From positions 2,304,001-2,368,000 of the forward strand of contig CP084167.1 in assembly GCA_021513715.1 (NCBI GenBank): a DNA stretch of 64,000 bases. The letters are read 5' to 3'. Of this stretch, positions 1 through 64,000 are shown in pieces. This DNA comes from Candidatus Heimdallarchaeum endolithica. GTDB lineage: Archaea > Asgardarchaeota > Heimdallarchaeia > Heimdallarchaeales > Heimdallarchaeaceae. Numbering within the stretch: position 1 is the stretch's first letter; each line of letters opens with the position of its first letter. The notes under the pieces were generated by a model. That model was not told the origin of the DNA and searched no databases. It was given only the letters and a program-made list of their open reading frames with translations. Position numbers and translations under genes: made by a program.

Positions 1-220
1 CCGCAATTTTAATTTCTGTGTTCTTTAAAATATTATAAGCATATGAAACATAAGAACTATTAACACATACGGCTCCAAAATTGTATTCAATAGCTTCATC
101 ACACAGTTTTTTTATCTCTTCTTTTTTCGCATATGGTCTAAGGTTTGTATGATCAATAATCTTAGCCATCTCTTCTATTGTAATTTTTCGATTATACACA
201 GATAGTTCTAATGTTTTCAC
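1..220 (-). CDS. deoC: deoxyribose-phosphate aldolase, 5' part (runs off window start; not in ORF track)
   Basis: Manual translation of the minus strand: ...MAKIIDHTNLRPYAKKEEIKKLCDEAIEYNFGAVCVNSSYV, the typical DeoC N-terminus (IDHTxL, LCxEA, AVCV). GTG start at 220 is tentative. Confidence 0.9.
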   Translation of the reverse strand, partial: MKTLELSVYNRKITIEEMAKIIDHTNLRPYAKKEEIKKLCDEAIEYNFGAVCVNSSYVSYAYNILKNTEIKIA

Positions 221-393
221 TAATAAAACTTTTTGGAAAGAATAGTACTTCCGAATTATCTCAAAAAGTATGAATTGAGAACACGCCAATGATAGTATGA
301 ACGCCTATAATTTTAACCTATAGAAATCGGTCAACTTATTGCGGAAGTACTAAAAGAAAACAGAAAAGTAATTTAAGTTGAAATGTGTTTCGT

Positions 394-1629
394 TTATTCT
401 TCAATTTCAACTGTTTCAGTTTCAATCTGTTTTAGATCTTTTCCATACACAGCAAAGAAAACTACTCCAAGTACACCAAAACCAGTTGCTACAAAGAAAT
501 TTGTTGCAGGATTGATATTCCAGAAAATTGCTGCACTAAATGCTGCAATGGAAACAATAATGTCTCGAATTAGATAATATGTACCAAACGTACTAGCTTT
601 TGCGTCTTCTGGCGCTAAATCCATTATTAGAGCTTTTCTAGTCGGTTCTCCAAATTCTTTTAGTCCTCTGACAATAAATGCTATAATAAACATCCAAAAA
701 TTATGACTGAAAAATAGTACTGTGGGAAAAATAGTAAAGAAAACAAAAGTTATTGCAACAAAAGGTTTTTTCCTTTGTGTTTTATCTGCAAAATAGGCTA
801 CTGGTATATAGATTAATAATGCTGTTGTCATTTCGATTGCTGTTAAGAATCCAAATTGCAAGCTAGTGATTCCATTGTAATTCATTGCCCATATAGCCAG
901 AAAAGCATAAGGTATCTGCTCAGCGAAACGGATGAGAATATCTGATATTAGCAGTGTTCGAAGTTCTGGTCTAATGTTATGTAGAGTTTCTCGTAAGCGC
1001 AAAGGGGCTTTGCTTTTCTTTGGTGGTTCTTTAATAAAATAAATCTCTGCTATTGTTGCTATAAAAGCCAAAAACAAAGCTATAATAAATGAGATTCGAA
1101 CACCAATAACAATCCCATAGTAGCCAATAATTGCTCCACCAATGATTGGACCTAAAGCCATTGGGATTCTGCGAACTAATGAGTGTAAACTGACACCCAT
1201 TGCTCTTCTGTCTTTTCCTACAACAGTAGAAACTAAATCCATTATTGCTGGTAGGGAGATGGCTGTCCAAGATAAGAAAAAAACTGCTCCAAGAATTACG
1301 GCCCACCAAGTAGAAATAATAATAACAATGCTGAAACCAATCATTGCCATAATGTTAAACACAACTAAAGCTTTCTTATAACCTATTTTATCACTTAAAT
1401 ATCCACCTGGAAAAGAATAAAGAGCAGAAAGAAAATTGTCTGTTCCATTAAGAGCACTAACAATAAAATTTGTTCCACCTATAGCTAATAAATAAACAGG
1501 TAAAAATCTTTCAGCTAATTTTTCCCCAAGACCAACGAATATGACCATTAACATCATAGTGATCATACTAGGAGTAAACAACGATGAAATTGATTGCTTT
1601 GGGTTGGATTCCATTTTGCTCGACGGCAA
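394..1629 (-). CDS. MFS transporter
   Basis: About 12 hydrophobic segments; MFS motif A GYLSDKIGYK. Confidence 0.9.
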   Translation of the reverse strand: MPSSKMESNPKQSISSLFTPSMITMMLMVIFVGLGEKLAERFLPVYLLAIGGTNFIVSALNGTDNFLSALYSFPGGYLSDKIGYKKALVVFNIMAMIGFSIVIIISTWWAVILGAVFFLSWTAISLPAIMDLVSTVVGKDRRAMGVSLHSLVRRIPMALGPIIGGAIIGYYGIVIGVRISFIIALFLAFIATIAEIYFIKEPPKKSKAPLRLRETLHNIRPELRTLLISDILIRFAEQIPYAFLAIWAMNYNGITSLQFGFLTAIEMTTALLIYIPVAYFADKTQRKKPFVAITFVFFTIFPTVLFFSHNFWMFIIAFIVRGLKEFGEPTRKALIMDLAPEDAKASTFGTYYLIRDIIVSIAAFSAAIFWNINPATNFFVATGFGVLGVVFFAVYGKDLKQIETETVEIEE

Positions 1630-1849
1630 TTTATTCTCTTACTCTTTAAATTTTATGTAAAAACGCTTACTAATTATAGTTGATCTATTGTTAATTTTTA
1701 GATTATTTTGAATTTCTCAAAATAGAAAGAAAATTGAAAAATATTTCTTAATCAGAAAAAGACTTTTAAATATGTTAAAGTCCATGAACGTGATATTATA
1801 TTAATTGAATAGAATATAGTCAACTATAAAATAATTGAGGTTATAATAA

Positions 1850-3949
1850 ATGTACAAAACGAAACAAATAGTAACTTTATCCATTCTTATCTTAGTTAGT
1901 GTTTCATTTTCATCTATATTTGTTAAAGGACAAAGTGAGACACAAGTAGATATTGGTAGCAATAGCATGAAAACAGCGCCCACTTTCGTTACTGGTGATA
2001 TACTTGCAAATATCACTGATGATTCCGCGTTCGGGCTTAATGCAACAGCAAAAGTAAACAGATCTGTGTTTTTTGGTTATTATGGTATTGTATCCATTAA
2101 TGATAGTATTGAGTTTAATTTGTATGAAAATGATTCTGTTATATACTTTAACTACACTATTGCAAATATTAATGCAAATAACCTCACCTATTGTAGCTTT
2201 AAAATAGCAAATTATTCTATTGATATGTTACAGTACAGAAATGCTACAAGAAACTACGTTTATGAGAAAGGACTAAATTATACAACATTTAGAGTACCTT
2301 TTCTTTCTAATTATTCAAGTATTTCTGGAAACAGCACTTTCTTCATCAATGCCTATCTTGAATTTGCTTATCCATTTGAATATACAATTGAAAGTGGAGA
2401 ACAAGTTCTTCACTATAAAGAACTACTTTATCCTTTAATTAATAACGTACCCATTATAAACGGCTCAACAACAGTAAAGAAGCAATCTGGTGAAGCTCAA
2501 GAAGGAATAGGCGAAAAATTCCTAGACGATGATAACCATGTTGTTACCCCACAAGAATATATGGTGTCCAACGCTAGTAGTGGGATATTGAAATGGGAGA
2601 ATTTCACTAGGGATGCTTTTAATTATTCTCAATCTATTGATGATGATCTTGTTATGAATATATGGACAATTTCTATTAGTGGTACTCCCTCAGAAGCTCA
2701 ACAGGTTTCTTCTGCTACTGTATTGTTTAAATCTGTTGAATCAAAAAGAAAATTTGATATTAATCCTTATGGAACAGTAAAAATTACTGAAACCCATTAT
2801 GTTCAATATTTAGGACCAGATCATCCTGAAGGGCAACCTATTACCCTCTTTAAATCATATAAATTAAATTCCTTCCAATTAACACTCGAACCTAATGCAA
2901 CAGTGAAATCTTTAACAGACCAGCTCGGGCATCTAAATGTAAAATATCAATTAGACAATGGTATCTACTCACCTGGAACATATACTTTGGCTGATAGTAG
3001 CCTTTATCCAGGCTATAAAGTTTTAACAGTTCATCCTCGATACCCTCTTAAACATGGAGAAATAATCGATTGTACAATAGTTTATACTGTTCCTCTTGAA
3101 CAATTTATGCTTAAAGAGAAAGATACTAATCGCTATAGTATCAGATTATCTCCTCTGTCAATATATAATTGGACAGTAGATAAGATGACATTAGATATAG
3201 TTCTTCCTCGTGGAGCTGTATATAAACAATCCAATTATTCTGCTGGAGATCCTTATCAAGATTTACAGATTAGTTATAGCAAACAGTTCAAACTTTGGAA
3301 ACTTGGTTTCGAAAGAATTTTAACCTATTCTGGAACAAATCTTTCACCAGCTGATAACAGAATATTCTATGTTGATATTACCTATGCTAGGGCAAATCTG
3401 TTCATTAGTTATATCCTGTTAGTTGTTCTCTTAAGTGCTGTTGTGGGATTAATATCACTGTTTAATTGGCTCTCAAAGAAAGTGAAAAAAATTGAAGATT
3501 TAGAAGCTGAAAAAGAATTTGTCCCAGTTGATGAAATACGCTTGTTTGTAAAATTATATGAAGAAGTCTTAGGTATCAAGGATAGAATAAGACAAACAAA
3601 AGAAAAAGTGGCAAAGAAAAAAATGACTGTAAAAGAAGGGAAACAGTTAATCACTGACTTAAGCATACGTCTACGACAAACAGAAGAGAAATTAAAAGAT
3701 GCAAAGACTAATCTTGCAAAACATGGTGGAAAATATAAGAATGCTGTTCAAGAAATTGAAATAAACGAACGTAAACTCCTTGAGGAAAGAAGGAACCAAC
3801 AAACTCTACAACAAGAATATAAGAGAAAGAAGACTCTTACGAAAGAAGCTTATAGACGACTTTTCAGAGAAAGACAAAAGAACATTGAAAAATTAACTAA
3901 TGAGATAAATGGCAGACTTGTCAATCTTAGATTATTAATAGAAGACTAA
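1850..3949 (+). CDS. ribophorin I (OST1/RPN1)-like type I membrane protein
   Basis: Signal peptide; lumenal region with RKFDINPYGTVKITETHYV, LTDQLGHL, PRYPL and VDKMTLDIVLPRGA, matching ribophorin I motifs; one TM; C-terminal coiled coil. Confidence 0.8.
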   Translation: MYKTKQIVTLSILILVSVSFSSIFVKGQSETQVDIGSNSMKTAPTFVTGDILANITDDSAFGLNATAKVNRSVFFGYYGIVSINDSIEFNLYENDSVIYFNYTIANINANNLTYCSFKIANYSIDMLQYRNATRNYVYEKGLNYTTFRVPFLSNYSSISGNSTFFINAYLEFAYPFEYTIESGEQVLHYKELLYPLINNVPIINGSTTVKKQSGEAQEGIGEKFLDDDNHVVTPQEYMVSNASSGILKWENFTRDAFNYSQSIDDDLVMNIWTISISGTPSEAQQVSSATVLFKSVESKRKFDINPYGTVKITETHYVQYLGPDHPEGQPITLFKSYKLNSFQLTLEPNATVKSLTDQLGHLNVKYQLDNGIYSPGTYTLADSSLYPGYKVLTVHPRYPLKHGEIIDCTIVYTVPLEQFMLKEKDTNRYSIRLSPLSIYNWTVDKMTLDIVLPRGAVYKQSNYSAGDPYQDLQISYSKQFKLWKLGFERILTYSGTNLSPADNRIFYVDITYARANLFISYILLVVLLSAVVGLISLFNWLSKKVKKIEDLEAEKEFVPVDEIRLFVKLYEEVLGIKDRIRQTKEKVAKKKMTVKEGKQLITDLSIRLRQTEEKLKDAKTNLAKHGGKYKNAVQEIEINERKLLEERRNQQTLQQEYKRKKTLTKEAYRRLFRERQKNIEKLTNEINGRLVNLRLLIED

Positions 3950-4058
3950 TTACTACCTTTTTCTATCTTTTTTCAACTTCTTATTAACTTTTCAATTTTT
4001 ATTTCTTATTTTTTCTTTAATGAAAAAAGATTAATTTGTATTATTCAATCTATAAATA

Positions 4059-4862
4059 ATGTCAAATCTATCGGAAAATGAGAAAAAAAAATACGTGCGA
4101 CAAATCATTTTGGATAATGTTGGAATTAGAGGACAAGAGAAATTAAAAGAATCTAAAATTTTAGTTGTAGGTTCCGGGGGATTGGGATCAAGTGTTCTTT
4201 ATTATTTAGCAAGTAGTGGTGTTGGGACATTAGGAATCATAGATAAAGATCTAGTTGAATATTCTAATTTAAATAGACAAATCATTCATTTTGAGAAAGA
4301 TGTTGGAAAATCAAAAACTCAGTCTGCTAAAGAGAAACTGTCTTTGTTAAACAAAGATATTACAATTAACACTTATCAATTTGAAATAAATTCTCTTAAT
4401 GCTGAATCGATAATTGCAGACTATGATTTTATTGTTGAAGCTAGCGATAATTTTGAAACAAAGTTTTTAGTAAATGATACTTGTGTAAAATTAGGTAAAG
4501 CTTTTACTATCGCTGGTGTAATGAAATTTGAAGGACAAATAATGACTGTTATTCCAAAGTTTTCTGCTTGCTATAGATGTGTGTTTAGTGAAATACCTGA
4601 ACCTGGAACATATCCTAATAGTTGTGAACTTGGTATCATGGGTACTACAGCAGGTTTTTTTGGTATAATTGAAGCAAATGAGGCTATTAAGTATATATTA
4701 TTTAATGATAGTGATTCAATTAACGACAAATTGCTTGTAAACAAAATCCTTTATGTTGATTTAGAATCCAATTTGTTCGACACTATTATTATTCAAAAGA
4801 ATGAAGAGTGTACTGCGTGTGAAAAAGCAAAAAAGCATAGATATTTCGAATCATTAACTTGA
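4059..4862 (+). CDS. ThiF/MoeB/E1-like adenylyltransferase (UbaA-like)
   Basis: YVRQIIL, VGSGGLGS, SNLNRQ, SDNF, CYRC and CTAC zinc pairs. Confidence 0.92.
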   Translation: MSNLSENEKKKYVRQIILDNVGIRGQEKLKESKILVVGSGGLGSSVLYYLASSGVGTLGIIDKDLVEYSNLNRQIIHFEKDVGKSKTQSAKEKLSLLNKDITINTYQFEINSLNAESIIADYDFIVEASDNFETKFLVNDTCVKLGKAFTIAGVMKFEGQIMTVIPKFSACYRCVFSEIPEPGTYPNSCELGIMGTTAGFFGIIEANEAIKYILFNDSDSINDKLLVNKILYVDLESNLFDTIIIQKNEECTACEKAKKHRYFESLT

Positions 4863-4938
4863 TTTTTGTATAAAATTTTTTATGTTAATCTCACTTTCAG
4901 GAAAGGTCTATGATTAATAACTTCAATATCCTTCTTCA

Positions 4939-5355
4939 TTAGAATATGATCTCTTCATTTAACTCTTCTTCTATTTCTTCTTCTAATTTAAGCCAGTTTA
5001 ATTCAATAAAGTTGTTTAAAGCATGTTCCATTTCTCTCAATGTTTCTAGTAGCATTTTTTTAGCTTTTTTCTCTGAAACACCAGAGTAGGAATATTTTAT
5101 TCCTCCTTTTTCCAACTTTTTAGCAGTTTTCTTGATTAGTCCTTTTTTTATTAAATCGTTGGTTAACCTAAGTGCTGTTGTTCTGTCTCTATTAATGAAC
5201 GAAGCAATTTCTATAATATGTCGTGGTTTTTTTAAAGAATAAAAATAAATCCTTACTTGTATTGGTTTCATCCCAAACAAACATTCAAAGATATCACAGC
5301 GTTTTCCTTGTTTTACGACTTCTGGAAGCTTAGTAAAGCACCTATCTATTGGCAT
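4939..5355 (-). CDS. TrmB/MarR-like HTH transcriptional regulator
   Basis: CLFGM...EIASFINRDRTTALRLTNDLIKKGLI...GGIKYSY wHTH pattern. Confidence 0.8.
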   Translation of the reverse strand: MPIDRCFTKLPEVVKQGKRCDIFECLFGMKPIQVRIYFYSLKKPRHIIEIASFINRDRTTALRLTNDLIKKGLIKKTAKKLEKGGIKYSYSGVSEKKAKKMLLETLREMEHALNNFIELNWLKLEEEIEEELNEEIIF

Positions 5356-5546
5356 TAAATCACCGAATGTGTGTCATATCTCCACATAATAAATGTTGTG
5401 TTTTTTCAAACAAAGAATTTGGGAGCTTTTTTGTTATCAAATAATGAAAGGCAATAAATTAGTTAATATTATCTGATAGCTTTACGTGTTGGAAATAGCA
5501 AAATTCATTTATACTCAAATAAGTTTACTCATTAAGGGTAAAAAAA

Positions 5547-5987
5547 ATGTTTCAACAACCAGGGATGGGTATAGATCCAAATAAATTTGTTTCACAGATG
5601 ATTCTTCAAGCATTACAAGCTTTTTATAATCAGGATTATGAGACTGGTGTTCATTTTATAAATCAGATAAGAGCAAATTTACCTCGTTTTATGTATAAAT
5701 TAAATCCTAGCCTAAGGACTTTATGTAAAGATATTGTGAAACTTGTTCAAGGAGGAAGTTTGGTTAGACAACATGCGCTAGGTGAAGATAAAATTGAACC
5801 TCAAAGTTCTATTGAAAGTGGAACTTCTATGCCACCATCTGATTTATCTAAAACTGAGGAAAAAGTACCTACCGATTTCATAACTGAACTTAGTTCTGCT
5901 GTTAAATCTCAACAGGAGAAGAAGAAAAAGAAAGTTGTAGAAGAATTGAAAGGTTCAATATCTGATTTAGAAGATTTTGATTTCTAG
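5547..5987 (+). CDS. hypothetical protein
   Basis: 146-aa ORF with helical N-terminus and low-complexity C-terminus ending DLEDFDF. Confidence 0.7.
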   Translation: MFQQPGMGIDPNKFVSQMILQALQAFYNQDYETGVHFINQIRANLPRFMYKLNPSLRTLCKDIVKLVQGGSLVRQHALGEDKIEPQSSIESGTSMPPSDLSKTEEKVPTDFITELSSAVKSQQEKKKKKVVEELKGSISDLEDFDF

Positions 5988-6000
5988 CAATAGACGATCT

Positions 6001-6414
6001 CTAACTAGTAAAATAAAAGTTTTCTAAGATGTTTAAATAATGTTCAATTTTTGCGATACAAGTGTTAATTTGATTGGTAAGTGGAGTATTAAGATTCTCA
6101 TTCAATATCTTTCTGAAAATTAAATTATAATATGTTAATTGAAAAACAAGCTGAACAATACGTGCGTAATTAACCACAGGTGAGATGTTATTGATCTTTA
6201 TCATTATCTCTTGTTCTTCTTCTTCTGACAAATTGAAATCAAGCCCTAATACAAATAATTGCTCAAAAATGTAACGAGACTCTTTTAATAGTTCTATTAA
6301 TTGCTCTGCTTTATCTGACAGTTCAGGGACCTCATTTTTAATGTCATTAGCGCTGTATGTTAAATTATCAACTTGCATTAGATTAACACTGTTTACCTTT
6401 TTACAACTAGACAA
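6001..6414 (-). CDS. hypothetical helical protein
   Basis: 137-aa ORF filling the intergenic space; start uncertain (TTG at 6414 or a later ATG). Confidence 0.6.
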   Translation of the reverse strand: MSSCKKVNSVNLMQVDNLTYSANDIKNEVPELSDKAEQLIELLKESRYIFEQLFVLGLDFNLSEEEEQEIMIKINNISPVVNYARIVQLVFQLTYYNLIFRKILNENLNTPLTNQINTCIAKIEHYLNILENFYFTS

Positions 6415-6508
6415 TGAAAAACCATTTTTAAATATATTTGATTCCTTAACAACTTTCTAATAAATTCGCAACAAAAATGTTTAAAACAAAACATTTTCTT
6501 TAAACCTT

Positions 6509-7078
6509 ATGACGGAAAATAACTTTTTTGTGCATCCTTCAGCATTTGTAGAAGAAGAAGCAGAAATCGGTGAAGGAAGTAAAATCTGGCATCAAGCTCA
6601 AATACGAACTAAAGCTAAATTGGGAAAAAATTGTATTATTGGAAAAGCCTCTTTTATTGACATTGAAGTAAAAATAGGTGATAATGTTAAAGTTCAAAAT
6701 TTTGTAAGTGTATATCATGGTGTAGAAGTTGAAGATGATGTTTTTATTGGACCTCATGCCTGTTTCACAAACGATATGTTTCCACGCTCTGTAAACCCTG
6801 ATTGGAAATTAGTGCGTACTTATGTGAAAAAAGGTGCATCAATTGGTGCTAATTCAACTATTGTGTGTGGTACTACATTAAATGAATACTGTATGGTTGG
6901 AGCTGGAAGTGTTGTGACAAAAGACGTTCCTGCTTTTGCTTTAGTATATGGGAATCCTGCAAAGTTAAGAGGCTATGTGTGTTATTGCGGCTCTATCTTG
7001 AGAAAAACAAATGAACCACTTCCACAAGGTACAAAATTAAACTGTGATAAATGTGGAAAGAAAGTTATTATCAAATAA
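6509..7078 (+). CDS. hexapeptide-repeat sugar N-acetyltransferase (WbpD/WxcM-like) with C-terminal Zn ribbon
   Basis: HPSAFVE...[44 protein letters not shown]; CxC...CxxC tail. Confidence 0.9.
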
Positions 7079-7154
7079 GCTAATACACTTATTTAATGAA
7101 ATATGTTGTTTTTATTTTATTATTTTTTAAAACTAATTTATTTAATTACTAACG

Positions 7155-7168
7155 TTATACCAAAGTTT
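7155..7168. promoter_or_regulatory. 14-bp motif TTATACCAAAGTTT, identical to the one upstream of the second RHH gene
   Basis: Exact match to 29359-29372; both copies lie 75-95 bp upstream of RHH genes. Confidence 0.45.
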
Positions 7169-7243
7169 TTATTGTGTGTTGCATATAACAAATTACTTTA
7201 ATTCTTCCGACATAAAGGAGGTCACTGCTTAGAGGAGAAGAAA

Positions 7244-7459
7244 ATGAATCTTATTTCAATCAGATTACCAGATAGTTTCTTAAATACAATTGACGAAATG
7301 GTGTTGAATGGTAAGTATGCAAGTCGAAGTGAAGCAATCCGCTTGGCTCTGCGAGATTATTACCGAATGCATTTTGCTTCTAAATCGAATACTAACGATA
7401 TTAATCTACCAGATATCGATTTCGAACGATTAAGATCTAAAATAATTTTTGAAGAATAA
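7244..7459 (+). CDS. ribbon-helix-helix regulator (CopG/NikR-N, CdrS-like)
   Basis: ISIRLP...IDEMVLNGKYASRSEAIRLALRD; purine-rich SD (gaggag) upstream. Confidence 0.88.
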   Translation: MNLISIRLPDSFLNTIDEMVLNGKYASRSEAIRLALRDYYRMHFASKSNTNDINLPDIDFERLRSKIIFEE

Positions 7460-7549
7460 TCTTCTTTTTTCTTTTTTAAATTAACCATTCTAAAATTTTC
7501 AATAATCAAATTGTTTAAAAAAACAATTAGGAAGGTAATTTGAATTGAA

Positions 7550-8212
7550 ATGGAATCAACTCAAAGAACAACAATTGATGCCAATAGTACTTATAAGAAT
7601 CCGTTAAAAAGAATAGTTGGACATTTACTTTTTTCTTATGATAGTTTTCTTGAATTACCCAACAAGTACCTTTTAGTAAACGCAATTTTGATAGCTTTTA
7701 TTTCATCAATGTTAGTTTTAGCTAATATCCTAGTTTTAATTAGTAAATTTGAACTAACAGGTACAATTGGGCAAGGATGGATTGATTTTAAAAATAATTT
7801 GATTTTATCAGCTCTTCTTACTCCTGGTTCTCTGTTGTTATGGGCTCTATTAATGCATTCAATGTTAAGTTTTATGGGTGGAAAAGGAAAATTTCTACGT
7901 TCTCTTGCGATATATTGTATTGCTCAAATCCCCGTAATTATTGGTGATCTGATCCTTTTAATTGTTGCTTTTACTCAACCAACTATAATCGCGGATGGGA
8001 GTTTAGATCCTGGTAGTTTTACTCAACTAACAGGACAATATTTCCATTCTCACTCCCTTGCTTCCTTGATTTTAACACCTTTTACAATACTTTATTCCAA
8101 TCTTGTTGCAGGAATTGGTATGAGTGCTGAACATAAAGCTCCAGAACTATTAGGTTGGATCTCTGGTGGAATTATTGCTTTATTTTCTATTTTACTAAGA
8201 ATTTTCGTATAA
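7550..8212 (+). CDS. Yip1-domain membrane protein
   Basis: Five-TM pattern with LLMHSMLSFMGGKGKF...LAIYCIAQIP, typical of Yip1. Confidence 0.7.
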   Translation: MESTQRTTIDANSTYKNPLKRIVGHLLFSYDSFLELPNKYLLVNAILIAFISSMLVLANILVLISKFELTGTIGQGWIDFKNNLILSALLTPGSLLLWALLMHSMLSFMGGKGKFLRSLAIYCIAQIPVIIGDLILLIVAFTQPTIIADGSLDPGSFTQLTGQYFHSHSLASLILTPFTILYSNLVAGIGMSAEHKAPELLGWISGGIIALFSILLRIFV

Positions 8213-8225
8213 GTTTAAAAAAGAA

Positions 8226-9422
8226 TTAGTTCTCTTTCTTATACTCTTCTAACATTTCTTTAACTTTTTTCTTCAGAATTTCAGCTTTATCAGTATTTTC
8301 CCAAGTAAATTCAGGTTCTTCTCTTCCGAAATGTCCATAGACTGAAGTTTTCTTGTAAATAGGTCTTCTTAAATTGAGTTGTTCTGAAATCATTCCTGGA
8401 CGAAAATCAAAAATTACATCGACAGCTTGACGAATAATCTCAACAGGATATTTCTCTGTTTTAAAACATTCAATATTTTGAGCTAAAGGAATCGGCTCCC
8501 CAATAGCATAAGAAACTTGTACTTCACATTTTTTAGCTAATCCTGCTGCGACAATATTTTTCGCGACATATCTTGCGTAGTAAGATGCTGATCTATCAAC
8601 TTTTGATGGGTCTTTACCACTAAATGCTCCTCCTCCATGGCTGTCTACGCCTCCATAGGTGTCGACAATAATTTTTCTTCCTGTCAATCCTGAATCGCCA
8701 TGAGGACCGCCAATTACAAACCTTCCAGTTCTGTTGATATAAATCTTAGTTTCGTCATCAATTAGTTTAGATGGAATTACTTTGTTAATTACTTCTCTTT
8801 TAATTCCTTCCTCAATTTCTTCCGTAGAAACATCTTCTGTGTGTTGTGCAGCAATAACAATTGCATGAACACGTATGGGTTTGTCTTCCTCATATTCAAC
8901 AGTAACTAATGATTTGCCATCAGGACGTAGAAAAGGTAATATTCCCTTTTTTCTTACTTCACTTAGTTTTTTTGTTAGCTTATGAGCTAATACAATCGGT
9001 AAAGGCATATATTCTGGTGTCTCATCACAAGCATATCCGTACATGATTCCTTGATCTCCTGCTCCTTGTTTTTCTATTTTTGACTTTGATACACCTTGGT
9101 CTATATCTGGAGATTGTGCATGAAGAGCATTGATAACTGCGCACCCTCTATAATCAAAACCGATTGATGAGTCATTATATCCTATTTCTTTAATTGTTTC
9201 TCTAACAATTCTATGAATCTCTTCATTTGATAGTGGTACTATGGTTTTAATTTCTCCTCCTACGAGTACTAATCCAGTTGTTACAAATACTTCACAAGCA
9301 ACATGAGCTTCTGGGTCTTTTGCTATAATGTAATCTAAAATAGAATCTGAAATTTGATCACATATTTTATCAGGGTGTCCTTCAGTAACACTTTCAGAAG
9401 AGATAAATTTACGGCAAATCAT
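8226..9422 (-). CDS. metK: S-adenosylmethionine synthetase, bacterial/eukaryotic type
   Basis: [47 protein letters not shown]. Confidence 0.97.
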
Positions 9423-9454
9423 TAAAAAAGAACTTAAAAAGACTTCTTTAAATT

Positions 9455-10018
9455 TTATGGTTCTTCGTTTTTTATAGTCTTAATTTTTTTCTCGTTACTT
9501 ATATGATAAAGTTTCAAAATATCTGTATATGTCTGAGCTTTAAATCTCTGTCTGTCTAGTGAGAAAAACGATATCGTTTTTTCTATATCATCTTGTGTTC
9601 CCTCAATTTCGATAACAAACCCTATTTTTTTGAAGAAATCAATTGTTATTAGACAGTTGTTATAATTCAGGAATTTTCTTTCCTTTTTTACTTCTCTTAT
9701 TTTTTTATATCCCATTCTTTTAAAAATTGATTCTAAAACAATTCCATCGCTTATTTGTGTCTCTAATTCTTCTCTTATTTTATATCCTTGTGACGTGTCG
9801 ACCTTTCCTTTATATGTTAAATAATATTTTTCACCTTGCTTTCTTAACCTTAATTCACAGTTTCTTTTCTTTAATTCTCTGCTTTTATCTAAAAAAATGT
9901 CGACAATTTGCTCTGTGAAAAATTGTTTGTTGATTTTTTTTTCTATTTTACTTTGGATATTTTCTATAATTTCCTTTTCTTCAGGAAAAAAATATGCTTT
10001 TAACTCTGTTTCGTTCAT
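9455..10018 (-). CDS. cyaB: CYTH family, class IV adenylate cyclase-like
   Basis: ETELK N-terminal motif, LRLRK, LTYKG, REELE, IEIE. Confidence 0.85.
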
Positions 10019-10097
10019 TAATTGCAGGATATACTATTATTATTTGAACATTGTTTTTAGGAAATTTTATTAAGACTGCTCCAAATAGTTAATTGTT

Positions 10098-10775
10098 ATG
10101 AATGTTTCAGACCAAGGTTCCAAACTAGACACTATTATTTCTAAATTAAGAAATAACTTAGATCAGTCTTTCTGGTTAGGAAAAGGAACACGTAATTCTT
10201 TTAAAAAAAACATAAAAGATTTCCACGAAAAAGGGATTTTAACAAAGGCCGAATACAATTATATTCAAAAGAATGAACGTAGAGTTTTAACTAAAGCTCA
10301 ACTTATTCATATTATCCCAGAGATACAACAAAAGGATATACTAGAAAATACTATAAGAAATCTTTCTCGTGTTATTGTAAAGAAAAAAAGTAGCTCAATA
10401 GATGTTTCAGAAGAAAGTGTAAAGCAAAACTTACAAAATGAAGTGCGTAATCATATGAAAGATATATTTGGAGAGAAATTCGAGACTGTGTCTGATGAAT
10501 TTGATAATGTGATATCAATAATTCTAAACAGTGTAGATGTGAGTTTGGAGCTCGAAAAACTTTCTAATCGATTGATTTCAATAAGGGATGCACTTTTAGA
10601 AAAAGGATACAGTAGAATGTTGATTTATGATATTGATAGACTAGCTGCAAGAATGTTAAGTCTGTCTAAAAAGAGCAATCCTGGAGAAATGCCGTCACGA
10701 GAAGAGCTAGCTGATCATATCAAACAATTATATTATAACTATAAAATGTCATCCAAAGACAACAGACTTAGTTAA
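10098..10775 (+). CDS. hypothetical helical protein
   Basis: 225-aa ORF with normal codon usage, followed by a T-rich terminator; no recognised motif. Confidence 0.7.
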   Translation: MNVSDQGSKLDTIISKLRNNLDQSFWLGKGTRNSFKKNIKDFHEKGILTKAEYNYIQKNERRVLTKAQLIHIIPEIQQKDILENTIRNLSRVIVKKKSSSIDVSEESVKQNLQNEVRNHMKDIFGEKFETVSDEFDNVISIILNSVDVSLELEKLSNRLISIRDALLEKGYSRMLIYDIDRLAARMLSLSKKSNPGEMPSREELADHIKQLYYNYKMSSKDNRLS

Positions 10776-10969
10776 TAACTTTTTTTTAATTTTGATATTT
10801 TGATACTTATTCTACTAATACAATTTTTTATTTTATTGATTTGAATTTATAATGTGCATTGAAAAAAAGATTTAAATAAAAATAGAAAATTGTTATAATA
10901 GTTTTGAGTGATTTTACTCGAAAAATTAAGATTCTAATTGTTTCTTGACATATAAAAAAGGTTATTCAA

Positions 10970-12880
10970 TTGAGTTACAAAGAAGTACTAGACGAAATAT
11001 CAAAAAGCATTAAGAAAGAGTTACCACCAAACTCTGGAGTGACTACTATAGAATTTGAAGGGCCAGAAGTAGCTGTTTACAGTAAGAATCCTCAGATTCT
11101 AGTAGAAGATGAAACCTTAGTTAGAAAACTAGCAAAAAAGCTTCGAAAGAGGATAGTAATTAGATCTGATCCAAAGGTAAGACTTCCAAAAGATGAAGCG
11201 ACATATTTTGTACAGAAATTGATTGGCGAAGAAAGCAATATTACAACTATAGATTTCGATGATAGCCTAGGTGAAATAATAATAGAAGCAGACAAACCAG
11301 GTGTAATAATTGGTAAATCTGGTGAGACTTTAAGAAAAATAATATCAGAAACATTTTGGAGGCCAAGAGTCCAACGTACTCCTCCTATTGAATCAAAAGT
11401 GATTAAAACCATCCGACATGTGTTACAAGAAGACGCAAAGCGAAGGCAAGAAATTTTGCGTATGATAGGTAAAAGGATTCATCGCCCTCTCATTTATCGT
11501 AATGACACAATACGTGTGACAGGTTTAGGTGGATTTAGTGAAGTGGGAAGAAGCTCAGCATTGGTGCAAACTGGAGAATCTAGAGTATTAGTTGATTGTG
11601 GAATTAGTGTGGGGGCGCAAACCCCTCAATATACTTTTCCCAGATTTGATTTTCCTGAATTTGACATAGAAGAGTTGGATGCAGTAGTTGTGTCTCACGC
11701 ACATTTGGATCATTCAGGATTTGTCCCCTATCTATTCAAGTATGGTTATAAGGGTCCAGTATATGCAACTAAACCTACACGTGACTTAATGACAATGTTA
11801 CAAATAGATTATCTAGATGTTGCATCAAAAGAAGGAAAACTCCAACCCTATTCCCAAAAAGAGATTAGAGAAACGGTGCTTCATACAATTGTTTTAGATT
11901 TTAATGAGGTTACTGACATTGCTCCAGACTTAAGGTTAACATTTTATCATGCGGGCCATATAGTTGGAAGTGCTATTCCTCACCTTCATGTGGGAGAAGG
12001 GTTGTATAATATGGCTTTTGCTCAAGATATAAAATATGCGCGTTCAAGGTTATTAGACCCAGCAACAGTGCGTTTTCCAAGATTAGAAACACTGTTTATT
12101 GAGTCTACATATGGAAATCCGAATGATATTTTGCCGACTCGTACAGATAGTGAAAAACAATTAGAAGATGTAATAGTTGAAACTGTTAAACGTGGAGGAA
12201 AAGTCCTTATCCCTGTTCTGGCTGTGGGCAGAGCCCAAGAAATAATATTGGTTCTAGAGGAAATGATGAGAGCAGAAAGGATTCCATTAATACCTGTTTA
12301 TACTGATGGAATGATACGCGAAGCTACTGCTATCGTTTCAGCTCACCCAGAAGCGCTTTCTAAATCTGTTCGTGATAGAATTTTCCATGACGGTGAAAAT
12401 CCATTTTTGGCAGAACAATTTAATCATGTCTCCTCACAAGAAGAAAGAGAACGAATAGTGTTGGGTGATCCAGCAATAATTCTAGCAACAAGCGGGATGC
12501 TAAACGGTGGACCAAGCGTTTACTACTTTAAAGAACTTTGTGAAGACGAGAAAAACGCTTTAGTGTTTGTAAGTTATCAAGGTAAAGGAACTCTGGGTAG
12601 TAGAATACAGAAAGGTATTACAGAGGTACAAATGTTTGAAGATGGAAAAACAATTATGTATCACATTATGATGCAAGTACACAGTATTTCAGGTTTTACA
12701 GGGCATAGCGATAGAAGAGAACTAGAAAATTATATCCGTAAAGTTACACCCAAACCTGAACGATATGTTATGATACATGGAGAATCAACAAAAGTGGTAA
12801 AATTAGCTTCATGGGCATACAAAACTGTAAGAAAAAATTGTCTTTCGCCATCAAATGGAACAACGATTAGATTACATTAA
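10970..12880 (+). CDS. fttA: aCPSF1/FttA beta-CASP ribonuclease and transcription termination factor
   Basis: N-terminal KH domains (IEFEGPE, KPGVIIGKSG), LGGFSEVGRS, SHAHLDHSG, AGHIVGSA, ESTYG, GFTGHSD. Confidence 0.96.
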   Translation: MSYKEVLDEISKSIKKELPPNSGVTTIEFEGPEVAVYSKNPQILVEDETLVRKLAKKLRKRIVIRSDPKVRLPKDEATYFVQKLIGEESNITTIDFDDSLGEIIIEADKPGVIIGKSGETLRKIISETFWRPRVQRTPPIESKVIKTIRHVLQEDAKRRQEILRMIGKRIHRPLIYRNDTIRVTGLGGFSEVGRSSALVQTGESRVLVDCGISVGAQTPQYTFPRFDFPEFDIEELDAVVVSHAHLDHSGFVPYLFKYGYKGPVYATKPTRDLMTMLQIDYLDVASKEGKLQPYSQKEIRETVLHTIVLDFNEVTDIAPDLRLTFYHAGHIVGSAIPHLHVGEGLYNMAFAQDIKYARSRLLDPATVRFPRLETLFIESTYGNPNDILPTRTDSEKQLEDVIVETVKRGGKVLIPVLAVGRAQEIILVLEEMMRAERIPLIPVYTDGMIREATAIVSAHPEALSKSVRDRIFHDGENPFLAEQFNHVSSQEERERIVLGDPAIILATSGMLNGGPSVYYFKELCEDEKNALVFVSYQGKGTLGSRIQKGITEVQMFEDGKTIMYHIMMQVHSISGFTGHSDRRELENYIRKVTPKPERYVMIHGESTKVVKLASWAYKTVRKNCLSPSNGTTIRLH

Positions 12881-12893
12881 TTTTTAATACTCT

Positions 12894-13475
12894 TTATTTT
12901 TCAAAACGTAAATACCAACCCAAATCAAAAGGGCGATGTTTATATCCCTTAATTATTACAGTGTTTGGTGGTGCTGAAGATAATTCATTAGAATCAACTA
13001 GAGCTTTTCCCACACCATAAAATAATCCTGAATCTTTTTTTCCTCTTCCATAGACTGCAAGCCAATTCCCTTTTTTAAACGGTAATGTGTATTCATTAAC
13101 ATTTGCCAAAACAATATCTTTTCCATATAGAAACTGTTTTGTTTTTATAATTAGCCTTTTTTCCATATATTTATTGAAATAAAAACCCCCAGTAATCTCA
13201 AGTTGGAATTGTTTTTCATGTATAATTCCAATGGGATAACCAGCTAGAAATATATTTTTAGTCAATTCTAATGAATTATTACGAATGAACTCTATTGTAT
13301 CTTTTAATTCTTTATTAACAATGTAGACTTCTTTTACTCCTCTCTGTTTTATGAAAATTGATTTGTTATTCATAATTTCCCTTACTTTTGTATCAAATTC
13401 TTTTAATAAAAATGACAAAACGATTTGTTCTTCTTCTTTGCTTGCTTTTTTAAATAAGGTTTCAGTTTTTACCAC
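12894..13475 (-). CDS. NIP7-like PUA-domain ribosome biogenesis protein
   Basis: FLYGKDI...GVG...DLGWYLR; overlaps the NOP2-like gene, a typical pairing. Confidence 0.75.
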   Translation of the reverse strand: MVKTETLFKKASKEEEQIVLSFLLKEFDTKVREIMNNKSIFIKQRGVKEVYIVNKELKDTIEFIRNNSLELTKNIFLAGYPIGIIHEKQFQLEITGGFYFNKYMEKRLIIKTKQFLYGKDIVLANVNEYTLPFKKGNWLAVYGRGKKDSGLFYGVGKALVDSNELSSAPPNTVIIKGYKHRPFDLGWYLRFEK

Positions 13476-14436
13476 TTTCTTTCACCATCTTAGCAATAAA
13501 AAAACCTTCGCCATTAGTTTTATGAGGATATAATCTTACTGCTTTCTTTAGTTCGGGAGAAAAAGAATAATTTGCAAATTTAGTAACTCCTCTTTCAAAG
13601 GAAAATGGAATGTCAACCAATTTTAAGTCATTATCTTTTAGAACTCTGTCAATTACTAATTCATTTTCTTCTGGTTCTAATGAACAAGTGCAATAAACGA
13701 TAGTTCCTCCTTCCTTAAGAGTTTGAATAGCTGCATCTAGAAGTTCTGTTTGTAATTTTGAGTATATTGCTAAATCTTCTTCTTTTTTTGAAGTTTTTCT
13801 TGAGGGGTCATTAATAATTACTCCAGAGCCAGAACAAGGGGCATCTAACAAAATTTTATCAAATTTAATTTTTGATTTAACTATAGCTCTTGCATCGGTG
13901 TTTAGAACAATAGTGTTTTGTACTCCCATGCGAACAATGTTTGAATAAAGAGATGTGCATCTTCTTTTACTTCGTTCTATAGATATAATTTTTCCTTTGT
14001 TTTTCATCAATTGGGCAATGTGAGTTGTTTTTCCTCCTGGAGCAGCAGCAAAATCTCCGATCATTTCATGGGGTTTAGGATCCAAAATAAGAGGGGGGAA
14101 CATTGAATTTTTTCCTTGAACCATATAATAACCATTGAGATATTCAATCGTAGCCCCAATTGAGATTGGTGAGAAAACTATCTCTCGTGCTTCTGGAATA
14201 TCTCTTATCTTTTTGAAAATAATTTTTTTTTGAAGAAGTAGAAAATCAATTTCAGAGAATTGTGTTTTTAAATTATTTAACCTAATTACAGTTTTTAATT
14301 TCTTTTCATTAAATTTTAGAAGTTTGATAGTTTCTTTTTCACCAATAAGTTCTACAAATCGCTGGATCATATAAGGTAAATAACCTAGTTTATTTCCAAG
14401 ATCATAAACATCTGAGTAACTGATTTCATCCAGCAT
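13462..14436 (-). CDS. RsmB/NOL1/NOP2 RNA m5C methyltransferase
   Basis: DFAAAPGGKTTH, ILLDAPCSGSG, VYCTCSLEPEENE, GFFIA. Start moved to the ATG at 14436 because the longer track ORF overlaps the upstream gene. Confidence 0.92.
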   Translation of the reverse strand: MLDEISYSDVYDLGNKLGYLPYMIQRFVELIGEKETIKLLKFNEKKLKTVIRLNNLKTQFSEIDFLLLQKKIIFKKIRDIPEAREIVFSPISIGATIEYLNGYYMVQGKNSMFPPLILDPKPHEMIGDFAAAPGGKTTHIAQLMKNKGKIISIERSKRRCTSLYSNIVRMGVQNTIVLNTDARAIVKSKIKFDKILLDAPCSGSGVIINDPSRKTSKKEEDLAIYSKLQTELLDAAIQTLKEGGTIVYCTCSLEPEENELVIDRVLKDNDLKLVDIPFSFERGVTKFANYSFSPELKKAVRLYPHKTNGEGFFIAKMVKESGKN

Positions 14437-14521
14437 AAATAAATAAACAAACAAACGTAATAATAAGTTTTTGACTATTAGATAATTGGAAGACGGTATT
14501 GAAAAATAAAAGAATAAAATT

Positions 14522-15436
14522 TTATTCAGTTGATAACCTCTTTGCTCTTCTAATTTCAGTAATTGCATCAATTGCTTCAAATCTAACTCGCTCATCAGGA
14601 TCCTTTGTTGAAATTATAATTAACTTGTTAATAGCTTCTTCAGTCTTTAACTCTCTTAGTATATCTATTGATTCCATTTTTATTTTTGGGTTGTTATCAT
14701 CTAAACATTTTAAGCAACATTCAATTATTTGTTCTTTATTCTCAGTTTTAACTGCAACTATTTTATTCAATTCTTGAAGTGCACTCAATTTTACTTCCCA
14801 ATTTTTGTCATCAGTTTGTTCTACTAGCAAAGGTACTGCACTCCTTATCAATCTAAAAGTGATAAATCTTGTAGCAACATCCCGAATAAATGGGTCTGTG
14901 TGTCTAAGAAAAGGTATGACCAATTCTTCAGAGATCTTATCAGATAGTTTTAAACCTATTAAAACTCTTTCTGCTTCATTTTTCACTGCATCATTTTCAT
15001 CTGACAGTGCTTTAAAAAGAGGTTTTATTATCTGTATACTGTCAAAAGAAGCTAATGCTTTTACAGCTTCATATCTTACCTTATCATTTTGATCGAGGAT
15101 TCTTTTTGCAATATATTCAATGCATTGTTCGTCTTTTAACAATGCCAAACTTCTTAGAGCAGAAACTCTTACTTCGTATGAAAGATCATGAAGAGAATCA
15201 ATTAAGGGAAAAAGAGATTTTTTACTACCCATTTTTCCTAACATTTCTGCTGCATAAGCTCTGATTTCTTGTTCATCATCAGATAAGGCTCTAATTAATG
15301 CTTGGATGCTCTCATCTATTTCAGGTTTTTCAGCTAATTGTTCGATGGCTAATAAACGAAGAGCTAGAATTTGATTTTTATCTTTTAATGTATTTATTAG
15401 CTTTGTTATATTATTACTCATACTTATCAATGACAA
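14522..15436 (-). CDS. HEAT-repeat (PBS-lyase HEAT-like) protein
   Basis: Repeated LxD...VRxxAxxALG units of about 31 aa. Confidence 0.88.
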   Translation of the reverse strand: MSLISMSNNITKLINTLKDKNQILALRLLAIEQLAEKPEIDESIQALIRALSDDEQEIRAYAAEMLGKMGSKKSLFPLIDSLHDLSYEVRVSALRSLALLKDEQCIEYIAKRILDQNDKVRYEAVKALASFDSIQIIKPLFKALSDENDAVKNEAERVLIGLKLSDKISEELVIPFLRHTDPFIRDVATRFITFRLIRSAVPLLVEQTDDKNWEVKLSALQELNKIVAVKTENKEQIIECCLKCLDDNNPKIKMESIDILRELKTEEAINKLIIISTKDPDERVRFEAIDAITEIRRAKRLSTE

Positions 15437-15515
15437 TCTCTTTTTATTTTTATAATTCTTTTCTAGGAAAATTACGTTTTTAAAGGGATAAATTGTTTAT
15501 CTCACTGAAGCAAGA

Positions 15516-16547
15516 ATGACAGAAACAGTTTGTGCATATCTATTAGGAGGGGAACCTTATACAAGACAAGAACTTGCAAAAAGATTAGGAAAGAAAGGAA
15601 CATCAAGTGATATATGTCTTTATAACTATTCAAAAGAATTTACCTTGCAAATAGTTGATCCTATACGCTATCCTGACAAACCGTTAACTCTATTTGAAAC
15701 TATTTTTATGGCTGATGTTCCCATAGTTATTATTCCACCAGAAGGGCCTGATATTCACACAGGTGAGTTTTTACTTTTATTATCTGCACTTGGTTATAAA
15801 AATGGGGTTTTTGTTATTGTAAGTGAAAATCAGTATGTTGATATTGTTAATGTTGAGAAAAAAGTGCATAAAATAACAAAAGGATTAATTGTAGAACAGT
15901 ATCCTTTCCTCCATGTTGATATAGCAAAAGGAGAAACTATACAAGAGCTCAGATCTTTAATAAAAGAGAAAGCCATTCAAATCCCTGACTATAAATGGGC
16001 TGATGAAACTCATTCTCGTGTAGATGTAGACCATGTTTTTCCAGTAACTGGGATAGGAACAGTAATACTTGGAAGAGTACGGTCTGGAGAAATTGAAAAA
16101 GGTGATCAAATACATGTTTTTCCTTCAAATAGAACTTCTGTGATTCGATCTATTCAAATTAATGATGTGGATGTAAAAAAGGCAATAAATGGTGATAGAG
16201 TAGGCTTAGCACTTAGGGGGTTGTTACCGAAAGATGTAGAAAGAGGGTATGTACTCTCTAAAAATGTTAGTTGGAATATTTCTAAAGATATTGAAGTTAG
16301 TCTTGAACTGACTCCTTATTCCAAATTACCTGAAGTAGGAAAAACTAGACATATAATTTCGGGTCTACAAGCTATTAGTTCAAAAGTCAAAAGATGTGAA
16401 AAAGAATCTAATGATTCTGAAAATGTATATGAATTAACACTAGAATTAGAAAAACCAATTGTATATTTTCACACAGAGCCTGGAATATTAGTAGATTTAA
16501 ATAGTCGACCAAAAATAATAGGAAAATGTTCCTTTAAGATAAAATGA
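15516..16547 (+). CDS. SelB-like (SelBL) protein with EF-Tu domain II and a degenerate G-domain
   Basis: LGKKGTSSDI; VDHVFPVTGIGTVILG; IRSIQ; RVGLAL; no GxxxxGKT P-loop. Confidence 0.8.
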   Translation: MTETVCAYLLGGEPYTRQELAKRLGKKGTSSDICLYNYSKEFTLQIVDPIRYPDKPLTLFETIFMADVPIVIIPPEGPDIHTGEFLLLLSALGYKNGVFVIVSENQYVDIVNVEKKVHKITKGLIVEQYPFLHVDIAKGETIQELRSLIKEKAIQIPDYKWADETHSRVDVDHVFPVTGIGTVILGRVRSGEIEKGDQIHVFPSNRTSVIRSIQINDVDVKKAINGDRVGLALRGLLPKDVERGYVLSKNVSWNISKDIEVSLELTPYSKLPEVGKTRHIISGLQAISSKVKRCEKESNDSENVYELTLELEKPIVYFHTEPGILVDLNSRPKIIGKCSFKIK

Positions 16548-16550
16548 AAA

Positions 16551-17441
16551 CTAAAGCTTTAGCTCTTCTATTAATATCTGAACAGGTTCATTTTCAAGTT
16601 TAACGTCGTCTGTCAATAGTAAGTCATAAACATAATACACTATGCCTTCAACAGTAGTGTTAGGTCCTAATTTGACAGTAGCAGCTTTAACATCTTTATT
16701 GATATAAGTGTCTTCGATTTCTACTGTTTTTTTAGCAAAAATTGTTCCTTCAATGGTAGATAACTCCCGACGCTTGAATAATCTTATCTCCATAATTCCT
16801 CTCCTACCCTTTATGTATACGTTTTCTCCTACTATATTACCAAAAATTTCTGCTTTTCCTGATAGTGTTATATCTTTTTTTGATAATATATTTCCTTGAA
16901 CTTCTATAGAACCAGATAATTGTACACCTTCATCGGCTTGAACGTTATCTTCAACAAGTATCGAACCAGCCCCTATTAATTGACCTGATAATAATACGTT
17001 TCCTCCAATTTTTGCAGAACCACTGAATTTAGCACCTTTGTCTGAATGAAGAAAACCCTCTGCTTTGAATGACCCTGAACATTTTACAAAACCATGTGCA
17101 GTTATATTTCCGCTGGCCTTTATTGCTCCAGCACATTTTATAGAATTACACTCAATGTCTCCATCAATTTTACCAGAACCTGAAATTCGAATGTCTCTAA
17201 GAATTTTTCCACCAGAAATTTTAGAAGAACCAGCAATAGACAAATCTTTGTCAGTCAATATTTGTGATCCAGAAACTTTGATATCTATTATTGAAGAGGG
17301 ATCCTTTAATGCCTTCTCTAGGCGTTTTTCATATCTCTCCTTTAATTCGTTATAACTCCCCTCATCAATTTCTCCAGATTTATATCTTTTTTCAAGAAGT
17401 TCAAGTAACTCTTTTGTTAGTATTATTTCGTTTTTTGACAT
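16551..17441 (-). CDS. polymer-forming cytoskeletal (bactofilin-like) beta-helix protein with N-terminal SHOCT-like helix pair
   Basis: Repeated [IL]SGSx[KE]IxG[DN]I units; N-terminus LEKRYKSGEIDEGSYNELK. Confidence 0.75.
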   Translation of the reverse strand: MSKNEIILTKELLELLEKRYKSGEIDEGSYNELKERYEKRLEKALKDPSSIIDIKVSGSQILTDKDLSIAGSSKISGGKILRDIRISGSGKIDGDIECNSIKCAGAIKASGNITAHGFVKCSGSFKAEGFLHSDKGAKFSGSAKIGGNVLLSGQLIGAGSILVEDNVQADEGVQLSGSIEVQGNILSKKDITLSGKAEIFGNIVGENVYIKGRRGIMEIRLFKRRELSTIEGTIFAKKTVEIEDTYINKDVKAATVKLGPNTTVEGIVYYVYDLLLTDDVKLENEPVQILIEELKL

Positions 17442-17654
17442 ACTTCATTTCACTATATTAATAGTTGTGATTTAATATAAAATAATTCTTTAAATTCCTT
17501 ATCTCAAAAGATAAAACACAAAGTTGAAAGTATTAACTCGTTGGTTTAACATTTCCTCCTTGTTAATCTCTTTTCGCTAATATAATACAAAAAATAGAGG
17601 AAAGTTTTTTTATTTAAGAATATTTTTAAACTTAAATTACATCATTTATCTGTA

Positions 17655-18089
17655 ATGCAAACTCCGAATTTAGAGGAAACCAAACTTGTAGATACAATAT
17701 TTTCTATTTTTAAAGACATAACTAGGCGAAAGATTCTGTCTATGCTGTTGGAAATAAATAGGACTGCAGATGAAATAACAAAGGAATTGGGTATTAGTAG
17801 ACCAGCAGTTGAAAAACACCTTAAAATGATGCTTGATATTGGCTTAATAGAAAGAAGAGCAGAAACATATCCAACAATGAAATATTTCTATTCTATTCCA
17901 GAGCCAGGTAAAGAATTAATCTCCAATCTCTATGATGATATTGAAACTTTTGTTAGTTCTATGAGAGATGAATATACTAGACGATTAGACCAAGAAGAGC
18001 AGAAATTCATTTTAGGGATGTCAAGTAAAGAACATTATGACGCCATAAAAGTTGTACATGAGAAAATACTGAAAAAGTACATGTTTTAA
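17655..18089 (+). CDS. ArsR-family HTH regulator
   Basis: DITRRKILSML...EITKELGISRPAVEKHLKMM. Confidence 0.88.
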   Translation: MQTPNLEETKLVDTIFSIFKDITRRKILSMLLEINRTADEITKELGISRPAVEKHLKMMLDIGLIERRAETYPTMKYFYSIPEPGKELISNLYDDIETFVSSMRDEYTRRLDQEEQKFILGMSSKEHYDAIKVVHEKILKKYMF

Positions 18090-18136
18090 TAAATCTTTAA
18101 TAGAGATCTTTCTTTTTCGCTAGTAAGTGATGTATA

Positions 18137-18997
18137 ATGTTAGACAAAAAAGAGAGGAGAATTTTTCTAAAATTGCAGAAAGATGAAGCGACAGCTAACT
18201 TAATATATACAAAGATTTCTGTAAAAGAGAAGAATAGCCATAATAAAGAGATTTTAAGGAAAATAGCTGAAGAGGAAAAGAAGCATTATGAGATTCTAAA
18301 GAGTTATACAAAAACAGACGTTCATCCTAATCGTTTTACTATTTTTTTATATTCATTAATATCAATAATATTTGGGATTACATTTTTGGTTAAACTTTTG
18401 GAACGGGGTGAAGATAAAGCACAAGAAAACTATAGAGTGTTTTATGAAAAATATCCTCCTATTCTACCTATTATTGAAGATGAAGAAAATCACGAAATAG
18501 AACTAATATCTATGATTGATGAAGAACGACTAAATTATATGGGGTCAATTGTGTTGGGATTAAACGATGCTTTAGTTGAATTAACTGGAGCTCTAGCGGG
18601 ATTTACGTTTGCTATAAAAACTGGGAGTCTAATAGCTTTAACAGGGTTGATTACAGGTATCTCTGCTGCGCTTTCAATGGGTGCATCAGAATATTTGTCT
18701 AGTAAAACAGAGGGAGATATAAACGCAAAAAAGTCAGCAATTTATACTGGTTTTACTTACCTGATTACCGTTTTTCTTTTAATAATCCCATTTTTCCTTT
18801 TACAGAATCAGTTCATAAGTCTTGCAATAACATTATCTGTTGCAATATTGATTATTGCAGTGTTTAATTACTACATTTCTGTAACAAATGATGAGAAGTT
18901 TATAAAAAAATTTCTGGAAATGGCAGTAATAAGCTTAGGTGTAACACTAATCTCATTTGGAATCGGGTACCTTATTGATAAATTTATTTTAAATTAA
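18137..18997 (+). CDS. rubrerythrin-domain/VIT1-CCC1 iron exporter (MbfA-like)
   Basis: EEKKH and DEENH di-iron motifs; VLGLNDALVE and ALSMGASEYLS VIT1 motifs. Confidence 0.9.
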   Translation: MLDKKERRIFLKLQKDEATANLIYTKISVKEKNSHNKEILRKIAEEEKKHYEILKSYTKTDVHPNRFTIFLYSLISIIFGITFLVKLLERGEDKAQENYRVFYEKYPPILPIIEDEENHEIELISMIDEERLNYMGSIVLGLNDALVELTGALAGFTFAIKTGSLIALTGLITGISAALSMGASEYLSSKTEGDINAKKSAIYTGFTYLITVFLLIIPFFLLQNQFISLAITLSVAILIIAVFNYYISVTNDEKFIKKFLEMAVISLGVTLISFGIGYLIDKFILN

Positions 18998-19009
18998 AAA
19001 AAAGAAAAA

Positions 19010-20623
19010 TCATTTTCTTTTTTTCTTTTTTACTACAATTGCAGATATTAAAATACTTAATGAAATACAAATAATGCTCGCTCCTGGCGTTTTTTGTAGT
19101 GTTGTATTATCTGTTGGTGTAGTATTGTTAACATTGTTTATTTGTAAATCAATATCTAATAGGAATTCAATTGTTGACCAAATTAAATCCTTGTTATCTC
19201 TATCTGAAAGACCAAAATCATAGTTTGACCATGTTGTTGTCCCAAAAAGTGCAAGACTTGAATCTCCATCCAATTCTACTGCGGCAAGAGGAATGCTTGT
19301 TCCACCTACGTTGTCATCTGTATTATCATAAATTATATCTGGGGCAGGAGGATTTTGATCACTTTGATAAAAGGTTTCTTCACCAAAGATTAACCAGTGT
19401 ACTGAAGAAGATTCTTCTGCAGTATACAATGAAGTTGGAGAGAAAAATTGTACTTTCTTGGTTAAATTACCAACTATTTGAGCAGCTATTGGGTCATCAT
19501 CATTAAACTCGTCTGTTTGACAGTACCACGGTTTATAGAATTCGGGATCAGCTGGTGTTGTATATATATTATCATCATTTATTCTTAATTCAGAGTTTAT
19601 TGCACCTAAAAGTTCATTTAATGTTCCTCTACTAGCATTAGAAAAATCCCCCCTGCTACTAATTAGAAGATGTCCTCCCGAGGAGTACCAATTGCTTATT
19701 GTGCTTATTTCTGTTGTGCTAAAATTTCTATAAGGAGCTGTTATAACTAGTAAATCGATATCTGATAAGCTATTCTCACTGATTTCTGCTTCATTATATA
19801 GCATCTCTACAACATCTCGATTAAGAGTATCAAAAAAACTAGTCAATGTTGATAAACTATAATCATTATCATGATATCTGTCAACTAGTATTGTAGCAAC
19901 ATTTTCCCTGATCTCAACATCTGGGGGTGTAAAATCTTCTAGTGTATATTCCCAGATTTTCAAGGTTGCTCCTATTGCTCTCCCTAACTGTTCTTCTGTT
20001 ATGGTTTTTATTGTGTTATTTGTAATTATTACATCAGTTTCACTACCTGTAGGATAAGCATTTCTTATTGCCCAATAATACTGGTGAGCATAAGTAGCAC
20101 ATTCTATGGCGAAATCTACTGGGTCATCAAAATCGTCAAAAGAATAAACTGTTACATTTAACTCGTTTAAGTGATTATTAATGTCTGTTTCATAAGCTGG
20201 ATGCCCGTCCCAATATTCGTCTGTATGAACAGGGATATTAATATCTGAAATATAATGAGAGAGAATACCTAAAAGCCAAAAAATAGTCTCCCAATCTTCA
20301 TTGTTTGTGATATTTGACCTTATCCCATAAATTGTGTTATTAATATGCCATGGAGCATTATTTTCACCAGTAATAGGATAATATAAGTGATTTTGCCAAT
20401 CTTGTAAGACTTGATCTGGATATGTACTACCAGAAACAATTTCAGGTAAATAATAAGAAAAAGCTTCTTTCCAATCATCAGAAACAACATTTGATGCTTC
20501 TCTGACAATAAACTGATGTGTTGCCAATCCCCACCCATTAACTTGAGTAGAAGTCATTTTAAACAGAATCCCACTGGAAAATACTAATAAAATAATAAAT
20601 ATTCCAAAATTCTTCTTTTTCAT
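19010..20623 (-). CDS. secreted Zn-dependent phospholipase C/S1-P1-like domain fused to a DUF4350/GIFT-like domain, C-terminally anchored
   Basis: Signal peptide then WGLATH, PD, NH, LGILSHYISDINIPVHT, HPAYE; second domain ILVDRYH...DLLVITAP...GGHLLI; C-terminal TPG+TM+KKKKRK. Confidence 0.75.
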   Translation of the reverse strand: MKKKNFGIFIILLVFSSGILFKMTSTQVNGWGLATHQFIVREASNVVSDDWKEAFSYYLPEIVSGSTYPDQVLQDWQNHLYYPITGENNAPWHINNTIYGIRSNITNNEDWETIFWLLGILSHYISDINIPVHTDEYWDGHPAYETDINNHLNELNVTVYSFDDFDDPVDFAIECATYAHQYYWAIRNAYPTGSETDVIITNNTIKTITEEQLGRAIGATLKIWEYTLEDFTPPDVEIRENVATILVDRYHDNDYSLSTLTSFFDTLNRDVVEMLYNEAEISENSLSDIDLLVITAPYRNFSTTEISTISNWYSSGGHLLISSRGDFSNASRGTLNELLGAINSELRINDDNIYTTPADPEFYKPWYCQTDEFNDDDPIAAQIVGNLTKKVQFFSPTSLYTAEESSSVHWLIFGEETFYQSDQNPPAPDIIYDNTDDNVGGTSIPLAAVELDGDSSLALFGTTTWSNYDFGLSDRDNKDLIWSTIEFLLDIDLQINNVNNTTPTDNTTLQKTPGASIICISLSILISAIVVKKKKRK

Positions 20624-20793
20624 GTAAACAATTTACAGTTATAAACTATATCTGTTTTTCTATCTAAGGTGCTCAAATAATAAGGAACGTTCTTATTGTT
20701 TATAATAAAATGAAATTTTGAACAGTTTTATTGCTGAGACAATAAGAACTATTATAAAAGATTAAGTGAACATTTTTTCAGAAACAAATTCCG

Positions 20794-22635
20794 GTGAAAA
20801 ACATGAGAGCAGTAATTCATTTAGAAGAAATACTTAATTTTAAGGCAGATGCAAAATCAAAGGTTATTTCCACCGAATCTTCAGGCTTGTTAAAAGTAAT
20901 TAATCCTAGCAATAGTACAACACTTTGGGGAATAAAACTTGATGCTTCAAATGAAGCTGATGTTTTGACAGAAATACAAGATACAATCCAGCACATAGAA
21001 GCAGGGACGGATTATGTTAAAGAATATAAAACTAGCTTAACTTCTCAAGTAGTAGTAACAGAAATTGTTGACACAAATTTTAATGGAGAAGAAATAAATA
21101 AACTAAACCGTGACTTAACTTTTAATGTTGATCAGAACTTAGCCTTTATGATTAAAATTGAGAATAACTATGATTTTCCAATAAAGAACATTACCGTTGA
21201 GAAATATTTTCCCCCAGATACGAAAGATCTGCGTGCTATTGAACCTTATACAGGTGAGACAACAGTGCTTGAAGATGAAAAACTAATAACATGGACTGTT
21301 CCAGAAATAAAATCTAAAGAATCAAAGGCAATTATTGTTGCATGTATAATGCATCCCAAGAACGTTCAACCTTATGTCACAGGAAAGATAGTGATAAAAT
21401 GTGAAGCAGATAATAAACTCAGTTCTTTAGTTCCATCAATTGATGGGGATTCAGATAATGTAGATCTCAGATTAAAAGCAGAAGAAACAAGTATTCCTGG
21501 GCAATGGAATGTTGATTTCGGTCTCAGGAATGCGAGTGAGTTTGAGATTTTGCTTAAACATGTAATTATAAGCGTAAACGGAGATGTAAAATACAAGGAG
21601 GAACTTAACACAGAACTTGAAGCAACAAATGAAGACTTAATCTGGAAGCAACAAATTTTAGCTGAGTCTGATCATTATCCTGAAATAACAAAGGATTTTG
21701 ATTATTATGTCTTATATGATATTACAGAACACTCTGTTATCTCCTATGAAAAAGAAAATGATCACTTAAATGTTCTTAAAGTAAATGTAAGTAAGTCATT
21801 TGAACCTAATGAAGTAGTAACTTATGCATTGACTCCATTAATTGGTATTATTGAAATTACAAACACAGGAACTTCTACAATCGGAAAAATAGAAGTAGAG
21901 GATACAATTCCACCATTTGTTGTGTTTGATGAAGTCATTGCAGAACTTGCTGATAGAAAAGTAGACGTAATTTTTGAAGAGAAAAAGAAGATTGTTCATA
22001 AACCTGTGGAGACAGAAGAGCGAGAAAAAGCAACATTTGAAATGTTAGAAGAAGGGGGAATGGAAGAAAAAGCCAAAGAAGCTGAAATACCAGTTGAACA
22101 AGAACAAGAAGATGTAACTGTCCAACGAAAATATCACTATAGAGTTAAAGAACTTAAATTAGAACCAGGGCAAAGTTTACGACTAAAACTGATTGGTGAG
22201 GTAAGGAAACCAAAATTTGATGGAAACCAAGCATCTCCAGCAGAAATAAAAGCTTTTGCAGAACAACCAACTGTTCCGTTTGTTATAGAAGCTCAAATGG
22301 ATGGCAAAGAACCATATTTGGTTGTTGCATTTAGACGACGTTCTTACGAATTAACTTCAATTTTTAAGAAGATAGGAGAAAATAATTATGAGATTGAAAT
22401 ACCAATAACTAATACTGGTGATGTGGCATTAGATAATGTTATTATTACACAACCTATATTTAATGCCGAATATGTAGGTCACACTCCTCCAACAGTAGAT
22501 GTAACAGTTGAAGGTGCGAATGTCAAGTGTCATGTAAAACAAATTAAACCAACAGAAACTACGACAATAGTATTACAAGTGAGAGCCGACGGGCCTCTAA
22601 GACAACAACAAGCTACAATTAGAATAGAAGATTAA
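20794..22635 (+). CDS. cytoplasmic multi-beta-sandwich protein (DUF11/Ig-like; N-terminus resembles a mu-homology domain)
   Basis: No signal peptide; repeats such as IEITNTGTSTIGKIEVEDTIP and IPITNTGDVALDNVIITQPI. Confidence 0.6.
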   Translation: MKNMRAVIHLEEILNFKADAKSKVISTESSGLLKVINPSNSTTLWGIKLDASNEADVLTEIQDTIQHIEAGTDYVKEYKTSLTSQVVVTEIVDTNFNGEEINKLNRDLTFNVDQNLAFMIKIENNYDFPIKNITVEKYFPPDTKDLRAIEPYTGETTVLEDEKLITWTVPEIKSKESKAIIVACIMHPKNVQPYVTGKIVIKCEADNKLSSLVPSIDGDSDNVDLRLKAEETSIPGQWNVDFGLRNASEFEILLKHVIISVNGDVKYKEELNTELEATNEDLIWKQQILAESDHYPEITKDFDYYVLYDITEHSVISYEKENDHLNVLKVNVSKSFEPNEVVTYALTPLIGIIEITNTGTSTIGKIEVEDTIPPFVVFDEVIAELADRKVDVIFEEKKKIVHKPVETEEREKATFEMLEEGGMEEKAKEAEIPVEQEQEDVTVQRKYHYRVKELKLEPGQSLRLKLIGEVRKPKFDGNQASPAEIKAFAEQPTVPFVIEAQMDGKEPYLVVAFRRRSYELTSIFKKIGENNYEIEIPITNTGDVALDNVIITQPIFNAEYVGHTPPTVDVTVEGANVKCHVKQIKPTETTTIVLQVRADGPLRQQQATIRIED

Positions 22636-22798
22636 ACTGATCCTATTTTTTATTCTTTTTTAATTTTAGTTTTTTTATAAAAAAAATCATTGTTTAGTCT
22701 AATGAATTTTTAGTTTTAGAGTAAGAAACAAGTTCTAATTCTTTATAGTGCTATTTGAGAAGGTTTTTATTGTTTAAAAGATATTAAAAACGAATACT

Positions 22799-24313
22799 AT
22801 GAAACACTATTTTGAGTTATTGGATATCTATGAAAAAATAAGACTGTTAGATTCGATAAGTGGGGTCTTATATTGGGATATGAATGTAGTTATGCCTTCA
22901 AATATAGGTGCAATAAATTACAGGTCAAAACAGTTCCAATATTTAAGTCAAGAAATACATAGACTCATTACAAAAAATAAAACTGCTGAACTGCTAGAAA
23001 AATGTGAAAAAGATAAATCGTTGGATAATTACCAAAAACGAAATATTCAACTTATTCGAAGAATGTATGAGAATAGGACTGCACTAACTTCAGAACTAGT
23101 TGGACAAATGTCAAAACAATCAAATAAAACTTTAGAAATTTGGAAAAAAGCGAAAGTGAAAAAAGATTTTTCTCTTGTTAAAGATGATCTAGAAAAATTA
23201 TTTAAGTTGAATGTCCAAGCTGCAGAACTCTATGCCACAAAAAAAGAAATTAATGACCCGTTTGATGCTCTTATTGATACAAGAGATAAAGGATTTAGTG
23301 TATCTCTTTTAAGTAAACTTTTTGATGATTCAAAATCTTACCTTATCCCTCTTCTAAAAAAGGTTAAAAACAAAAGTGAAGCAATAAGAGATGATTTTCT
23401 TAATCGTAAAGTTGCTAAAGAAATCCAAATAAGAATGGTGAATGAGTTAGCGAAGTTCTTAGAGTATGATGCTCATAGTGATAAAGCAGTTGGAAATATT
23501 GCTGAAGTAGAACATCCATTAACAATAGGTTGTGGATATAAAGATGTACGTGTGACAGTTAAGTATCTTGAAAATAATGTTTTGGCTTCTTTCTTTGCAT
23601 GTGCTCATGAATGTGGTCATGCTTTGCATGGACTGCAAGGAAGGGATGAGTGGTATAATCAACCTATTTATAGAATTTCATCTCCTAGTTTTGGAGAATC
23701 ACAATCAAGGTTTATAGAGAACATAGTTATTGGTTCAAAAGATTTCTGGGAATATTATTTTCCAAAATTAAACGAACAAACAAATGCTTTTGGTGACATT
23801 TCATTAAATACATTTTATTCTGCAATAAATAAAGTAAAACCAAGTTTAATCAGAATCCAAGCTGATGAGTTAACATATATGTTACATATAATAATTCGTT
23901 TTGAAATTGAAAGAGATTGGTTTGCCGGTAAAATTACTACAGATGAACTACCATTGGTTTGGAATCAAAAATATGCTGAATATCTAGGTGTAGAAGTGAC
24001 AGATGATGGTGTTGGAGTCATGCAAGATTTGCATTGGTATTCTCAATATTATGGTTACTTTTTTGGTTATGGTATAGGTGATCTCATCGCTGCCCAACTT
24101 TCCAACAAACTTACTAAAACAAACCCTGATTGGAAAGAATTTCTTAGAGAAGGTCATTTTAGTCCAGTTCGAGAATGGTTAGAAAAAAATGTCCATAAGA
24201 AAGGAGGATTATTTGATTGTCTGGATCTTGTTGAAGAGATAACTGGTAAAATGCTATCTACTAAATATCATCAGGAATATTTAGAGGAAAAGTATTTGCG
24301 ATTATATTCTTAA
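22799..24313 (+). CDS. M32 family carboxypeptidase
   Basis: LYWD, HPLT, HECGHALH, ESQSRFIEN, IRIQADE, GVMQDLHW. Confidence 0.93.
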   Translation: MKHYFELLDIYEKIRLLDSISGVLYWDMNVVMPSNIGAINYRSKQFQYLSQEIHRLITKNKTAELLEKCEKDKSLDNYQKRNIQLIRRMYENRTALTSELVGQMSKQSNKTLEIWKKAKVKKDFSLVKDDLEKLFKLNVQAAELYATKKEINDPFDALIDTRDKGFSVSLLSKLFDDSKSYLIPLLKKVKNKSEAIRDDFLNRKVAKEIQIRMVNELAKFLEYDAHSDKAVGNIAEVEHPLTIGCGYKDVRVTVKYLENNVLASFFACAHECGHALHGLQGRDEWYNQPIYRISSPSFGESQSRFIENIVIGSKDFWEYYFPKLNEQTNAFGDISLNTFYSAINKVKPSLIRIQADELTYMLHIIIRFEIERDWFAGKITTDELPLVWNQKYAEYLGVEVTDDGVGVMQDLHWYSQYYGYFFGYGIGDLIAAQLSNKLTKTNPDWKEFLREGHFSPVREWLEKNVHKKGGLFDCLDLVEEITGKMLSTKYHQEYLEEKYLRLYS

Positions 24314-24419
24314 TTTGCTTTTTTAATGATTTTTCTTTTTCTAAACCTTTTTTTAAAAAAAGAGAAAGAAAACTGAACTACAACAAATTTAAAATAGACG
24401 TCTAATGTTTTATTTATTT

Positions 24420-24476
24420 GGAGAAAACCGTGCGGTTAGTTAGCTATTTCCGCTTCCTTTCGGTAAATTGTTCTCT
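24420..24476 (+). promoter_or_regulatory. GC-rich stem-loop in the probable 5' leader of the PPIase gene
   Basis: Nested pairings GAGAA/TTCTC, ACCG/CGGT, GCGG/CCGC, TAG/CTA, downstream of a TTTAAAATA TATA-like box near 24388. Confidence 0.4.
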
Positions 24477-24489
24477 GGACATTGTGTAG

Positions 24490-25191
24490 GTGATCTGTAT
24501 GGTAATTGAAAAAGGAACAATGCTTAAGCTTAATTACATAGGGAAAAGAAAATCTGATAGTTATGTGTTTGATACAACATTAGAGGATGTTGCAAAGAAA
24601 GAAGGGATTTATGATGAAAAAGTGATATATAAACCCTGTCTTGTAGTAATTGGGAAGCATTGGTTGCCTATAGGGTTGGAAGAGCAATTAATTGGACTTA
24701 AAGAAGGCGATAAGAAAACTATTGAAGTAGAAGCAAAACAAGCATTTGGGCTTCACGATAGATCTAAGATTCGTCTAATTCAGAGACGCGAGTTTCAAAA
24801 GTTAGATATTAAGCCAAAAGCAGGCATGGAGGTCGAAATTACTGGACAGAAAGGTCGAATTATGAAAGTTGACTCCTCAAGAGTGAAGGTTGATTTTAAT
24901 CATCCTCTAGCAGGAGAAGATGTAATATATGAAGTGGAAATAGTAAAAATTATTACGGATGTGAAAGAGCAATTTGTTGCACTATTAGAACGAAGACTGC
25001 CTGGGATTGACTTTTCTGGAACAAAAATCGAAATAGAAGGAAAGATTCTTGTAGTTGAACTTCCTCCTCATTCAAGATTCCTTGAATATATCCAGTTCAC
25101 AAAAAATGCAGTAACGCGAGATATATCTGAATTTGTTAAGAACAAAATGGATAAAGTAAAATTTATTGAATTTTATGAGATTGATAAATAA
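24490..25191 (+). CDS. slyD: long-type FKBP peptidyl-prolyl isomerase (SlyD-like)
   Basis: VFDTT, GLEEQL, AFG, VDFNHPLAG. Confidence 0.9.
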   Translation: MICMVIEKGTMLKLNYIGKRKSDSYVFDTTLEDVAKKEGIYDEKVIYKPCLVVIGKHWLPIGLEEQLIGLKEGDKKTIEVEAKQAFGLHDRSKIRLIQRREFQKLDIKPKAGMEVEITGQKGRIMKVDSSRVKVDFNHPLAGEDVIYEVEIVKIITDVKEQFVALLERRLPGIDFSGTKIEIEGKILVVELPPHSRFLEYIQFTKNAVTRDISEFVKNKMDKVKFIEFYEIDK

Positions 25192-25204
25192 GATAGTTAT
25201 TTTA

Positions 25205-25648
25205 CTATTCTTGCTTATCTACTTCCACTTCAACAAGATCATAGTCTAATGGACAATCAACCTTCTTGAATTCTTTTTTTATCTTGACTTTTCTAAACCC
25301 TTGATCAAAATTTCTAATACATTTTTCATAGTTTTCACAGAAAATTTCGTCACATTCTATAGGTTCTATTGTTATAGTTAGCCCTTCCATTACAGGAAGG
25401 TTCTTTTCTTTTTTGATTATTATAACCGGACTTATCTCTTCAACTTTACAAACCATCATCTTTGTTTCATCAATAGGACAAACATGCTCTTTCTTCTTTA
25501 TTTCAACCACTTTGTAATTTTTACCTTTCACTAAAGAATCAATACAAACAGATCTTAGTTTGCATTGATCACATTCTGGTAACTCTCCTATATGAGAAAA
25601 AACGTAACCAAGGTTTGCAACGCTTTTTGGGACAAGTGTAATTTTCAT
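25205..25648 (-). CDS. UPF0179 family protein
   Basis: ITLV...ECDQCKLRSVC...HVCP...C...CP pattern. Confidence 0.8.
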   Translation of the reverse strand: MKITLVPKSVANLGYVFSHIGELPECDQCKLRSVCIDSLVKGKNYKVVEIKKKEHVCPIDETKMMVCKVEEISPVIIIKKEKNLPVMEGLTITIEPIECDEIFCENYEKCIRNFDQGFRKVKIKKEFKKVDCPLDYDLVEVEVDKQE

Positions 25649-25948
25649 TATGTCTGTAAAAATAATGTTGAGTTTTTTAACTTTGTTTTGGTGTAGATTA
25701 TCAAAAAGAAAAAATGTCAGTTATCCACTATTAAGAAAAAGAGGTTTTAAACATTCTCACAACGTTTTTATGAGTTTATATGTTTTAATAAGCTATCAAG
25801 GGTTATCGATAGTGATAGAGTACTATCATAACTATCATTGATATCATTTTGGATTAAAAGCTTCTTTGTGTAAAAGAGTGAAATTTGTTTATGTCAAAGA
25901 ATATAAATACATATCTTACTCCTTTCTTCTGAAATTAACAAGTTAACT

Positions 25949-26458
25949 TTGTGTATTCCAATGAAACTGAAGAAAAGAAATTTCCTATCAAATAAAGAAA
26001 AAAAGAAATTGTATGATGAGCTATCTTCCACTTTTGGTGATAAAGCTCTTCAATTATTTAATAAAAATGATAAACTTGAATCTGCTGTTTCTGACAAAGG
26101 AGAAAAATTGATATTAAAAGAGGGAAGGATCTGGTTTTTTTATTACAATAATAATTTATATCCAACAATAAGATGTTTAAGGGGAACAAAAATTGATATC
26201 TCTTCAGCCGTTGTAGACATTGGAGCTATTAAATTTATTCTAAATGGTGCAGATGTTATGGCTCCAGGGGTTGTTTCTTTTGGAAGTGGGATAAAGGAAG
26301 GCGATTTTATTACAATTAAAGAAGAAAAAGCTAAAAGTATTATAGCTGTTGGGTTATCATTAATCAATTCAGAAGATTTTGATAAAGGAAAAAAAGGAAA
26401 GATAATAAAAAATCTTCATTCACTGAAAGATGAGTACTGGAACTTCCAAATAAAGTGA
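25949..26458 (+). CDS. pre-PUA/PUA RNA-binding protein (MCT-1/Tma20-like)
   Basis: YPTI, VDIGAIKFILNGADVMAPGV. Probable start is the ATG at 25961. Confidence 0.88.
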   Translation: MCIPMKLKKRNFLSNKEKKKLYDELSSTFGDKALQLFNKNDKLESAVSDKGEKLILKEGRIWFFYYNNNLYPTIRCLRGTKIDISSAVVDIGAIKFILNGADVMAPGVVSFGSGIKEGDFITIKEEKAKSIIAVGLSLINSEDFDKGKKGKIIKNLHSLKDEYWNFQIK

Positions 26459-26533
26459 AACACCTTTTTTATTCTCTGCAATCTGAAATCGGAATGAAAA
26501 CTATTATAAATTTAATGAATAATTGATTCTCTA

Positions 26534-27604
26534 ATGACCAATGTAATAAATGAGTTTAAACATGTTGAAATGCCTCAACTCTTATCACTTGGAAAAAATA
26601 TGATTAGTGAACTACCTCAAATTTTGGAAACACTAAAAATTGGGAAAAACTGTGTTTTAATCACTGATAAATTTCTAGAAGACAAGTTCGCTAGACAAGC
26701 AAAAGAAATCCTTGAAATTAGTGGTGTACATGTAACTCTATCTACAATTGATGACAGCACTTTAGCAGAAGTTGACAAACAACTTACTATTATCGATGAA
26801 ACAAAATCAGAATTTGTTATCGGAATGGGTGGAGGAAAACCAATAGATATTGCAAAATTGTCTTCATTTAAACTAGGGTTAAGATTTATTTCTGTTCCTA
26901 CTATCGCTAGTCACGATGGTATTGCAAGTTCTAGAGCTTCTCTAAAAGGTGTTAATGAAAGGCATTCTATAGCTGCAAGACCTCCAATAGCAGTAGTGGC
27001 AGATACAGAGATACTAGATAAGTCGCCTTATCGCTTTACTGCTGCTGGTTGTGGAGATATTTTAGCTAAAAAAACTGCAATAAAAGACTGGTTGCTCGCC
27101 TATCGCCTAAAATATGAACCAATTTCTCCAACAGCTATTTCTCTTTCAGAAATGACAGTACATTCAATCACTGAAAATGCAAGTATTATAAGGAGTAAAG
27201 CGGAAGGATATAGTCGTATCGTAATAAATGCTCTTTTAAGCAGCTCTCTTGCTATGTGCGTGGCAGGATCTTCAAGACCTGGAAGTGGTTCTGAGCATAT
27301 GTTTAGTCACGCACTTGATGAAATAGCAGAAAAACCAGCTCTACATGGCGAACAAACAGCACTAGGCTCAATAATAATGTCGTATCTTCACGAAGGAGAA
27401 AAAGGTTCCCAAAAACAAATAGATACAATGAAAATTATAGGATTACCGGTGACTGCAAAGGAATTAGGACTAAAGGATGAAGAAGTAATAAAAGCTCTAG
27501 AGATCGCTCACAAGATTAGACAGAGGTTTACAATTTTAGGTTCAGATGGTTTAACGCATGAAGCAGCAATTAATGCAGCTCTAAAAACAGGTGTTATTAG
27601 ATAA
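26534..27604 (+). CDS. egsA: sn-glycerol-1-phosphate dehydrogenase
   Basis: GGGKPIDIAK, PTIASHDGIAS, SRPGSGSEHMFSHALD, HGEQ. Confidence 0.95.
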   Translation: MTNVINEFKHVEMPQLLSLGKNMISELPQILETLKIGKNCVLITDKFLEDKFARQAKEILEISGVHVTLSTIDDSTLAEVDKQLTIIDETKSEFVIGMGGGKPIDIAKLSSFKLGLRFISVPTIASHDGIASSRASLKGVNERHSIAARPPIAVVADTEILDKSPYRFTAAGCGDILAKKTAIKDWLLAYRLKYEPISPTAISLSEMTVHSITENASIIRSKAEGYSRIVINALLSSSLAMCVAGSSRPGSGSEHMFSHALDEIAEKPALHGEQTALGSIIMSYLHEGEKGSQKQIDTMKIIGLPVTAKELGLKDEEVIKALEIAHKIRQRFTILGSDGLTHEAAINAALKTGVIR

Positions 27605-27707
27605 CTAAATTGTGTACGGTTTGAAAAATAAATTGACTAATAAGTAATAGGCTAAAGATAACTTTAGTATGTTAATTGGTTTTTTTGAAATTTTCAAGTA
27701 GGTTTTA

Positions 27708-29156
27708 TTAAAAAAAATCTGTATAAAGTTTTTCCAATTTTACTACAAAATCAGATCCACTAGGATAATTATCTTGAAGAAAAATTTCTGCTCCAAAAGT
27801 ATCTAAAGTTATTTTTATGAGGAAAAGATTCATTCCCCCCTTACCTAATCTTTTTTTATAATCTCTATGAAAAATTTCTTTTTTTTCTTTATTTGGTATT
27901 CCAATTCCATTATCTTTTATATGAACAAAAACATGATTTTCTTTTTCTTCAACTTCAATCCAAACTTTAGCATTCTCTCCTGCATGATGAATTGCGTTGC
28001 TTATTAATCCATAAAAAACAGAAAAAAGGAATTTATTAGCTTTTACAAAGATTTCTTTGTCTAAATCATTTACACTTACATTTTCAAAAGCTACTGCCGC
28101 AGCTTGTAAAACTTTTAAGCTTATTGGTTTAATCTTGTCATCAACTAAAAATCCTTCCACAGCTCCGATATTAAATATTTTCTCTCTCATTTTTTCTATT
28201 CTATCAGTTATCATCTCTTTAAATATAGAATCATTAGATTCGGAAAACATTTCCATAGCTGTTTCTATTACTGCAAGATCATTACGTAAATCTTGTTTTA
28301 TTACGTTTGTAAACGTGACAAGTTGTTTATTTACTCTATCAAGCTCCTCATAGAGTAAACGATATTGTTGTCTCTCTTGAATTATTGTAGAGACAGTTTT
28401 AAAATTTAGAATATTTTGTTTTGCTAACATGATTCCTATTAGAATTGTTCCTAAATATAAGAGATTGAAACCCCTGTAGATTTGCAAGTATATTTCTCTT
28501 TGGGAAATTAGATTCTTGAAAAAATAATAGTCACTTACTGTAAGCATCAAATATGAAAGAATCAAAAAACCCCAGTAATTTTGAGATCTTTTTGAATAAA
28601 TGGTGAAGAGAATTAGAAGAAGAATAAAAAAGATAAAATCAAAAACCAAGAAAACTAGTAAAATGTACAAATCAAATTTCATTAATTGATTATTAGACAT
28701 TATTTGGGTAAAATTATTTACGATTTGAACAAAAAAATCAAGGTATTGCACACTTAATAATAGACCAATAAAAATAGTCATTAATATTTGTTCATAAAGG
28801 TTCTTAAAATCACTTACAATTTGCTGAAAAATGATGAATAAAACAGGTATATAACTAATAAATAAAATAGAGTTTGCTAGAGAAAAAGAAATAGAATAAG
28901 CAAAGATTGAACTAATGATAAGAGAAACTTGAGAAAGAAAAACAAAAAGCATAGATACACCTAAAGCTTTAACAAAATTTCTTAGATTTTCATTATGTAC
29001 TCCTCTTGTAGAAAGACCGAGAATGCAAGCAGTACAGGAAATTATTAATGTTCCCAAAAACAAGATGTAGTTTCCAATATTTTCTTTAAAAATGGCGCTT
29101 AAACCAGCAATTGTAAAAAGCAGTAAACTTAGTATCGGTATGGTACGGCGTTTCAT
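27708..29156 (-). CDS. multi-TM sensor histidine-kinase-like protein lacking the phosphoacceptor His
   Basis: About 8 TMs; H-box position reads IKQDLRNDL; N-box NAIHH; G1 box DNGIGI; F-box IF. Confidence 0.8.
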   Translation of the reverse strand: MKRRTIPILSLLLFTIAGLSAIFKENIGNYILFLGTLIISCTACILGLSTRGVHNENLRNFVKALGVSMLFVFLSQVSLIISSIFAYSISFSLANSILFISYIPVLFIIFQQIVSDFKNLYEQILMTIFIGLLLSVQYLDFFVQIVNNFTQIMSNNQLMKFDLYILLVFLVFDFIFFILLLILFTIYSKRSQNYWGFLILSYLMLTVSDYYFFKNLISQREIYLQIYRGFNLLYLGTILIGIMLAKQNILNFKTVSTIIQERQQYRLLYEELDRVNKQLVTFTNVIKQDLRNDLAVIETAMEMFSESNDSIFKEMITDRIEKMREKIFNIGAVEGFLVDDKIKPISLKVLQAAAVAFENVSVNDLDKEIFVKANKFLFSVFYGLISNAIHHAGENAKVWIEVEEKENHVFVHIKDNGIGIPNKEKKEIFHRDYKKRLGKGGMNLFLIKITLDTFGAEIFLQDNYPSGSDFVVKLEKLYTDFF

Positions 29157-29358
29157 CTAATCATTTTGTTTTTAATTTAGTTTTTAGTAGCTAAATAACT
29201 AAATAAAGTTACTGTTTTTAATTTTTGAAATTAAAACATTAATGTAAGTATAATTCTTGTAAGTTGAATAAATCTCGAAATATCAACCATTTTTTGAGTT
29301 TTATTATAAATTAACTTGTTAATTAGAATGATCTTTTTTTGAAAAAAGAATGACAGTT

Positions 29359-29375
29359 TTATACCAAAGTTTGGT
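29359..29375. promoter_or_regulatory. TTATACCAAAGTTT motif extended into the palindrome ACCAAA-G-TTTGGT
   Basis: Identical 14-mer at 7155-7168; lies upstream of the small RHH gene. Confidence 0.45.
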
Positions 29376-29464
29376 CGAAAACTTATTAAGGACAATTTTT
29401 TTATCTGGAAAAGAAATAATTGTTTTTTAAAATAATTTAAATATTTATTTTACTATTGTAAATT

Positions 29465-29629
29465 ATGACTTTAGAAGCAATCGCTGTTCGTTTACCTGAA
29501 AAAATAGTTTCAAGATTAGACACATTAGTTTCTCAAAAAGGTTATACTTCTCGGGGGGAAGTGATACGAATTGCGCTTCGTTGTTACTATATTAACCACT
29601 TTTCCAAAAAAATGAAAAATGAATTGTAA
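29465..29629 (+). CDS. small ribbon-helix-helix regulator, 54 aa (not in ORF track)
   Basis: MTLEAIAVRLPEKIVSRLDTLVSQKGYTSRGEVIRIALRCYYINHFSKKMKNEL*; clear paralogue of 7244-7459. Confidence 0.85.
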   Translation: MTLEAIAVRLPEKIVSRLDTLVSQKGYTSRGEVIRIALRCYYINHFSKKMKNEL

Positions 29630-29663
29630 TTTAAACATTAAATTCTACTTTTTATTTATATGT

Positions 29664-30917
29664 TTATTTTGAACCCAAAAACTTTCCATTTTCTCCTAAT
29701 TGTTCTTCTATTCTCAGGAGTTGGTTATATTTTGCTGTTCGTTCTCCTCTCGCTGGAGCACCAGTTTTTATCCTTTCTGCGCGAATAGCAACTGATAAAT
29801 CAGCAATAAAAGTATCTTCTGTTTCTCCTGATCTGTGGCTTATATTAATTCCCCAACCATCGCTTTTAGCTAACTCTGCAGCTTGAATTGCTTCTGTTAA
29901 AGAACCAATTTGATTAACTTTTAATAATAGATAGTTAGCGGCTTTTTCTTTAATTGCTATTCTGATACGTTCGGGATTTGTGACAGTTAAATCATCAGCA
30001 ACTATTGATATTGAAGGATGTTTTTTCAAAAGTTCAGCAAAAGATGTAAAATCATTCTCATCAAAGGGGTCTTCTAACGATATAAGCGGGTATTTGGTAA
30101 TTAGGTCGTTATAGTAGTCAATCAGTTCATCACTTGTGATCTTCTTTCCATCAATTTCATATAACCCATTTTCATAAAACTCTGAAGCTGCTGCATCGAG
30201 ACCTAATGAGATTTCATTTTTTGGTTCATATCCAGACTCTTCAATAGCTTTAATTAGCATATCAATAGCTTCTGGTGCAGTATCAACAGGACTTCCAAAA
30301 CCTCCTTCGTCTCCTAAATTTATTGCCGAAGGACCAAATTTTTTCAAATTCTTTTTTAGCGTTTGATATACTTCACAAGATGAGCGAAGAGCTTCTCGGA
30401 AACTTTTGAAACCATGAGGAATAAGCATGAATTCTTGTATTTTTAGATTTCCTCCTGCATGTTTTCCTCCATTAATTACATTCAACATCGGAACAGGTAA
30501 AGTGAATGCTTCACTGTTTAATGACTTATAAAGAGGTAATTTTTTACTATTTGCTGCTGCCACAGCAACAGCTAGTGACACCCCCAAAATAGCATTTGCA
30601 CCTAGTTTTGATTTGTTTGGTGTGCCATCAAGTTCTAACATTAGTTTATCTATTTTTTCTTGTTCTGTGACTTCATAACTGATGATTTTTGGAGTAATGA
30701 TCTCTCTAATGTTATTTATGGCTTTTAAAACTCCTTTTCCATGAAAACGGGAATCTTTATCTCTTAGCTCAAGAGCTTCATGTTCTCCAGTAGATGCGCC
30801 AGATGGCACTTTAGCTCTTCCAAAAGCTCCGTTATCGCAATATATATCTACTTCAATAGTAGGGTTTCCGCGGGAATCAATTATTTCTCTAGCAATAACT
30901 CTTTTAATTTTTGACAT
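29664..30917 (-). CDS. eno: enolase
   Basis: AREIIDSRGNPT, VPSGASTG, GDEGG, LLKVNQIG, SHRSGETED, KYNQLLRIE. Start set at the ATG at 30917. Confidence 0.97.
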   Translation of the reverse strand: MSKIKRVIAREIIDSRGNPTIEVDIYCDNGAFGRAKVPSGASTGEHEALELRDKDSRFHGKGVLKAINNIREIITPKIISYEVTEQEKIDKLMLELDGTPNKSKLGANAILGVSLAVAVAAANSKKLPLYKSLNSEAFTLPVPMLNVINGGKHAGGNLKIQEFMLIPHGFKSFREALRSSCEVYQTLKKNLKKFGPSAINLGDEGGFGSPVDTAPEAIDMLIKAIEESGYEPKNEISLGLDAAASEFYENGLYEIDGKKITSDELIDYYNDLITKYPLISLEDPFDENDFTSFAELLKKHPSISIVADDLTVTNPERIRIAIKEKAANYLLLKVNQIGSLTEAIQAAELAKSDGWGINISHRSGETEDTFIADLSVAIRAERIKTGAPARGERTAKYNQLLRIEEQLGENGKFLGSK

Positions 30918-31008
30918 GATTAAACTTGTTTTATCAAAAATTAAAGTCTTTTGTTTTATTTCCTTTTTAGTCAAACAGTTTAATAATGTTTAATATATTT
31001 TAGAGCCA

Positions 31009-32013
31009 ATGAACTTTAGGAAAAATCTTAAGTTAAGTGACATTGGGGAAAAAGAGTTCTTAAAAAAAATCTTTGCAAATATCGATACTCCTTCTGTGCT
31101 TGGGGTAAATGATGACGCTTCAGCTTTTTCTATCTCTGAAAATAGCGTGTTGTTAATAAACGCAGATATGCTTGTATCTGAAACAGACATATTACCTGGT
31201 ACTTCTCTAAAACAAATAGGAAAAAAAGCAGTAACTATGTCAGTTAGTGATATTATTGCTAAAGGTACTTTTCCTCTTGGGTGCCTTGCTAGTATTTGCT
31301 TTCCTCCTTCACTAGAAGTAAACGATGCACAAGAAATATTAGTTGGAATTAAAGAGATGACTAGAGAGTATAATTCCTTTTTTTTGGGTGGGGACTTAAA
31401 TCAAAGTACTGATATTATAATAGATATAATTTCATTTGGTATAACTCAACCTGATAGAGTTATATCGAGAAAAGGAGTAAATCCTGGAGATATTTTGTTT
31501 GCTACAGGTACATTTGGATGGACAGCATTAGGATTTAAGTTGCTTCTAGAAAATCTGTATGTTGAAGGAGAATATAAAATTAAGTCATTAAAATCTGTTT
31601 ATGAACCAAGGGCAAAATTAGAGTATGTAAAATTATTTGAAGCTCTTCCAATTAAAGCCAGTATTGATTCATCTGATGGATTATACTCCTCAATTCATGA
31701 GTTGCTATCTGTTAACAATTTGGGATTTTCATTGACTCATCTTCCAGTGGACGAAAGTTTTGTTTCTTATTGCAAGAAAGAGGGACTTAATCCGTTGGAA
31801 CTTGCAATGAATGGAGGAGAAGAATTTGAGATATTATTTGCTATTGACAAGAAAGAAAAAAATAATTTATTGAAAGAGGCCAAAAAAATGAATTTAACAA
31901 TAATAGAAATTGGTTATTTCACTTCAAACTCATTAGAACTAAATATAGAAGATGAAATAGGAGAAGTCTATTCATTTAACAAAAAAGGTTTTGTCCATTT
32001 TAAAGAAGTTTGA
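31009..32013 (+). CDS. thiL: thiamine-monophosphate kinase
   Basis: GEKEF, DDAS, SVSDIIAKG, GGDL, IDSSDGL, GGEEFE. Confidence 0.9.
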   Translation: MNFRKNLKLSDIGEKEFLKKIFANIDTPSVLGVNDDASAFSISENSVLLINADMLVSETDILPGTSLKQIGKKAVTMSVSDIIAKGTFPLGCLASICFPPSLEVNDAQEILVGIKEMTREYNSFFLGGDLNQSTDIIIDIISFGITQPDRVISRKGVNPGDILFATGTFGWTALGFKLLLENLYVEGEYKIKSLKSVYEPRAKLEYVKLFEALPIKASIDSSDGLYSSIHELLSVNNLGFSLTHLPVDESFVSYCKKEGLNPLELAMNGGEEFEILFAIDKKEKNNLLKEAKKMNLTIIEIGYFTSNSLELNIEDEIGEVYSFNKKGFVHFKEV

Positions 32014-32114
32014 AGCTTTTTTTCTTATTTGTAAACTTGGTACTTTAATTAGTTGTTCAAAATCAAAATATTTAAAATAAAACTTTTATCACTCGTACTT
32101 GGTTGTGATAAGAT

Positions 32115-32528
32115 TTGAGTACGAAGAGATATAGATTTCAAGGCCATACAATTGATGAATTAAAAGCAATGGCTTTAGATGAAGTTTTACCTTTATTACC
32201 TTCAAAAAGAAGAAGAAGCCTTTCAAGATCAGAATTCTGGACACCTAGAAGAAAAAAACTATTAGAGGATATTAGAGAAGCTGCAGAAGCTTTACAACGT
32301 GGAGAAAAGAAAATTGTAAGAACGCACGTAAGAGATTTTCCAATTATCCCTGAAATGATAGGATTGACTATTGCTGTTTATAATGGTAAAGAGTTTATAG
32401 AAGTCTTAGTTCAGCCAGAAATGATTGGAATGGTTTTAGGTGATTTAAGTCCAACAACAAAAGTAGTAAGGCATGGAGCTCCAGGTATAGGTGCAACAAA
32501 ATCATCCTTATATGTTCCACTTAAATAA
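32115..32528 (+). CDS. rps19p: 30S ribosomal protein uS19
   Basis: VRTHVRD...PEMIG...YNGKEF...HGAPGIGATKSS. Confidence 0.96.
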   Translation: MSTKRYRFQGHTIDELKAMALDEVLPLLPSKRRRSLSRSEFWTPRRKKLLEDIREAAEALQRGEKKIVRTHVRDFPIIPEMIGLTIAVYNGKEFIEVLVQPEMIGMVLGDLSPTTKVVRHGAPGIGATKSSLYVPLK

Positions 32529-32656
32529 CTTTTTACTTTCTTCTTTTTAAAAATAAGAAATTGAGTTATTTGATTATAATTTGCTATGAAAATCTTTTGT
32601 GAATTTTTGTTTTATGAGATTAATTTTAAAAGTGAGCTAGCTATTGTTAGCTTATA

Positions 32657-33037
32657 ATGGTTCCGCCAAAAGAAGATGAATATACAGATAACCCAAGGTT
32701 AACTAAGGCTTTTAAACGATTAGAGAAAAAACTGACCATTGAAATACTCTTTCTTTGGGTGATTAGGCTTTTGAAAGATGGGCCTAAATATGCATATGAA
32801 CTAAAACAGGAATTTCAAGACCGTTTTGGTTTTAGTCCTGCTACTGTGACGAATTATACAGTATTGTATCTATTAGAAAAAGAGGGTATTGTAAAAAGAA
32901 CCGAAGTTGTAGTAGATGATGAGAGAATTGATAGGAAATATTATGCTTTAACTGAATTGGGAGAAAAATTGTTCGAAGAGTGTAAAATCTTCTTAGAAGA
33001 CACGTTTTCAATCTTATTCTCAGATTTAAAGTCTTAA
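32657..33037 (+). CDS. PadR-family regulator
   Basis: GPKYAYEL...YTVLYLLEKEG...RKYYALTELG. Confidence 0.9.
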   Translation: MVPPKEDEYTDNPRLTKAFKRLEKKLTIEILFLWVIRLLKDGPKYAYELKQEFQDRFGFSPATVTNYTVLYLLEKEGIVKRTEVVVDDERIDRKYYALTELGEKLFEECKIFLEDTFSILFSDLKS

Positions 33038-33112
33038 ATCAAAATCACGAATAAACAGATTTTTAAATATTCTTTCTTTTTTCTGCTCGATGACAATGCA
33101 GGTGATTTTTTA

Positions 33113-33391
33113 ATGCCAAAAAAGAGAAGATCTGGAGGTAGAACAAGAGGGAAAAAAGGAGTGGGAACTCAAGTATCTTGTGCTGCTTGCGGACAACTTG
33201 TAGAAAAATCGAAAGCAAAGAAATTCACCACTTATTCAAGTGGTGTAGAATATAAATTAGCTAAAGAAATACAAAGTGAAGGTGGATATATCCCACGACA
33301 GAAAAAAGTTCAATATTATTGTGTTTCTTGCGCTATACATCGCCATAAAATTCGGCCAGGTAGAAAAAGAGAAGAAAGAAAACGCAAGTAA
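33113..33391 (+). CDS. rps26e: ribosomal protein eS26
   Basis: MPKKRRSGGR, CxxC, YCVSCAIH. Confidence 0.95.
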   Translation: MPKKRRSGGRTRGKKGVGTQVSCAACGQLVEKSKAKKFTTYSSGVEYKLAKEIQSEGGYIPRQKKVQYYCVSCAIHRHKIRPGRKREERKRK

Positions 33392-33463
33392 TTGTTTTTC
33401 TTCAATTTTCTGCCTTTAACTTTATCGATTTTTCTTCATTTATGCATTTTTTTGGTGATTTTT

Positions 33464-34054
33464 TTGGGTAAATCATTAATATTTCTTCTACCAACTTTTT
33501 CTGTGAGGTGTACAGAAAAAAAAAGTTTGAAAGCGTTAACTGGTGGATTTGAAAGAATGGATGTCTTAGCACGCTGTTTGTCAAGTGCTTTTAAGTGGGC
33601 AAAAAGACTAAATTTCAGTATTCTTTTTATGATATACTTTGCACATTCTGAAGAACAAAAACTTTTACAGATAAAATTGTCTGATATTAACAGAAATATA
33701 GTGAGTGAGGTTGATGCTTTAGGGGTGTTGATAGATATTTTTAACAACGCTGTAAAGGAAAATAAATTTGAAAAAATATCTTTTAAAAAGCTTTTATTTT
33801 CGATATCCAAAAATCAATATGAACTTATTTACCTTACTTCTGAAGGCCAAAAAGTAGAACTGGAATTAAAAAAAGAGGATAGTGAAAAAAATTTATGTTT
33901 TATTCTTGGGAGCCAAGATGATTTATCATCAGATCAAGAAGCTTTTTTAGAATCACTTGAAGTTAGAAAAATTAGTCTTGGACAAAGAGAATATCTTGCT
34001 TCTCATGTAATAACTATAATCTGCCACCATCTTTCTTTGTTAAGATTTTTCTAA
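33464..34054 (+). CDS. trmY: SPOUT tRNA (pseudouridine54-N1)-methyltransferase-like
   Basis: RMDVLARC, FILG, ISLG...YLASHVI. TTG start at 33464 follows a GGTGA SD; the track start at 33392 is probably too early. Confidence 0.75.
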   Translation: MGKSLIFLLPTFSVRCTEKKSLKALTGGFERMDVLARCLSSAFKWAKRLNFSILFMIYFAHSEEQKLLQIKLSDINRNIVSEVDALGVLIDIFNNAVKENKFEKISFKKLLFSISKNQYELIYLTSEGQKVELELKKEDSEKNLCFILGSQDDLSSDQEAFLESLEVRKISLGQREYLASHVITIICHHLSLLRFF

Positions 34055-34112
34055 TTTTTTTAGTATTCTTCCCAAAAGATATAAAGCGCACACCTTTATC
34101 TACAAATAACAA

Positions 34113-34934
34113 ATGAAAGCAAATGATAATGTTTCTCAAAAACTTAAGAAACTAAAACAAGATTCTCAAACGATATTATCTGTGATGAAAGAAGCTAATC
34201 AACTATTTCAAGACCAATTTCATAAAGGCTTTCAAACTAAGTATAAAGCAGTAGATGATCCTGTTACAATATTAGATTTGTTAATAGATGAATTCCTAAA
34301 GAGAAAACTTTTGTCACTATTTCCTCATTGTGGATGGTTGTCTGAAGAAACAAAAGATGATATAAAGAGGTTAGAAAAAAAACAAGTCTTTATAGTTGAT
34401 CCAATTGATGGGACAAGAGAATTGATACTTGGACTGCCTGAATATGCAATATCAGTAGCTCTAGTTGAGGATAATTACCCAGTTATTGGTGTAGTTTTAA
34501 ATCCTGCCACTGGAGAAATTTATCATGCAATTAAGGGGTTTGGGGCTTTTCTCAACAGTAAACCAATCACTACTAGAGCACAATCTGTTGGTAAACCAAT
34601 TATTATTGTTAGTCGATCTGATGAGAAAAAAGGTAGGTTTGAATTCTTAAAAAATAAAGTGAAGATTTTACCTGTAGGCTCAAGTGCATATAAACTTTCA
34701 AGGTTAGCTAAAGGGGATGCAGATGCTGCACTTACATTTCACCCAATGCATGAATGGGATATTGCTGCAGGGTTGTTGATCGCAGAAGAAGCTGGAGCAA
34801 TTGTAACTAGTGTTGATGGAAAATGTTTCACTTTTAATCGTTCCATAAACACAAAAATTGATTCTTTTCTTGCGGTGACAAAAGAAAGAGAAAAAGAAAT
34901 AAAACAATTGTTATATTATAAAACAAAAAATTAG
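34113..34934 (+). CDS. inositol monophosphatase/CysQ-family phosphatase
   Basis: LSEE, VDPIDGT, GSSAYK, EWDIAAG. Confidence 0.9.
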   Translation: MKANDNVSQKLKKLKQDSQTILSVMKEANQLFQDQFHKGFQTKYKAVDDPVTILDLLIDEFLKRKLLSLFPHCGWLSEETKDDIKRLEKKQVFIVDPIDGTRELILGLPEYAISVALVEDNYPVIGVVLNPATGEIYHAIKGFGAFLNSKPITTRAQSVGKPIIIVSRSDEKKGRFEFLKNKVKILPVGSSAYKLSRLAKGDADAALTFHPMHEWDIAAGLLIAEEAGAIVTSVDGKCFTFNRSINTKIDSFLAVTKEREKEIKQLLYYKTKN

Positions 34935-36130
34935 AAGAAAGTGGGCTCATCTTCAAAAGTTCTTTTTGGAGCTTCCATCTTCATTGTTTCGCTTGGTGAA
35001 AGAATCTCTATTAGTTCATAGCTTGAAGTCCCCATATCCATTTTTTCTCCAAATTGAACGGTTTCATAAGGATCCTTATAGGGACCATGTACTCGAGTAA
35101 AAGGATGTAAATCAGGTGTGGTGAGATCTACATGTTTGATATAAGGCGGAATATTTTTTTCAATTAATCCTTCCTTCTTTATTAAGTCTAAGGAAGCAGT
35201 TTCAATTGCAATTATGTCTGTTGAACCAAGAACGCCAATATCATTAACTATTGGAGCTTGTCCCATTCCTAAACAATCACAATAGGTTGTAATATCTAAA
35301 AGAAAATTCATGAAAAAGACTTTTTCCTTATCAAAACTTTTAAGCACTTCATTAGCAGCTATTGCCATCATTTCTTGGAAAGCACTATAAGCTTCTCTTG
35401 GTAATTTGACAGCTCCAAGTCCTTGATCTATTTCCAAGCATCTCATGCATTGATGACAATCATGATAATTCCTTCTTAGTTCATGTTTCTCTTCGTTATA
35501 ACTTAATGCGTGATATGGACATTCTGCAACTAGTTTTTTTGCTAATTCTGTGGTAAGTTTGTCTGGGTCATACATAGCATATGCATAATTTACTCCATGA
35601 ATCTTCTTCCAACGTGTAGGCCCTGAATATCCCCCAAGAGCTATGTTTTTTATTGCTCCACCAAATCCACAAGCTCCATGTCCCTTAACATGAGAAAGAT
35701 CAACAAGTACATCTGCATCTTCTAGAGCTCCAGCCATACTTAAACTGTCAACATTAAGAAAATCTATTTTTTTCTCTTTGACATAACCGTCTTTTACTCC
35801 TGAAATAGGTATAATAGGACATCCACAAGTGTACTCGGTGTATCCTCGATTGACTGCATTATAAACAGAGGTGGGGTTATCTGTAATAAAAGGATATGCA
35901 CCAGTTTTTTTGATTTTTTCAACTATCCTTCTAACAAAAAAAACAGGAATGGTTTGATATCCATCTCTAAATCCTAAATGCATTTTAATTGCTACTTTAT
36001 CTTTTTTTTCAATTTTTATTTCTTCAATAAGCTTTTCAGTAATTATATCCACTTTTGCTGCAAAAGAAGCAAAACGAGCCATTTGACCTTGTTGAATTGA
36101 GCCAAAATAAACCTTAGCTTTTTCTAACAT
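34931..36130 (-). CDS. DUF362-family Fe-S protein
   Basis: VAIKMHLG, SHVKGH...FGGAIKNIALG, CP and CxxCxxC, CDC. Confidence 0.85.
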   Translation of the reverse strand: MLEKAKVYFGSIQQGQMARFASFAAKVDIITEKLIEEIKIEKKDKVAIKMHLGFRDGYQTIPVFFVRRIVEKIKKTGAYPFITDNPTSVYNAVNRGYTEYTCGCPIIPISGVKDGYVKEKKIDFLNVDSLSMAGALEDADVLVDLSHVKGHGACGFGGAIKNIALGGYSGPTRWKKIHGVNYAYAMYDPDKLTTELAKKLVAECPYHALSYNEEKHELRRNYHDCHQCMRCLEIDQGLGAVKLPREAYSAFQEMMAIAANEVLKSFDKEKVFFMNFLLDITTYCDCLGMGQAPIVNDIGVLGSTDIIAIETASLDLIKKEGLIEKNIPPYIKHVDLTTPDLHPFTRVHGPYKDPYETVQFGEKMDMGTSSYELIEILSPSETMKMEAPKRTFEDEPTFF

Positions 36131-36300
36131 ATTATTCTTTACTCCTTTCCTTTAATAAATTCTTCGATAAATATTGTGTTTTAACGAAAATCTACTTAAA
36201 GAGCGTCAAATAAATGGATATAATTATTATAAAATAGTTGTACGCTATTTTGCTCGCAAGGAAGGTTAAGAGAAAAACAATAAAAAACAAAAAAAATAGG

Positions 36301-36897
36301 TTAAAAAGCTAACTTTGAACCACAATTAATGCAAAATTGAGCATCTTCTGGGTTTTTGTGCCCACAAAAAGGGCAATAATATTCTATTTTGTTATTGTCT
36401 AATGATGCAATTATTTGTTCTGCATGATGTTTATTTGGGCTTTTGTTAAATGTTTCACTTTTTTGATATTGAACATTTTCTCCAATTATTACCTCTCCTG
36501 ATTGTGCATCATACTTATACTGTAGTTTTCCTTTTATCCTTAAATGAAACAAGATTCTTATTAATTCATTTTCTCTTATACCCAGTTCTTTTGACATTGT
36601 CTCAACTTTAATTTTATTTCTTGTTTGGGTTGACACATAAGCAAGAACTGCGTTTCTCATTCGATTATCATTAATCATTTCTCCAATTGTCCCAGTAAAC
36701 ATGAAGAATGCCGGAATAAAAAGCCAGTAACCCCAGTGTCTTAAACCAATAAAGTCAATATTCATTCTTTGAAAAATTATTGATAGTATTCCAACAAACG
36801 TGAAAACAAACGCTGTACTAAAAGCTGAATAGTTCCCCTTATAGCTTTTTTTATAATAATATCTCACTTTAGTCATTAAGCTTATTTGGTTTACCAT
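36301..36897 (-). CDS. 2-TM membrane protein with wHTH/PCI-like domain and C-terminal zinc ribbon
   Basis: Two TMs; ETMSKELGI...KGKLQYKYD; CPFCG...FCINCG. Confidence 0.75.
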   Translation of the reverse strand: MVNQISLMTKVRYYYKKSYKGNYSAFSTAFVFTFVGILSIIFQRMNIDFIGLRHWGYWLFIPAFFMFTGTIGEMINDNRMRNAVLAYVSTQTRNKIKVETMSKELGIRENELIRILFHLRIKGKLQYKYDAQSGEVIIGENVQYQKSETFNKSPNKHHAEQIIASLDNNKIEYYCPFCGHKNPEDAQFCINCGSKLAF

Positions 36898-36938
36898 TCT
36901 AATAAACGTTGACTTTTAAAAAAAGGAAAGGAGAAAAA

Positions 36939-38804
36939 TTACATCCTTCTATCTAAGAAATCTAACATTGCTTTAAAAGTTCTAATTCTAAAATTGGGGT
37001 CACTATATCCCCCATGACCAATATCGTCAAATTCTACGTATTCATAAGTTTTATTTCCCTTTTTTCCTTCCTTCCACCCGTTTTCTTTTAATTTTTCAAT
37101 GAAAACTCTTGCTTGTGATATAGGGCATCGAGGATCATTTTTTCCATGAATAATTAGTAGTGGACACATCAAATTTTGTGTATAATTAATAGGAGAACGT
37201 TCTTTATACAGTTTACTTTCTTCTTCCGGTTTTCCCAAAAGAGAATGCATGTAATATTTAAAATGAGGCATACTCTCCTTATATAGCAATCCCCAATCTG
37301 TTATTCCTACTGATGCTACTCCTAATTTCCATAGATCAGGTTTCTTTGTTGTTGCCAGATAAGTCATATATCCTCCATATGAAGCTCCAAAAATACCAAT
37401 TCGGTTACTATCAACATATTCTAGATTTTTTAGATACTCTACTCCTGCAGCTATATCTTCTAAATCTCCTCCACCTATGTCCTTGATATTAAGTTCTCTA
37501 AATTGTTTACCGTATCCAGTACTTCCTCTAAAATTAGGTCGTAAAAGAACATAACCTTTATTCACTAATATTTGTGAAAAAATACTAAAAGTCCTTAGTA
37601 CTTGAGCTGTCGGTCCGCCATGAACCTCAATTAGAGCTGGGAGTTTTTCTCCTTTTTGAATATTTTTTGGTTTATATAGAATAGCTCCAATGGTTAATCC
37701 ATCTGTAGAGTTATACTCGACGTATTCATCTTCCACGAAAATTGATTGTTCAAGTTCATTAATAGGTGATGGTATAAGTTCTGTTATTTCCTCGCTTTTA
37801 AGATTATAGGAAATTAACGAATTTGGGAGTGTAGATGAATTTATTCTCAAAATCAGATTTTTTCCATCAGCTGTTAATTTTGGTCCAGATACTAGACCCG
37901 GGGGAAAATTTAATTTTAATTCTTCTCCTGAATCAATTTCATAAATTACTGGTCTAATTGTCGCTTTATAATTTCGAAGAGCTATTAAATATTTTTTATC
38001 TTTTGAGATTTCAACAGCGAATTCTTCATAGTTATTATTACCAAAAAAGGTTAATTCCTCAGTTTTCAAATTAAAAATCCCAGCTTGAATATTGCCTTTA
38101 TAGTCTGAAGAAATGGCAAGAAGTTTACCATCTTCTGAAATGTCACTTACCCCCTCTCTAGATCCCTCTCTTTGACTCAAAAGTTTCCTCTGATCAGAAC
38201 CATCAGTTCTCATAATCCAAACATCAAGATTTTGCATGTTGTTTGAATCATTATAGCCAAAAAAAATAAAATCATTTGTGGGGGACCATTTTATTCCCCC
38301 CATAACTGGTTTACTAAATTTAGTTAGTTCAGTGACTTCTTTATTACTAAATTCTAATCTAAAAAGATTCATCTGACCATTCCTGGTACTCCTAAACAGT
38401 AAATATTTTCCGTCTGGGCTTGAATCAACCGCATGCTCTTGAAAATTAGGTGTATTCGTTAATTGTTTAATTTCTTTTGTTGTGATGTTTAACGAAAAAA
38501 GATCATGTTTTTCATTTCCATCTTTGTCTTTTGCAAAGATTATTTCATTGTCATTTTTTGTCCATATATAACCAGAACGAGGTGTTTTAGGTAACTCTCC
38601 CTCTGTTATTTGCTGAAGTTTCTTTGTTTTCAAATCTAAAAGATAAAATTCAATTCTACCCGTTTTATCCCAGTAAAAAGAAACTTTGTCTTTTGAATTA
38701 TTTAATTTTACAAAAGAAAATTGAGGAATTCGGGATAACTTTTCCAAAAGATTTTCTAGCATACTTAAGTTACTTACTGTATGTTGAAAAGTTTTTTTAT
38801 TCAT
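36939..38804 (-). CDS. S9 family peptidase (acylaminoacyl-peptidase-like)
   Basis: Beta-propeller repeats; VHGGP, NFRGSTGYG, GASYGG, HGKNDPRCP, GHG. Confidence 0.93.
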   Translation of the reverse strand: MNKKTFQHTVSNLSMLENLLEKLSRIPQFSFVKLNNSKDKVSFYWDKTGRIEFYLLDLKTKKLQQITEGELPKTPRSGYIWTKNDNEIIFAKDKDGNEKHDLFSLNITTKEIKQLTNTPNFQEHAVDSSPDGKYLLFRSTRNGQMNLFRLEFSNKEVTELTKFSKPVMGGIKWSPTNDFIFFGYNDSNNMQNLDVWIMRTDGSDQRKLLSQREGSREGVSDISEDGKLLAISSDYKGNIQAGIFNLKTEELTFFGNNNYEEFAVEISKDKKYLIALRNYKATIRPVIYEIDSGEELKLNFPPGLVSGPKLTADGKNLILRINSSTLPNSLISYNLKSEEITELIPSPINELEQSIFVEDEYVEYNSTDGLTIGAILYKPKNIQKGEKLPALIEVHGGPTAQVLRTFSIFSQILVNKGYVLLRPNFRGSTGYGKQFRELNIKDIGGGDLEDIAAGVEYLKNLEYVDSNRIGIFGASYGGYMTYLATTKKPDLWKLGVASVGITDWGLLYKESMPHFKYYMHSLLGKPEEESKLYKERSPINYTQNLMCPLLIIHGKNDPRCPISQARVFIEKLKENGWKEGKKGNKTYEYVEFDDIGHGGYSDPNFRIRTFKAMLDFLDRRM

Positions 38805-39005
38805 TGATTATACAATCCTTTTCGTGATTTTGTTCTATTTTTTTGTAATTACTGTGTGATATAAAAACAGAACAATTTTCTAGTATTCATTTTTTTATAG
38901 CAAGAAGTGTCTAGGCTTTGGAAAACTTCGTTACAAAAATTTTTATAGAAGTGTTTTTGTTTAACTTTCACCCGTTATATCTATTTCATCTATGGTGTTA
39001 TTATT

Positions 39006-42000
39006 ATGTTATCTAATGTAGGTATTAATATAGGTTCTGTGTCTGTAAACTTTGTATTCATAGATACAGATGGTTCCATTCACAAATGTAAGAAAGCTCA
39101 TATGGGAAAACCACAAGAAGTGTTAAATGAAATAATAAAAGAGAATATTCCTAAAAAGAAAAATTGTGCTTTTGCTACTTCTGGGTCATTTGGTGATATA
39201 TCTGAAATTGCAGCTATTGAAAGAGGATTAAAATCTTATCCTAATGAAAAATTTGATATTGTTTTGTCTCTAGGTGGGGAGTCTTTTGTTTTATATGTTA
39301 TAGATGAAGAAAATAATATTGTAAATATATTATCACATGATAAATGTGCTGCTGGTAGTGGAGAATTCTTCCTCCAACAAATAGGTAGGTTAGGTTTATC
39401 TTTAGATGAGGCAATTGAACGAGCAAAAAAAGGAAAAAAAATTCAGTTGGCCTCTCGTTGTTCAGTTCATTGTAAATCTGATATCACTCACAAATTAAAC
39501 AAGGGCGAAGCGTCAATTGATGATATTCTTACTTCTGTCTTATTAAGTATGGTGAACAAAGTTTTGCATTTAATTATGCAATCTCGAGTGAGAGTTGAAA
39601 GAATATTGGTAATTGGAGGGGTAACCCTTAATGATACTTTTATTAAACTACTAAAAAAGGAACTACCTGATGTTGATGTAGTGATTAAAGATGTTAGCAG
39701 CGTTTTTGAAGCATATGGTGCTGCATTAATGGTTAGTGATAATCCACTATCATTTCCTAACAAACCATTATTGAAAACAGAAAAAAGTTTTGCAACACTT
39801 CCTCCATTAAAGAAATTTAGTGATCAAGTAACAATTATAAAGGCCAAACCCCCAAAAACAGATTTTAATGATACAACAATGTTTGTATTAGGTGTTGATG
39901 TAGGGTCTACAACTACAAAAGCAGTTCTTATGGACTATTCAGATAATGAGATTGTTGCTTCCTATTATGGCCGAACTCAAGGAAATCCAGTAAACGCAGC
40001 AAAGAAATGTATTACAGAAATAATAAAACAAGTCGGAGATAAAAAAGTGCAGTTGATTGGTGTAACTGGCTCTGGAAGACAAATTGTGGGCGCTTATTTT
40101 GGCACTCCTGCTATATATAATGAAATATCTGCTCATTCAACAGGCGCAGTCCATTTTGATGATGAGGTTGATACAATTTTCGAAATTGGAGGACAAGATT
40201 CAAAATATATGCTGATTAAAAATGGTGTTCCTATAGATTATGCAATGAACGCAAGTTGTTCTGCAGGAACAGGTTCATTTTTAGAAGAATGTTCAAAAGG
40301 AGATCTAGGGATATCTGTTTACGATATTGCTTCTGTGGCAATGCAAGCAGAAAATCCAGTACGTTTTAAAGCTGATTGTGCTGCTTTCATTAATTCTGAT
40401 ATTCGTACAGCTCTTCAAGAAGGATATAACCGTACAGACATCGTAGGTGGATTAGTTTACTCAATTGTGAATAATTATGTGGAAAAAGTTAAAGGCTCAA
40501 GAGAAGTAGGTAAAAAGGTCTTCTTTCAAGGAGGAGTTGCAAAAAACACTTCTGTGGGTTATGCATTTGCCCAAGCTACTGGAAAGCATATTATTATACC
40601 TCCAAATCCTGAACTGGTTGGGGCTTTTGGTGTAGCACTAATTGCAAAAGAGAAGTATGAACTTAATGAAATTGGGTTAATGCCAGAAAATACATCTCTC
40701 GAACAGCTTATAAAAGAAGAAATGAAACATCTTGGTCATTTCATTTGTAAAGCTTGTAATAATTATTGTCAAATTGAGAGATATGAGGTGGGAGGAAGGC
40801 GTTTCCCATTTGGAGGTCGGTGTAGTAGATATGAACATCAATGGCGTAGAACTGAAAAAATAAAAGAAAAAGAAGATTTGGTTCAAAAGAGAAATGATTT
40901 AATCTTTGAAAATGTAATAAAAGAGACAAAAACCAGTTCAAATACAGAAAAAATAGGTATTCCTCGAGCTTTGTTAACACATAGTCTTTTTCCTCTTTAT
41001 TCAACCTTCTTTAGGGAAATAGGTTATGAAGTTGTTCTCTCATCTATCGATGAAGAAAAGGAATTGTTAACTAATGCTTCATTCTGTTATCCAGTTCAAA
41101 TTTTACACGGTGCAGTAAATGATCTCATCAAGAAAGGAATAAAATTAATATTTTTACCCCATATCAGAAGTTTACCAAAGAATAAATCTTGGTTTGACTC
41201 TACTTTCTGTCCAATAACACAAGGAAGTTCTTATTATATTCCCACAACTTTTTCTCAAGCTGAAATATTGAATCCTGTGTTGGATTTTGAGGAAGGCTAC
41301 GAATATGATAACTCTTTAGTTGATTTTGTTGTGAAAAAATTTGGTATTTCAAAATCTAAAGCAAAGCGTGCATACATGTATGCAGTTAAAAAACAAAAAC
41401 AGGTTGAGCAACAATTTATTGAGTGGGGAGAAGAAGCACTTAAAAGACTGGAAGAGACAAATGAAACAGCAATTGTGCTAGTTGGAAGAAGTTACAATGC
41501 ATTCCCACCTGAAACATCACAGCTAATACCAAAAAAATTAGCAAGTATGGGTGTACCTGTTATTCCTTTTGATTTTCTTAAAAAAGTAGAAAGCCCAGAA
41601 GATATTCCTTGGTACTTCATTAATTATATTAATATCGCTTCAGATCTTGTACAAAAGAAGAAAAACTTGTTTTTGTTATACATTACAAACTTTAGTTGTA
41701 CCATTGATGGGTTTAATCAACAGCTTGTAAGAATAAAAATGAAATCTAAACCTTATTTGATACTAGAACTAGATGCTCACACAGCTGATGCTGGAACACA
41801 AACTAGATTAGAAGCTTTTCTTGAAATAATTAAAAACTATCGAGCTGTGAAAAAACAAGACGAAGAAAAAGAGTTTAAACTATGTCAAGTAAAAAGAAGA
41901 AATGGAAAAACTGTTGTTTTCACTTCAAATGGTGAGAAGCTAAATATTAGAGATCCAAGAGTAAAACTCTATTTTCCAAGTTTTTCTGAATACCATACTG

Positions 42001-43193
42001 ATGCTTTAAGCAAAATCTTCAATCTTCTTGGTTATAACACTGGTGATGTTACAGACATTAAATTAGATTATCCAGTGACTGGCTTACAGTACAGTTCTGG
42101 AAAAGAATGTATTCCACTTGCAGTTGTTTTAGGACATATCTTGCATTTAGTTAAACAACGAAAACCAGGAGAAGTAATAGGTTATTATATGATAAGAGGT
42201 GGGTCTCCTTGTGCTGTTTTCAGTTATTTTCATTATATTGAACGCTTTCTGAAAGAAAATAAGATAGAAGATGTTTTTGTTTTTAGATTTGACTACCTTA
42301 CAAACTTTATGGGTACTAGTTTGATGGATGTTATGCGTTATTTTCCACAAACGCTGATAATTGCTGACTTGATGAGTGAAATAGAGAGCGCTTTACATGT
42401 AGTAGGAAATGAGAATGGTTTAGAGCAGTTGCGTAATTACTGGAAAGAATACTTAAAAGAGGCTACTACGTTAAAGCAATACAAACGACTGATTCCTAAG
42501 TTGATAGAAAAAATAATGACTATTGAACGCAATGGGGATCCTAAGACTTATTCAAAAGTGTTAATAAGTGGAGATTTTTATGTACGATTTAGTCCATTTT
42601 TCATTGGAGAATTAAGAGATATGTATAAATTACATGATATTATTGTGAAATCACATGATCTGTGGGAACTTGTTCTTTATAGTGTTTACAGCACAAAAAT
42701 AGCAATCGCCCAAAGATGGAAAAAAGATTCAAATAAATTTTCAACTCTCATGTATGCATTTTCACGAATATTTGATAAAAGAGCGCAAACTTATATTCTC
42801 TGTATTTTCTCCATTCCTTTACTTGAATGGATTGAAAAGAGACAAAGAAAGGCATTTAGGAAAACAGGTTTACTATATTCTGGTGTTAATAAATTAAAAC
42901 CAATTTTTCGTTTCTCCAAACCATATATTAGTCCATTAATTATAGGAGAAGCTATACCAACAGTAGGGAAAGGTGTTGAAACTTTGATACATAATGGATA
43001 TGATTCGTTAATTCTTACAGGCCCAATGAATTGTTTACCCTATAAAGTTTCTCAAGCAATTTTAAAACCAATATTCTTCGAAAATAGAGTACCTTTCTTA
43101 GTCTTTGATGTAGATATTTCTTCCATGTCAACAAACATGAAACGTTTAGTACATGCGAACATAGAACAAATAAAGAAAAGAAATCTAAATTAA
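39006..43193 (+). CDS. 2-hydroxyacyl-CoA dehydratase activase fusion (two BadF/BcrA ASKHA ATPase domains, DUF2229 and a dehydratase-like region)
   Basis: CAAGSGEF, RCSVHCKSD, DVGSTTTK, EIGGQDSK, CSAGTGSF, CxxCxNxC, GIPRAL, ELDAH...TRLEAF, NCLP. Confidence 0.88.
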   Translation: MLSNVGINIGSVSVNFVFIDTDGSIHKCKKAHMGKPQEVLNEIIKENIPKKKNCAFATSGSFGDISEIAAIERGLKSYPNEKFDIVLSLGGESFVLYVIDEENNIVNILSHDKCAAGSGEFFLQQIGRLGLSLDEAIERAKKGKKIQLASRCSVHCKSDITHKLNKGEASIDDILTSVLLSMVNKVLHLIMQSRVRVERILVIGGVTLNDTFIKLLKKELPDVDVVIKDVSSVFEAYGAALMVSDNPLSFPNKPLLKTEKSFATLPPLKKFSDQVTIIKAKPPKTDFNDTTMFVLGVDVGSTTTKAVLMDYSDNEIVASYYGRTQGNPVNAAKKCITEIIKQVGDKKVQLIGVTGSGRQIVGAYFGTPAIYNEISAHSTGAVHFDDEVDTIFEIGGQDSKYMLIKNGVPIDYAMNASCSAGTGSFLEECSKGDLGISVYDIASVAMQAENPVRFKADCAAFINSDIRTALQEGYNRTDIVGGLVYSIVNNYVEKVKGSREVGKKVFFQGGVAKNTSVGYAFAQATGKHIIIPPNPELVGAFGVALIAKEKYELNEIGLMPENTSLEQLIKEEMKHLGHFICKACNNYCQIERYEVGGRRFPFGGRCSRYEHQWRRTEKIKEKEDLVQKRNDLIFENVIKETKTSSNTEKIGIPRALLTHSLFPLYSTFFREIGYEVVLSSIDEEKELLTNASFCYPVQILHGAVNDLIKKGIKLIFLPHIRSLPKNKSWFDSTFCPITQGSSYYIPTTFSQAEILNPVLDFEEGYEYDNSLVDFVVKKFGISKSKAKRAYMYAVKKQKQVEQQFIEWGEEALKRLEETNETAIVLVGRSYNAFPPETSQLIPKKLASMGVPVIPFDFLKKVESPEDIPWYFINYINIASDLVQKKKNLFLLYITNFSCTIDGFNQQLVRIKMKSKPYLILELDAHTADAGTQTRLEAFLEIIKNYRAVKKQDEEKEFKLCQVKRRNGKTVVFTSNGEKLNIRDPRVKLYFPSFSEYHTDALSKIFNLLGYNTGDVTDIKLDYPVTGLQYSSGKECIPLAVVLGHILHLVKQRKPGEVIGYYMIRGGSPCAVFSYFHYIERFLKENKIEDVFVFRFDYLTNFMGTSLMDVMRYFPQTLIIADLMSEIESALHVVGNENGLEQLRNYWKEYLKEATTLKQYKRLIPKLIEKIMTIERNGDPKTYSKVLISGDFYVRFSPFFIGELRDMYKLHDIIVKSHDLWELVLYSVYSTKIAIAQRWKKDSNKFSTLMYAFSRIFDKRAQTYILCIFSIPLLEWIEKRQRKAFRKTGLLYSGVNKLKPIFRFSKPYISPLIIGEAIPTVGKGVETLIHNGYDSLILTGPMNCLPYKVSQAILKPIFFENRVPFLVFDVDISSMSTNMKRLVHANIEQIKKRNLN

Positions 43194-43374
43194 CTTATGT
43201 CTTTTTAAAGAAGAAACCTTTTTTCTCATTTTTTAATAACTAACACAGATATTTGTTAGTCTCTCTATAGATTAATATGCTATTTTATCCTAGTTTTTTC
43301 TTTATTTCTCACTTTTTTATGCATTCAACTTAAACAAAAAGCGTAATGTAAAGAAAGAAAAAAGGAATAACAGA

Positions 43375-45180
43375 TTACAGAAGATAAAATTCAGTTGCCC
43401 ATAGTATTCCATTGTCATCTTCAATAAATGTATATTTTATATTGTCTCCCACATCTGTTAAAACAACATCATTCCAGTGAGTGTCATTTAAATAATCTCT
43501 AGAACAGCGAATAGTTCTGCTATCGTTGAGAGAGAAAACAAAGATGCTATTACCGTCTTTGACGTAGGTTCCCACTTTTTCAACTTGGGCATAGCTATAA
43601 ATTTTCTCTGGCTTGCTTCCTGAAAAGAAAGATTTGTAGGACAATCTAGCTTCTTTTACTGCCTCTGAACCAGTTAATCCTTCAGCATTGGTTATGGCAA
43701 TATAACTAGTTTCTTTTGCATCTAAAATACATATATGTGATAGCCTTTGAACAGTCCCACTTTCCCAATAAATGGGGATGATCCAAACTAATCTGTTGCC
43801 AAGGGAAGTATTTAATGTGAATGGTACTGGCATTTGAACAATATAGCTCCCCTCATTAGGAACAGTTAACTGACCTTTTGCAATTTGAGCTGCGGTACTA
43901 GCTGAAATAAATCCTTCACTACGTAAATCATAAAAAGTAACATCCGTTTTTGTAACCACTCCGATTCCTGCAAGTGTTTCTGGCGCATTTAAGGGATGAG
44001 TAGCAAAAAAAGCAAAACTTGAATTTTTTCGAAAAACATAACGTATATCTTCTACTCCTTCACCATAGAACCCAATTCTATCAGGGCTGTAGTTGGGAAA
44101 GCCACTAAATAATCTAATGTTACCAGAAGCACTGAGGTCTCTTTTAATACCCCACTTTTTGATCCAATAATCTTCTAGAAGGATTTCAGAGTAAACTTGT
44201 AAAACATAATCTGGCGTTTGTCTAAGCTCTTCTGGTCCATAGTGATTAATTAACTCTCCAGTTTTGACATCAACTATGTCGACACCATCAGAATGCCAAG
44301 CTCCATAAACGTTGCGTGTTGTGCGGGTGACAACATAAACCCATTTTTCTCCAGTCCAAGCAGGATAAGAACGATAATATTTGGCTGTTTGACTTCTTCG
44401 ATAAGATTTAAGGTTGACGTTATGATTACGCCAAAGATCTTCTGCATAATTGAAAGTCCCATCCGGAAATTCAATAATAATTGGTTCTGCATTGGGGTTA
44501 TTCACATCAATAAGAATCAAGCCTGAAACTTTGTTGAATAGACCCGGCTGCCAAAACTGTGCGCTAAAACGAGGGGCATAAACAATACACCAATAAAGTG
44601 TGTTGTTAACTAGAATTACATTAGCTTGAATATACATAACATTTGAGCCAAAAATAGCTTTATTCTGTTCAGCTCGACTAATGGCAAATTCTTTTGTAAC
44701 TAACCTTATTGAATTATCTATCTCTGTAACTTCATCTGAAACAACAAATGGTAGAGTAGAATAGTCAATGGTTACCATTTCTTCAAAAGTGCGAGCACTT
44801 TGAAGTGTCTTATTAATATTTAATAGAGAATTTATCAAAATTACAGTAACAATAATAAATACAAGGGCCGATGTAATCTTTCTTCTGAATCTTCTACGTG
44901 TAGTTAGTTCTCTTATTATTCTCCCTGTAAAGAGTTCAAAAATAATTACAAGTAAAATGTTCAATATTCCAACTAAAAGTAAATGCTCGATGGCTCCTGC
45001 ATATATGGTTCTAGCGACAAAGCCAAAAACCCAAACAAAAAATAATAAAAGACAATAAAAACCTATAGCCATCCCGCCAAATGTACTGCTTTTCCTGTAA
45101 AGGTGGATAACAATCCAAAGTAATGGGAGATAGGCTAAAAAAAGTAAAAGCGTTATACCAATATAGGACATGACAAACAA
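43375..45180 (-). CDS. membrane protein, 4 N-terminal TMs plus a large extracytoplasmic domain
   Basis: 601-aa ORF with hydrophobic N-terminus; function not recognised. Confidence 0.7.
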   Translation of the reverse strand: MFVMSYIGITLLLFLAYLPLLWIVIHLYRKSSTFGGMAIGFYCLLLFFVWVFGFVARTIYAGAIEHLLLVGILNILLVIIFELFTGRIIRELTTRRRFRRKITSALVFIIVTVILINSLLNINKTLQSARTFEEMVTIDYSTLPFVVSDEVTEIDNSIRLVTKEFAISRAEQNKAIFGSNVMYIQANVILVNNTLYWCIVYAPRFSAQFWQPGLFNKVSGLILIDVNNPNAEPIIIEFPDGTFNYAEDLWRNHNVNLKSYRRSQTAKYYRSYPAWTGEKWVYVVTRTTRNVYGAWHSDGVDIVDVKTGELINHYGPEELRQTPDYVLQVYSEILLEDYWIKKWGIKRDLSASGNIRLFSGFPNYSPDRIGFYGEGVEDIRYVFRKNSSFAFFATHPLNAPETLAGIGVVTKTDVTFYDLRSEGFISASTAAQIAKGQLTVPNEGSYIVQMPVPFTLNTSLGNRLVWIIPIYWESGTVQRLSHICILDAKETSYIAITNAEGLTGSEAVKEARLSYKSFFSGSKPEKIYSYAQVEKVGTYVKDGNSIFVFSLNDSRTIRCSRDYLNDTHWNDVVLTDVGDNIKYTFIEDDNGILWATEFYLL

Positions 45181-45285
45181 TATGTGTATGTATATAAAAA
45201 ACTATTTTGGAATTTAAAGCATTTAACAATAAAAAACTTACTAAGGAAAAAAATAATTTATAAGTAGAAGAAAAAGTGTTTACGA

Positions 45286-45618
45286 ATGGAAGAAAAAGAT
45301 CTACAGTCGGAAATTGAAGAAAAAAGAAGAAAATATGATAAAGTGTTGTCAAAGAAATTTATCCAACTAAGTTTTACAATTCCTGTAATATTGTCTTTAG
45401 CTGGTATGGGAATAGGCTATTTGGCGACAATGAATAAACCTACGAATATTCAAAAAATAGCACTAATTATTGGCACTTTAATAGGCTTATTTCTTTCAAT
45501 AGGTTATGGTTTTGTTGTTGAATACATTGTTAAGAGAAGAATTGCAAATTCTAATAAAGAAAAAGAAGAAAATGAAACAAAAGAAAATAATAAAAACGTG
45601 GAATTAGAGCACGATTAA
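45286..45618 (+). CDS. small 2-TM membrane protein
   Basis: Two hydrophobic segments; stop overlaps the next start (TAATG). Confidence 0.7.
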   Translation: MEEKDLQSEIEEKRRKYDKVLSKKFIQLSFTIPVILSLAGMGIGYLATMNKPTNIQKIALIIGTLIGLFLSIGYGFVVEYIVKRRIANSNKEKEENETKENNKNVELEHD

Positions 45619-46370
45619 TGATATTTTTATTTCCTTCAAATAGAAATGATGTAAAAAAGTTGTTGAAAGAAACAAAATTGCTGATGCTTGATTTTGATGG
45701 AACATTAGTGGAGTTTGAAAAAGCAGAGAAAAAAGCGCTAAATGCGTTTCTCAAAAAAAACAATGTTAGGGCTAATAAAAGAAAAAAAGCAATAAAATTC
45801 TATGACCAAATTAACAAACAATTATGGCGAAAATTCGAGAAAAAAGAACTAACTCTGGAAGAAGTGAGAAAATCTAGGTTTTTAGCATTAAAAGAAAAAT
45901 ATGCTTTGAGGGGTGATCCTGAAAAGCTAGATAAAGAATATCTGCAATACTTAATTGAATGCACGAAAACAACCAAACAAACTTTGAAACTTTTAGGAAA
46001 ATTAAAGGAAAAATACAAAGTGTATGTAATTACAAATGGAATACATTATGTACAGGTTGCTAGGTTAGAAAAAACAAGGATAATGAATCTGACAGATGGT
46101 TTTGTAACAAGTGAAAAAATAGGTGCTCCAAAACCAGAAAGTGATATGTTTAACTATATTTTGGAAAAAGAGAACATGAAACCAAAACAAGCATTTGTAG
46201 TAGGTGATTCCTATAAAGCAGATATAGTGGGCGCAAATAAACTAGGAATAAAGTCATGTTTAATAGTTAAAAGTAAAAGAAAAAGAAAAAAATTTGATGA
46301 AAAAGAAAAACCGAATATGATAGCTAAAAGTTTTGTAGAGTGGGCAAAATTTATTATTTCGATTAATTAA
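45618..46370 (+). CDS. HAD-superfamily hydrolase (YjjG-like nucleotidase)
   Basis: DFDGTL, ITNG, KP, VGDSYKADIVGA. Confidence 0.9.
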   Translation: MIFLFPSNRNDVKKLLKETKLLMLDFDGTLVEFEKAEKKALNAFLKKNNVRANKRKKAIKFYDQINKQLWRKFEKKELTLEEVRKSRFLALKEKYALRGDPEKLDKEYLQYLIECTKTTKQTLKLLGKLKEKYKVYVITNGIHYVQVARLEKTRIMNLTDGFVTSEKIGAPKPESDMFNYILEKENMKPKQAFVVGDSYKADIVGANKLGIKSCLIVKSKRKRKKFDEKEKPNMIAKSFVEWAKFIISIN

Positions 46371-46463
46371 AAAAACAAGTACAACATGAGCTATGATTTC
46401 GCGTGTGAAGTCTGTATCAACCCCCTCCATTCTCTTATTGTATGTTGAGGTTGAGTTATCAAG

Positions 46464-46502
46464 TAATTAAACACCTGTTTTCTAATTAAACACCTGTTTT
46501 CT
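46464..46502. repeat. tandem duplication of the 19-mer TAATTAAACACCTGTTTTC
   Basis: Two exact adjacent copies at 46464-46482 and 46483-46501. Confidence 0.9.
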
Positions 46503-46663
46503 CACTTGAAAGACTGAGTGCGAAAAACTTACGTAAAAAATAAATCATTAAAACTCAAAGAAAAAATAAGAATTTCTTGAAGAAATCAGAAATTTTAAAA
46601 GAGAACGAGAGTAGGTCGACCAGAAACTGTTAAGTAACAGTAAAGTTGAAGTGAGGGTACAAA

Positions 46664-47992
46664 ATGACTTCAAAAACAAGAATTTTAATAATGGGCGCAG
46701 CAGGAAGAGATTTTCACAACTTTAACACCGCCTTTAGAGATAATGAACAGTATGAAGTAGTAGCTTTTACAGCTACACAAATACCAGATATAGTTGATAG
46801 AAAATATCCCGCTGAATTAGCAGGAAAATTATATCCTGAAGGAATACCAATTTATGACGAAAAAGATTTACCACGTCTAATAAAAGAATTAAACGTGGAT
46901 GAAGTAGTATTCTCTTACAGCGATGTCCCACACACATACGTTATGCATAAGGCAGCACTAGTAAATGCTTGTGGAGCAAAATTCTCAATGATGGGAACAA
47001 AATATACACAAGTAAAAACAGACAAACCACTAATTAGCGTATGTGCAGTTAGAACAGGCTGTGGGAAATCACAAACAAGCAGAAAAATAGTTGACACTTT
47101 GCACAAAGCAGGAAAGAAAATAGTTGCAATAAGACATCCAATGCCATATGGCGATCTAGTAAAACAAAAAGTTCAAAGATTCGCAACATATGAAGACCTA
47201 GATAAACATGAATGTACAATCGAAGAAAGAGAAGAATATGAACCATACATTGATAGAGGACTAGTAATTTACGCAGGAGTAGACTATGAAGCAATATTAA
47301 GAGAAGCAGAAAAAGAAGCAGACGTAATATTATGGGATGGTGGAAATAATGACTTTCCATTCTATACATCAGACCAACACTTGAACATTGTAGTAGCTGA
47401 TCCACACAGAGTAGGGCACGAAAAATCTTACTACCCTGGAGAAACAAACGTAAATCTAGCAGATGTAATAGTAGTAAATAAAGTAGTAACAGCAAAATAC
47501 GAAGATATACTAAAATTAGAGGAAAATCTAAGAGAGATAAATCCCAATGCAACAATTATAGAAGCAGCATCACCAATATTCGTAGAAAAACCCGAACTAG
47601 TAAAAGGAAAAAGAGTACTAGTAATAGAAGATGGACCAACACTAACCCATGGAGAAATGAAATACGGAGCAGGAATAGTAGCTGCAAAAAGATTCGGAGC
47701 AAAAGAAATTATAGATCCAAGACCTTGGCTAGTAGGTTCACTAAAAGAAACATTCGAAAAATACCCAGAAATAGGAACACTATTACCAGCAATGGGATAC
47801 TTTGAACAACAACTAAAAGACCTAGAAGAAACAATAAATGCAGTAGATTGTGACGTAGTAGTATCAGCAACACCAATAGACCTAACAAGATTAATAAAAA
47901 TAAACAAACCAGTAGTACGTGTAAGATACGAACTAGAAGAAATAGGCTATCCAAAGTTAGAGGATATACTGAAAGAAAAAGGATATCTCTAA
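46664..47992 (+). CDS. COG2403 P-loop protein (cyclic 2,3-diphosphoglycerate synthetase-like; probable ArcE-type arginine synthetase)
   Basis: IMGAAGRDFHNFN, AVRTGCGKSQTS, RHPMPYG, WDGGNND, EDGPTLTHG, PAMGY. Confidence 0.8.
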   Translation: MTSKTRILIMGAAGRDFHNFNTAFRDNEQYEVVAFTATQIPDIVDRKYPAELAGKLYPEGIPIYDEKDLPRLIKELNVDEVVFSYSDVPHTYVMHKAALVNACGAKFSMMGTKYTQVKTDKPLISVCAVRTGCGKSQTSRKIVDTLHKAGKKIVAIRHPMPYGDLVKQKVQRFATYEDLDKHECTIEEREEYEPYIDRGLVIYAGVDYEAILREAEKEADVILWDGGNNDFPFYTSDQHLNIVVADPHRVGHEKSYYPGETNVNLADVIVVNKVVTAKYEDILKLEENLREINPNATIIEAASPIFVEKPELVKGKRVLVIEDGPTLTHGEMKYGAGIVAAKRFGAKEIIDPRPWLVGSLKETFEKYPEIGTLLPAMGYFEQQLKDLEETINAVDCDVVVSATPIDLTRLIKINKPVVRVRYELEEIGYPKLEDILKEKGYL

Positions 47993-48156
47993 ATTTTATC
48001 CTATTTTTTTTCAAAATATATTTTTAATAAATGCTATTATGCCATAATAAGACAAAATAAATTGAAACGACAAAATAAGAAAGAAAAAAATAAAAGAAAA
48101 AAAACTTTAAAAACAAAGGAAAAATAGAAGAAACGTAAAAGGAAAACAAAAACATA

Positions 48157-48249
48157 GCCGCGATAGCTTAGTCGGTAGAGCATTCGGCTGTTAATCTTAA
48201 GATTTGAATGCACTACGGGTGTAAAAAGAGCAGCAACCGAAAGGCCGAA
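48157..48249 (+). tRNA. tRNA-Asn(GTT) with a 42-nt intron at 37/38, 3'-truncated in the T-stem
   Basis: GCCGCGA acceptor 5' strand; D-arm GCTT/GAGC; anticodon stem TTCGG/CCGAA; anticodon GTT at 48190-48192; intron 48194-48235 with BHB (CTGT/GCAG helix, TAA and CAA bulges, TCTT/AAGA). No TTCG loop or TCGCGGC follows. Confidence 0.88.
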
Positions 48250-48657
48250 TTTCCTATTTTGTGTTTTAAAAATATTTAACACATAAACCAATTTTTAGGT
48301 CGGGAAATGCATAAGCAAATCTGTAAATTTTTTTATAAAAAATAAAAAATCACGACCAATATTAAGGGTGGAGTTGTTAGGAATGGTTTGCTAAAAATCT
48401 AGTATATTGCAAATTCAATTAAAATGGTTTAATAACTGTCAAAAGATCTATTTTTTTTTGAGATAATGAATGTAATTTAACTTACTGTTCTTGTTTATTT
48501 AACCCTTATTTTTTTCCAAACAATTTCTTCATTTTTAGGTATTGTTTTATTTTGTAAAAAGAATTCATCTATGTATTCACACATTCTACACTTTTTGTTA
48601 CAATATTTCTTGTCTTTAATTCTTGGATATAATTGTTTTTCATATTTTAGTCTTTCA

Positions 48658-48674
48658 ACAAAGGATATAGTCTT
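48658..48674. repeat. left target-site duplication ACAAAGGATATAGTCTT (17 bp)
   Basis: Identical to 49685-49701. Confidence 0.9.
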
Positions 48675-49684
48675 TGTTTACTCAATAGACTTGGGTTACA
48701 CTTTTGGGTACTAGAGAAACATAGGGGTGATTCATAAATCTTTCTCCTGGGGTGAGGAAGTTAAGAGATTGGTGAGGACGACTAAAATTGTAGTAAGAGC
48801 GATAGTAGGAGAGGTCGGGGTTGCAGTATTTTAGACCTAATCTTTCCATCTCACGGATGATTGTCCCATGTAGTCTTTCTACTTTTCCACATGTTTCAGG
48901 GTGAAAAACTCTAGCTCTGATGTGCTTTATTCCTTCTGTTTGACACCAACGGGAGAAGGTACTTGTTCCTCCTCTAACGGAAGAGAAGAGTGCTCCATTG
49001 TCAGTAAGTATAGACTCGGGGTAACCGTACTCTTTTATTGCTTCCTCTAGCAAACTTATTATCTGCTCTTTTTTTGGTGCAAAAGGGTGGAATTCAGCTC
49101 CCAGACAGAATCGTGAGTGGTCGTCTATCAAGGTTATGAGGTGGAGATGTTGTCCCTGTTCTTCTACCCAGAATGGTCCTTTCACATCTATTTGCCAGAG
49201 TTCGTTAGGTTTTTGACGTTCAAAACTCTTGTATCGAGGTCTTTTCCTCTTTTTTCTATTAACCCATAAAGGAAGACCTAACTCTTTTATTACTTTCGTC
49301 ACTGTCGTCTGAGAGAGTGCTTTTCCTTCTCTCTTCAACAAATAAGCTATCTTCTCCACATTCATTCCTTGTTTTATTCTTAACTCCCTTATCCTCTCTT
49401 TTAACTCCTCATCTACTTTCCTGTGTATAGTTTTTGGTCTGGAAGATCTATCTTTCCACCATACTCCTTCAGGGTTCTCTCTGAACCTCTTCAACCACTT
49501 ATACACAAACTTCCTACTCACCATATACTTGTGAGCTACCTCTTTTATCTTCTCTCCTTCCAAAGCTTTTTTAACCACAATCTTTCTTAGTTTCTCCAGG
49601 TTACGTTCGTTTTTGTTCATAATATATCACTTACCCACGTAACCCACTTCTATTTATTTGTTACCAATGTGAGTTGAGTATACA
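48675..49684 (-). mobile_element. IS481-family insertion sequence, 1,010 bp
   Basis: TGT...ACA ends; imperfect IRs (TGTTTACTCAA versus reverse complement TGTATACTCAA); single transposase; 17-bp TSD. Confidence 0.92.
48682..49620 (-). CDS. IS481-family DDE transposase
   Basis: N-terminal HTH (VSRKFVYKWLKRF), PNELWQIDVK, IDDHSR, TDNG, GKVERLHGT, YNFSRPHQSL. Confidence 0.95.
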   Translation of the reverse strand: MNKNERNLEKLRKIVVKKALEGEKIKEVAHKYMVSRKFVYKWLKRFRENPEGVWWKDRSSRPKTIHRKVDEELKERIRELRIKQGMNVEKIAYLLKREGKALSQTTVTKVIKELGLPLWVNRKKRKRPRYKSFERQKPNELWQIDVKGPFWVEEQGQHLHLITLIDDHSRFCLGAEFHPFAPKKEQIISLLEEAIKEYGYPESILTDNGALFSSVRGGTSTFSRWCQTEGIKHIRARVFHPETCGKVERLHGTIIREMERLGLKYCNPDLSYYRSYYNFSRPHQSLNFLTPGERFMNHPYVSLVPKSVTQVY

Positions 49685-49701
49685 ACAAAGGATATAGTCT
49701 T
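49685..49701. repeat. right target-site duplication ACAAAGGATATAGTCTT (17 bp)
   Basis: Identical to 48658-48674. Confidence 0.9.
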
Positions 49702-50514
49702 AGTAATCCTTTTTAGTTCTATATCCTCCTCAGTAAGATCTAATGTTCTTCTTTTCTGTTTATCATTGTTGTTTAGGTACCACAGTTCAGGAATAATTTC
49801 GATATTAGGTTTCTTTATTCTAATGATTTCAGAGTAGATTAGCACTTGTCTTTTGTCTCTAGGCGATTCTTTTCCTGTTTTTAGTTCTATCACTCTTATT
49901 GCTGTTCGATCTACTGTCCAAGCTAAAATGTCTATTCGACCTGTTAAAAGAAATTTTTCTGATAATTCATACTCAATTTTGTATTCGGTTCCTATAACAA
50001 GAGAAATTAGTTTTCCTCTATTATTCTCTTCAACTAAAGTAGAACAAAACATAGCCAAAGTGCGTAAATTAAAATAAAGCTTATCGTCAAACTTTACTTC
50101 TTTTTCTCTTTCAATTATACAATCAAAGTCCTTCTCTCCATCAGGAAAGAAAAATCTTTCTGTCAACTCATATAAAGCGGTAAAAAAAGATTCTTTGACG
50201 GATAGTTTTTCGTGTATGTAAAAATGTTGTACTAAGTCGAAATTGCTTGATAAAACAGATTGTAGAAGTAGATGGTAAAAAGTTCATAGCTCCATAGATC
50301 TTGAAGAAGAAGCATACTCTCTCAATTTATTCATTTTAAGTAGAACTGCAAAATATGGTCTTATTGTACAAAAATCATCTTCAAGAACATCAGTAACGCT
50401 AATACTAACATGTTTTTGGAACATGATATTCACGCTAATCTTTAATCTTTTAATTAATTTATAAAAAAGAAAAAAACATAGTCAAAAGTAACACATCTTA
50501 TTTTTTTTATTATT

Positions 50515-51969
50515 ATGTTTATATATCGAAATGTTATTTTTGAATTTGAAATGGCTTCAAGAACACATATTCAAGAATATGAATCATGTATTGTTTTCCA
50601 GAAATTTATGATCGAAGAAAACATACTTGTTAATTTCTGTAAACATATCGATTTTGGCATAGATGGTGAGCTGGATATATTACAAGAAGAGCCAAGGGAT
50701 GATTTTTACGAAGAACGTAGAGCAGTAGATATAGATTTAAGGAAAAAGGCTTTTGTTCAACTCAAATCTAAAAGAGAAAAAAGTAGGGTAAATGAAGATG
50801 GAACTGTTTCATATAGCTTTAAAAAACGACATTTAAAACTATGGCAAAATTCGCCCATACCCGTTTTTGTTTTTTTGGTTTACCTTGATGACTCAAAAGA
50901 GATCTATTGGACATATGTTGATATTGACTTACAAATAGAAGAAGGGGAATCGGAATGCCAAAACCTTACTCTTGAAAAACTAGAAGGGGGATGTAGAAAT
51001 AAATTCAATAAGATAATTGAGGAGCATTATAAAAAAACAGGATACAAATATAATGTCTCAACAAAATTACCAATGTTTAGAGATTTTATTGAAAGGAGAA
51101 AGCAAGGTTTAGAACTAAGAAAAAGTTTGATTTTCAAGGAATTAAATCCAATAGAAGATAAAAAAGCTAAAATGTTAAGTCCTTTTCCTAAATCAGGATT
51201 AAGAAAAAAAATCTCATTCTCAGAATATGCCTTATCTATAGATGATTTCTATGAAAAAATAGATGACGATGAATACATTAATGAGTTTTTTAGCCGTAAA
51301 TCAAGGATAGAAAGCAATATTATTGAGAGTGTATATAAAGCAGAAGTAGCAAAGATAAAATATGATCTTGTAAATAATCACGAAACTTTTTTTGCTGATA
51401 GTTGGATTGAAATATTTGAAAATATAACAAAAATAACAGAGGAATATACAAGACCTATTTTGTTTATTAATAGTGAACTAAGAGATATTATTCGAGGGAT
51501 TCCTGCAGCAGATAGACCTAGTCTAGTAAATCAAGTTCTTCATAATTCAAAAGAAGATGCAATATCACATTCTCATTATGAAAACATAATAAATGGAAAA
51601 AATGTTTATTTCTATTTCTTTTATATTCCTAGACACTTAACTAAAAAGTTTCCTGTGTTAAACGATATTAAAATAATTATTTTAGATAGAGAAAAGGTAA
51701 AATATATTGTTAAAGAGCCATTAAGATTAGAATGGAGGACGATTACTAGGCCAGTTCAAGTTGATATTATCGATGGCGCAGCATATAAAGTTACAAAAAA
51801 AGAAGAAGAGTGGGATTGGTTTGACTTTACTTGTTATACTGTAGGAGAAATAAGAAATGAAGGACCAATAAAAATATACAAATTTTCCGAAGATGAGAAA
51901 AAGGAATTACAAGACTTTGAAGATAGACTAATAAAACTTACAAAATCAAGAAAAATTACCAAGGGATAA
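50515..51969 (+). CDS. DUF4365-type PD-(D/E)XK domain protein with unknown C-terminal region
   Basis: DFGIDGELDI...FVQLKS...HLKLW...PVFVFLV...IYW. Confidence 0.75.
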   Translation: MFIYRNVIFEFEMASRTHIQEYESCIVFQKFMIEENILVNFCKHIDFGIDGELDILQEEPRDDFYEERRAVDIDLRKKAFVQLKSKREKSRVNEDGTVSYSFKKRHLKLWQNSPIPVFVFLVYLDDSKEIYWTYVDIDLQIEEGESECQNLTLEKLEGGCRNKFNKIIEEHYKKTGYKYNVSTKLPMFRDFIERRKQGLELRKSLIFKELNPIEDKKAKMLSPFPKSGLRKKISFSEYALSIDDFYEKIDDDEYINEFFSRKSRIESNIIESVYKAEVAKIKYDLVNNHETFFADSWIEIFENITKITEEYTRPILFINSELRDIIRGIPAADRPSLVNQVLHNSKEDAISHSHYENIINGKNVYFYFFYIPRHLTKKFPVLNDIKIIILDREKVKYIVKEPLRLEWRTITRPVQVDIIDGAAYKVTKKEEEWDWFDFTCYTVGEIRNEGPIKIYKFSEDEKKELQDFEDRLIKLTKSRKITKG

Positions 51970-51990
51970 TCGCGTTTATTTTTTATTTAC

Positions 51991-52290
51991 TTATTCGTCT
52001 ATTATTTTTTGTATTTCTTGTATAAATTCTGCTACTTTCATTCCTTTTTCTGTTAGGCTAAAAACACGTTTATTATAAGGTGGTAAGTATTCCTCTTCTA
52101 TGAGTTCAAGGACGAGAAGTTTGTTAAGTGAAGTATAAACAGATGTTTGTGCTATACCAGGTATATTATCTATCAGTTGTGTGATCATTGCTTTTTTTTC
52201 AGATAATAGGTATAACAGTATCCTAAGAGCTCCTTTTTGTTCAAGCAAAGAAAGGGAACCTTCTCGTTCTCTCATTCTTCGGTATCCCAT
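51991..52290 (-). CDS. winged-HTH regulator (HxlR/MarR-like)
   Basis: LRILLYL...SVYTSLNKLLVLELIEE...FSLTEKGMKVA. Confidence 0.85.
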   Translation of the reverse strand: MGYRRMREREGSLSLLEQKGALRILLYLLSEKKAMITQLIDNIPGIAQTSVYTSLNKLLVLELIEEEYLPPYNKRVFSLTEKGMKVAEFIQEIQKIIDE

Positions 52291-52460
52291 ACCCTTAAAC
52301 TGTCTAAGAGCTAAAAAATATTCTTATACGCATAATGTATGCATATATACAAAGGTTTTATATATCGGTAGCCATATAATACTTATAGGTGGATAGTGAG
52401 CGACGGAAAAAAATGAAAACAACCTAAGGAGTGATGAAAAAAGAATGATGGGTCAAAGAT

Positions 52461-52754
52461 ATGAGAAGAAAAGAAGAAAAAAACGTATATACGCCTTCTT
52501 CTGTAGTCTGTTCCGCATATAAATATATAGGGGACAAAGAGTTAGGTGTTTTGTGGATAAGTATTCAACTAGAGGGTGTAAAGCCTGATTTTTATAGTTT
52601 TGTTAGTAGATCATTTATTGGAAAAAAGTTTCTTTTATTTTTTTCTGCCTTTATAAATTATTTTTATGATAATATTGTAAACAACAAAACAAGAGGAGGA
52701 AAGAGAAGGATTTCTTCACTTCAAAAAAGTGAAACCGTGTGGTGGAGTTTATGA
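52461..52754 (+). CDS. hypothetical protein
   Basis: 97-aa ORF overlapping the next start; no motif recognised. Confidence 0.35.
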   Translation: MRRKEEKNVYTPSSVVCSAYKYIGDKELGVLWISIQLEGVKPDFYSFVSRSFIGKKFLLFFSAFINYFYDNIVNNKTRGGKRRISSLQKSETVWWSL

Positions 52755-53923
52755 CTGTAAGTGAAAGGGGAAAGGATAAGTTTTTTTCAAATGTCTATTA
52801 TGATTTTAAAGGGGAAAAAAATCGACTCTCTACCGAAATAATTCCGTTTGAGTTTGAAGCAGTAATACGAGAGGAACATCTGATTACTGTTAAAGATATT
52901 AGAATAAAGGCAGGAATAAAATATCATCTGCATATTAAAAGTTTGGAGACAGATCAAAAATTACAAGGAGTAGACCTTTTAATTAGAAAACGTGGAGAGA
53001 AGATAGTTTTTACTTTGTCGCATCGAATGAAAAAACTGTTCAAAAAAGGAGAAAAAGTAAAGGTTAGTATCTTTTGTCCAACAGAGGAGTTTTACGGAAG
53101 AAAACAAAAAGAAGGAATAAGAGATGTATCCATCCACAACGATGAGATCTTGTGTATAGCTTTTATCTATCAAATGGGAGAAAATAAAGGACTAATCAGT
53201 CTCAATAGCGAAAATGAAGAGTATTTGTCAAAATTAGAAGGAATACAAGAGACTTTTCATATCTTGGATGATAGAATAATAAGGAGAGATGAGGAAGGAA
53301 ATGTCCCCTTTGAAGCTAAAAGTTACTCTAATTATGCAATAATAAGATACTACACGATAATGAACAGGTATGATTTCATAAAGAATCAAGAAAATCACTC
53401 TTCTGTTTATACTTATTTCGTAGGAGATGAAAAAATCCTTCCTACAGTAACATCCGTCAAAGCTTGTTTAGTGATAGTAATAAACAAGTCCTTGATTCCT
53501 ATATGTCTAGAAGAGAGAGTAAGAAAAGAAATAAACATGTTTCTGGACAAAAAAATGCCTTTATTTAAAATACAAGACCAACTTTATGAATTGAAAAGAG
53601 TAATTTTACAATATATTAGAGCGTATTATAGACCTATCATAGCAGAAGAGACGTACAACGAGTTCAACATTAAATCAATGATTTTTCATTTAAACCGCAA
53701 AACTTCTCCTGTATACAAAGCAATTATATCCCTCGTATCTTTTGATAACTACATCTCAGTAGAAAAACTGGTGAACTATGTAGAAGAGAAGTATAAAATA
53801 AAAGATAGACGTTACATCAGTGAATCGTTAACAGAACTGATAAATCTTGGAATTATAAAAAGAAAGGTTGAGGACGGAAAAGTAGGGGTAGGGGTTGTGA
53901 GATCATATGATGAAAAAAGATGA
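52739..53923 (+). CDS. hypothetical protein with C-terminal wHTH-like domain
   Basis: C-terminus ISVEKLVNYV...ISESLTELINLGII; overlaps the ATPase start, suggesting an operon. Confidence 0.7.
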   Translation: MVEFMTVSERGKDKFFSNVYYDFKGEKNRLSTEIIPFEFEAVIREEHLITVKDIRIKAGIKYHLHIKSLETDQKLQGVDLLIRKRGEKIVFTLSHRMKKLFKKGEKVKVSIFCPTEEFYGRKQKEGIRDVSIHNDEILCIAFIYQMGENKGLISLNSENEEYLSKLEGIQETFHILDDRIIRRDEEGNVPFEAKSYSNYAIIRYYTIMNRYDFIKNQENHSSVYTYFVGDEKILPTVTSVKACLVIVINKSLIPICLEERVRKEINMFLDKKMPLFKIQDQLYELKRVILQYIRAYYRPIIAEETYNEFNIKSMIFHLNRKTSPVYKAIISLVSFDNYISVEKLVNYVEEKYKIKDRRYISESLTELINLGIIKRKVEDGKVGVGVVRSYDEKR

Positions 53924-54707
53924 ACAAGGAAAAGTAGTGAGTTTTTTCAGTTTTTCAGGAGGAGTAGGTAAAACGACTTTGGTTGTTAACATTGCTAAAA
54001 TGTTAGCCGAACAAGGAAAGAAAATAATAGTGCTAGAACTAGAATTACTCTCACCTAAATACCAAACTATTTTTGGTTTTAATCCTGCGAAATCTATAGA
54101 TGAACTATATATGCAAAACTATAGAAACAATCTTGAACTAGAAACGGTTGATAGAATAATTAAGAAAAGTATAATTACAAACGATTATGGAGTAGATTTC
54201 ATTATCCCTACTGCTCCCACAACAATAGAAGATCTAATTAACAGAGATAGAGACTATAATCATAAAGATTTTGCAAACTTTATAAGAAATTTACTAGCTT
54301 ATCTGAGGAAGAAATACGAGCTAGTGTTGATAGACTCTCCAAGTATAACGAACACCGAAATAATGAGTGTTTTACTGCTATCAGATAAATTAGTTTATGT
54401 CTGTATTCCCCCTTTGGAAGATATATCTGAGGGAATAGAACAAATAAAAAAATTTCCAGAGAGTACATTCATCGATCCAATTGATGTGATAATAAACAAA
54501 GTACCAGTAGAAACAGAAAAAAAAAGACAAATATTGGAAAGAAAAATGAAAGAACGACTAAAGAAAGAAAAAATAAACAAAGTAAGAATAGTAGAATTAT
54601 CACTAAATTATATAAAAGAGAATGTAAAAGAAAGGAGAATATACATAGAAAAAGAAAAGGAAAAAAACATTTATCAAACACTGCTAAACTACAGTAAAGA
54701 ATTATAA
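53907..54707 (+). CDS. MinD/ParA-family ATPase with atypical motifs
   Basis: VVSFFSFSGGVGKTT, NIAKMLA, YELVLIDSP, IINKV. Confidence 0.88.
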   Translation: MMKKDEQGKVVSFFSFSGGVGKTTLVVNIAKMLAEQGKKIIVLELELLSPKYQTIFGFNPAKSIDELYMQNYRNNLELETVDRIIKKSIITNDYGVDFIIPTAPTTIEDLINRDRDYNHKDFANFIRNLLAYLRKKYELVLIDSPSITNTEIMSVLLLSDKLVYVCIPPLEDISEGIEQIKKFPESTFIDPIDVIINKVPVETEKKRQILERKMKERLKKEKINKVRIVELSLNYIKENVKERRIYIEKEKEKNIYQTLLNYSKEL

Positions 54708-54755
54708 TATCAAAATTAAAAGAAAAGAAAAATAAAGTCTATCCCTACCGCCAAA

Positions 54756-54786
54756 ACTATCACTATCATTATCACTATCATTTTCA
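54756..54786. repeat. degenerate hexamer microsatellite (ACTATC)x5
   Basis: actatc actatc attatc actatc attttc between convergent genes. Confidence 0.6.
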
Positions 54787-54860
54787 TTTGAACTAGCAAA
54801 AAAGAAACAAAACAAAACGAAAAGGAAAAAAAACAAAAGAATTGGAAATAAGGAAATTTA

Positions 54861-56243
54861 CTATTTTCTCTTATTTTTTAAAAGAAAGAGGAGATTTTTA
54901 ACCGAGAAAATAGAAACGAAGGATAAAGGAGTGAGAACGATTATCAAGTACATTATTTGGTTTTTGATTAAGGGATTGGTATGGTTATAAAATTCTTCAA
55001 GATTGGTTAAACCATCACCATCAAGGTCAAGATAAGAGTCATTAGTTAAAGGGTCAGAACCATAATGAACTTCCCAACCGTCAGGTAAAAGGTCTCCATC
55101 CGAATCAGGATTCCAGGGGTCAGTACCATAAAGATGATCTTCAAGATAATCTAGTAGCATGTCTTCGTCGAAATCGCTTCCACGAGGAAAAGGGTCAAAA
55201 GCTTTAGCTTTTCCATCGATAGGGTAAGGTTCAGAGCCATCGGTATCTGACCAATAGTTACCAATAGAATAGACGGGGTCAAACCAGGTGTTATTCGCTC
55301 CATCATCAAAAGCTTGAGAAAGATTATTACCTTTATTGTTCTTGAAAAAAACGTTACGTGAGATAAAGTTGTTAGAAGCAGCTTTGTGAACAAACAGTCC
55401 ATACTCACTGTTATTGAACAAAACATTAGAAGAAAGGTGATTGTTAGAACCACCTAAAAATATCCCACTTTTTCTGCTCTCGGAAATAACGTTATCGGTA
55501 ACGGAGTTGTTATCCCCACTTACGCTTATTCCTTTATAAAAAGTATAAGTAATAGTATTATTTGTTATGATGTTATTATGTCCTGAACCATAAATTCCAT
55601 GTGCTCCACTATACGATATGTAGTTATTAGTAATAATGTTAAAACAACTTTCAGTCATATCAATACTTTTTCCACTATTATGAGAAATATTATTACCACT
55701 AACCAAATTGTGAGAACCGTGTTGGATTCTTATTGCTCCCCGAGTATGAGTTATAAAATTGTTAATAACGACGTTATCAGAACTGTATAAACGTATTAAT
55801 TCGCGAGAATAAGTTCGATTGGTTCCACCAACAAGAGTGGAACCCTCAAGGTGAAGATGGGCGTTATCCCATGCTCCAATATCCCAAGGACTGTCAGTGT
55901 AAGTTAGAATGGTTGTATCATAGATCTCTAAAGAAGAATTGTCTATAGCATAAATACTTAGAGAACCCACTCTATCATGTTCAATAACAATAAAACAATT
56001 ACGAAGAATAAGAGAGCCTTCGTCCTTGATAAGAACTCTGTTGATAAGTTTAATAAACTCGTTTTCAACTACAGTAGGTTCAGTAATGTTCCAAATACCT
56101 TCCGGAGGAGGAAAGGTTCCTGAGCTAGATGCAGAAGAAGTAACTAGAGGACTAAAAGTAGGTGAAAAGAGCAGGAGAGAAGAAAAAATCACAAGTAAAA
56201 GCACGAACGAATTATTTTTCCTTTTTGTTAGAATAAAAAGCAT
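54861..56243 (-). CDS. cell-surface protein: right-handed beta-helix (NosD/CASH) plus DxDxDG Ca-binding repeats and a C-terminal TM
   Basis: Signal peptide; GIx[ILV]xGxxNxIxxNxI repeats; GNYWSD; DSDGDLLPDGWE and DLDGDGLTNLEE; TM followed by KNKRK. Confidence 0.85.
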   Translation of the reverse strand: MLFILTKRKNNSFVLLLVIFSSLLLFSPTFSPLVTSSASSSGTFPPPEGIWNITEPTVVENEFIKLINRVLIKDEGSLILRNCFIVIEHDRVGSLSIYAIDNSSLEIYDTTILTYTDSPWDIGAWDNAHLHLEGSTLVGGTNRTYSRELIRLYSSDNVVINNFITHTRGAIRIQHGSHNLVSGNNISHNSGKSIDMTESCFNIITNNYISYSGAHGIYGSGHNNIITNNTITYTFYKGISVSGDNNSVTDNVISESRKSGIFLGGSNNHLSSNVLFNNSEYGLFVHKAASNNFISRNVFFKNNKGNNLSQAFDDGANNTWFDPVYSIGNYWSDTDGSEPYPIDGKAKAFDPFPRGSDFDEDMLLDYLEDHLYGTDPWNPDSDGDLLPDGWEVHYGSDPLTNDSYLDLDGDGLTNLEEFYNHTNPLIKNQIMYLIIVLTPLSFVSIFSVKNLLFLLKNKRK

Positions 56244-56378
56244 GAATAAATAACCCTTTTTTTTATTAATAAATTTTTGTAAATTATTGCTTTAACTGTT
56301 ATTTAATGTGATAGAATAGTAAGTTAAAGATACATTATAAAAGAAATAAATAAAGGATAGCAAATTGCTACTGTGAAA

Positions 56379-56466
56379 AAACGTCTATAAAAACTATCGA
56401 CATTTTTGAGAAACGTCTATAAAAACTATCGACATTTTTGAGAAACGTCTATAAAAACTATCGACA
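56379..56466. repeat. 32-bp direct tandem repeat AAACGTCTATAAAAACTATCGACATTTTTGAG, about 2.75 copies
   Basis: Exact copies at 56379-56410 and 56411-56442, partial copy 56443-56466; no spacers. Confidence 0.95.
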
Positions 56467-56946
56467 CAAATTCAATCTATGACAAAAGATGTCTTTTAAA
56501 ATCATTTATAATGTGGTAGAAAAGTCTCCTGGGTTTAAATACTACCAATAGTTTTATATATCAGTAATTGACCAAAAAGAAAAAACTTCACACGATACTA
56601 AAAAATGCATTTTTATTTAATTAAAAGGCTGAAGAATAAGAAGTGTGATATATATACACTGTTGGATAAAAACAACTTACGGGTTATAAATTCAAACAGA
56701 AAATAAAGAGAATGAGAAAAATTTACAGGTATTTATAAATACCATATTGATTTAAATAGAAAAAGAGATAGTCACATTTTATGAGTCAATGTAGTAAAAA
56801 ATTGTTCAACCCCAAGTACCCGAACAAAACTATGTTGACTCATAAATCCTTGAAAAACTCAAATTCAAGGATAACCCAGAAAGAAAAAATTGACTCATGT
56901 TGCTTTTTAGCAAACTTTTTTTCAACAGCAGATCTGGGTAAAAAAA

Positions 56947-56972
56947 GGAAAGTGGAGATTTTTTCACTTTCC
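56947..56972. promoter_or_regulatory. inverted repeat GGAAAGTG-N10-CACTTTCC upstream of the giant ORF
   Basis: Perfect 8-bp arms ending 80 bp before the ATG at 57052. Confidence 0.45.
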
Positions 56973-57051
56973 ACACTCTCCTTTAAGTTTATTTTTAAGC
57001 ATAATAGTGCTTCTTTTTGTTCTCTCTCAAAGAAAATAAAGGTGGATAAGA

Positions 57052-60000
57052 ATGGAGAAAATAAAGATAAAGAAAAAGTTAACAATTTATTCAATTTTAA
57101 TAATATTACTATTCTCTAATTTAAGTGGATTGAATTTTAAGTTTTTACAAGCAGAAAATGGAGACCAGAGTCCTCCATCTATACTCAGAGTTACACAGTT
57201 TCCTGAAATTCCTACCCAATTCGATGGAGTAGTAGTTTATGTAGAAGTGGAAGATGAAACAGGGTTTAGTTCAATATATTTAATGTATGAGAGAAACAAT
57301 AACTTAACATCCATACCAATGAAGTATTTACCCAATTATTATGGAAATGGAACATGTTTTTATGCTTCTCTTCCTTCTTTTTCAGCAGGAACTAGAATAA
57401 CTTATTTTATCGAAGTGACTGATTCGAGTGAGAATCAGAATATTGCACACTCACTAAAATATGATTATGTGGTGGTGAGTGATGGAATACCAAAAATAAA
57501 GTTATTAAACGAACCAAAATTTCTGTATTCGGAAGAAGAATATACTTTCCAGTTTACAATTTATGATGAGGATAATATCTCTCTTCAAGATACGGGAATT
57601 GATCCACCTTTATTATATTACAGAACAGAAAGAGTAGAAGGAACACAACAAGTAGTTTATAATTCCACGTCAGAAGTATTTGAAAGCGTTTTACCTTCCG
57701 TTAGTTTACTAGATGGAGAAATAAAGGAAGGAGAAAAGATAGAGGTGTGGGTAGGAGCTTATGATAAAAGTCCTGCACACCAGTATGGAGAGAGCCAACA
57801 TTTGCAGTTACCAGTCATTAACGAGAAACCTTACATTTACGGTGTGGATAGATACCCATATATTCCTTTGTATAATGAAAGTTTCAATTTAACCACAACA
57901 ATCTATTATAGAGAAAATATAGGTATGAATATCACGCAAGTATCGGCAACTATAAACCGATATGATGAGGTTACACAAAAAATTACAAAGCAAAGTTATA
58001 TTTTAACCCAAAGTGAATATTCAAAATTTGTATTTACAGGAATAATAGAACCGATTGGATATATAGATAATATAGAACTAAAAATAAATTGTAAGTATAC
58101 TTCAGATTACCAAATAGAAGAAGCAGAAGTAGAAAAACAAGAAAAAAGTTTTAGCGTAAGAGATTGCGAAGCTCCAGCGATATTAGAAAGTGGATTTAGC
58201 AGCGGAGTAACAACATTAAAAGAAGGAGAAGAAGTAAAAGTCTATGCCAATGTATTAGATCGTTTGAATACAAAAGATGTCACTGCAATAGTTACTGAAG
58301 AGTATAAATCAGGATTGCAACTTATTCGTTCATCAAAGGAATATTTTCAAAAATTGAGTTACTATGGAGATGATGGAATAAGTTTTATTCAACAGATGAG
58401 TATTGATCAGAGTATAAGTGGAGATTTTTATTTTGATGGATTAGTTCTAAAAGAAGAATATGTGAGTAAAGTTAGAAAAGAAGCAGCAAGCGAAACATTA
58501 TCTATTTACGCAGTAGAAGGAAAAAATGAATTATTTATAAAAATCATAAATCCTGAAGGGTTTTTACCATTAAACTATAACCAATTGGTTATACAAGCAC
58601 GTGCTATAGGACAAGATATTCTTTTAGCAGGAGTATATGCGGATTTAGGAGAAACAGTAATTTGGAATGAAACAGTAGGAAATTACGTTTACGATAATGT
58701 GTTGCCTATAGACAAGTTTTTTTCTACAGATGAATACGGGACAGCTTGTTTATACAATCTTCAAAATATCGAAGATATTACTAATTCAATATGGCTAAAA
58801 TTCGTTCCTGCTGATGGAGGAAATTTTAGTTCATCTGATGGTTTAAGTATTGATAATATTAGATTGTTCAGTATAAATACTCTAAATGGTGAAAGAATAG
58901 ACTGTTATCATCAAGAAATAAATCATGATTTTGTTGAATATTACGGTTATTATCAAGCTAAAAAGGTTGATCAATTAATAACTTTCTATATCCAAGCGAG
59001 CGACGGAATAAATATCCAAACCCAAAATAATGAGGAAACAATAATAGTAACTGATGGTAAACCTCCTACATTTGCCATTAATCAAATATCGGGAGTGGAT
59101 ATAGAGGATACTGAACTTAAATTTAGTATGGCTATAACTGATTATTCTATAATAGATCCAACTGATGCATTAAATGTCTGTTTTCATTACAAGATTAACG
59201 GATTAGAAGAAATAATTGTAAACTTAACAGTTGCTAATAACTGGGATGAAAAAGGAAAAGTGTGGGTGTATAATTTTAACAATACAACAATATTGAATTT
59301 CAATGATATGTGGGAATATTGGTTCAGTGCAGAAGATCCTTGTGGTAATCGTGGAGAAAGTAAACATTACTCTTTTGTTGTAGAAGAAAATAGTGCACCT
59401 ACAATATCTTTAACTTGTCAAACAGTTACATATAATGGAGAAGAAAAAACAGTTGTTGAACCCGCAGGGGCAGAAATAGGAATATCTGGAGAATATTTAG
59501 ACATAAACATGGATATAACAGAGAATGAAGGAGGAAGTGGAATAAAACTTATCCAGCTATATTGGTATACTTCTTCTCACGAATCCAATTGCTGGAGTTC
59601 AGAAGTATATAGTTTTATGTCTGTCTATTCCATCACTGATTTGACTGTAGCAGAAAAAATGATACATAATTTCGATAAAGTAGGTATACTTTATTATTAT
59701 GCACAAGTAATTGATCATGCAGGAAACATTTATCAAACACCAGAATATCAAGTACAGTTAATAGATAATGTAAAGCCTATAATAAAAATCAACTCTGAAT
59801 ATAATAGCCCAAATGGGTTGTATAATGTCGACAATTCGTATGGTGATATAAGCTATAATGAAGATGCATATATCACTTTAGAAATAGAAGATGCATCAAC
59901 TATAACTAACCTAATTTTGGAGGCAGAAACATCACAAGGTACCTTTGCAGGAGAAGTTATATGGGACGAATATTATCATGATTGGACATTACAACATTAT

Positions 60001-63000
60001 CAGATTAAAGTAAATAAAGCGTGGGAAGTAGGAGAAAATATCAATTTAAAGATTACAGCGGTAGATTCTTTTGGAAATGCACTAAACAATTTTCTATTAG
60101 GTACAGAATACATTATAGATAAACTTCCTCCTGTTTTACTCTCCTATTCGGATAATAATCCTGAACTAGGGGGAGGAGAAATAACTATTTCTTACCAAGT
60201 TAAGGATATAGGAAGTGTTGTAGCTTACCTTTATTATAATTTTAATTCGTCAGTGGAAACACCCTCAACTGAAAACGCTACTCTTTCTGATTTTCAAGTG
60301 GCTGTAATGGAACTTGAATCAATAGACGATACAAAATACGCACCTTATATTGAATGGTCATTTACCAAAACATTATCTCTACCATTAGAAATATTATATC
60401 CTGCAGTATCAATATATTTTGTAGCATTAGACGAATACAATAACAGTTTAACATGTATTGGAGGAAAAGCATATTCCCTACCTAATTTTGATATAGAAAC
60501 AAGTATTTACACTCCCAAGATTGAATCATATAAAAAACTCGCTGATAAATTTGGAGATTTTAGAGAATACCCCAGAGATAATGTTGATAAAAGATGGGTG
60601 GGAGAAACAGAAACAACGATAATTTCCTATGACTTCAGTGTAGAAGAAAATTTTTCTATAAACTATGCTCATCCTTATGGAGATAGATTTGCAAAAAGCG
60701 TATTGGAGTTTTATACTAGGGGTTGCCAAAATAGTTACTACGCACTTGGAGAACCAGATGGAAACATGGCGGAGGTAGGAGAATATATACGTTTAGACAT
60801 GGAGTATGAAGGAAAAATATTGAGTAAGCCTGGAGATGGAGAAGATTTTAAAGTTTATGGGGGAGCAGGACAATATCAAGTAATATTAATAAAAAATGCA
60901 TTGTCTCCCTTGCCAGCATATTATCATCTAGGAACAGGAACGGGTATAACTTCTTGGGACTTAGAAGCAGTGGGTTTAGATGAAGTAAGATATATAGAAA
61001 TATGGAATGAAAACACTGATAACTCTCCAGTTTATATTGATGCAATAGAAGCAATACATTGTGATGGGGATAGTTTCACCGGTCAAGAATGGCAAAATGC
61101 AGAAGAAAATAACGGAATTCCTGCAAATATAGTAGATAAGCAACTTTCAATGTATTACCATGGTTATAATGGAAACAATGAAATATTAGAAACCACGGTC
61201 AATCCTGAGTTTTACGACTACTTGTACATACCTCTATGGATGAATACCTATCTCCCTCAAATAAAACTGTCAATCAACTTTGTACAACAAGCTTATTCTG
61301 TTGATCTTTTTGCAGTAGATAATATAGCAAAGGATTCTTTGATGCAAAATGGAAATTATGTGCATCTAGGAAAAATAGATGGCTCTGGAGTGTATTATTT
61401 TGCATGTTCATACCCTAATAGATACACAGGTGTGTTATTCAAAATAAGACATAGCTGGGAAAGAATAACGAGCGAACTTGTTCAAATGTACAATTATGAA
61501 TTTACGCTTGATTATATTAAATTATTTGGAATTTTTTATAGAATAGAAGAATTATCAGGACCAAATTATTCAGAATTTGAAAAAATGTATGAAAAAAATA
61601 GCGGGAGCAATCCTGATCCTCTATTTTTACAAATGGAAAATTATAATGGTGAAAATCAGAAAAGTGCAAGTATAGATAATATCCATGAGGAAATATGGGC
61701 TGATGCAATTAATGAATTGGAAATTTTTGGTGGTACAAAAGGAGAATGGTTTTATCTCGCAATAGATAGAGCAAGTGAGCAACCTAATAATCCCATTGTT
61801 ACGGATGTTCAAGTTGTTTATGTAGACGGAGAAAGATTATATTGGAAAAATGCATATAATAACCAAAAAAGAATAGCCTTAATTTTTGACACTTTAGAAT
61901 TCTATGAAACTTATGGAGTGAGTAATTACTTTTACATTATGTCAAATGCCACAATTGAGGGAAAAGGATTTACAGCTTACTATTATTCTTTTTATTCTAA
62001 TAATGAACTGTTAGAAGGGTTCAACTATGAAGGAATACCTCAGGCAGATTTCAGGACAGGTGATGCACTTAACCCCACTCTTGAAGATACAAGTTACGAT
62101 TCTCCATGGTGGAATAACCCATTAGATTTTACCTCTCTCAATTCGGATAAACACGGGTGTATAGTCGTACAAATCCAAGAAAATCAGTCGGGTAATATTG
62201 ATTATCTAAATTTTGAAGGATATTACTCTTTCTTATTGGATGATCTTTATCTTGGTGGAGAAGAATTACATACACATAGAATCGGTTATCTCCCTATACA
62301 TATAGAAGGATTTAGCTACTATAGTGGAATAATGGACGGTTTTTATATTACTGACGATATAAAACCCAAATTAAGATTGCAGACATCTATAGCAAATCTT
62401 TATTCTCACCCCTTAGAATTAAGCTATGTTCTTCCTCTCGAGTTTATTGATTATGGAGAAGGGTGGTTACCCAGAGAAATAAAAGATTATGATACTAGTT
62501 ACTTAGATAATGAAAGATATAGATGGTTAGAGGTAGAATTTCACAATAAGATTCAATATGCTATTACAGAACTAAATAATGATTCATGCACACTTTTTCA
62601 GAAAGTGTTCGATACTCAATCAAATGAGATTTATTTTGAAGAGAGCTATACTCATTATAAAAGTAAAAATATAGATAATGAACTCACAAAGAGTTTCTCT
62701 CATATAATTCCTGAATCAGAAGCTATTTTTCCAAGTTCATATCAAGATTTTACTTACAAGTCAAGCTTAAACTATGTAGGAAATATTTCTTCTTCAGATT
62801 ATGTAGAAGTTGATTCACCAGAGATTAAAATAGGAAATACAAAAAAAGAAGATTCAAATATAAATGAACAATATGAAAGAGCGAAAGATGAATACAGATT
62901 TTATTATTTCTTGCCATATGAAAGCGATACAAATTCTATTGCTTTTGTGAATATTTCATCTAAAACTATAAGATTTGATGATGAAGCTTGTACTCCAAGT

Positions 63001-64000
63001 AATATAATAGACAAGATAAACATAAAAGCTCATTTATCTCTCGATATAGGGGAAAGCTTAGAACAAGTTTCAATTTACAAGATATACGCAATAGATATTG
63101 AAAATAAAGAACATGTTTTATACTCATCCAATTATGATGAATACTATTTCAATTATACAAGCGATTTAAATTATGAAATAGACTTAAATGTTTCAGCAGA
63201 TTCAGCGTATTTCTACATAATAAAAGAATTTAAAGTAGAATTTAAAATAAAAACCTTTACAGCAAGTGCTCAAGATGTAGTAGAAATATGTTTTGCAGAG
63301 TTGAAAGTTATCACTGATGAATTTTTACCCTATGATGTCATCTATCCAAAGGATACATCACCACCTTCAATCGATCTTATTCCTGTCTCTCCTCTGAGTC
63401 TAGAAAATAACATTTGGACGTTTACATACTCCGCAGAAGATTATTCAGGATTGAAAAATAATCAGTTCCAATATCGTATAAAATATGATTGGGGAGGAAT
63501 AGATGATCAAGGTATAGTATATTCTAAATCCGATAGTTATTCAGAATACATGGTTTTTAATCTTGGAGATGAATTCAATATTTTTAGCCCTAGTCCTCAA
63601 ATTGAGGGGGATGTTACCTATTATGCAAAGCGACTATGGCTGGAAATTTATGCTGTGGATGGTTCAATATGGGAAAATGAATATTTCTATGAAAAAACAT
63701 GGCAGATAGATGATGGGATCAGTCCTTGGATAGAACAACAATTTAACTATCTTATTGTGCAAATGTACAATGATAATCAACTTATCTGGACAGAAGCGAA
63801 AGATATTGCTGGAGTAAATACAGTTGAACTCATAATAGAAAATATTGAAGATTTTCATCATAACATCTATCAAATCAATGATATTTACACCTTAAACAAA
63901 ATTAACAATAGATGGTATTTAGGAGATGATTTAACTCCATTTAGTTTTTACAAATATGGAGAAGAGAAAATCCTACCTTACAAAGTAAATTACTATTATA
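57052..64000 (+). CDS. giant secreted/surface protein, more than 2,316 aa, 3' end outside the window (not in ORF track)
   Basis: AGGTGG SD then ATG 57052: MEKIKIKKKLTIYSILIILLFSNLSG (signal peptide). The frame read open wherever translated, including the last line (...EEKILPYKVNYYY), and the track reports no closed ORF in this frame. Recurrent DxxPPxI Ig-like domain starts; many NxS/T sequons. Confidence 0.92.
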   Translation, partial: MEKIKIKKKLTIYSILIILLFSNLSGLNFKFLQAENGDQSPPSILRVTQFPEIPTQFDGVVVYVEVEDETGFSSIYLMYERNNNLTSIPMKYLPNYYGNGTCFYASLPSFSAGTRITYFIEVTDSSENQNIAHSLKYDYVVVSDGIPKIKLLNEPKFLYSEEEYTFQFTIYDEDNISLQDTGIDPPLLYYRTERVEGTQQVVYNSTSEVFESVLPSVSLLDGEIKEGEKIEVWVGAYDKSPAHQYGESQHLQLPVINEKPYIYGVDRYPYIPLYNESFNLTTTIYYRENIGMNITQVSATINRYDEVTQKITKQSYILTQSEYSKFVFTGIIEPIGYIDNIELKINCKYTSDYQIEEAEVEKQEKSFSVRDCEAPAILESGFSSGVTTLKEGEEVKVYANVLDRLNTKDVTAIVTEEYKSGLQLIRSSKEYFQKLSYYGDDGISFIQQMSIDQSISGDFYFDGLVLKEEYVSKVRKEAASETLSIYAVEGKNELFIKIINPEGFLPLNYNQLVIQARAIGQDILLAGVYADLGETVIWNETVGNYVYDNVLPIDKFFSTDEYGTACLYNLQNIEDITNSIWLKFVPADGGNFSSSDGLSIDNIRLFSINTLNGERIDCYHQEINHDFVEYYGYYQAKKVDQLITFYIQASDGINIQTQNNEETIIVTDGKPPTFAINQISGVDIEDTELKFSMAITDYSIIDPTDALNVCFHYKINGLEEIIVNLTVANNWDEKGKVWVYNFNNTTILNFNDMWEYWFSAEDPCGNRGESKHYSFVVEENSAPTISLTCQTVTYNGEEKTVVEPAGAEIGISGEYLDINMDITENEGGSGIKLIQLYWYTSSHESNCWSSEVYSFMSVYSITDLTVAEKMIHNFDKVGILYYYAQVIDHAGNIYQTPEYQVQLIDNVKPIIKINSEYNSPNGLYNVDNSYGDISYNEDAYITLEIEDASTITNLILEAETSQGTFAGEVIWDEYYHDWTLQHYQIKVNKAWEVGENINLKITAVDSFGNALNNFLLGTEYIIDKLPPVLLSYSDNNPELGGGEITISYQVKDIGSVVAYLYYNFNSSVETPSTENATLSDFQVAVMELESIDDTKYAPYIEWSFTKTLSLPLEILYPAVSIYFVALDEYNNSLTCIGGKAYSLPNFDIETSIYTPKIESYKKLADKFGDFREYPRDNVDKRWVGETETTIISYDFSVEENFSINYAHPYGDRFAKSVLEFYTRGCQNSYYALGEPDGNMAEVGEYIRLDMEYEGKILSKPGDGEDFKVYGGAGQYQVILIKNALSPLPAYYHLGTGTGITSWDLEAVGLDEVRYIEIWNENTDNSPVYIDAIEAIHCDGDSFTGQEWQNAEENNGIPANIVDKQLSMYYHGYNGNNEILETTVNPEFYDYLYIPLWMNTYLPQIKLSINFVQQAYSVDLFAVDNIAKDSLMQNGNYVHLGKIDGSGVYYFACSYPNRYTGVLFKIRHSWERITSELVQMYNYEFTLDYIKLFGIFYRIEELSGPNYSEFEKMYEKNSGSNPDPLFLQMENYNGENQKSASIDNIHEEIWADAINELEIFGGTKGEWFYLAIDRASEQPNNPIVTDVQVVYVDGERLYWKNAYNNQKRIALIFDTLEFYETYGVSNYFYIMSNATIEGKGFTAYYYSFYSNNELLEGFNYEGIPQADFRTGDALNPTLEDTSYDSPWWNNPLDFTSLNSDKHGCIVVQIQENQSGNIDYLNFEGYYSFLLDDLYLGGEELHTHRIGYLPIHIEGFSYYSGIMDGFYITDDIKPKLRLQTSIANLYSHPLELSYVLPLEFIDYGEGWLPREIKDYDTSYLDNERYRWLEVEFHNKIQYAITELNNDSCTLFQKVFDTQSNEIYFEESYTHYKSKNIDNELTKSFSHIIPESEAIFPSSYQDFTYKSSLNYVGNISSSDYVEVDSPEIKIGNTKKEDSNINEQYERAKDEYRFYYFLPYESDTNSIAFVNISSKTIRFDDEACTPSNIIDKINIKAHLSLDIGESLEQVSIYKIYAIDIENKEHVLYSSNYDEYYFNYTSDLNYEIDLNVSADSAYFYIIKEFKVEFKIKTFTASAQDVVEICFAELKVITDEFLPYDVIYPKDTSPPSIDLIPVSPLSLENNIWTFTYSAEDYSGLKNNQFQYRIKYDWGGIDDQGIVYSKSDSYSEYMVFNLGDEFNIFSPSPQIEGDVTYYAKRLWLEIYAVDGSIWENEYFYEKTWQIDDGISPWIEQQFNYLIVQMYNDNQLIWTEAKDIAGVNTVELIIENIEDFHHNIYQINDIYTLNKINNRWYLGDDLTPFSFYKYGEEKILPYKVNYYY

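Follow-up and report, generated by a model that had tools for sequence, protein, structure and literature searches.

Tyrosine-integrase elements of the SSV and pNOB8 type insert at tRNA genes and preserve a functional tRNA. The closest described relatives of the locus studied here are the aloposons, which carry tandem giant genes with products of 3,000–6,000 aa, a tRNA gene downstream of them and four common upstream genes, including one for a MinD/ParA protein. They are called transposons in PMC8813620. According to the text of that paper, the genome of Candidatus Heimdallarchaeum endolithica PR6 is circular (3.32 Mb), its start being set so that tRNA-Gly(CCC) comes last, and a single conserved element occupies two tRNA sites, as Aloposon2 in H. 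endolithica and as Aloposon3 in H. aukensis.

The window, the whole 64,000-bp stretch of DNA that we analysed, comprises bases 2,304,001–2,368,000 of the single 3,326,783-bp PR6 contig, whose last gene is tRNA-Gly(CCC); coordinates above 64,000 continue its numbering to the right, past the window edge. A preliminary description had placed the left end of an aloposon, or of a relative, in this window. We find an island that spans 48,248 to ~86,608 (38 kb), of which the window holds the left 16 kb. Its ends and contents are as follows:

48059–48249, plus strand: left arm of an inverted repeat, the native tRNA-Asn upstream region and 5′ tRNA (a/b recombinant allele)
48248–48403, no strand: element-specific left-end spacer; the rest of the genome and the compared loci gave no significant match
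48498–50433, minus strand: pseudogene of a Cas4/AddB-like PD-(D/E)XK nuclease, with an in-frame TGA at codon 50 and split by IS481
48675–49684, minus strand: IS481-family host element (transposase 48682–49620), a recent passenger with a 17-bp target duplication
50515–51969, plus strand: DUF4365 restriction-like nuclease fusion, 484 aa (Pfam E=6e-12; PADLOC REase model 5e-8)
51991–52290, minus strand: HxlR-type wHTH regulator (E=3.5e-7), conserved across the genome's three elements
52461–52754, plus strand: doubtful 97-aa ORF, with no protein homologue in other aloposons
52739–53923, plus strand: 394-aa longin-wHTH protein, with an N-terminal beta domain, a predicted longin fold at residues 135–298 and a C-terminal winged helix
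53907–54707, plus strand: degenerate MinD/ParA ATPase (AAA_31/ParA E=9e-15), its gene overlapping the longin-wHTH gene
54861–56243, minus strand: beta-helix/TSP3 surface protein (beta-helix E=7e-20)
56379–56466, no strand: 32-bp tandem repeat, 2.8 exact copies, Aloposon2/3 type only
57052–69729, plus strand: Otus, 4,225 aa; an open frame in the window, where 57052–64000 holds the first 2,316 codons
69732–86357, plus strand, beyond the window: Ephialtes, 5,541 aa, starting 2 bp after Otus
86390–86608, minus strand, beyond the window: right arm of the inverted repeat, an intact tRNA-Asn(GTT) (b allele) with its upstream region

The features that had been named in the window (truncated tRNA-Asn, nuclease pseudogene, IS481 element, DUF4365, wHTH, MinD/ParA and beta-helix genes, 32-bp repeats) all held up; the IS481 element is the host's and not the island's. 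A reading frame longer than 6.9 kb had also been seen; extended rightwards, it runs from 57052 to 69729. However, what had been taken for one giant gene is two, Otus and Ephialtes, and the 3′ end of tRNA-Asn lies 32 bp past the Ephialtes stop. The suggested search to the right thus yielded the end of the frame and the other junction, an intact inverted tRNA-Asn, but no integrase or transposase of the element's own. Upstream of the giants, the nuclease (here a pseudogene), wHTH, longin-wHTH and MinD genes are held in common with HeimV2 and Aloposon1 of the same genome, and these are presumably the four upstream genes drawn in PMC8813620. A copy in H. aukensis PM71, 91.4% identical over 36.8 kb, lies between tRNA-Gly(GCC) and tRNA-Gly(TCC), that is, at a different tRNA. 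Because this copy matches the pair described in the text of PMC8813620, the island is almost certainly the published Aloposon2, a name that we assign from the text of that paper rather than from its figure. The left-end claim therefore stands; the element itself is already published, and its rediscovery adds little. What we add to the main text of PMC8813620, which makes no mention of inverted ends, Cas4, longin, Asn or toxin, is the lack of an own mobility enzyme, the inverted tRNA-Asn ends, the predicted longin fold and the variable Ephialtes tail. Our literature searches returned no account of inverted tRNA capture, recombinase absence, a longin fold or a sequon-poor polymorphic tail in this setting, and among the papers searched a single further study (paper and preprint) speaks of aloposons.

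The island is mobile. Its tRNA-Asn site is empty in H. aukensis and in four conspecific metagenome contigs (L033, L099, L100 and L101), whose left flanks are 97% identical to that of PR6; HeimV2 and Aloposon1 are missing from the orthologous H. aukensis sites, and longin-wHTH homologues follow tRNA-Ala and lie near the 23S rRNA gene in conspecific contigs, where PR6 has none. Aloposon2 is a non-autonomous 38-kb mobile island sitting at tRNA genes; it is present or absent within the species, and its tRNA site differs from one genome to another. A vertically inherited host gene cluster might be suspected from the GC content, which equals the host's and leaves the boundary invisible, and from a MinD-protease-Otus-Ephialtes block in another genus of the same family (its 70-kb contig has no tRNA, and no longin gene was detected there). 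Such a cluster, or an assembly artefact, is hardly credible: five sequences have an empty site, which already refutes it, the two species differ in tRNA site, and an independent read assembly breaks at the matching place. The preliminary description had set vertical conservation, with no empty tRNA-Asn site and no second boundary, against its own proposal; the empty sites that it proposed to look for and the second boundary both exist. A search of IMG/VR gave no relatives of the element, and none of the 250 PR6 CRISPR spacers matches it or tRNA-Asn. Taken jointly, the identity of the island as Aloposon2, its boundaries and its mobility are very likely correct.

The history of the PR6 copy appears not to be simple. 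At the tRNA-Gly site, PR6 retains a 1.5-kb scar consisting of an intact nuclease gene and the start of the DUF4365 gene. This scar is 96% identical to Aloposon3, the same as the host flanks, and its right joint is the point where the Asn copy ceases to match Aloposon3. Because the nuclease of the Asn copy is only 90–93% identical to those of the scar and Aloposon3, the Asn copy would be a mosaic or an independent arrival rather than a simple cut-and-paste product of the Gly copy.

The ends of the island are unusual. On the left, the 5′ part of the native tRNA-Asn with its intron (48157–48247) is cut after tRNA position 48/49 (48246–48247), where the T-arm begins. The gene has lost its final ~29 bp (T-arm and acceptor 3′ strand), and host sequence picks up again 2 bp past the old CCA, on the far side of the inverted right arm. 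The left arm is orthologous to the intact tRNA-Asn gene of H. aukensis and the four conspecific contigs. ARAGORN finds no intact tRNA inside the window; the sole intact Asn gene found in the genome is the intron-containing tRNA-Asn(GTT) at 86390–86507 on the minus strand, which folds as a cloverleaf with compensatory stem changes. Positions 48059–48249 and 86608–86415 form an inverted repeat of promoter and tRNA-Asn, 88% identical over 194 bp. Where a direct 3′ att repeat is usual, the tRNA fragment here copies the 5′ part together with the promoter, in inverted orientation. Since recombination between such arms can turn the island round but cannot release it, this geometry ties the island to an essential tRNA gene.

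Empty sites carry either of two tRNA-Asn alleles, a or b. Of the island's arms, the right one is b and the left one is recombinant between a and b, so strains have exchanged DNA across this locus by homologous recombination. We considered whether the right-hand allele is specific to the element and rejected this, the b allele being present at an empty site (L101, one base different). A Logan contig (run SRR15988960) ends after 31 bases of the identical stretch of the repeat arm, as expected with two copies in the reads, which supports both arm copies being real. A second case is tRNA-Lys(TTT): compared with H. aukensis, the gene and its upstream region are inverted, and they lie beside a longin-wHTH aloposon remnant. 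An inverted tRNA-Cys fragment was also considered as an inverted remnant and proved to be a CRISPR spacer.

The search for a mobility enzyme of the element's own found none. The single tyrosine recombinase (PF00589) match in the genome is at 29.7 kb. The IS481-like element has 25 near-full copies in the genome, 5 of them identical, with target duplications of 16–17 bp; as a 25-copy host element that is missing from Aloposon3, it was rejected as the island's transposase. Unlike an autonomous transposon, the island has neither its own transposase, nor its own terminal repeats, nor a target duplication, the target instead having a deletion of ~29 bp. Nor does it pair a tyrosine recombinase with a direct att repeat, as an integrase-type tRNA island does; its repeat is inverted. 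The sole conserved DNA-processing gene of the element is that of the Cas4/AddB-like PD-(D/E)XK nuclease, intact (305–306 aa) in HeimV2, Aloposon3 and the Gly-site scar. Because its nuclease is dead, the Asn-site copy is probably immobile.

These observations are compatible with a model that we put forward tentatively, as possible rather than probable. The element would move as linear DNA with a captured promoter-tRNA module at its end and would be inserted where the cognate tRNA gene is broken; the candidate enzyme for processing the ends is the Cas4-like exonuclease. The element would afterwards spread between strains through homologous recombination in the flanks. Reverse insertion would give the Asn and Lys pattern, and forward insertion, collapsing by recombination, the Gly pattern, in which the tRNA is in native orientation. 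It is equally possible that an integrase acting in trans carried out an ordinary insertion at the tRNA 3′ end and that the inverted duplication arose later and independently, through a template-switch accident, because 39-bp direct repeats flank a MinD/beta-helix piece of Aloposon2 at tRNA-Pro(TGG). Classical direct att repeats at tRNA-Leu(TAG) and the native orientation of the Gly-site tRNA also fit insertion in trans, while the Asn and Gly elements have no direct 3′ repeat, and the second inverted tRNA (Lys) at an aloposon remnant makes a one-off accident less likely.

The upstream part of the island combines cargo with a more conserved module. The DUF4365 fusion is cargo, possibly with a defence role; a low-confidence Atlas model gave no support to an HK97-like reading of its C-terminus. 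The beta-helix/TSP3 gene has near-copies inserted at tRNA-Pro(TGG) and near tRNA-Leu(TAG). The 394-aa protein is almost confined to Heimdallarchaeum. Its AF2 model was built on a six-sequence alignment (pLDDT 62; the single-sequence fold was poor), and in this model residues 135–298 have a predicted longin alpha/beta topology, with the best matches to a Lokiarchaeota longin domain (VIA Z 10.9, rmsd 2.8, 129 aligned) and the Lst4 longin (Z 9.2). Residues 306–390 are modelled as a winged helix, and the N-terminal beta domain is AbrB-like by eye only. The best Foldseek matches of the protein are GATOR1/SEA chains, at a sub-threshold E of about 2e-3.

In every aloposon copy, MinD/ParA has Ser or Glu in place of the signature Lys of the canonical deviant Walker A motif, and the partner of this ATPase is the longin-wHTH protein rather than one of ParB type. 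The 32-bp repeat has 1.8 copies in H. aukensis and two contigs and is missing from other aloposons; its restriction to the Aloposon2/3 type leaves a partition role unproven. A DNA-binding or positioning module might be encoded by the wHTH gene together with those for longin-wHTH and the degenerate MinD, a somewhat doubtful reading. Outside the island, an Rfam match to RAGATH-30 at 46560 is below the gathering score and lies inside a dispersed repeat.

The giants themselves have no Pfam, NCBIfam or PDB match beyond a weak Ig-like one in Otus (Pfam E=0.046, PDB E=0.48). Otus has an N-terminal signal, an acidic body and a C-terminal hydrophobic segment followed by a basic tail, clearer in its paralogues. 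Ephialtes has a conserved exported body, a conserved hydrophobic helical block at residues ~3,870–4,100 and a hypervariable 1,350-aa tail. Between the two species it is 87–100% identical up to residue ~4,150 and 46–77% identical after 4,200, and a third allele shows its identity break at the same place (~4,150–4,200). Among these three close alleles the tails are homologous (46–77%) and not swapped cassettes. The hydrophobic helical block is common to all four paralogues (Aloposon2, HeimV2, Aloposon1 and one from another genus) and is followed in each by an unrelated, neutral, helix-rich tail of 1,300–1,600 aa.

These tails are also poor in N-x-S/T sequons, with 5 against 44 expected (0.11 of expected). 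ORFs without membrane segments, our baseline, have 0.94–1.08 of the expected number regardless of helix content, and the tail ratio falls below all 20,000 resamplings of cytoplasmic-like ORFs, the lowest of which reached 0.42. From this avoidance we infer that the tail travels past the glycosylation machinery but has to remain unmodified, as might be expected of a domain threaded into another cell. Orphan tail fragments occur at genome positions 1,899,004–1,905,509 and 1,204,882–1,205,304, sites within the spc operon and beside tRNA-Pro(GGG); they may equally well be decayed insertions. Pfam, PHROG, PADLOC and NCBIfam searches found no toxin domain in any tail, and no immunity ORF follows Ephialtes, only 32 bp and then the tRNA.

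Collectively, these features of the protein sequence suggest that Ephialtes is not simply an adhesin but an effector that is delivered and polymorphic. Otus would act as a membrane-anchored stalk, and the exported Ephialtes would deliver its polymorphic C-terminal effector into neighbouring cells through the conserved hydrophobic helices, a scheme to which we give nearly an even chance. The preliminary label of adhesin or coat protein suits Otus but suits Ephialtes poorly. While both giants could be plain adhesins or surface-coat proteins, with an Ephialtes tail that is cytoplasmic or surface-exposed and drifts or diversifies against viruses, we regard this as somewhat unlikely. The signal peptides and acidic beta-rich bodies agree with it, the hydrophobic segment could be a true membrane anchor, and neither a toxin motif nor an immunity gene was found. 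However, in a cytoplasmic tail sequons should be about as frequent as chance predicts, and an adhesin does not readily account for the sharp conservation break after a helical block kept in all paralogues, nor for unrelated tails and orphan tail fragments. It is also conceivable, though quite unlikely, that the giants are the element's own transfer machine, forming a cell bridge or fusing cells, with a tail that sets host range or handles DNA and an island that spreads via contacts. The neutral, helical tail would suit such a role, and the element moves widely within the genus even though we found no genes for conjugation, a capsid or an integrase; yet the giants resemble no solved fusogen or transfer protein, and such machines are usually conserved rather than hypervariable at the tip.

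Returning to the delivered effector, its combination with integrase-free capture of a promoter-tRNA module, in which an essential tRNA is replaced and contact-dependent two-protein effectors with unglycosylated polymorphic tails travel alongside a longin-MinD pair, is unlikely to be right in every part. If it were, aloposons would move in a new, tRNA-linked way and would give Asgard archaea their first polymorphic toxin machine. It is tempting to speculate that, if the tail is a delivered effector, the close prokaryotic relatives of eukaryotes compete by contact with 5,000-residue machines, and that, with a longin fold on a mobile element, the Asgard mobilome carries a fold that is a signature of eukaryotes. 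Aloposon movement and giant function become testable with the mapped ends of the island, the alleles that lack it, the junction between the conserved and variable parts of Ephialtes, and the longin domain.

Compared with known systems, Ephialtes resembles polymorphic toxins of the CdiA, Rhs and MafB type (PMC6393860 and general knowledge) in its large, conserved exported body, its conserved junction, its variable C-terminus and its orphan C-terminal fragments. It differs from them in the 1,300–1,600-aa length of its tail, with no recognised toxin domain and no sequence similarity, and in having no immunity gene adjacent and directly downstream. The 394-aa protein shares the predicted fold of its residues 135–298 with the Lokiarchaeota Roadblock-Longin protein (8yqg), Lst4 and GATOR1 chains; unlike longin/uDENN proteins, to which it is ~9% identical, it is fused to a winged helix and is partnered by a MinD-type ATPase and not a small GTPase. 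Like the SSV and pNOB8 elements, Aloposon2 sits at a tRNA gene and keeps a functional tRNA; unlike them, it has no integrase, its repeat is inverted and spans the 5′ part and promoter, and the 3′ end of the target is lost. HeimV2 and Aloposon1 have homologous nuclease, wHTH, longin-wHTH, MinD and giant genes. They differ in other cargo, in unrelated Ephialtes tails, in a location upstream of tRNA promoters and in a subtilase-like gene before Otus, where Aloposon2 has its beta-helix gene; Aloposon1 is also flanked by a ~48-bp direct repeat. With the Aloposon2/Aloposon3 pair, as the text of PMC8813620 describes it, the likeness is complete: the same genome, twin giants of 3,000–6,000 aa with a tRNA directly downstream, a MinD/ParA module upstream and a conserved partner at another tRNA in H. 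aukensis.

Pairwise comparison of the tRNA genes of PR6 and its sister genome, H. aukensis PM71, showed a bimodal divergence. A low-divergence class of 26 pairs differed at 0–4 bases, and the tRNAs for Asn, Gly(TCC), Met(CAT), Ile, His, Cys, Phe, Tyr, Ser(GCT), Pro(GGG) and Lys(TTT) differed at 5–26 or more; compensatory stem changes were frequent among these strongly diverged pairs. Of tRNAs adjoining aloposons or their remnants, 5/7 were recoded, compared to 6/30 of the others (Fisher p = 0.016, in a post hoc comparison whose members are not independent).

One of these diverged tRNAs, tRNA-Cys, lies beside a CRISPR feature of the PR6 genome, outside the window:

2,117,969–2,118,063: one-spacer CRISPR mini-array of the type I-B-like island, adjoining tRNA-Cys (2,118,222–2,118,297)

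Of the spacer's 36 bases, 33 agree with the tRNA-Cys allele of H. aukensis, and this target is flanked by a 5′ CCA that also flanks the target of another mini-array spacer. PR6's own tRNA-Cys allele differs at 15 positions, including the CCA flank and the first seed base. CRISPR-driven tRNA replacement or homing is a candidate explanation at PR6 tRNA-Cys. Separately, the spacer of a mini-array at 2,085,679–2,085,770 of the PR6 genome has a 33/36 match to an H. aukensis island at tRNA-Leu(TAG).

At 2,516,250–2,517,600 of the PR6 genome, tRNA-Lys(TTT) and its upstream region are recoded and lie in inverted orientation compared with their H. aukensis counterparts, and the inverted tRNA adjoins a fragment of a longin-wHTH gene (394 aa in the studied element). 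Each of the two Lys tRNA genes has apparently acquired an intron in the T-loop. At the empty tRNA-Asn site of the metagenome contig L099, the allele is recombinant, with A7 opposite G66 and hence a mismatched acceptor stem; it may be real or may reflect a chimeric assembly.

Copies of the studied element's beta-helix gene (85–90%) occur in two small insertions in the PR6 genome, at 2,087,031–2,088,934 and 2,090,066–2,092,461, the latter of which also holds the 3′ part of MinD and has a 39-bp tRNA-Pro(TGG) direct repeat. This truncated MinD, of 198 aa, recurs in several metagenome assemblies. The IS481-like family, found at 48,675–49,684 of the window and at 24 other sites, makes long target duplications of 16–17 bp.

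In HeimV2, a paralogous element of PR6, the Ephialtes tail (2,207,504–2,223,484) carries by eye a PD-(D/E)xK-like motif near its C-terminus; a profile search of this tail gave no match. Related giants are also seen in another genus of the family, where G002:C7 (18,929–51,053; L038–L040) carries MinD, a protease-like gene, an Otus that is split and an Ephialtes of 5,235 aa. The contig bearing this block has no tRNA, and a homologue of the DUF4365 protein lies at its end.

Follow-up and report, generated by a model that had tools for sequence, protein, structure and literature searches.

Within the window, a 64,000-nucleotide stretch of the Candidatus Heimdallarchaeum endolithica genome (G000; closed, one contig of 3.33 Mb that terminates in tRNA-Gly(CCC); window position 1 is G000 2304001), positions 48157-48249 read as the front part of the host tRNA-Asn(GUU) gene, with its promoter and a 42-nt BHB intron (Table 1). 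The T-loop, acceptor 3' strand and CCA are all missing. The 93-nt match to a tRNA gene (E 8e-27) shows that the remnant's tRNA identity is not chance, and an AT-rich, TATA-like box probably lies upstream at about 48105-48112. The truncation agrees with an earlier, sequence-only reading: the 3' end, lost here, is intact at element-free sites. That reading had also called the 5' part and intron perfect. Worked out by hand, the intron forms a canonical BHB, with a central helix CTGT/GCAG containing one G-U and an outer helix TCTT/AAGA, but ViennaRNA favours a register shifted by one base, and the terminal GAA exactly matches neither full allele, so that the break could be placed at any position between 48 and 51.

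ARAGORN called no tRNA in the whole window, a low-threshold run gave only noise, and an Rfam scan of the region returned a single unrelated match below threshold. Exact and fuzzy searches found one close match to the remnant in the genome, an intact tRNA-Asn gene 38 kb away; exact, fuzzy and BLAST searches of the closed genome found no orphan T-loop/acceptor piece, extending genome-wide the absence first noticed nearby. The fragment has no cloverleaf fold (z -0.2), whereas the intact far copy does fold as one. We infer that the remnant is a dead 5' piece, unable to yield a tRNA, that is probably still transcribed and possibly spliced.

Several tRNA genes of this genome contain T-loop introns, and ARAGORN misses or miscalls them (three tRNA-Ala, Thr-GGU, Lys-CUU and Glu-CUC). 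A second intron in the T-arm therefore had to be excluded here, along with the split or trans-spliced tRNA that had been suggested for the locus. Archaeal split tRNAs occur in Nanoarchaeum and Caldivirga; like them, the remnant is part of a tRNA that has a promoter to itself and one end able to form a BHB, but it has no partner piece and no complementary leader, and an intact gene of the isotype is present. No separate gene for the missing 3' exon exists anywhere in the closed genome, relatives are unsplit at this site, and a product of this 5' exon and the far 3' exon would have an A7-G66 mismatch. At the sequence level a split tRNA is refuted, and we give it and the T-arm intron next to no credence.

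The cassette and its far end

The remnant marks the left edge of a 38.4-kb cassette, namely the Otus/Ephialtes "aloposon" that has been described in Ca. Heimdallarchaeum (Wu et al., 2022; PMC8813620). As in the published elements, tandem genes of 3,000-6,000 aa (here 4225 and 5541 aa) follow four consecutive genes that include a MinD/ParA ATPase, and a tRNA gene lies just downstream of the giant genes, the CCA of tRNA-Asn being 32 bp from the Ephialtes stop. Because the element fits this definition and is 91% identical to that of H. aukensis (G001), it is most likely Aloposon2 of Wu et al. (2022). We found no description of a truncated tRNA-Asn border in the aloposon literature searched.

Table 1. 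Features of the tRNA-Asn locus and cassette (window positions unless marked G000)
Feature	Position	Strand	Remarks
Promoter/upstream region, host tRNA-Asn	48093..48156	+	64 bp, identical (inverted) to far-copy promoter
5' exon, host tRNA-Asn(GUU), positions 1-37	48157..48193	+	A at position 7; anticodon GTT 48190-48192
Canonical 37/38 BHB intron, 42 nt	48194..48235	+	early part resembles common host allele, late part the inverted copy
3' exon remnant	48236..48249	+	positions 38-48 (48236-48246), then GAA 48247-48249; left cassette junction
AT-rich spacer, 154 bp	48250..48403		weak hairpin
Non-coding left-end segment	48404..48674		conserved among aloposon copies
IS481-family element	48675..49684	-	secondary insertion; 100% identical copies elsewhere in genome
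PD-(D/E)XK (Cas4-like) nuclease gene piece	49654..50166	-	interrupted here; 303 aa in H. aukensis
DUF4365 protein gene	50515..51969	+	
Aloposon four-gene block	51991..54707		HxlR-like wHTH (-); 97-aa and 394-aa genes, MinD/ParA ATPase (+)
Beta-helix (NosD-like) surface protein gene	54861..56243	-	
Giant gene Otus, 4225 aa	57052..64000 (start; runs past window)	+	tandem with Ephialtes
Giant gene Ephialtes, 5541 aa	to G000 2390357, beyond window		tandem partner of Otus
Intact intron-containing tRNA-Asn(GUU)	G000 2390390-2390507	-	C7-G66; T-stem AAAGG/CCTTT; CCA encoded
Far promoter copy and ~40 bp non-host DNA	beyond far tRNA-Asn		host resumes at G000 2390612

No homologue of the spacer after the remnant was found in the G000 genome or at other aloposon ends. 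The AT-rich hairpin noted there earlier is present, but it is modest (z -2.4; 4 of 200 shuffles) and not common to other aloposon ends. As a candidate terminal repeat it matches the end of the Ephialtes gene at 17 of 18 positions, uniquely in the genome; we rejected it, as 2% of composition-matched windows equal this match and it was chosen post hoc. The IS481 insertion into the cassette is recent, and its flanks (48655-48674 and 49685-49700) carry an unusually long duplication of ~16 bp. Between the beta-helix and giant genes, 56379-56466 holds ~2.8 exact copies of a 32-bp repeat. The final 4.2 kb of the cassette are 63-77% identical to the H. aukensis copy versus 86-99.9% over the remainder, so that the right end, tRNA included, forms a distinct module.

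The far tRNA-Asn is the only full tRNA-Asn gene in the genome. Both copies face into the element in an inverted arrangement, their 64 upstream bases are identical, and 12 of 93 gene positions differ, which argues against a simple recent duplication. Relative to the common allele the far copy has a different intron and compensated changes at 7:66, 49:65 and 50:64, the latter indicating a gene under selection. The two copies share identical inverted tracts of 70, 33 and 26 bp, and homologous recombination between them could flip the element. No host upstream region sampled matches the ~40 bp that precede the far promoter, a piece that holds a partial repeat of the promoter start.

Of the possibilities raised by the sequence-only reading, an insertion that leaves the gene unrestored and puts its 3' piece at the far end fails, that piece having been deleted. 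The suggestion that the element supplies a tRNA at its other end holds insofar as an intact tRNA stands there; that tRNA is complete, inverted, of a different allele and served by its own promoter, not one rebuilt from the missing 3' piece. The survey of other tRNA-Asn copies that it proposed thus yields exactly one full gene. As this gene has no full counterpart, it presumably provides all Asn decoding, and host survival would depend on the element's tRNA. Clean loss of the entire cassette would then be lethal and the tRNA end locked in, with internal deletions still possible. We are confident of this present-day anatomy and of the dependence on the far copy.

Misassembly was a concern, as inverted repeats border the element and the 48249/48250 junction itself is absent from independent contigs. 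Logan contigs assembled from two read sets match the genome at 100% over both the right junction and the left flank, and at this locus every one of them breaks off exactly 30 bp inside the promoter repeat. A k=31 assembly graph ends where a repeat has two contexts, so this stop is expected if the promoter repeat has two. The two tRNA-Asn copies moreover differ at 12 sites, and the assembly is long-read with Illumina polishing (PMC8813620). An artefact is very unlikely. Look-ups of element proteins in reads returned nothing for the left junction; a 34-kb JGI contig contains the element, and the part of it examined shows neither end.

Empty sites and tRNA-Asn alleles

H. aukensis and four metagenome contigs (L022, L079, L080 and L081; 97-98% identical to G000, conspecific) carry an element-free site with intact tRNA-Asn, in the order cPGS-like gene, promoter, tRNA-Asn, sequence resuming at G000 2390612, and helicase gene. 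The G000 state is therefore derived. Relative to the empty site it has gained ~38,360 bp, a stretch that includes the intact copy, its promoter and the ~40 bp of non-host DNA, and has lost 27-35 bp, a range that reflects ambiguity at positions 49-51 and a T-run. The lost target comprised all or most of the T-arm, the acceptor 3' strand, CCA and two further bases. Both junctions lie within ~30 bp of the target, and neither a target duplication nor a shared core was found at them. No other carrier of the tRNA-Asn cassette was found among 47 genomes of the order, viral contigs and GTDB.

The neighbourhood has features of its own. Flanking genes (window 46664-47992; G000 2390612-2393927) are 93-100% identical to H. 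aukensis versus a background of ~85%, an identity that suggests recent interspecies exchange around the locus. In L021 and L083 unrelated DNA lies right after tRNA-Asn or before a 5'-truncated helicase gene, from which the site appears to be an insertion hotspot.

Two allele types of the gene circulate in natural populations. H. aukensis, L022, L080 and, in a variant form, L021 carry type A; type C, the allele of the inverted copy, also occupies the native, element-free site in L081 (one difference) and L079 (two differences), where the upstream host flanks are identical to those of type A strains. The native tRNA-Asn of L079 (3300-3430) has an A7-G66 acceptor-stem mismatch, and would either have arisen by recombination between two alleles or be an assembly chimera of strains that occur together. 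The remnant is itself a mosaic, type A up to mid-intron and type C thereafter. Three different 5' crossover points are seen among the alleles, showing that they recombine within the gene in nature, a proposed route to intron gain and to split tRNAs when alleles carry different introns.

We also considered that a divergent allele marks an element-borne gene, a notion weakened by about a dozen other tRNAs that differ as strongly between the two species. Divergence between G000 and G001 is bimodal: many tRNA genes are identical and about a dozen very different (Tyr, iMet, Ile-GAU, CAU, Gly-UCC, Cys, Asn, Ala-UGC, Phe, Ser-GCU, His and Glu-UUC). Those other than Asn differ at 8-25 positions, many of them compensated, or by intron gain or loss. 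This pattern suggests whole-allele replacement or diversifying selection.

Origin of the insertion

We propose that the cassette arrived as an aloposon whose right end carried a full tRNA-Asn gene, of a different allele and with its own promoter, and that it would have replaced the last 27-35 bp of the resident gene, head-to-head with the host promoter. More tentatively, its source may have been another chromosome where the element sat directly after tRNA-Asn, the gene being carried along, and joining may have occurred by break-and-repair, not by conservative site-specific recombination. We assign this account, origin included, a probability of roughly 0.5, and favour it over inversion in place with duplication. 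For an incoming cassette count the intact, compensated far copy, the empty sites, the junctions within ~30 bp of the target, the 12/93 differences, the 40-bp non-host piece, the divergent 4.2-kb right-end module, the position of the H. aukensis element close to the CCA of tRNA-Gly(UCC), and type C at two native element-free sites. Against it count the failure to find a free form or second genome with the cassette, or any insertion enzyme, and the differing junctions of related insertions. The two copies also share derived sites, at position -62 and in a 26-bp 3' intron tract, which fit shared ancestry of the copies within this lineage or gene conversion afterwards, and the inverted allele may be a mere host polymorphism.

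These shared sites are equally a point for the alternative, in which the element first entered after the native tRNA-Asn CCA, as at Gly-UCC, and the promoter-tRNA-element block then inverted via staggered breaks or template switching, leaving a duplicate promoter and 5' part, with allele differences acquired later by short recombination tracts with other strains. Such a history would explain the same isotype at both ends without targeting, and fits the host sequence picking up 2-7 bp past the native CCA, the partial promoter-start repeat in the 40-bp piece, and the short A/C mosaics that do occur at this gene (L079). A neighbouring block is likewise inverted between the two species: G000 2393973-2395286, with tRNA-Ala(UGC) and a glycosyltransferase gene, and merely 81% identical. 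However, inversion in place requires at least three events, its un-inverted state is found in no strain, nearly all of the 12 differences in 93 nt are alleles of other strains, and the far upstream piece differs from the host upstream region. We consider it a serious but less probable alternative; present-day function, with the cell dependent on the far copy, would be the same as with an incoming cassette.

Classical or tRNA-dependent site-specific integration into the T-arm, by a recombinase acting in trans and with later deletion of the 3' half, was weighed for two reasons: the break falls at the T-stem, in a region that integrases are known to target (PMC8371274), and ordinary 3' att repeats occur in this genome at tRNA-Pro(UGG), Leu(UAG) and Lys(CUU; with a diverged intron copy), at G000 2085184-2092541 and 2516104-2517342. 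The Pro and Lys repeats enclose aloposon-derived pieces (a ParA fragment and beta-helix gene; the tail of the 394-aa gene). The cassette junctions, in contrast, have no shared core, direct repeat or 3' half. No tyrosine recombinase gene (PF00589) lies within the element or close to it; the single PF00589 gene of the genome is distant, and the search of H. aukensis turned up none. We judge site-specific integration improbable.

Related insertions have junctions of several kinds, so that no single insertion rule emerges. In H. aukensis, 23 bp separate the end of the element from the CCA of another tRNA, Gly(UCC). At G000 2102370-2103808, between tRNA-Gly(UCC) and Gly(GCC), lies an internally deleted aloposon relic with both ends kept and joined at a short microhomology; a relic with both ends implies that the element did not simply leave by cut-and-paste. 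At a second G000 aloposon (about 2397950 and 2437470), upstream of tRNA-Phe, the sequence TTTTGTCCCGTTTT forms a 14-bp direct repeat that is single in H. aukensis and would define the ends of this element precisely, while a small aloposon relic at tRNA-Pro has an ordinary 35-bp 3' repeat. For an element without a recognised mobility enzyme, the exact ends and empty site at tRNA-Asn make the chemistry of insertion testable.

Known systems and the variable end of Ephialtes

The closest functional parallel is the tRNA-dependent lysogeny of the actinobacteriophages Fionnbharth, cluster L and Gaia (PMC10865867). There, as here, a host tRNA gene is destroyed and not rebuilt, and a same-isotype tRNA of the element compensates: the host tRNA-Asn is disrupted and restored at neither junction, and the tRNA inside the insert lies between junctions set by the empty site. 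Integration of the phages relies on a tyrosine integrase and an 8-11-bp core and leaves both halves in place (PMC10865867), whereas the cassette has no integrase and no core, deleted 27-35 bp, and sits in an archaeal host. Unlike theirs, its replacement tRNA is closely homologous, has an identical promoter and thereby gives rise to terminal inverted repeats. The cassette thus seems to work like tRNA-dependent lysogeny minus two defining features, the integrase and the conservative core. The replacement of a tRNA by the element that breaks it would extend to an archaeal lineage close to eukaryotes, and the published aloposon "integration site" tRNA is in fact inside inserted DNA, the true target lying broken 38 kb away.

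Caldiarchaeum tRNA-Thr-F and the pNOB8-/pTN3-type 5'-half att sites (PMC3293823; PMC8371274) share with the cassette an intron-bearing 5' tRNA fragment on one side, a complete gene of a different allele on the opposite side, and allele heterogeneity in the natural population. They differ in having direct repeats and an adjacent recombinase gene; the repeat at the far border of the cassette is inverted, and no such gene was found.

The conserved body of Ephialtes gives way to a variable C-terminal region, identity dropping sharply at residue ~4225. This region has no match in Pfam, Atlas or a 1.8-billion-protein search for distant homologues, and two structure predictions (pLDDT 34 and 40) were too poor for a fold search. 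Its architecture, a variable tip next to a tRNA gene in the place expected for an immunity gene, prompts a highly speculative reading: the C-terminal 1,300 residues might be a tRNA-cutting toxin against related cells and the divergent tRNA a resistant allele serving as immunity factor. If so, aloposons would swap host tRNA genes as part of a strategy, which would explain the dozen or so sharply differing tRNAs and the spread of the element's allele into native sites.

Elsewhere in the genome, ARAGORN, Rfam and pattern searches recognised no tRNA-Lys(UUU), which may be hidden by unusual introns or split. The tRNA genes with T-loop introns lie at G000 1989158, 2073121, 2394084, 2168076, 2516104 and 2015339, and the presence of such introns differs from H. 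aukensis in Lys-CUU and Glu-UUC.

What the first reader, a model, noticed from the sequence alone, without database searches (positions are those of the whole stretch)
57052..64000. Unannotated giant ORF (more than 2,316 aa) with modular Ig-like repeats
Seen: the ORF track misses it because no stop occurs in the window. A signal peptide is followed by repeated domain-start motifs: DQSPPSI (57163), DGIPKI (57481), DCEAPAI (58162), DGKPPTF (59053), ENSAPTI (59386), DNVKPII (59764), DKLPPVL (60118), DTSPPSI (63352), DDGISPWI (63709). Several units end in a Y/W-x-x-x-A-x-D-x-x-G-N-like strand. The protein is rich in Tyr, Glu, Asp and Asn and in N-glycosylation sequons. No obvious DNA-level repeats, suggesting old, diverged domain duplications. 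Inference: an extended beads-on-a-string surface filament or adhesin.
Basis: partly seen in the sequence, partly recalled or inferred. Interest (0 to 1): 0.85.

Follow-up and report, generated by a model that had tools for sequence, protein, structure and literature searches.

The report
Aloposon giant surface protein, first twin
The open frame is real, but it is the already published first "twin giant" gene of a mobile element (aloposon) in the Asgard archaeon Ca. Heimdallarchaeum endolithica: a 4,225-residue membrane-anchored surface protein, about half of it detectable Ig-like modules, whose function is still untested.

Summary
The ORF is real. It starts at window 57052, runs past the window end and stops at genome position 2,373,729 (4,225 aa). 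It is intact in the sister species (91% identity, dN/dS 0.15).

The genome fits Ca. Heimdallarchaeum endolithica PR6. The locus has the three defining features of the "aloposons" of Wu et al. 2022 (PMC8813620): tandem giant genes, a tRNA just downstream, and ParA-containing upstream genes. I infer it is Aloposon2. "Unannotated" is therefore a window-edge artefact.

The Ig-like reading is supported:
- Twenty diverged ~90-aa repeats are detectable.
- AF2 folds the first two as beta-sandwiches (pLDDT 80.6).
- They match FN3/E-set modules (Z about 12).

However, only about half of the protein is assigned. A central stretch of roughly 1,000 aa (about 1,600 aa in the paralog comparison) is not conserved between homologs. 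It holds one CBM32/discoidin-like jelly roll; the remaining 760 aa have no detectable relative.

Sequons are not enriched. They are specifically avoided in residues 2400-4000, and likewise in both paralogs.

Best reading: a Sec-exported, C-terminally anchored stalk or adhesin that works with the translationally coupled 5,541-aa second giant. This role is untested.

This scan has already followed up the two sister giant pairs in the same genome.

The parts
57041..57045 (+). Shine-Dalgarno-like GGTGG, 6 nt before the ATG at 57052
   Evidence: Read directly from the sequence.
57052..64000 (+). First 2,316 codons of the 4,225-codon giant gene. The full gene is genome C1:2361052-2373729 (L002:1053-13730).
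   Evidence: Intact 4,223-aa ortholog in the sister species, dN/dS 0.15.
57052..57153 (+). Signal peptide-like N-terminus (residues 1-34): Lys-rich start, hydrophobic core, then L-Q-A before E-N-G-D
   Evidence: Sequence. Hydropathy peak at residues 10-28. The same layout occurs in both paralogs. No signal-peptide predictor was available.
57163..58404 (+). Ig/FN3-like units 1-4 (residues 38-124, 146-238, 257-348, 371-451)
   Evidence: Iterative HMM. AF2 model of residues 36-250 has pLDDT 80.6 and shows two 7-strand sandwiches. Foldseek and VIA matches are to FN3/E-set modules.
58405..59052 (+). Unassigned insert (residues 452-667) between Ig units, conserved with the HeimV2 paralog
   Evidence: The phmmer block 386-957 matches the paralog. 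There is no match to my Ig or jelly-roll profiles.
59053..60363 (+). Ig/FN3-like units 5-8 (residues 668-762, 783-888, 905-1005, 1023-1104)
60685..61065 (+). Galactose-binding-domain-like (CBM32/discoidin-type) jelly roll, residues 1212-1338
   Evidence: This is the only part of residues 1101-2100 with relatives among 1.84 billion representatives (14 proteins, 34-43% identity). AF2 pLDDT is 73-91. VIA Z is 9-11.4 to BtuG, IFT25, CBM32 modules and F-lectins. No Pfam hit.
61066..63345 (+). Orphan central region, residues 1339-2098, fold unknown
   Evidence: Only orthologs are found. AF2 pLDDT is below 50. No hhalign match. It is not alignable to the paralog or to the G002 homolog.
63352..63582 (+). 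Ig/FN3-like unit 9 (residues 2101-2177), the first unit of the C-terminal array, which continues beyond the window
   Evidence: Eleven more units lie at residues 2572-4152 (L002). A TM anchor lies at about residues 4181-4203, followed by a 22-aa basic tail.
50515..54707 (+). Four consecutive upstream element genes: DUF4365 protein (484 aa), a 97-aa ORF, a 394-aa protein, and a ParA/MinD-like ATPase (266 aa)
   Evidence: Pfam. The 394-aa and ParA genes have same-order homologs beside the other two giant pairs. The gene order is the same in the sister species.
54861..56243 (-). Divergent beta-helix (NosD/Beta_helix, TSP3) protein gene between ParA and the giant
   Evidence: Present in the sister species' copy of the element.
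56379..56466 (.). Perfect 32-bp tandem repeat (2.8 copies) in the divergent intergenic region upstream of the giant
   Evidence: The same unit occurs twice at the same place in the sister species and, at 0 mismatches, nowhere else in either genome.

Best explanation
This is the first of the two tandem giant genes (the Otus/Ephialtes pair) of a published integrative element. I infer the element is Aloposon2 of Ca. Heimdallarchaeum endolithica PR6.

The gene encodes a 4,225-aa type I surface protein with these parts:
- A Sec-type signal peptide.
- An ectodomain of about 4,140 aa.
- One C-terminal transmembrane helix.
- A short basic cytoplasmic tail.

The ectodomain has two arrays of FN3/E-set Ig-like modules, with at least 20 detectable units. 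These arrays are conserved among homologs. They flank a centre that is not conserved between homologs. In this copy the centre carries a CBM32/discoidin-like jelly roll plus about 760 aa of unknown fold.

The 1,600 aa nearest the membrane avoid N-glycosylation sequons.

The most likely mechanism is inferred, not shown. The Ig arrays act as a long spacer, roughly 100 nm if extended. The variable centre provides ligand (glycan) specificity. The glycan-free proximal array is a protein-protein docking surface or passes through the cell envelope. The protein acts together with the translationally coupled 5,541-aa second giant in contact with other cells or surfaces. That contact could benefit the mobile element that carries the pair.
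For: Identity with the published element:
- The genome is one 3,326,783-bp archaeal contig at 30.8% GC. The paper reports 3.32 Mbp for PR6.
- The second ORF of 5,541 aa starts 2 nt after the stop of the first, with AGGAGG inside the end of gene 1.
- An intron-bearing tRNA lies about 35 nt after giant 2.
- ParA and three further genes lie upstream.
- The element is shared with the sister species, next to a different tRNA. The other aloposon's giant is not found there. This is as the paper describes for Aloposon2 and Aloposon3.

Real, constrained gene:
- dN/dS is 0.15 overall and 0.06-0.30 in every 250-codon window. Lengths are 4,225 and 4,223 aa.

Surface topology:
- A signal-like N-terminus and a C-terminal hydrophobic helix with a K/R tail occur here, in both paralogs and in the G002 homolog.

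Ig modules:
- 18-20 HMM units are detected.
- The repeat profile matches streptococcal surface protein R28 (PDB 8cxj_D), E = 1e-5.
- The AF2 model has pLDDT 80.6.
- Foldseek gives at least 500 hits at E <= 1e-3; the roughly 40 listed rows are almost all tandem FN3/Ig proteins.
- VIA gives Z 12.0 to the Lmo2446 N-domain and 9.9 to CBM56.

Jelly roll:
-.

Variable centre:
-.

Sequon avoidance:
- Residues 2400-4000 have 3 sequons against 19.7 expected, with 0 of 2,000 shuffles as low.
- N-x-S/T occurs 3 times against 20 for the mirror motif S/T-x-N. The paralogs show 3 against 18 and 2 against 17.
- An STT3/AglB gene is present.
Against: - No expression, localisation or binding data exist. No RNA run was available.
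- About half of the protein has no assigned fold.
- No signal-peptide or TM predictor could be run. My hydropathy peaks at both ends are only 1.64-1.67 on a 19-residue Kyte-Doolittle window.
- A ligand-binding part in the middle of a C-terminally anchored rod is not the usual adhesin layout, in which the tip binds.
- The jelly-roll fold is also used for protein-protein contacts (IFT25, SUN, BtuG), so glycan binding is not implied.
- This copy lacks the S8 protease gene that precedes the other two pairs, so the three cassettes may not work identically.
Confidence: 0.55

Rival explanations
1. The first giant is the stalk or presenting partner of a contact-dependent polymorphic-effector system. 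The payload would be the second giant, whose C-terminal part is exchanged between strains. The first giant only positions or holds it.
For: - The two genes are tightly coupled.
- The second giant has an N-terminal membrane anchor.
- Its last roughly 1,300 aa are highly diverged between the two species (dN 0.26-0.35, dS about 1; one 250-aa window within it is lower, dN 0.13). Its first 1,250 codons have dS of about 0.
- Earlier notes of this scan propose the same for the sister pairs. These are leads, not evidence.
Against: - Neither giant of this pair has a recognisable toxin, nuclease or immunity domain in Pfam.
- I did not look for an immunity gene.
- A diverged tail alone does not show an effector.
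Confidence: 0.2
2. It is an envelope or S-layer-like structural protein that remodels the host's own surface, for example for attachment to mineral or for shielding. It would have no role in cell-cell contact or in the element's spread.
For: - It is surface anchored and built of Ig-like arrays.
- The same Ig unit occurs in ordinary surface proteins of 67 of 151 sampled genomes of the phylum.
- According to the paper, the organism was retained only in rock-containing transfers.
Against: - The gene is found only on mobile elements of two genera, among 201 sampled genomes.
- Three divergent paralog pairs sit in one genome.
- It is always paired with a second giant.
- The centre is variable rather than a conserved lattice-forming body.
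Confidence: 0.12
3. It is a structural or host-recognition component, like a tail fibre, of a virus-like particle encoded by or related to the element.
For: - Wu et al. call the related HeimV2 a virus-aloposon hybrid and report machine-learning tail-fibre predictions there.
- Ig-like and CBM-like modules are common in phage fibres (my own knowledge).
Against: - A signal peptide and a C-terminal membrane anchor with a basic tail are present.
- There is no PHROGs hit.
- No capsid, portal or terminase family appears among the upstream genes I scanned.
- The element is chromosomal in both species.
Confidence: 0.06

Closest known systems
Aloposon twin giants 'Otus' and 'Ephialtes' of Ca. Heimdallarchaeum (Wu et al. 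2022, PMC8813620)
   Same: This is the same genome and the same kind of locus: tandem 3,000-6,000-aa genes, a tRNA downstream, and four upstream genes including ParA/MinD. It is homologous to the first giant of HeimV2 (E 1e-180).
   Different: Nothing differs in kind; this is one of them. The text I could read gives no function. Extended Data Fig. 7 marks CDD domains, but figures are not held, so I could not see what it marks. The module map, the variable centre and the sequon-free proximal part reported here may therefore be additions. This copy lacks the S8 protease gene that precedes the other two pairs.
Giant bacterial repeat adhesins (SiiE, LapA, MpIBP)
   Same: They are multi-thousand-residue surface proteins built from dozens of Ig-like beta-sandwiches, with ligand-binding modules of other folds. 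SiiE and MpIBP appear among the structural matches.
   Different: They are exported by type I secretion, with a C-terminal RTX signal and an N-terminal retention module. This protein has a Sec-type signal and a C-terminal TM anchor, no Pfam RTX or Big hit, and no sequence relationship.
PrgB / aggregation substance of enterococcal plasmid pCF10 (PMC10588982)
   Same: It is a surface-anchored adhesin encoded by a mobile element, with an Ig-like stalk plus a separate adhesin domain. By that paper's abstract, it promotes cell aggregation and mating-pair formation. This is a functional analogy for why a mobile element might carry such a gene.
   Different: It is about 1,300 aa and bacterial, with cell-wall anchoring, and it is linked to a type IV secretion system. 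No transfer machinery was recognised in the aloposon genes I scanned. No homology was tested or claimed.
E-set/FN3-like accessory modules of glycoside hydrolases (Lmo2446 N-domain PF22681, CBM56 PF22184, Big_7 PF17957)
   Same: These are the best structural matches of the repeat unit: 4kmq_A at Z 12.0, rmsd 2.1 over 98 residues, and 5t7a_B at Z 9.9. Canonical members of the same repeat family in related proteins score near the Pfam cut-offs for these families.
   Different: The units of this protein themselves reach no Pfam threshold; the best is E 0.065. No catalytic domain is attached.
CBM32 / discoidin (F5/8 type C) galactose-binding-like domains
   Same: Residues 1212-1338 have this fold (Z 9-10, rmsd about 2.8-3 over about 110 residues). 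The weak ESM Atlas leads point the same way.
   Different: There is no sequence match to Pfam or PDB. The top Z values are to BtuG and IFT25, which bind non-sugar partners. Ligand-binding residues are unknown.

Membership tests
Aloposon (Wu et al. 2022) | Tandem genes encoding proteins of 3,000-6,000 aa | tested here: met
   4,225 aa followed by 5,541 aa, with a 2-nt gap.
Aloposon (Wu et al. 2022) | Integration at a tRNA site downstream of the giant genes | tested here: met
   An Rfam tRNA (59 bits) lies about 35 nt after the stop of giant 2. In the sister species a different tRNA lies 26 nt after it.
Aloposon (Wu et al. 2022) | [quoted passage not shown] | tested here: met
   Window 50515-54707 holds four plus-strand ORFs, the last matching AAA_31/CbiA/ParA. 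Two of them have same-order homologs in the other two elements.
Aloposon (Wu et al. 2022) | Identity with the element named Aloposon2 in the paper | tested here: inconclusive
   No coordinates are given in the text or the held supplements. I infer the identity because only this pair is shared with the sister species, and there at another tRNA, as the paper says of Aloposon2 and Aloposon3.
Ig-like / FN3 (E-set) beta-sandwich repeats | Seven-strand beta-sandwich fold of the repeat unit | tested here: met
   AF2 pLDDT 80.6. Foldseek gives at least 500 hits at E <= 1e-3. 205 PDB chains score Z >= 8. Profile against PDB 8cxj_D gives E = 1e-5.
Ig-like / FN3 (E-set) beta-sandwich repeats | Match to a curated Pfam Ig/FN3 family above its cut-off | tested here: not met
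   0 families for the whole protein at E <= 1. The best single unit scores E 0.065 to CBM_56.
RTX-type giant adhesins (SiiE/LapA/MpIBP) | C-terminal RTX repeats and a type I secretion signal | tested here: not met
   No Pfam hit. The C-terminus is a TM helix plus a basic tail.
CBM32 / F5_F8_type_C | Sequence match to the family model | tested here: not met
   No Pfam hit for the protein or for ten relatives over that stretch. No PDB sequence match.
CBM32 / F5_F8_type_C | Galactose-binding-domain-like jelly-roll fold | tested here: met
   VIA Z 9-11.4 with 108-126 aligned residues, on the confident part of the model.
CBM32 / F5_F8_type_C | Carbohydrate binding | not testable with these tools
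   This needs a glycan array or ITC with recombinant residues 1195-1345.
Cadherin | Cadherin domain model and D-x-N-D-N type calcium linkers | tested here: not met
   No Pfam hit. The best PDB sequence match is protocadherin at E 0.48. The linker here is D-x2-P-P-x-I.
PGF-CTERM / archaeosortase-sorted surface proteins | P-G-F motif before the C-terminal helix | tested here: not met
   The C-terminal sequence has no P-G-F. No NCBIfam hit.
CdiA / filamentous haemagglutinin type | FHA/haemagglutinin repeat models | tested here: not met
   No Pfam or NCBIfam hit.

The most novel reading that the evidence does not exclude
The twin giants are the aloposon's own intercellular contact device. The first giant would be a stalk of roughly 100 nm with a swappable ligand-recognition centre and a deliberately glycan-free base that docks the second giant. 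Together they would bring Asgard cells into contact, so that the element, or an effector carried on the second giant, passes between cells. That would be a new, archaeal, mobile-element-encoded cell-cell contact system in the lineage closest to eukaryotes.
Probability: 0.15. Interest if true: 0.8.

Novelty: already known. Interest (0 to 1): 0.38.

Why it matters
The aloposon giants are among the largest archaeal proteins. They sit on mobile elements of the Asgard lineage closest to eukaryotes, and the papers I could search assign them no function.

This work gives a concrete, testable map of the first giant:
- A signal peptide.
- A conserved distal Ig array.
- A centre that is not conserved between homologs and carries a lectin-type module.
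- A sequon-free proximal Ig array.
- A membrane anchor.

From this map follow specific experiments: glycopeptide mapping, glycan binding by residues 1195-1345, pull-down of the proximal array with the second giant, and cryo-ET for long surface filaments.

As a discovery it is modest. The gene is published, and giant Ig-repeat surface proteins are a familiar kind.

Tried and rejected
- Pfam, NCBIfam and PHROGs gave 0 hits for the whole protein. Pfam also gave 0 hits for the second giant and for the paralog's centre.
- The 5.8-billion-protein search returned only P0003. The repeat profile searched with 'longer' lengths returned nothing, which is weak evidence.
- AF2 on residues 1118-2100 failed outside the jelly roll (mean pLDDT 36.7). 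The fold of residues 1339-2098 is therefore unknown. It is not shown to be new.
- hhalign of 15 unassigned segments against my Ig and jelly-roll profiles gave probabilities no higher than 11%.
- PDB sequence searches gave nothing significant: nothing below E 0.48 for the whole protein and nothing for the jelly-roll profile. A mis-built profile from A3 was uninformative.
- ESM Atlas scores of 0.81-0.83 are leads only.
- No RNA holder was listed. Contig fragments in four metagenome runs show presence only.
- I looked for direct att repeats of the tRNA at the far end of the element. I found an inverted truncated tRNA copy instead and did not resolve the element's left boundary.
- A mid-protein TM helix, which could have explained the sequon-free part as cytoplasmic, was rejected. 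Hydropathy peaks at 2433-2451 and 2485-2503 reach only about 1.2.

Full report
**Observation**

An ATG at window 57052 opens a frame with no stop up to base 63999, giving 2,316 codons. A GGTGG lies 6 nt upstream of it. The window is G000:C1:2304001-2368000 of a single 3,326,783-bp contig. In the genome the frame continues to 2,373,729, giving 4,225 aa.

The strict form D-x2-[PA]-P-x-[ILVFM] occurs 9 times against 0.2 expected from shuffles. There are no DNA-level repeats in the ORF.

The claim of sequon richness fails: 33 observed against 45.6 +/- 6.0 expected.

**Where it lies**

The genome has an archaeal 16S rRNA and 30.8% GC. Notes of this scan pointed me to Wu et al. 2022. I read that paper.
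- It reports a 3.32-Mbp circular genome of Ca. Heimdallarchaeum endolithica PR6.
- It describes "aloposons" as elements with three features: tandem genes for 3,000-6,000-aa proteins (Otus and Ephialtes), a tRNA site downstream, and four consecutive upstream genes including a MinD/ParA-like ATPase.

All three features are present here.
- *Tandem giants.* A second ORF of 5,541 aa starts 2 nt after the stop of the first, with AGGAGG inside the last codons of gene 1.
- *tRNA downstream.* An intron-bearing tRNA lies about 35 nt after the second giant.
- *Upstream genes.* Four plus-strand genes at 50515-54707 end in a ParA-like ATPase. Two of them have same-order homologs next to the other two giant pairs of this genome.

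The genome holds three such pairs. The pair beside the 16S gene fits the paper's HeimV2.

Only our pair has a counterpart in the sister genome (G001, 3.08 Mb). There it has 91% identity and the same gene order, but it lies next to a different tRNA. This is what the paper says of Aloposon2 and Aloposon3. The assignment is an inference, because no coordinates were available.

**Is it a working gene?**

Yes.
- The ortholog has 4,223 aa and only four gapped alignment columns.
- dN/dS is 0.15 overall and 0.06-0.30 in every 250-codon window.
- A third allele (P0003, 92% identity, also 4,225 aa) comes from a JGI metagenome.
- Fragments occur in vent and sediment metagenomes.

**Anatomy**

*Ends.* The N-terminus has a Lys-rich start, a hydrophobic core and an L-Q-A site. 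The C-terminus has a hydrophobic helix (about residues 4181-4203) followed by a 22-aa K/R-rich tail. Both paralogous first giants and a homolog in another genus have the same layout. I infer a type I surface protein. No dedicated predictor was available.

*Repeats.* I ran an iterative HMM seeded with residues 36-143.
- It finds 18 units at E <= 1e-3 and 20 with relaxed settings.
- It finds 12 and 15 units in the two paralogs.
- In this protein they lie at residues 38-1104 (eight units), at 2101-2177, and at 2572-4152 (eleven units).

Several results support an Ig/FN3-like fold.
- A profile of the units matches streptococcal surface protein R28 (PDB 8cxj_D) at E = 1e-5 over its whole length.
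- AF2 on residues 36-250, with the repeats themselves as the alignment, gives pLDDT 80.6 and two seven-strand sandwiches.
- Foldseek returns at least 500 PDB hits at E <= 1e-3. The listed ones are almost all tandem FN3/Ig proteins, including CbhA, Ihog, SiiE and MpIBP.
- VIA gives Z 12.1 to a xanthanase module, Z 12.0 to the Lmo2446 N-domain (rmsd 2.1 over 98 residues) and Z 9.9 to CBM56.

The same unit occurs in ordinary-sized proteins of 67 of 151 sampled genomes of the phylum. There its more canonical members score near the Pfam cut-offs of CBM_56, Ig_Rha78A_N and Big_7. The units of this protein reach no Pfam threshold.

*Centre.* Residues 1101-2100 were scored against 1.84 billion representative proteins.
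- Apart from the ortholog cluster, only residues 1198-1339 have relatives: 14 proteins at 34-43% identity.
- These relatives are M14 peptidases, an arylsulfotransferase-domain protein and small signal-plus-anchor surface proteins. None has a Pfam model over that stretch.
- AF2 is confident only there, with pLDDT 73-91 for residues 1212-1338.
- The fold is a galactose-binding-domain-like jelly roll: BtuG Z 11.4, IFT25 Z 10.1, CBM32 modules and F-lectins Z 9-10, and 40 chains at Z >= 8.
- The remaining 760 aa (residues 1339-2098) are unassigned.

*Conserved ends, variable middle.*
- The HeimV2 paralog aligns to residues 6-290, 386-957, 2565-3460 and 3705-4216, but not to 957-2565.
- A cassette in another genus (G002:C7) reads ParA, a 183-aa ORF, S8 protease, first giant, then a second giant of at least 3,545 aa.
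- In that cassette the first giant is split into overlapping ORFs of 1,551 and 2,566 aa. It matches only our residues 42-1073 and 3124-4225.
- The C-terminal 1,126 aa find homologs in 2 of 59 genera among 201 sampled genomes of the phylum.

*Sequons.*
- Residues 1-2399 carry 27 N-x-S/T sequons.
- Residues 2400-4000 carry 3, against 19.7 +/- 3.8 expected. None of 2,000 shuffles was that low.
- The mirror motif S/T-x-N occurs 20 times in residues 2400-4000.
- The membrane-proximal parts of the two paralogs show the same pattern: 3 against 18, and 2 against 17.
- The two other alleles of this gene show the same depletion.
- The genome has an STT3/AglB gene.
- This directional depletion is an observation. 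Its cause is not shown. It could be a buried protein-protein surface or passage through the envelope.

**Mechanism**

The shown and inferred steps are as follows.
- *Shown by sequence:* operon coupling with the second giant, modular architecture, purifying selection, and carriage on a mobile element.
- *Inferred:* export, anchoring, and an extended stalk. At about 4 nm per FN3-type module (my own knowledge), 20-30 modules give roughly 100 nm.
- *Also inferred:* ligand recognition by the variable centre, and cooperation with the second giant.

The second giant has an N-terminal anchor. Between the two species its first 1,250 codons have dS of about 0. Its last roughly 1,300 aa have dN mostly 0.26-0.35, with one 250-aa window at 0.13. 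This keeps a polymorphic-effector reading open.

A known functional analogy is PrgB, a plasmid-encoded adhesin with an Ig-like stalk. It is an analogy only.

**Differences from the sister cassettes**

S8 protease genes lie directly upstream of the other two pairs but not here. Instead there are two features between ParA and the giant:
- a divergent beta-helix gene;
- an intergenic region of about 800 nt with a perfect 32-bp tandem repeat.

**Verdict**

The feature is real, and the Ig-repeat surface reading is largely right. The gene is already published as an aloposon giant. I found no follow-up on its function in the library.

The additions from this work are the module map, the variable centre with a lectin-type fold, and the conserved sequon-free proximal part.

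Noticed in passing
window 56379-56466: A perfect 32-bp tandem repeat (2.8 copies) lies between the divergent beta-helix gene and the giant gene. The same unit occurs twice at the same place in the sister species. It occurs nowhere else in either genome at 0 mismatches. It could be an iteron, a ParA-system centromere or a regulator site.
   Followed up: partly
window ~48085-48250 (+), compared with L003:10394-10508 (-): This is an inverted, 3'-truncated copy of the downstream tRNA, with anticodon loop reading GTT (Asn-like). It includes about 65 nt of identical 5' flank and the intron. Both copies point into the element. This is not the direct-repeat pattern expected of simple tRNA integration.
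   Followed up: partly
G000:C1:2373732-2390357 (L004), second giant: Between the two species the first 1,250 codons have dS of about 0. The last roughly 1,300 aa have dN mostly 0.26-0.35 and dS of about 1, with one 250-aa window lower at dN 0.13. The gene is therefore a recombination mosaic with an exchanged or fast-evolving tail. No Pfam family was found in its 5,541 aa.
   Followed up: partly
L030/L031 (G002:C7:24000-63999): A genome of another genus in the same family carries a related cassette on the minus strand: ParA, a 183-aa ORF, S8 protease, a first-giant homolog, then a second giant of at least 3,545 aa. The first-giant homolog is split into two ORFs (1,551 and 2,566 aa) that overlap in different frames.
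   Followed up: partly
window 48682-49620 (-) and 49654-50166 (-): An rve-family IS transposase with at least five further identical or near-identical copies in the genome sits next to a truncated PD-(D/E)XK gene. Homologs of that gene lie beside the other two giant pairs.
   Followed up: partly
G000:C1:2087387-2092429: Two beta-helix genes (82-85% identical to window 54861-56243) and a truncated ParA (93%) lie together about 270 kb upstream. This is probably the degraded aloposon remnant mentioned in the paper's Extended Data Fig. 7 legend.
   Followed up: no
P0005, P0006, P0008-P0012, P0014, P0016 (alignment A4): These form a family of small (190-360 aa) proteins with a signal, the same unnamed jelly-roll domain, sometimes one Ig-like domain, a TM helix and a basic tail. 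Six Asp residues are invariant. No Pfam model covers the domain.
   Followed up: partly
L002:1053-13727, giant A against its G001 ortholog: dS varies from 0.075 to 0.68 between 250-codon windows. This suggests recombination tracts inside the gene.
   Followed up: no
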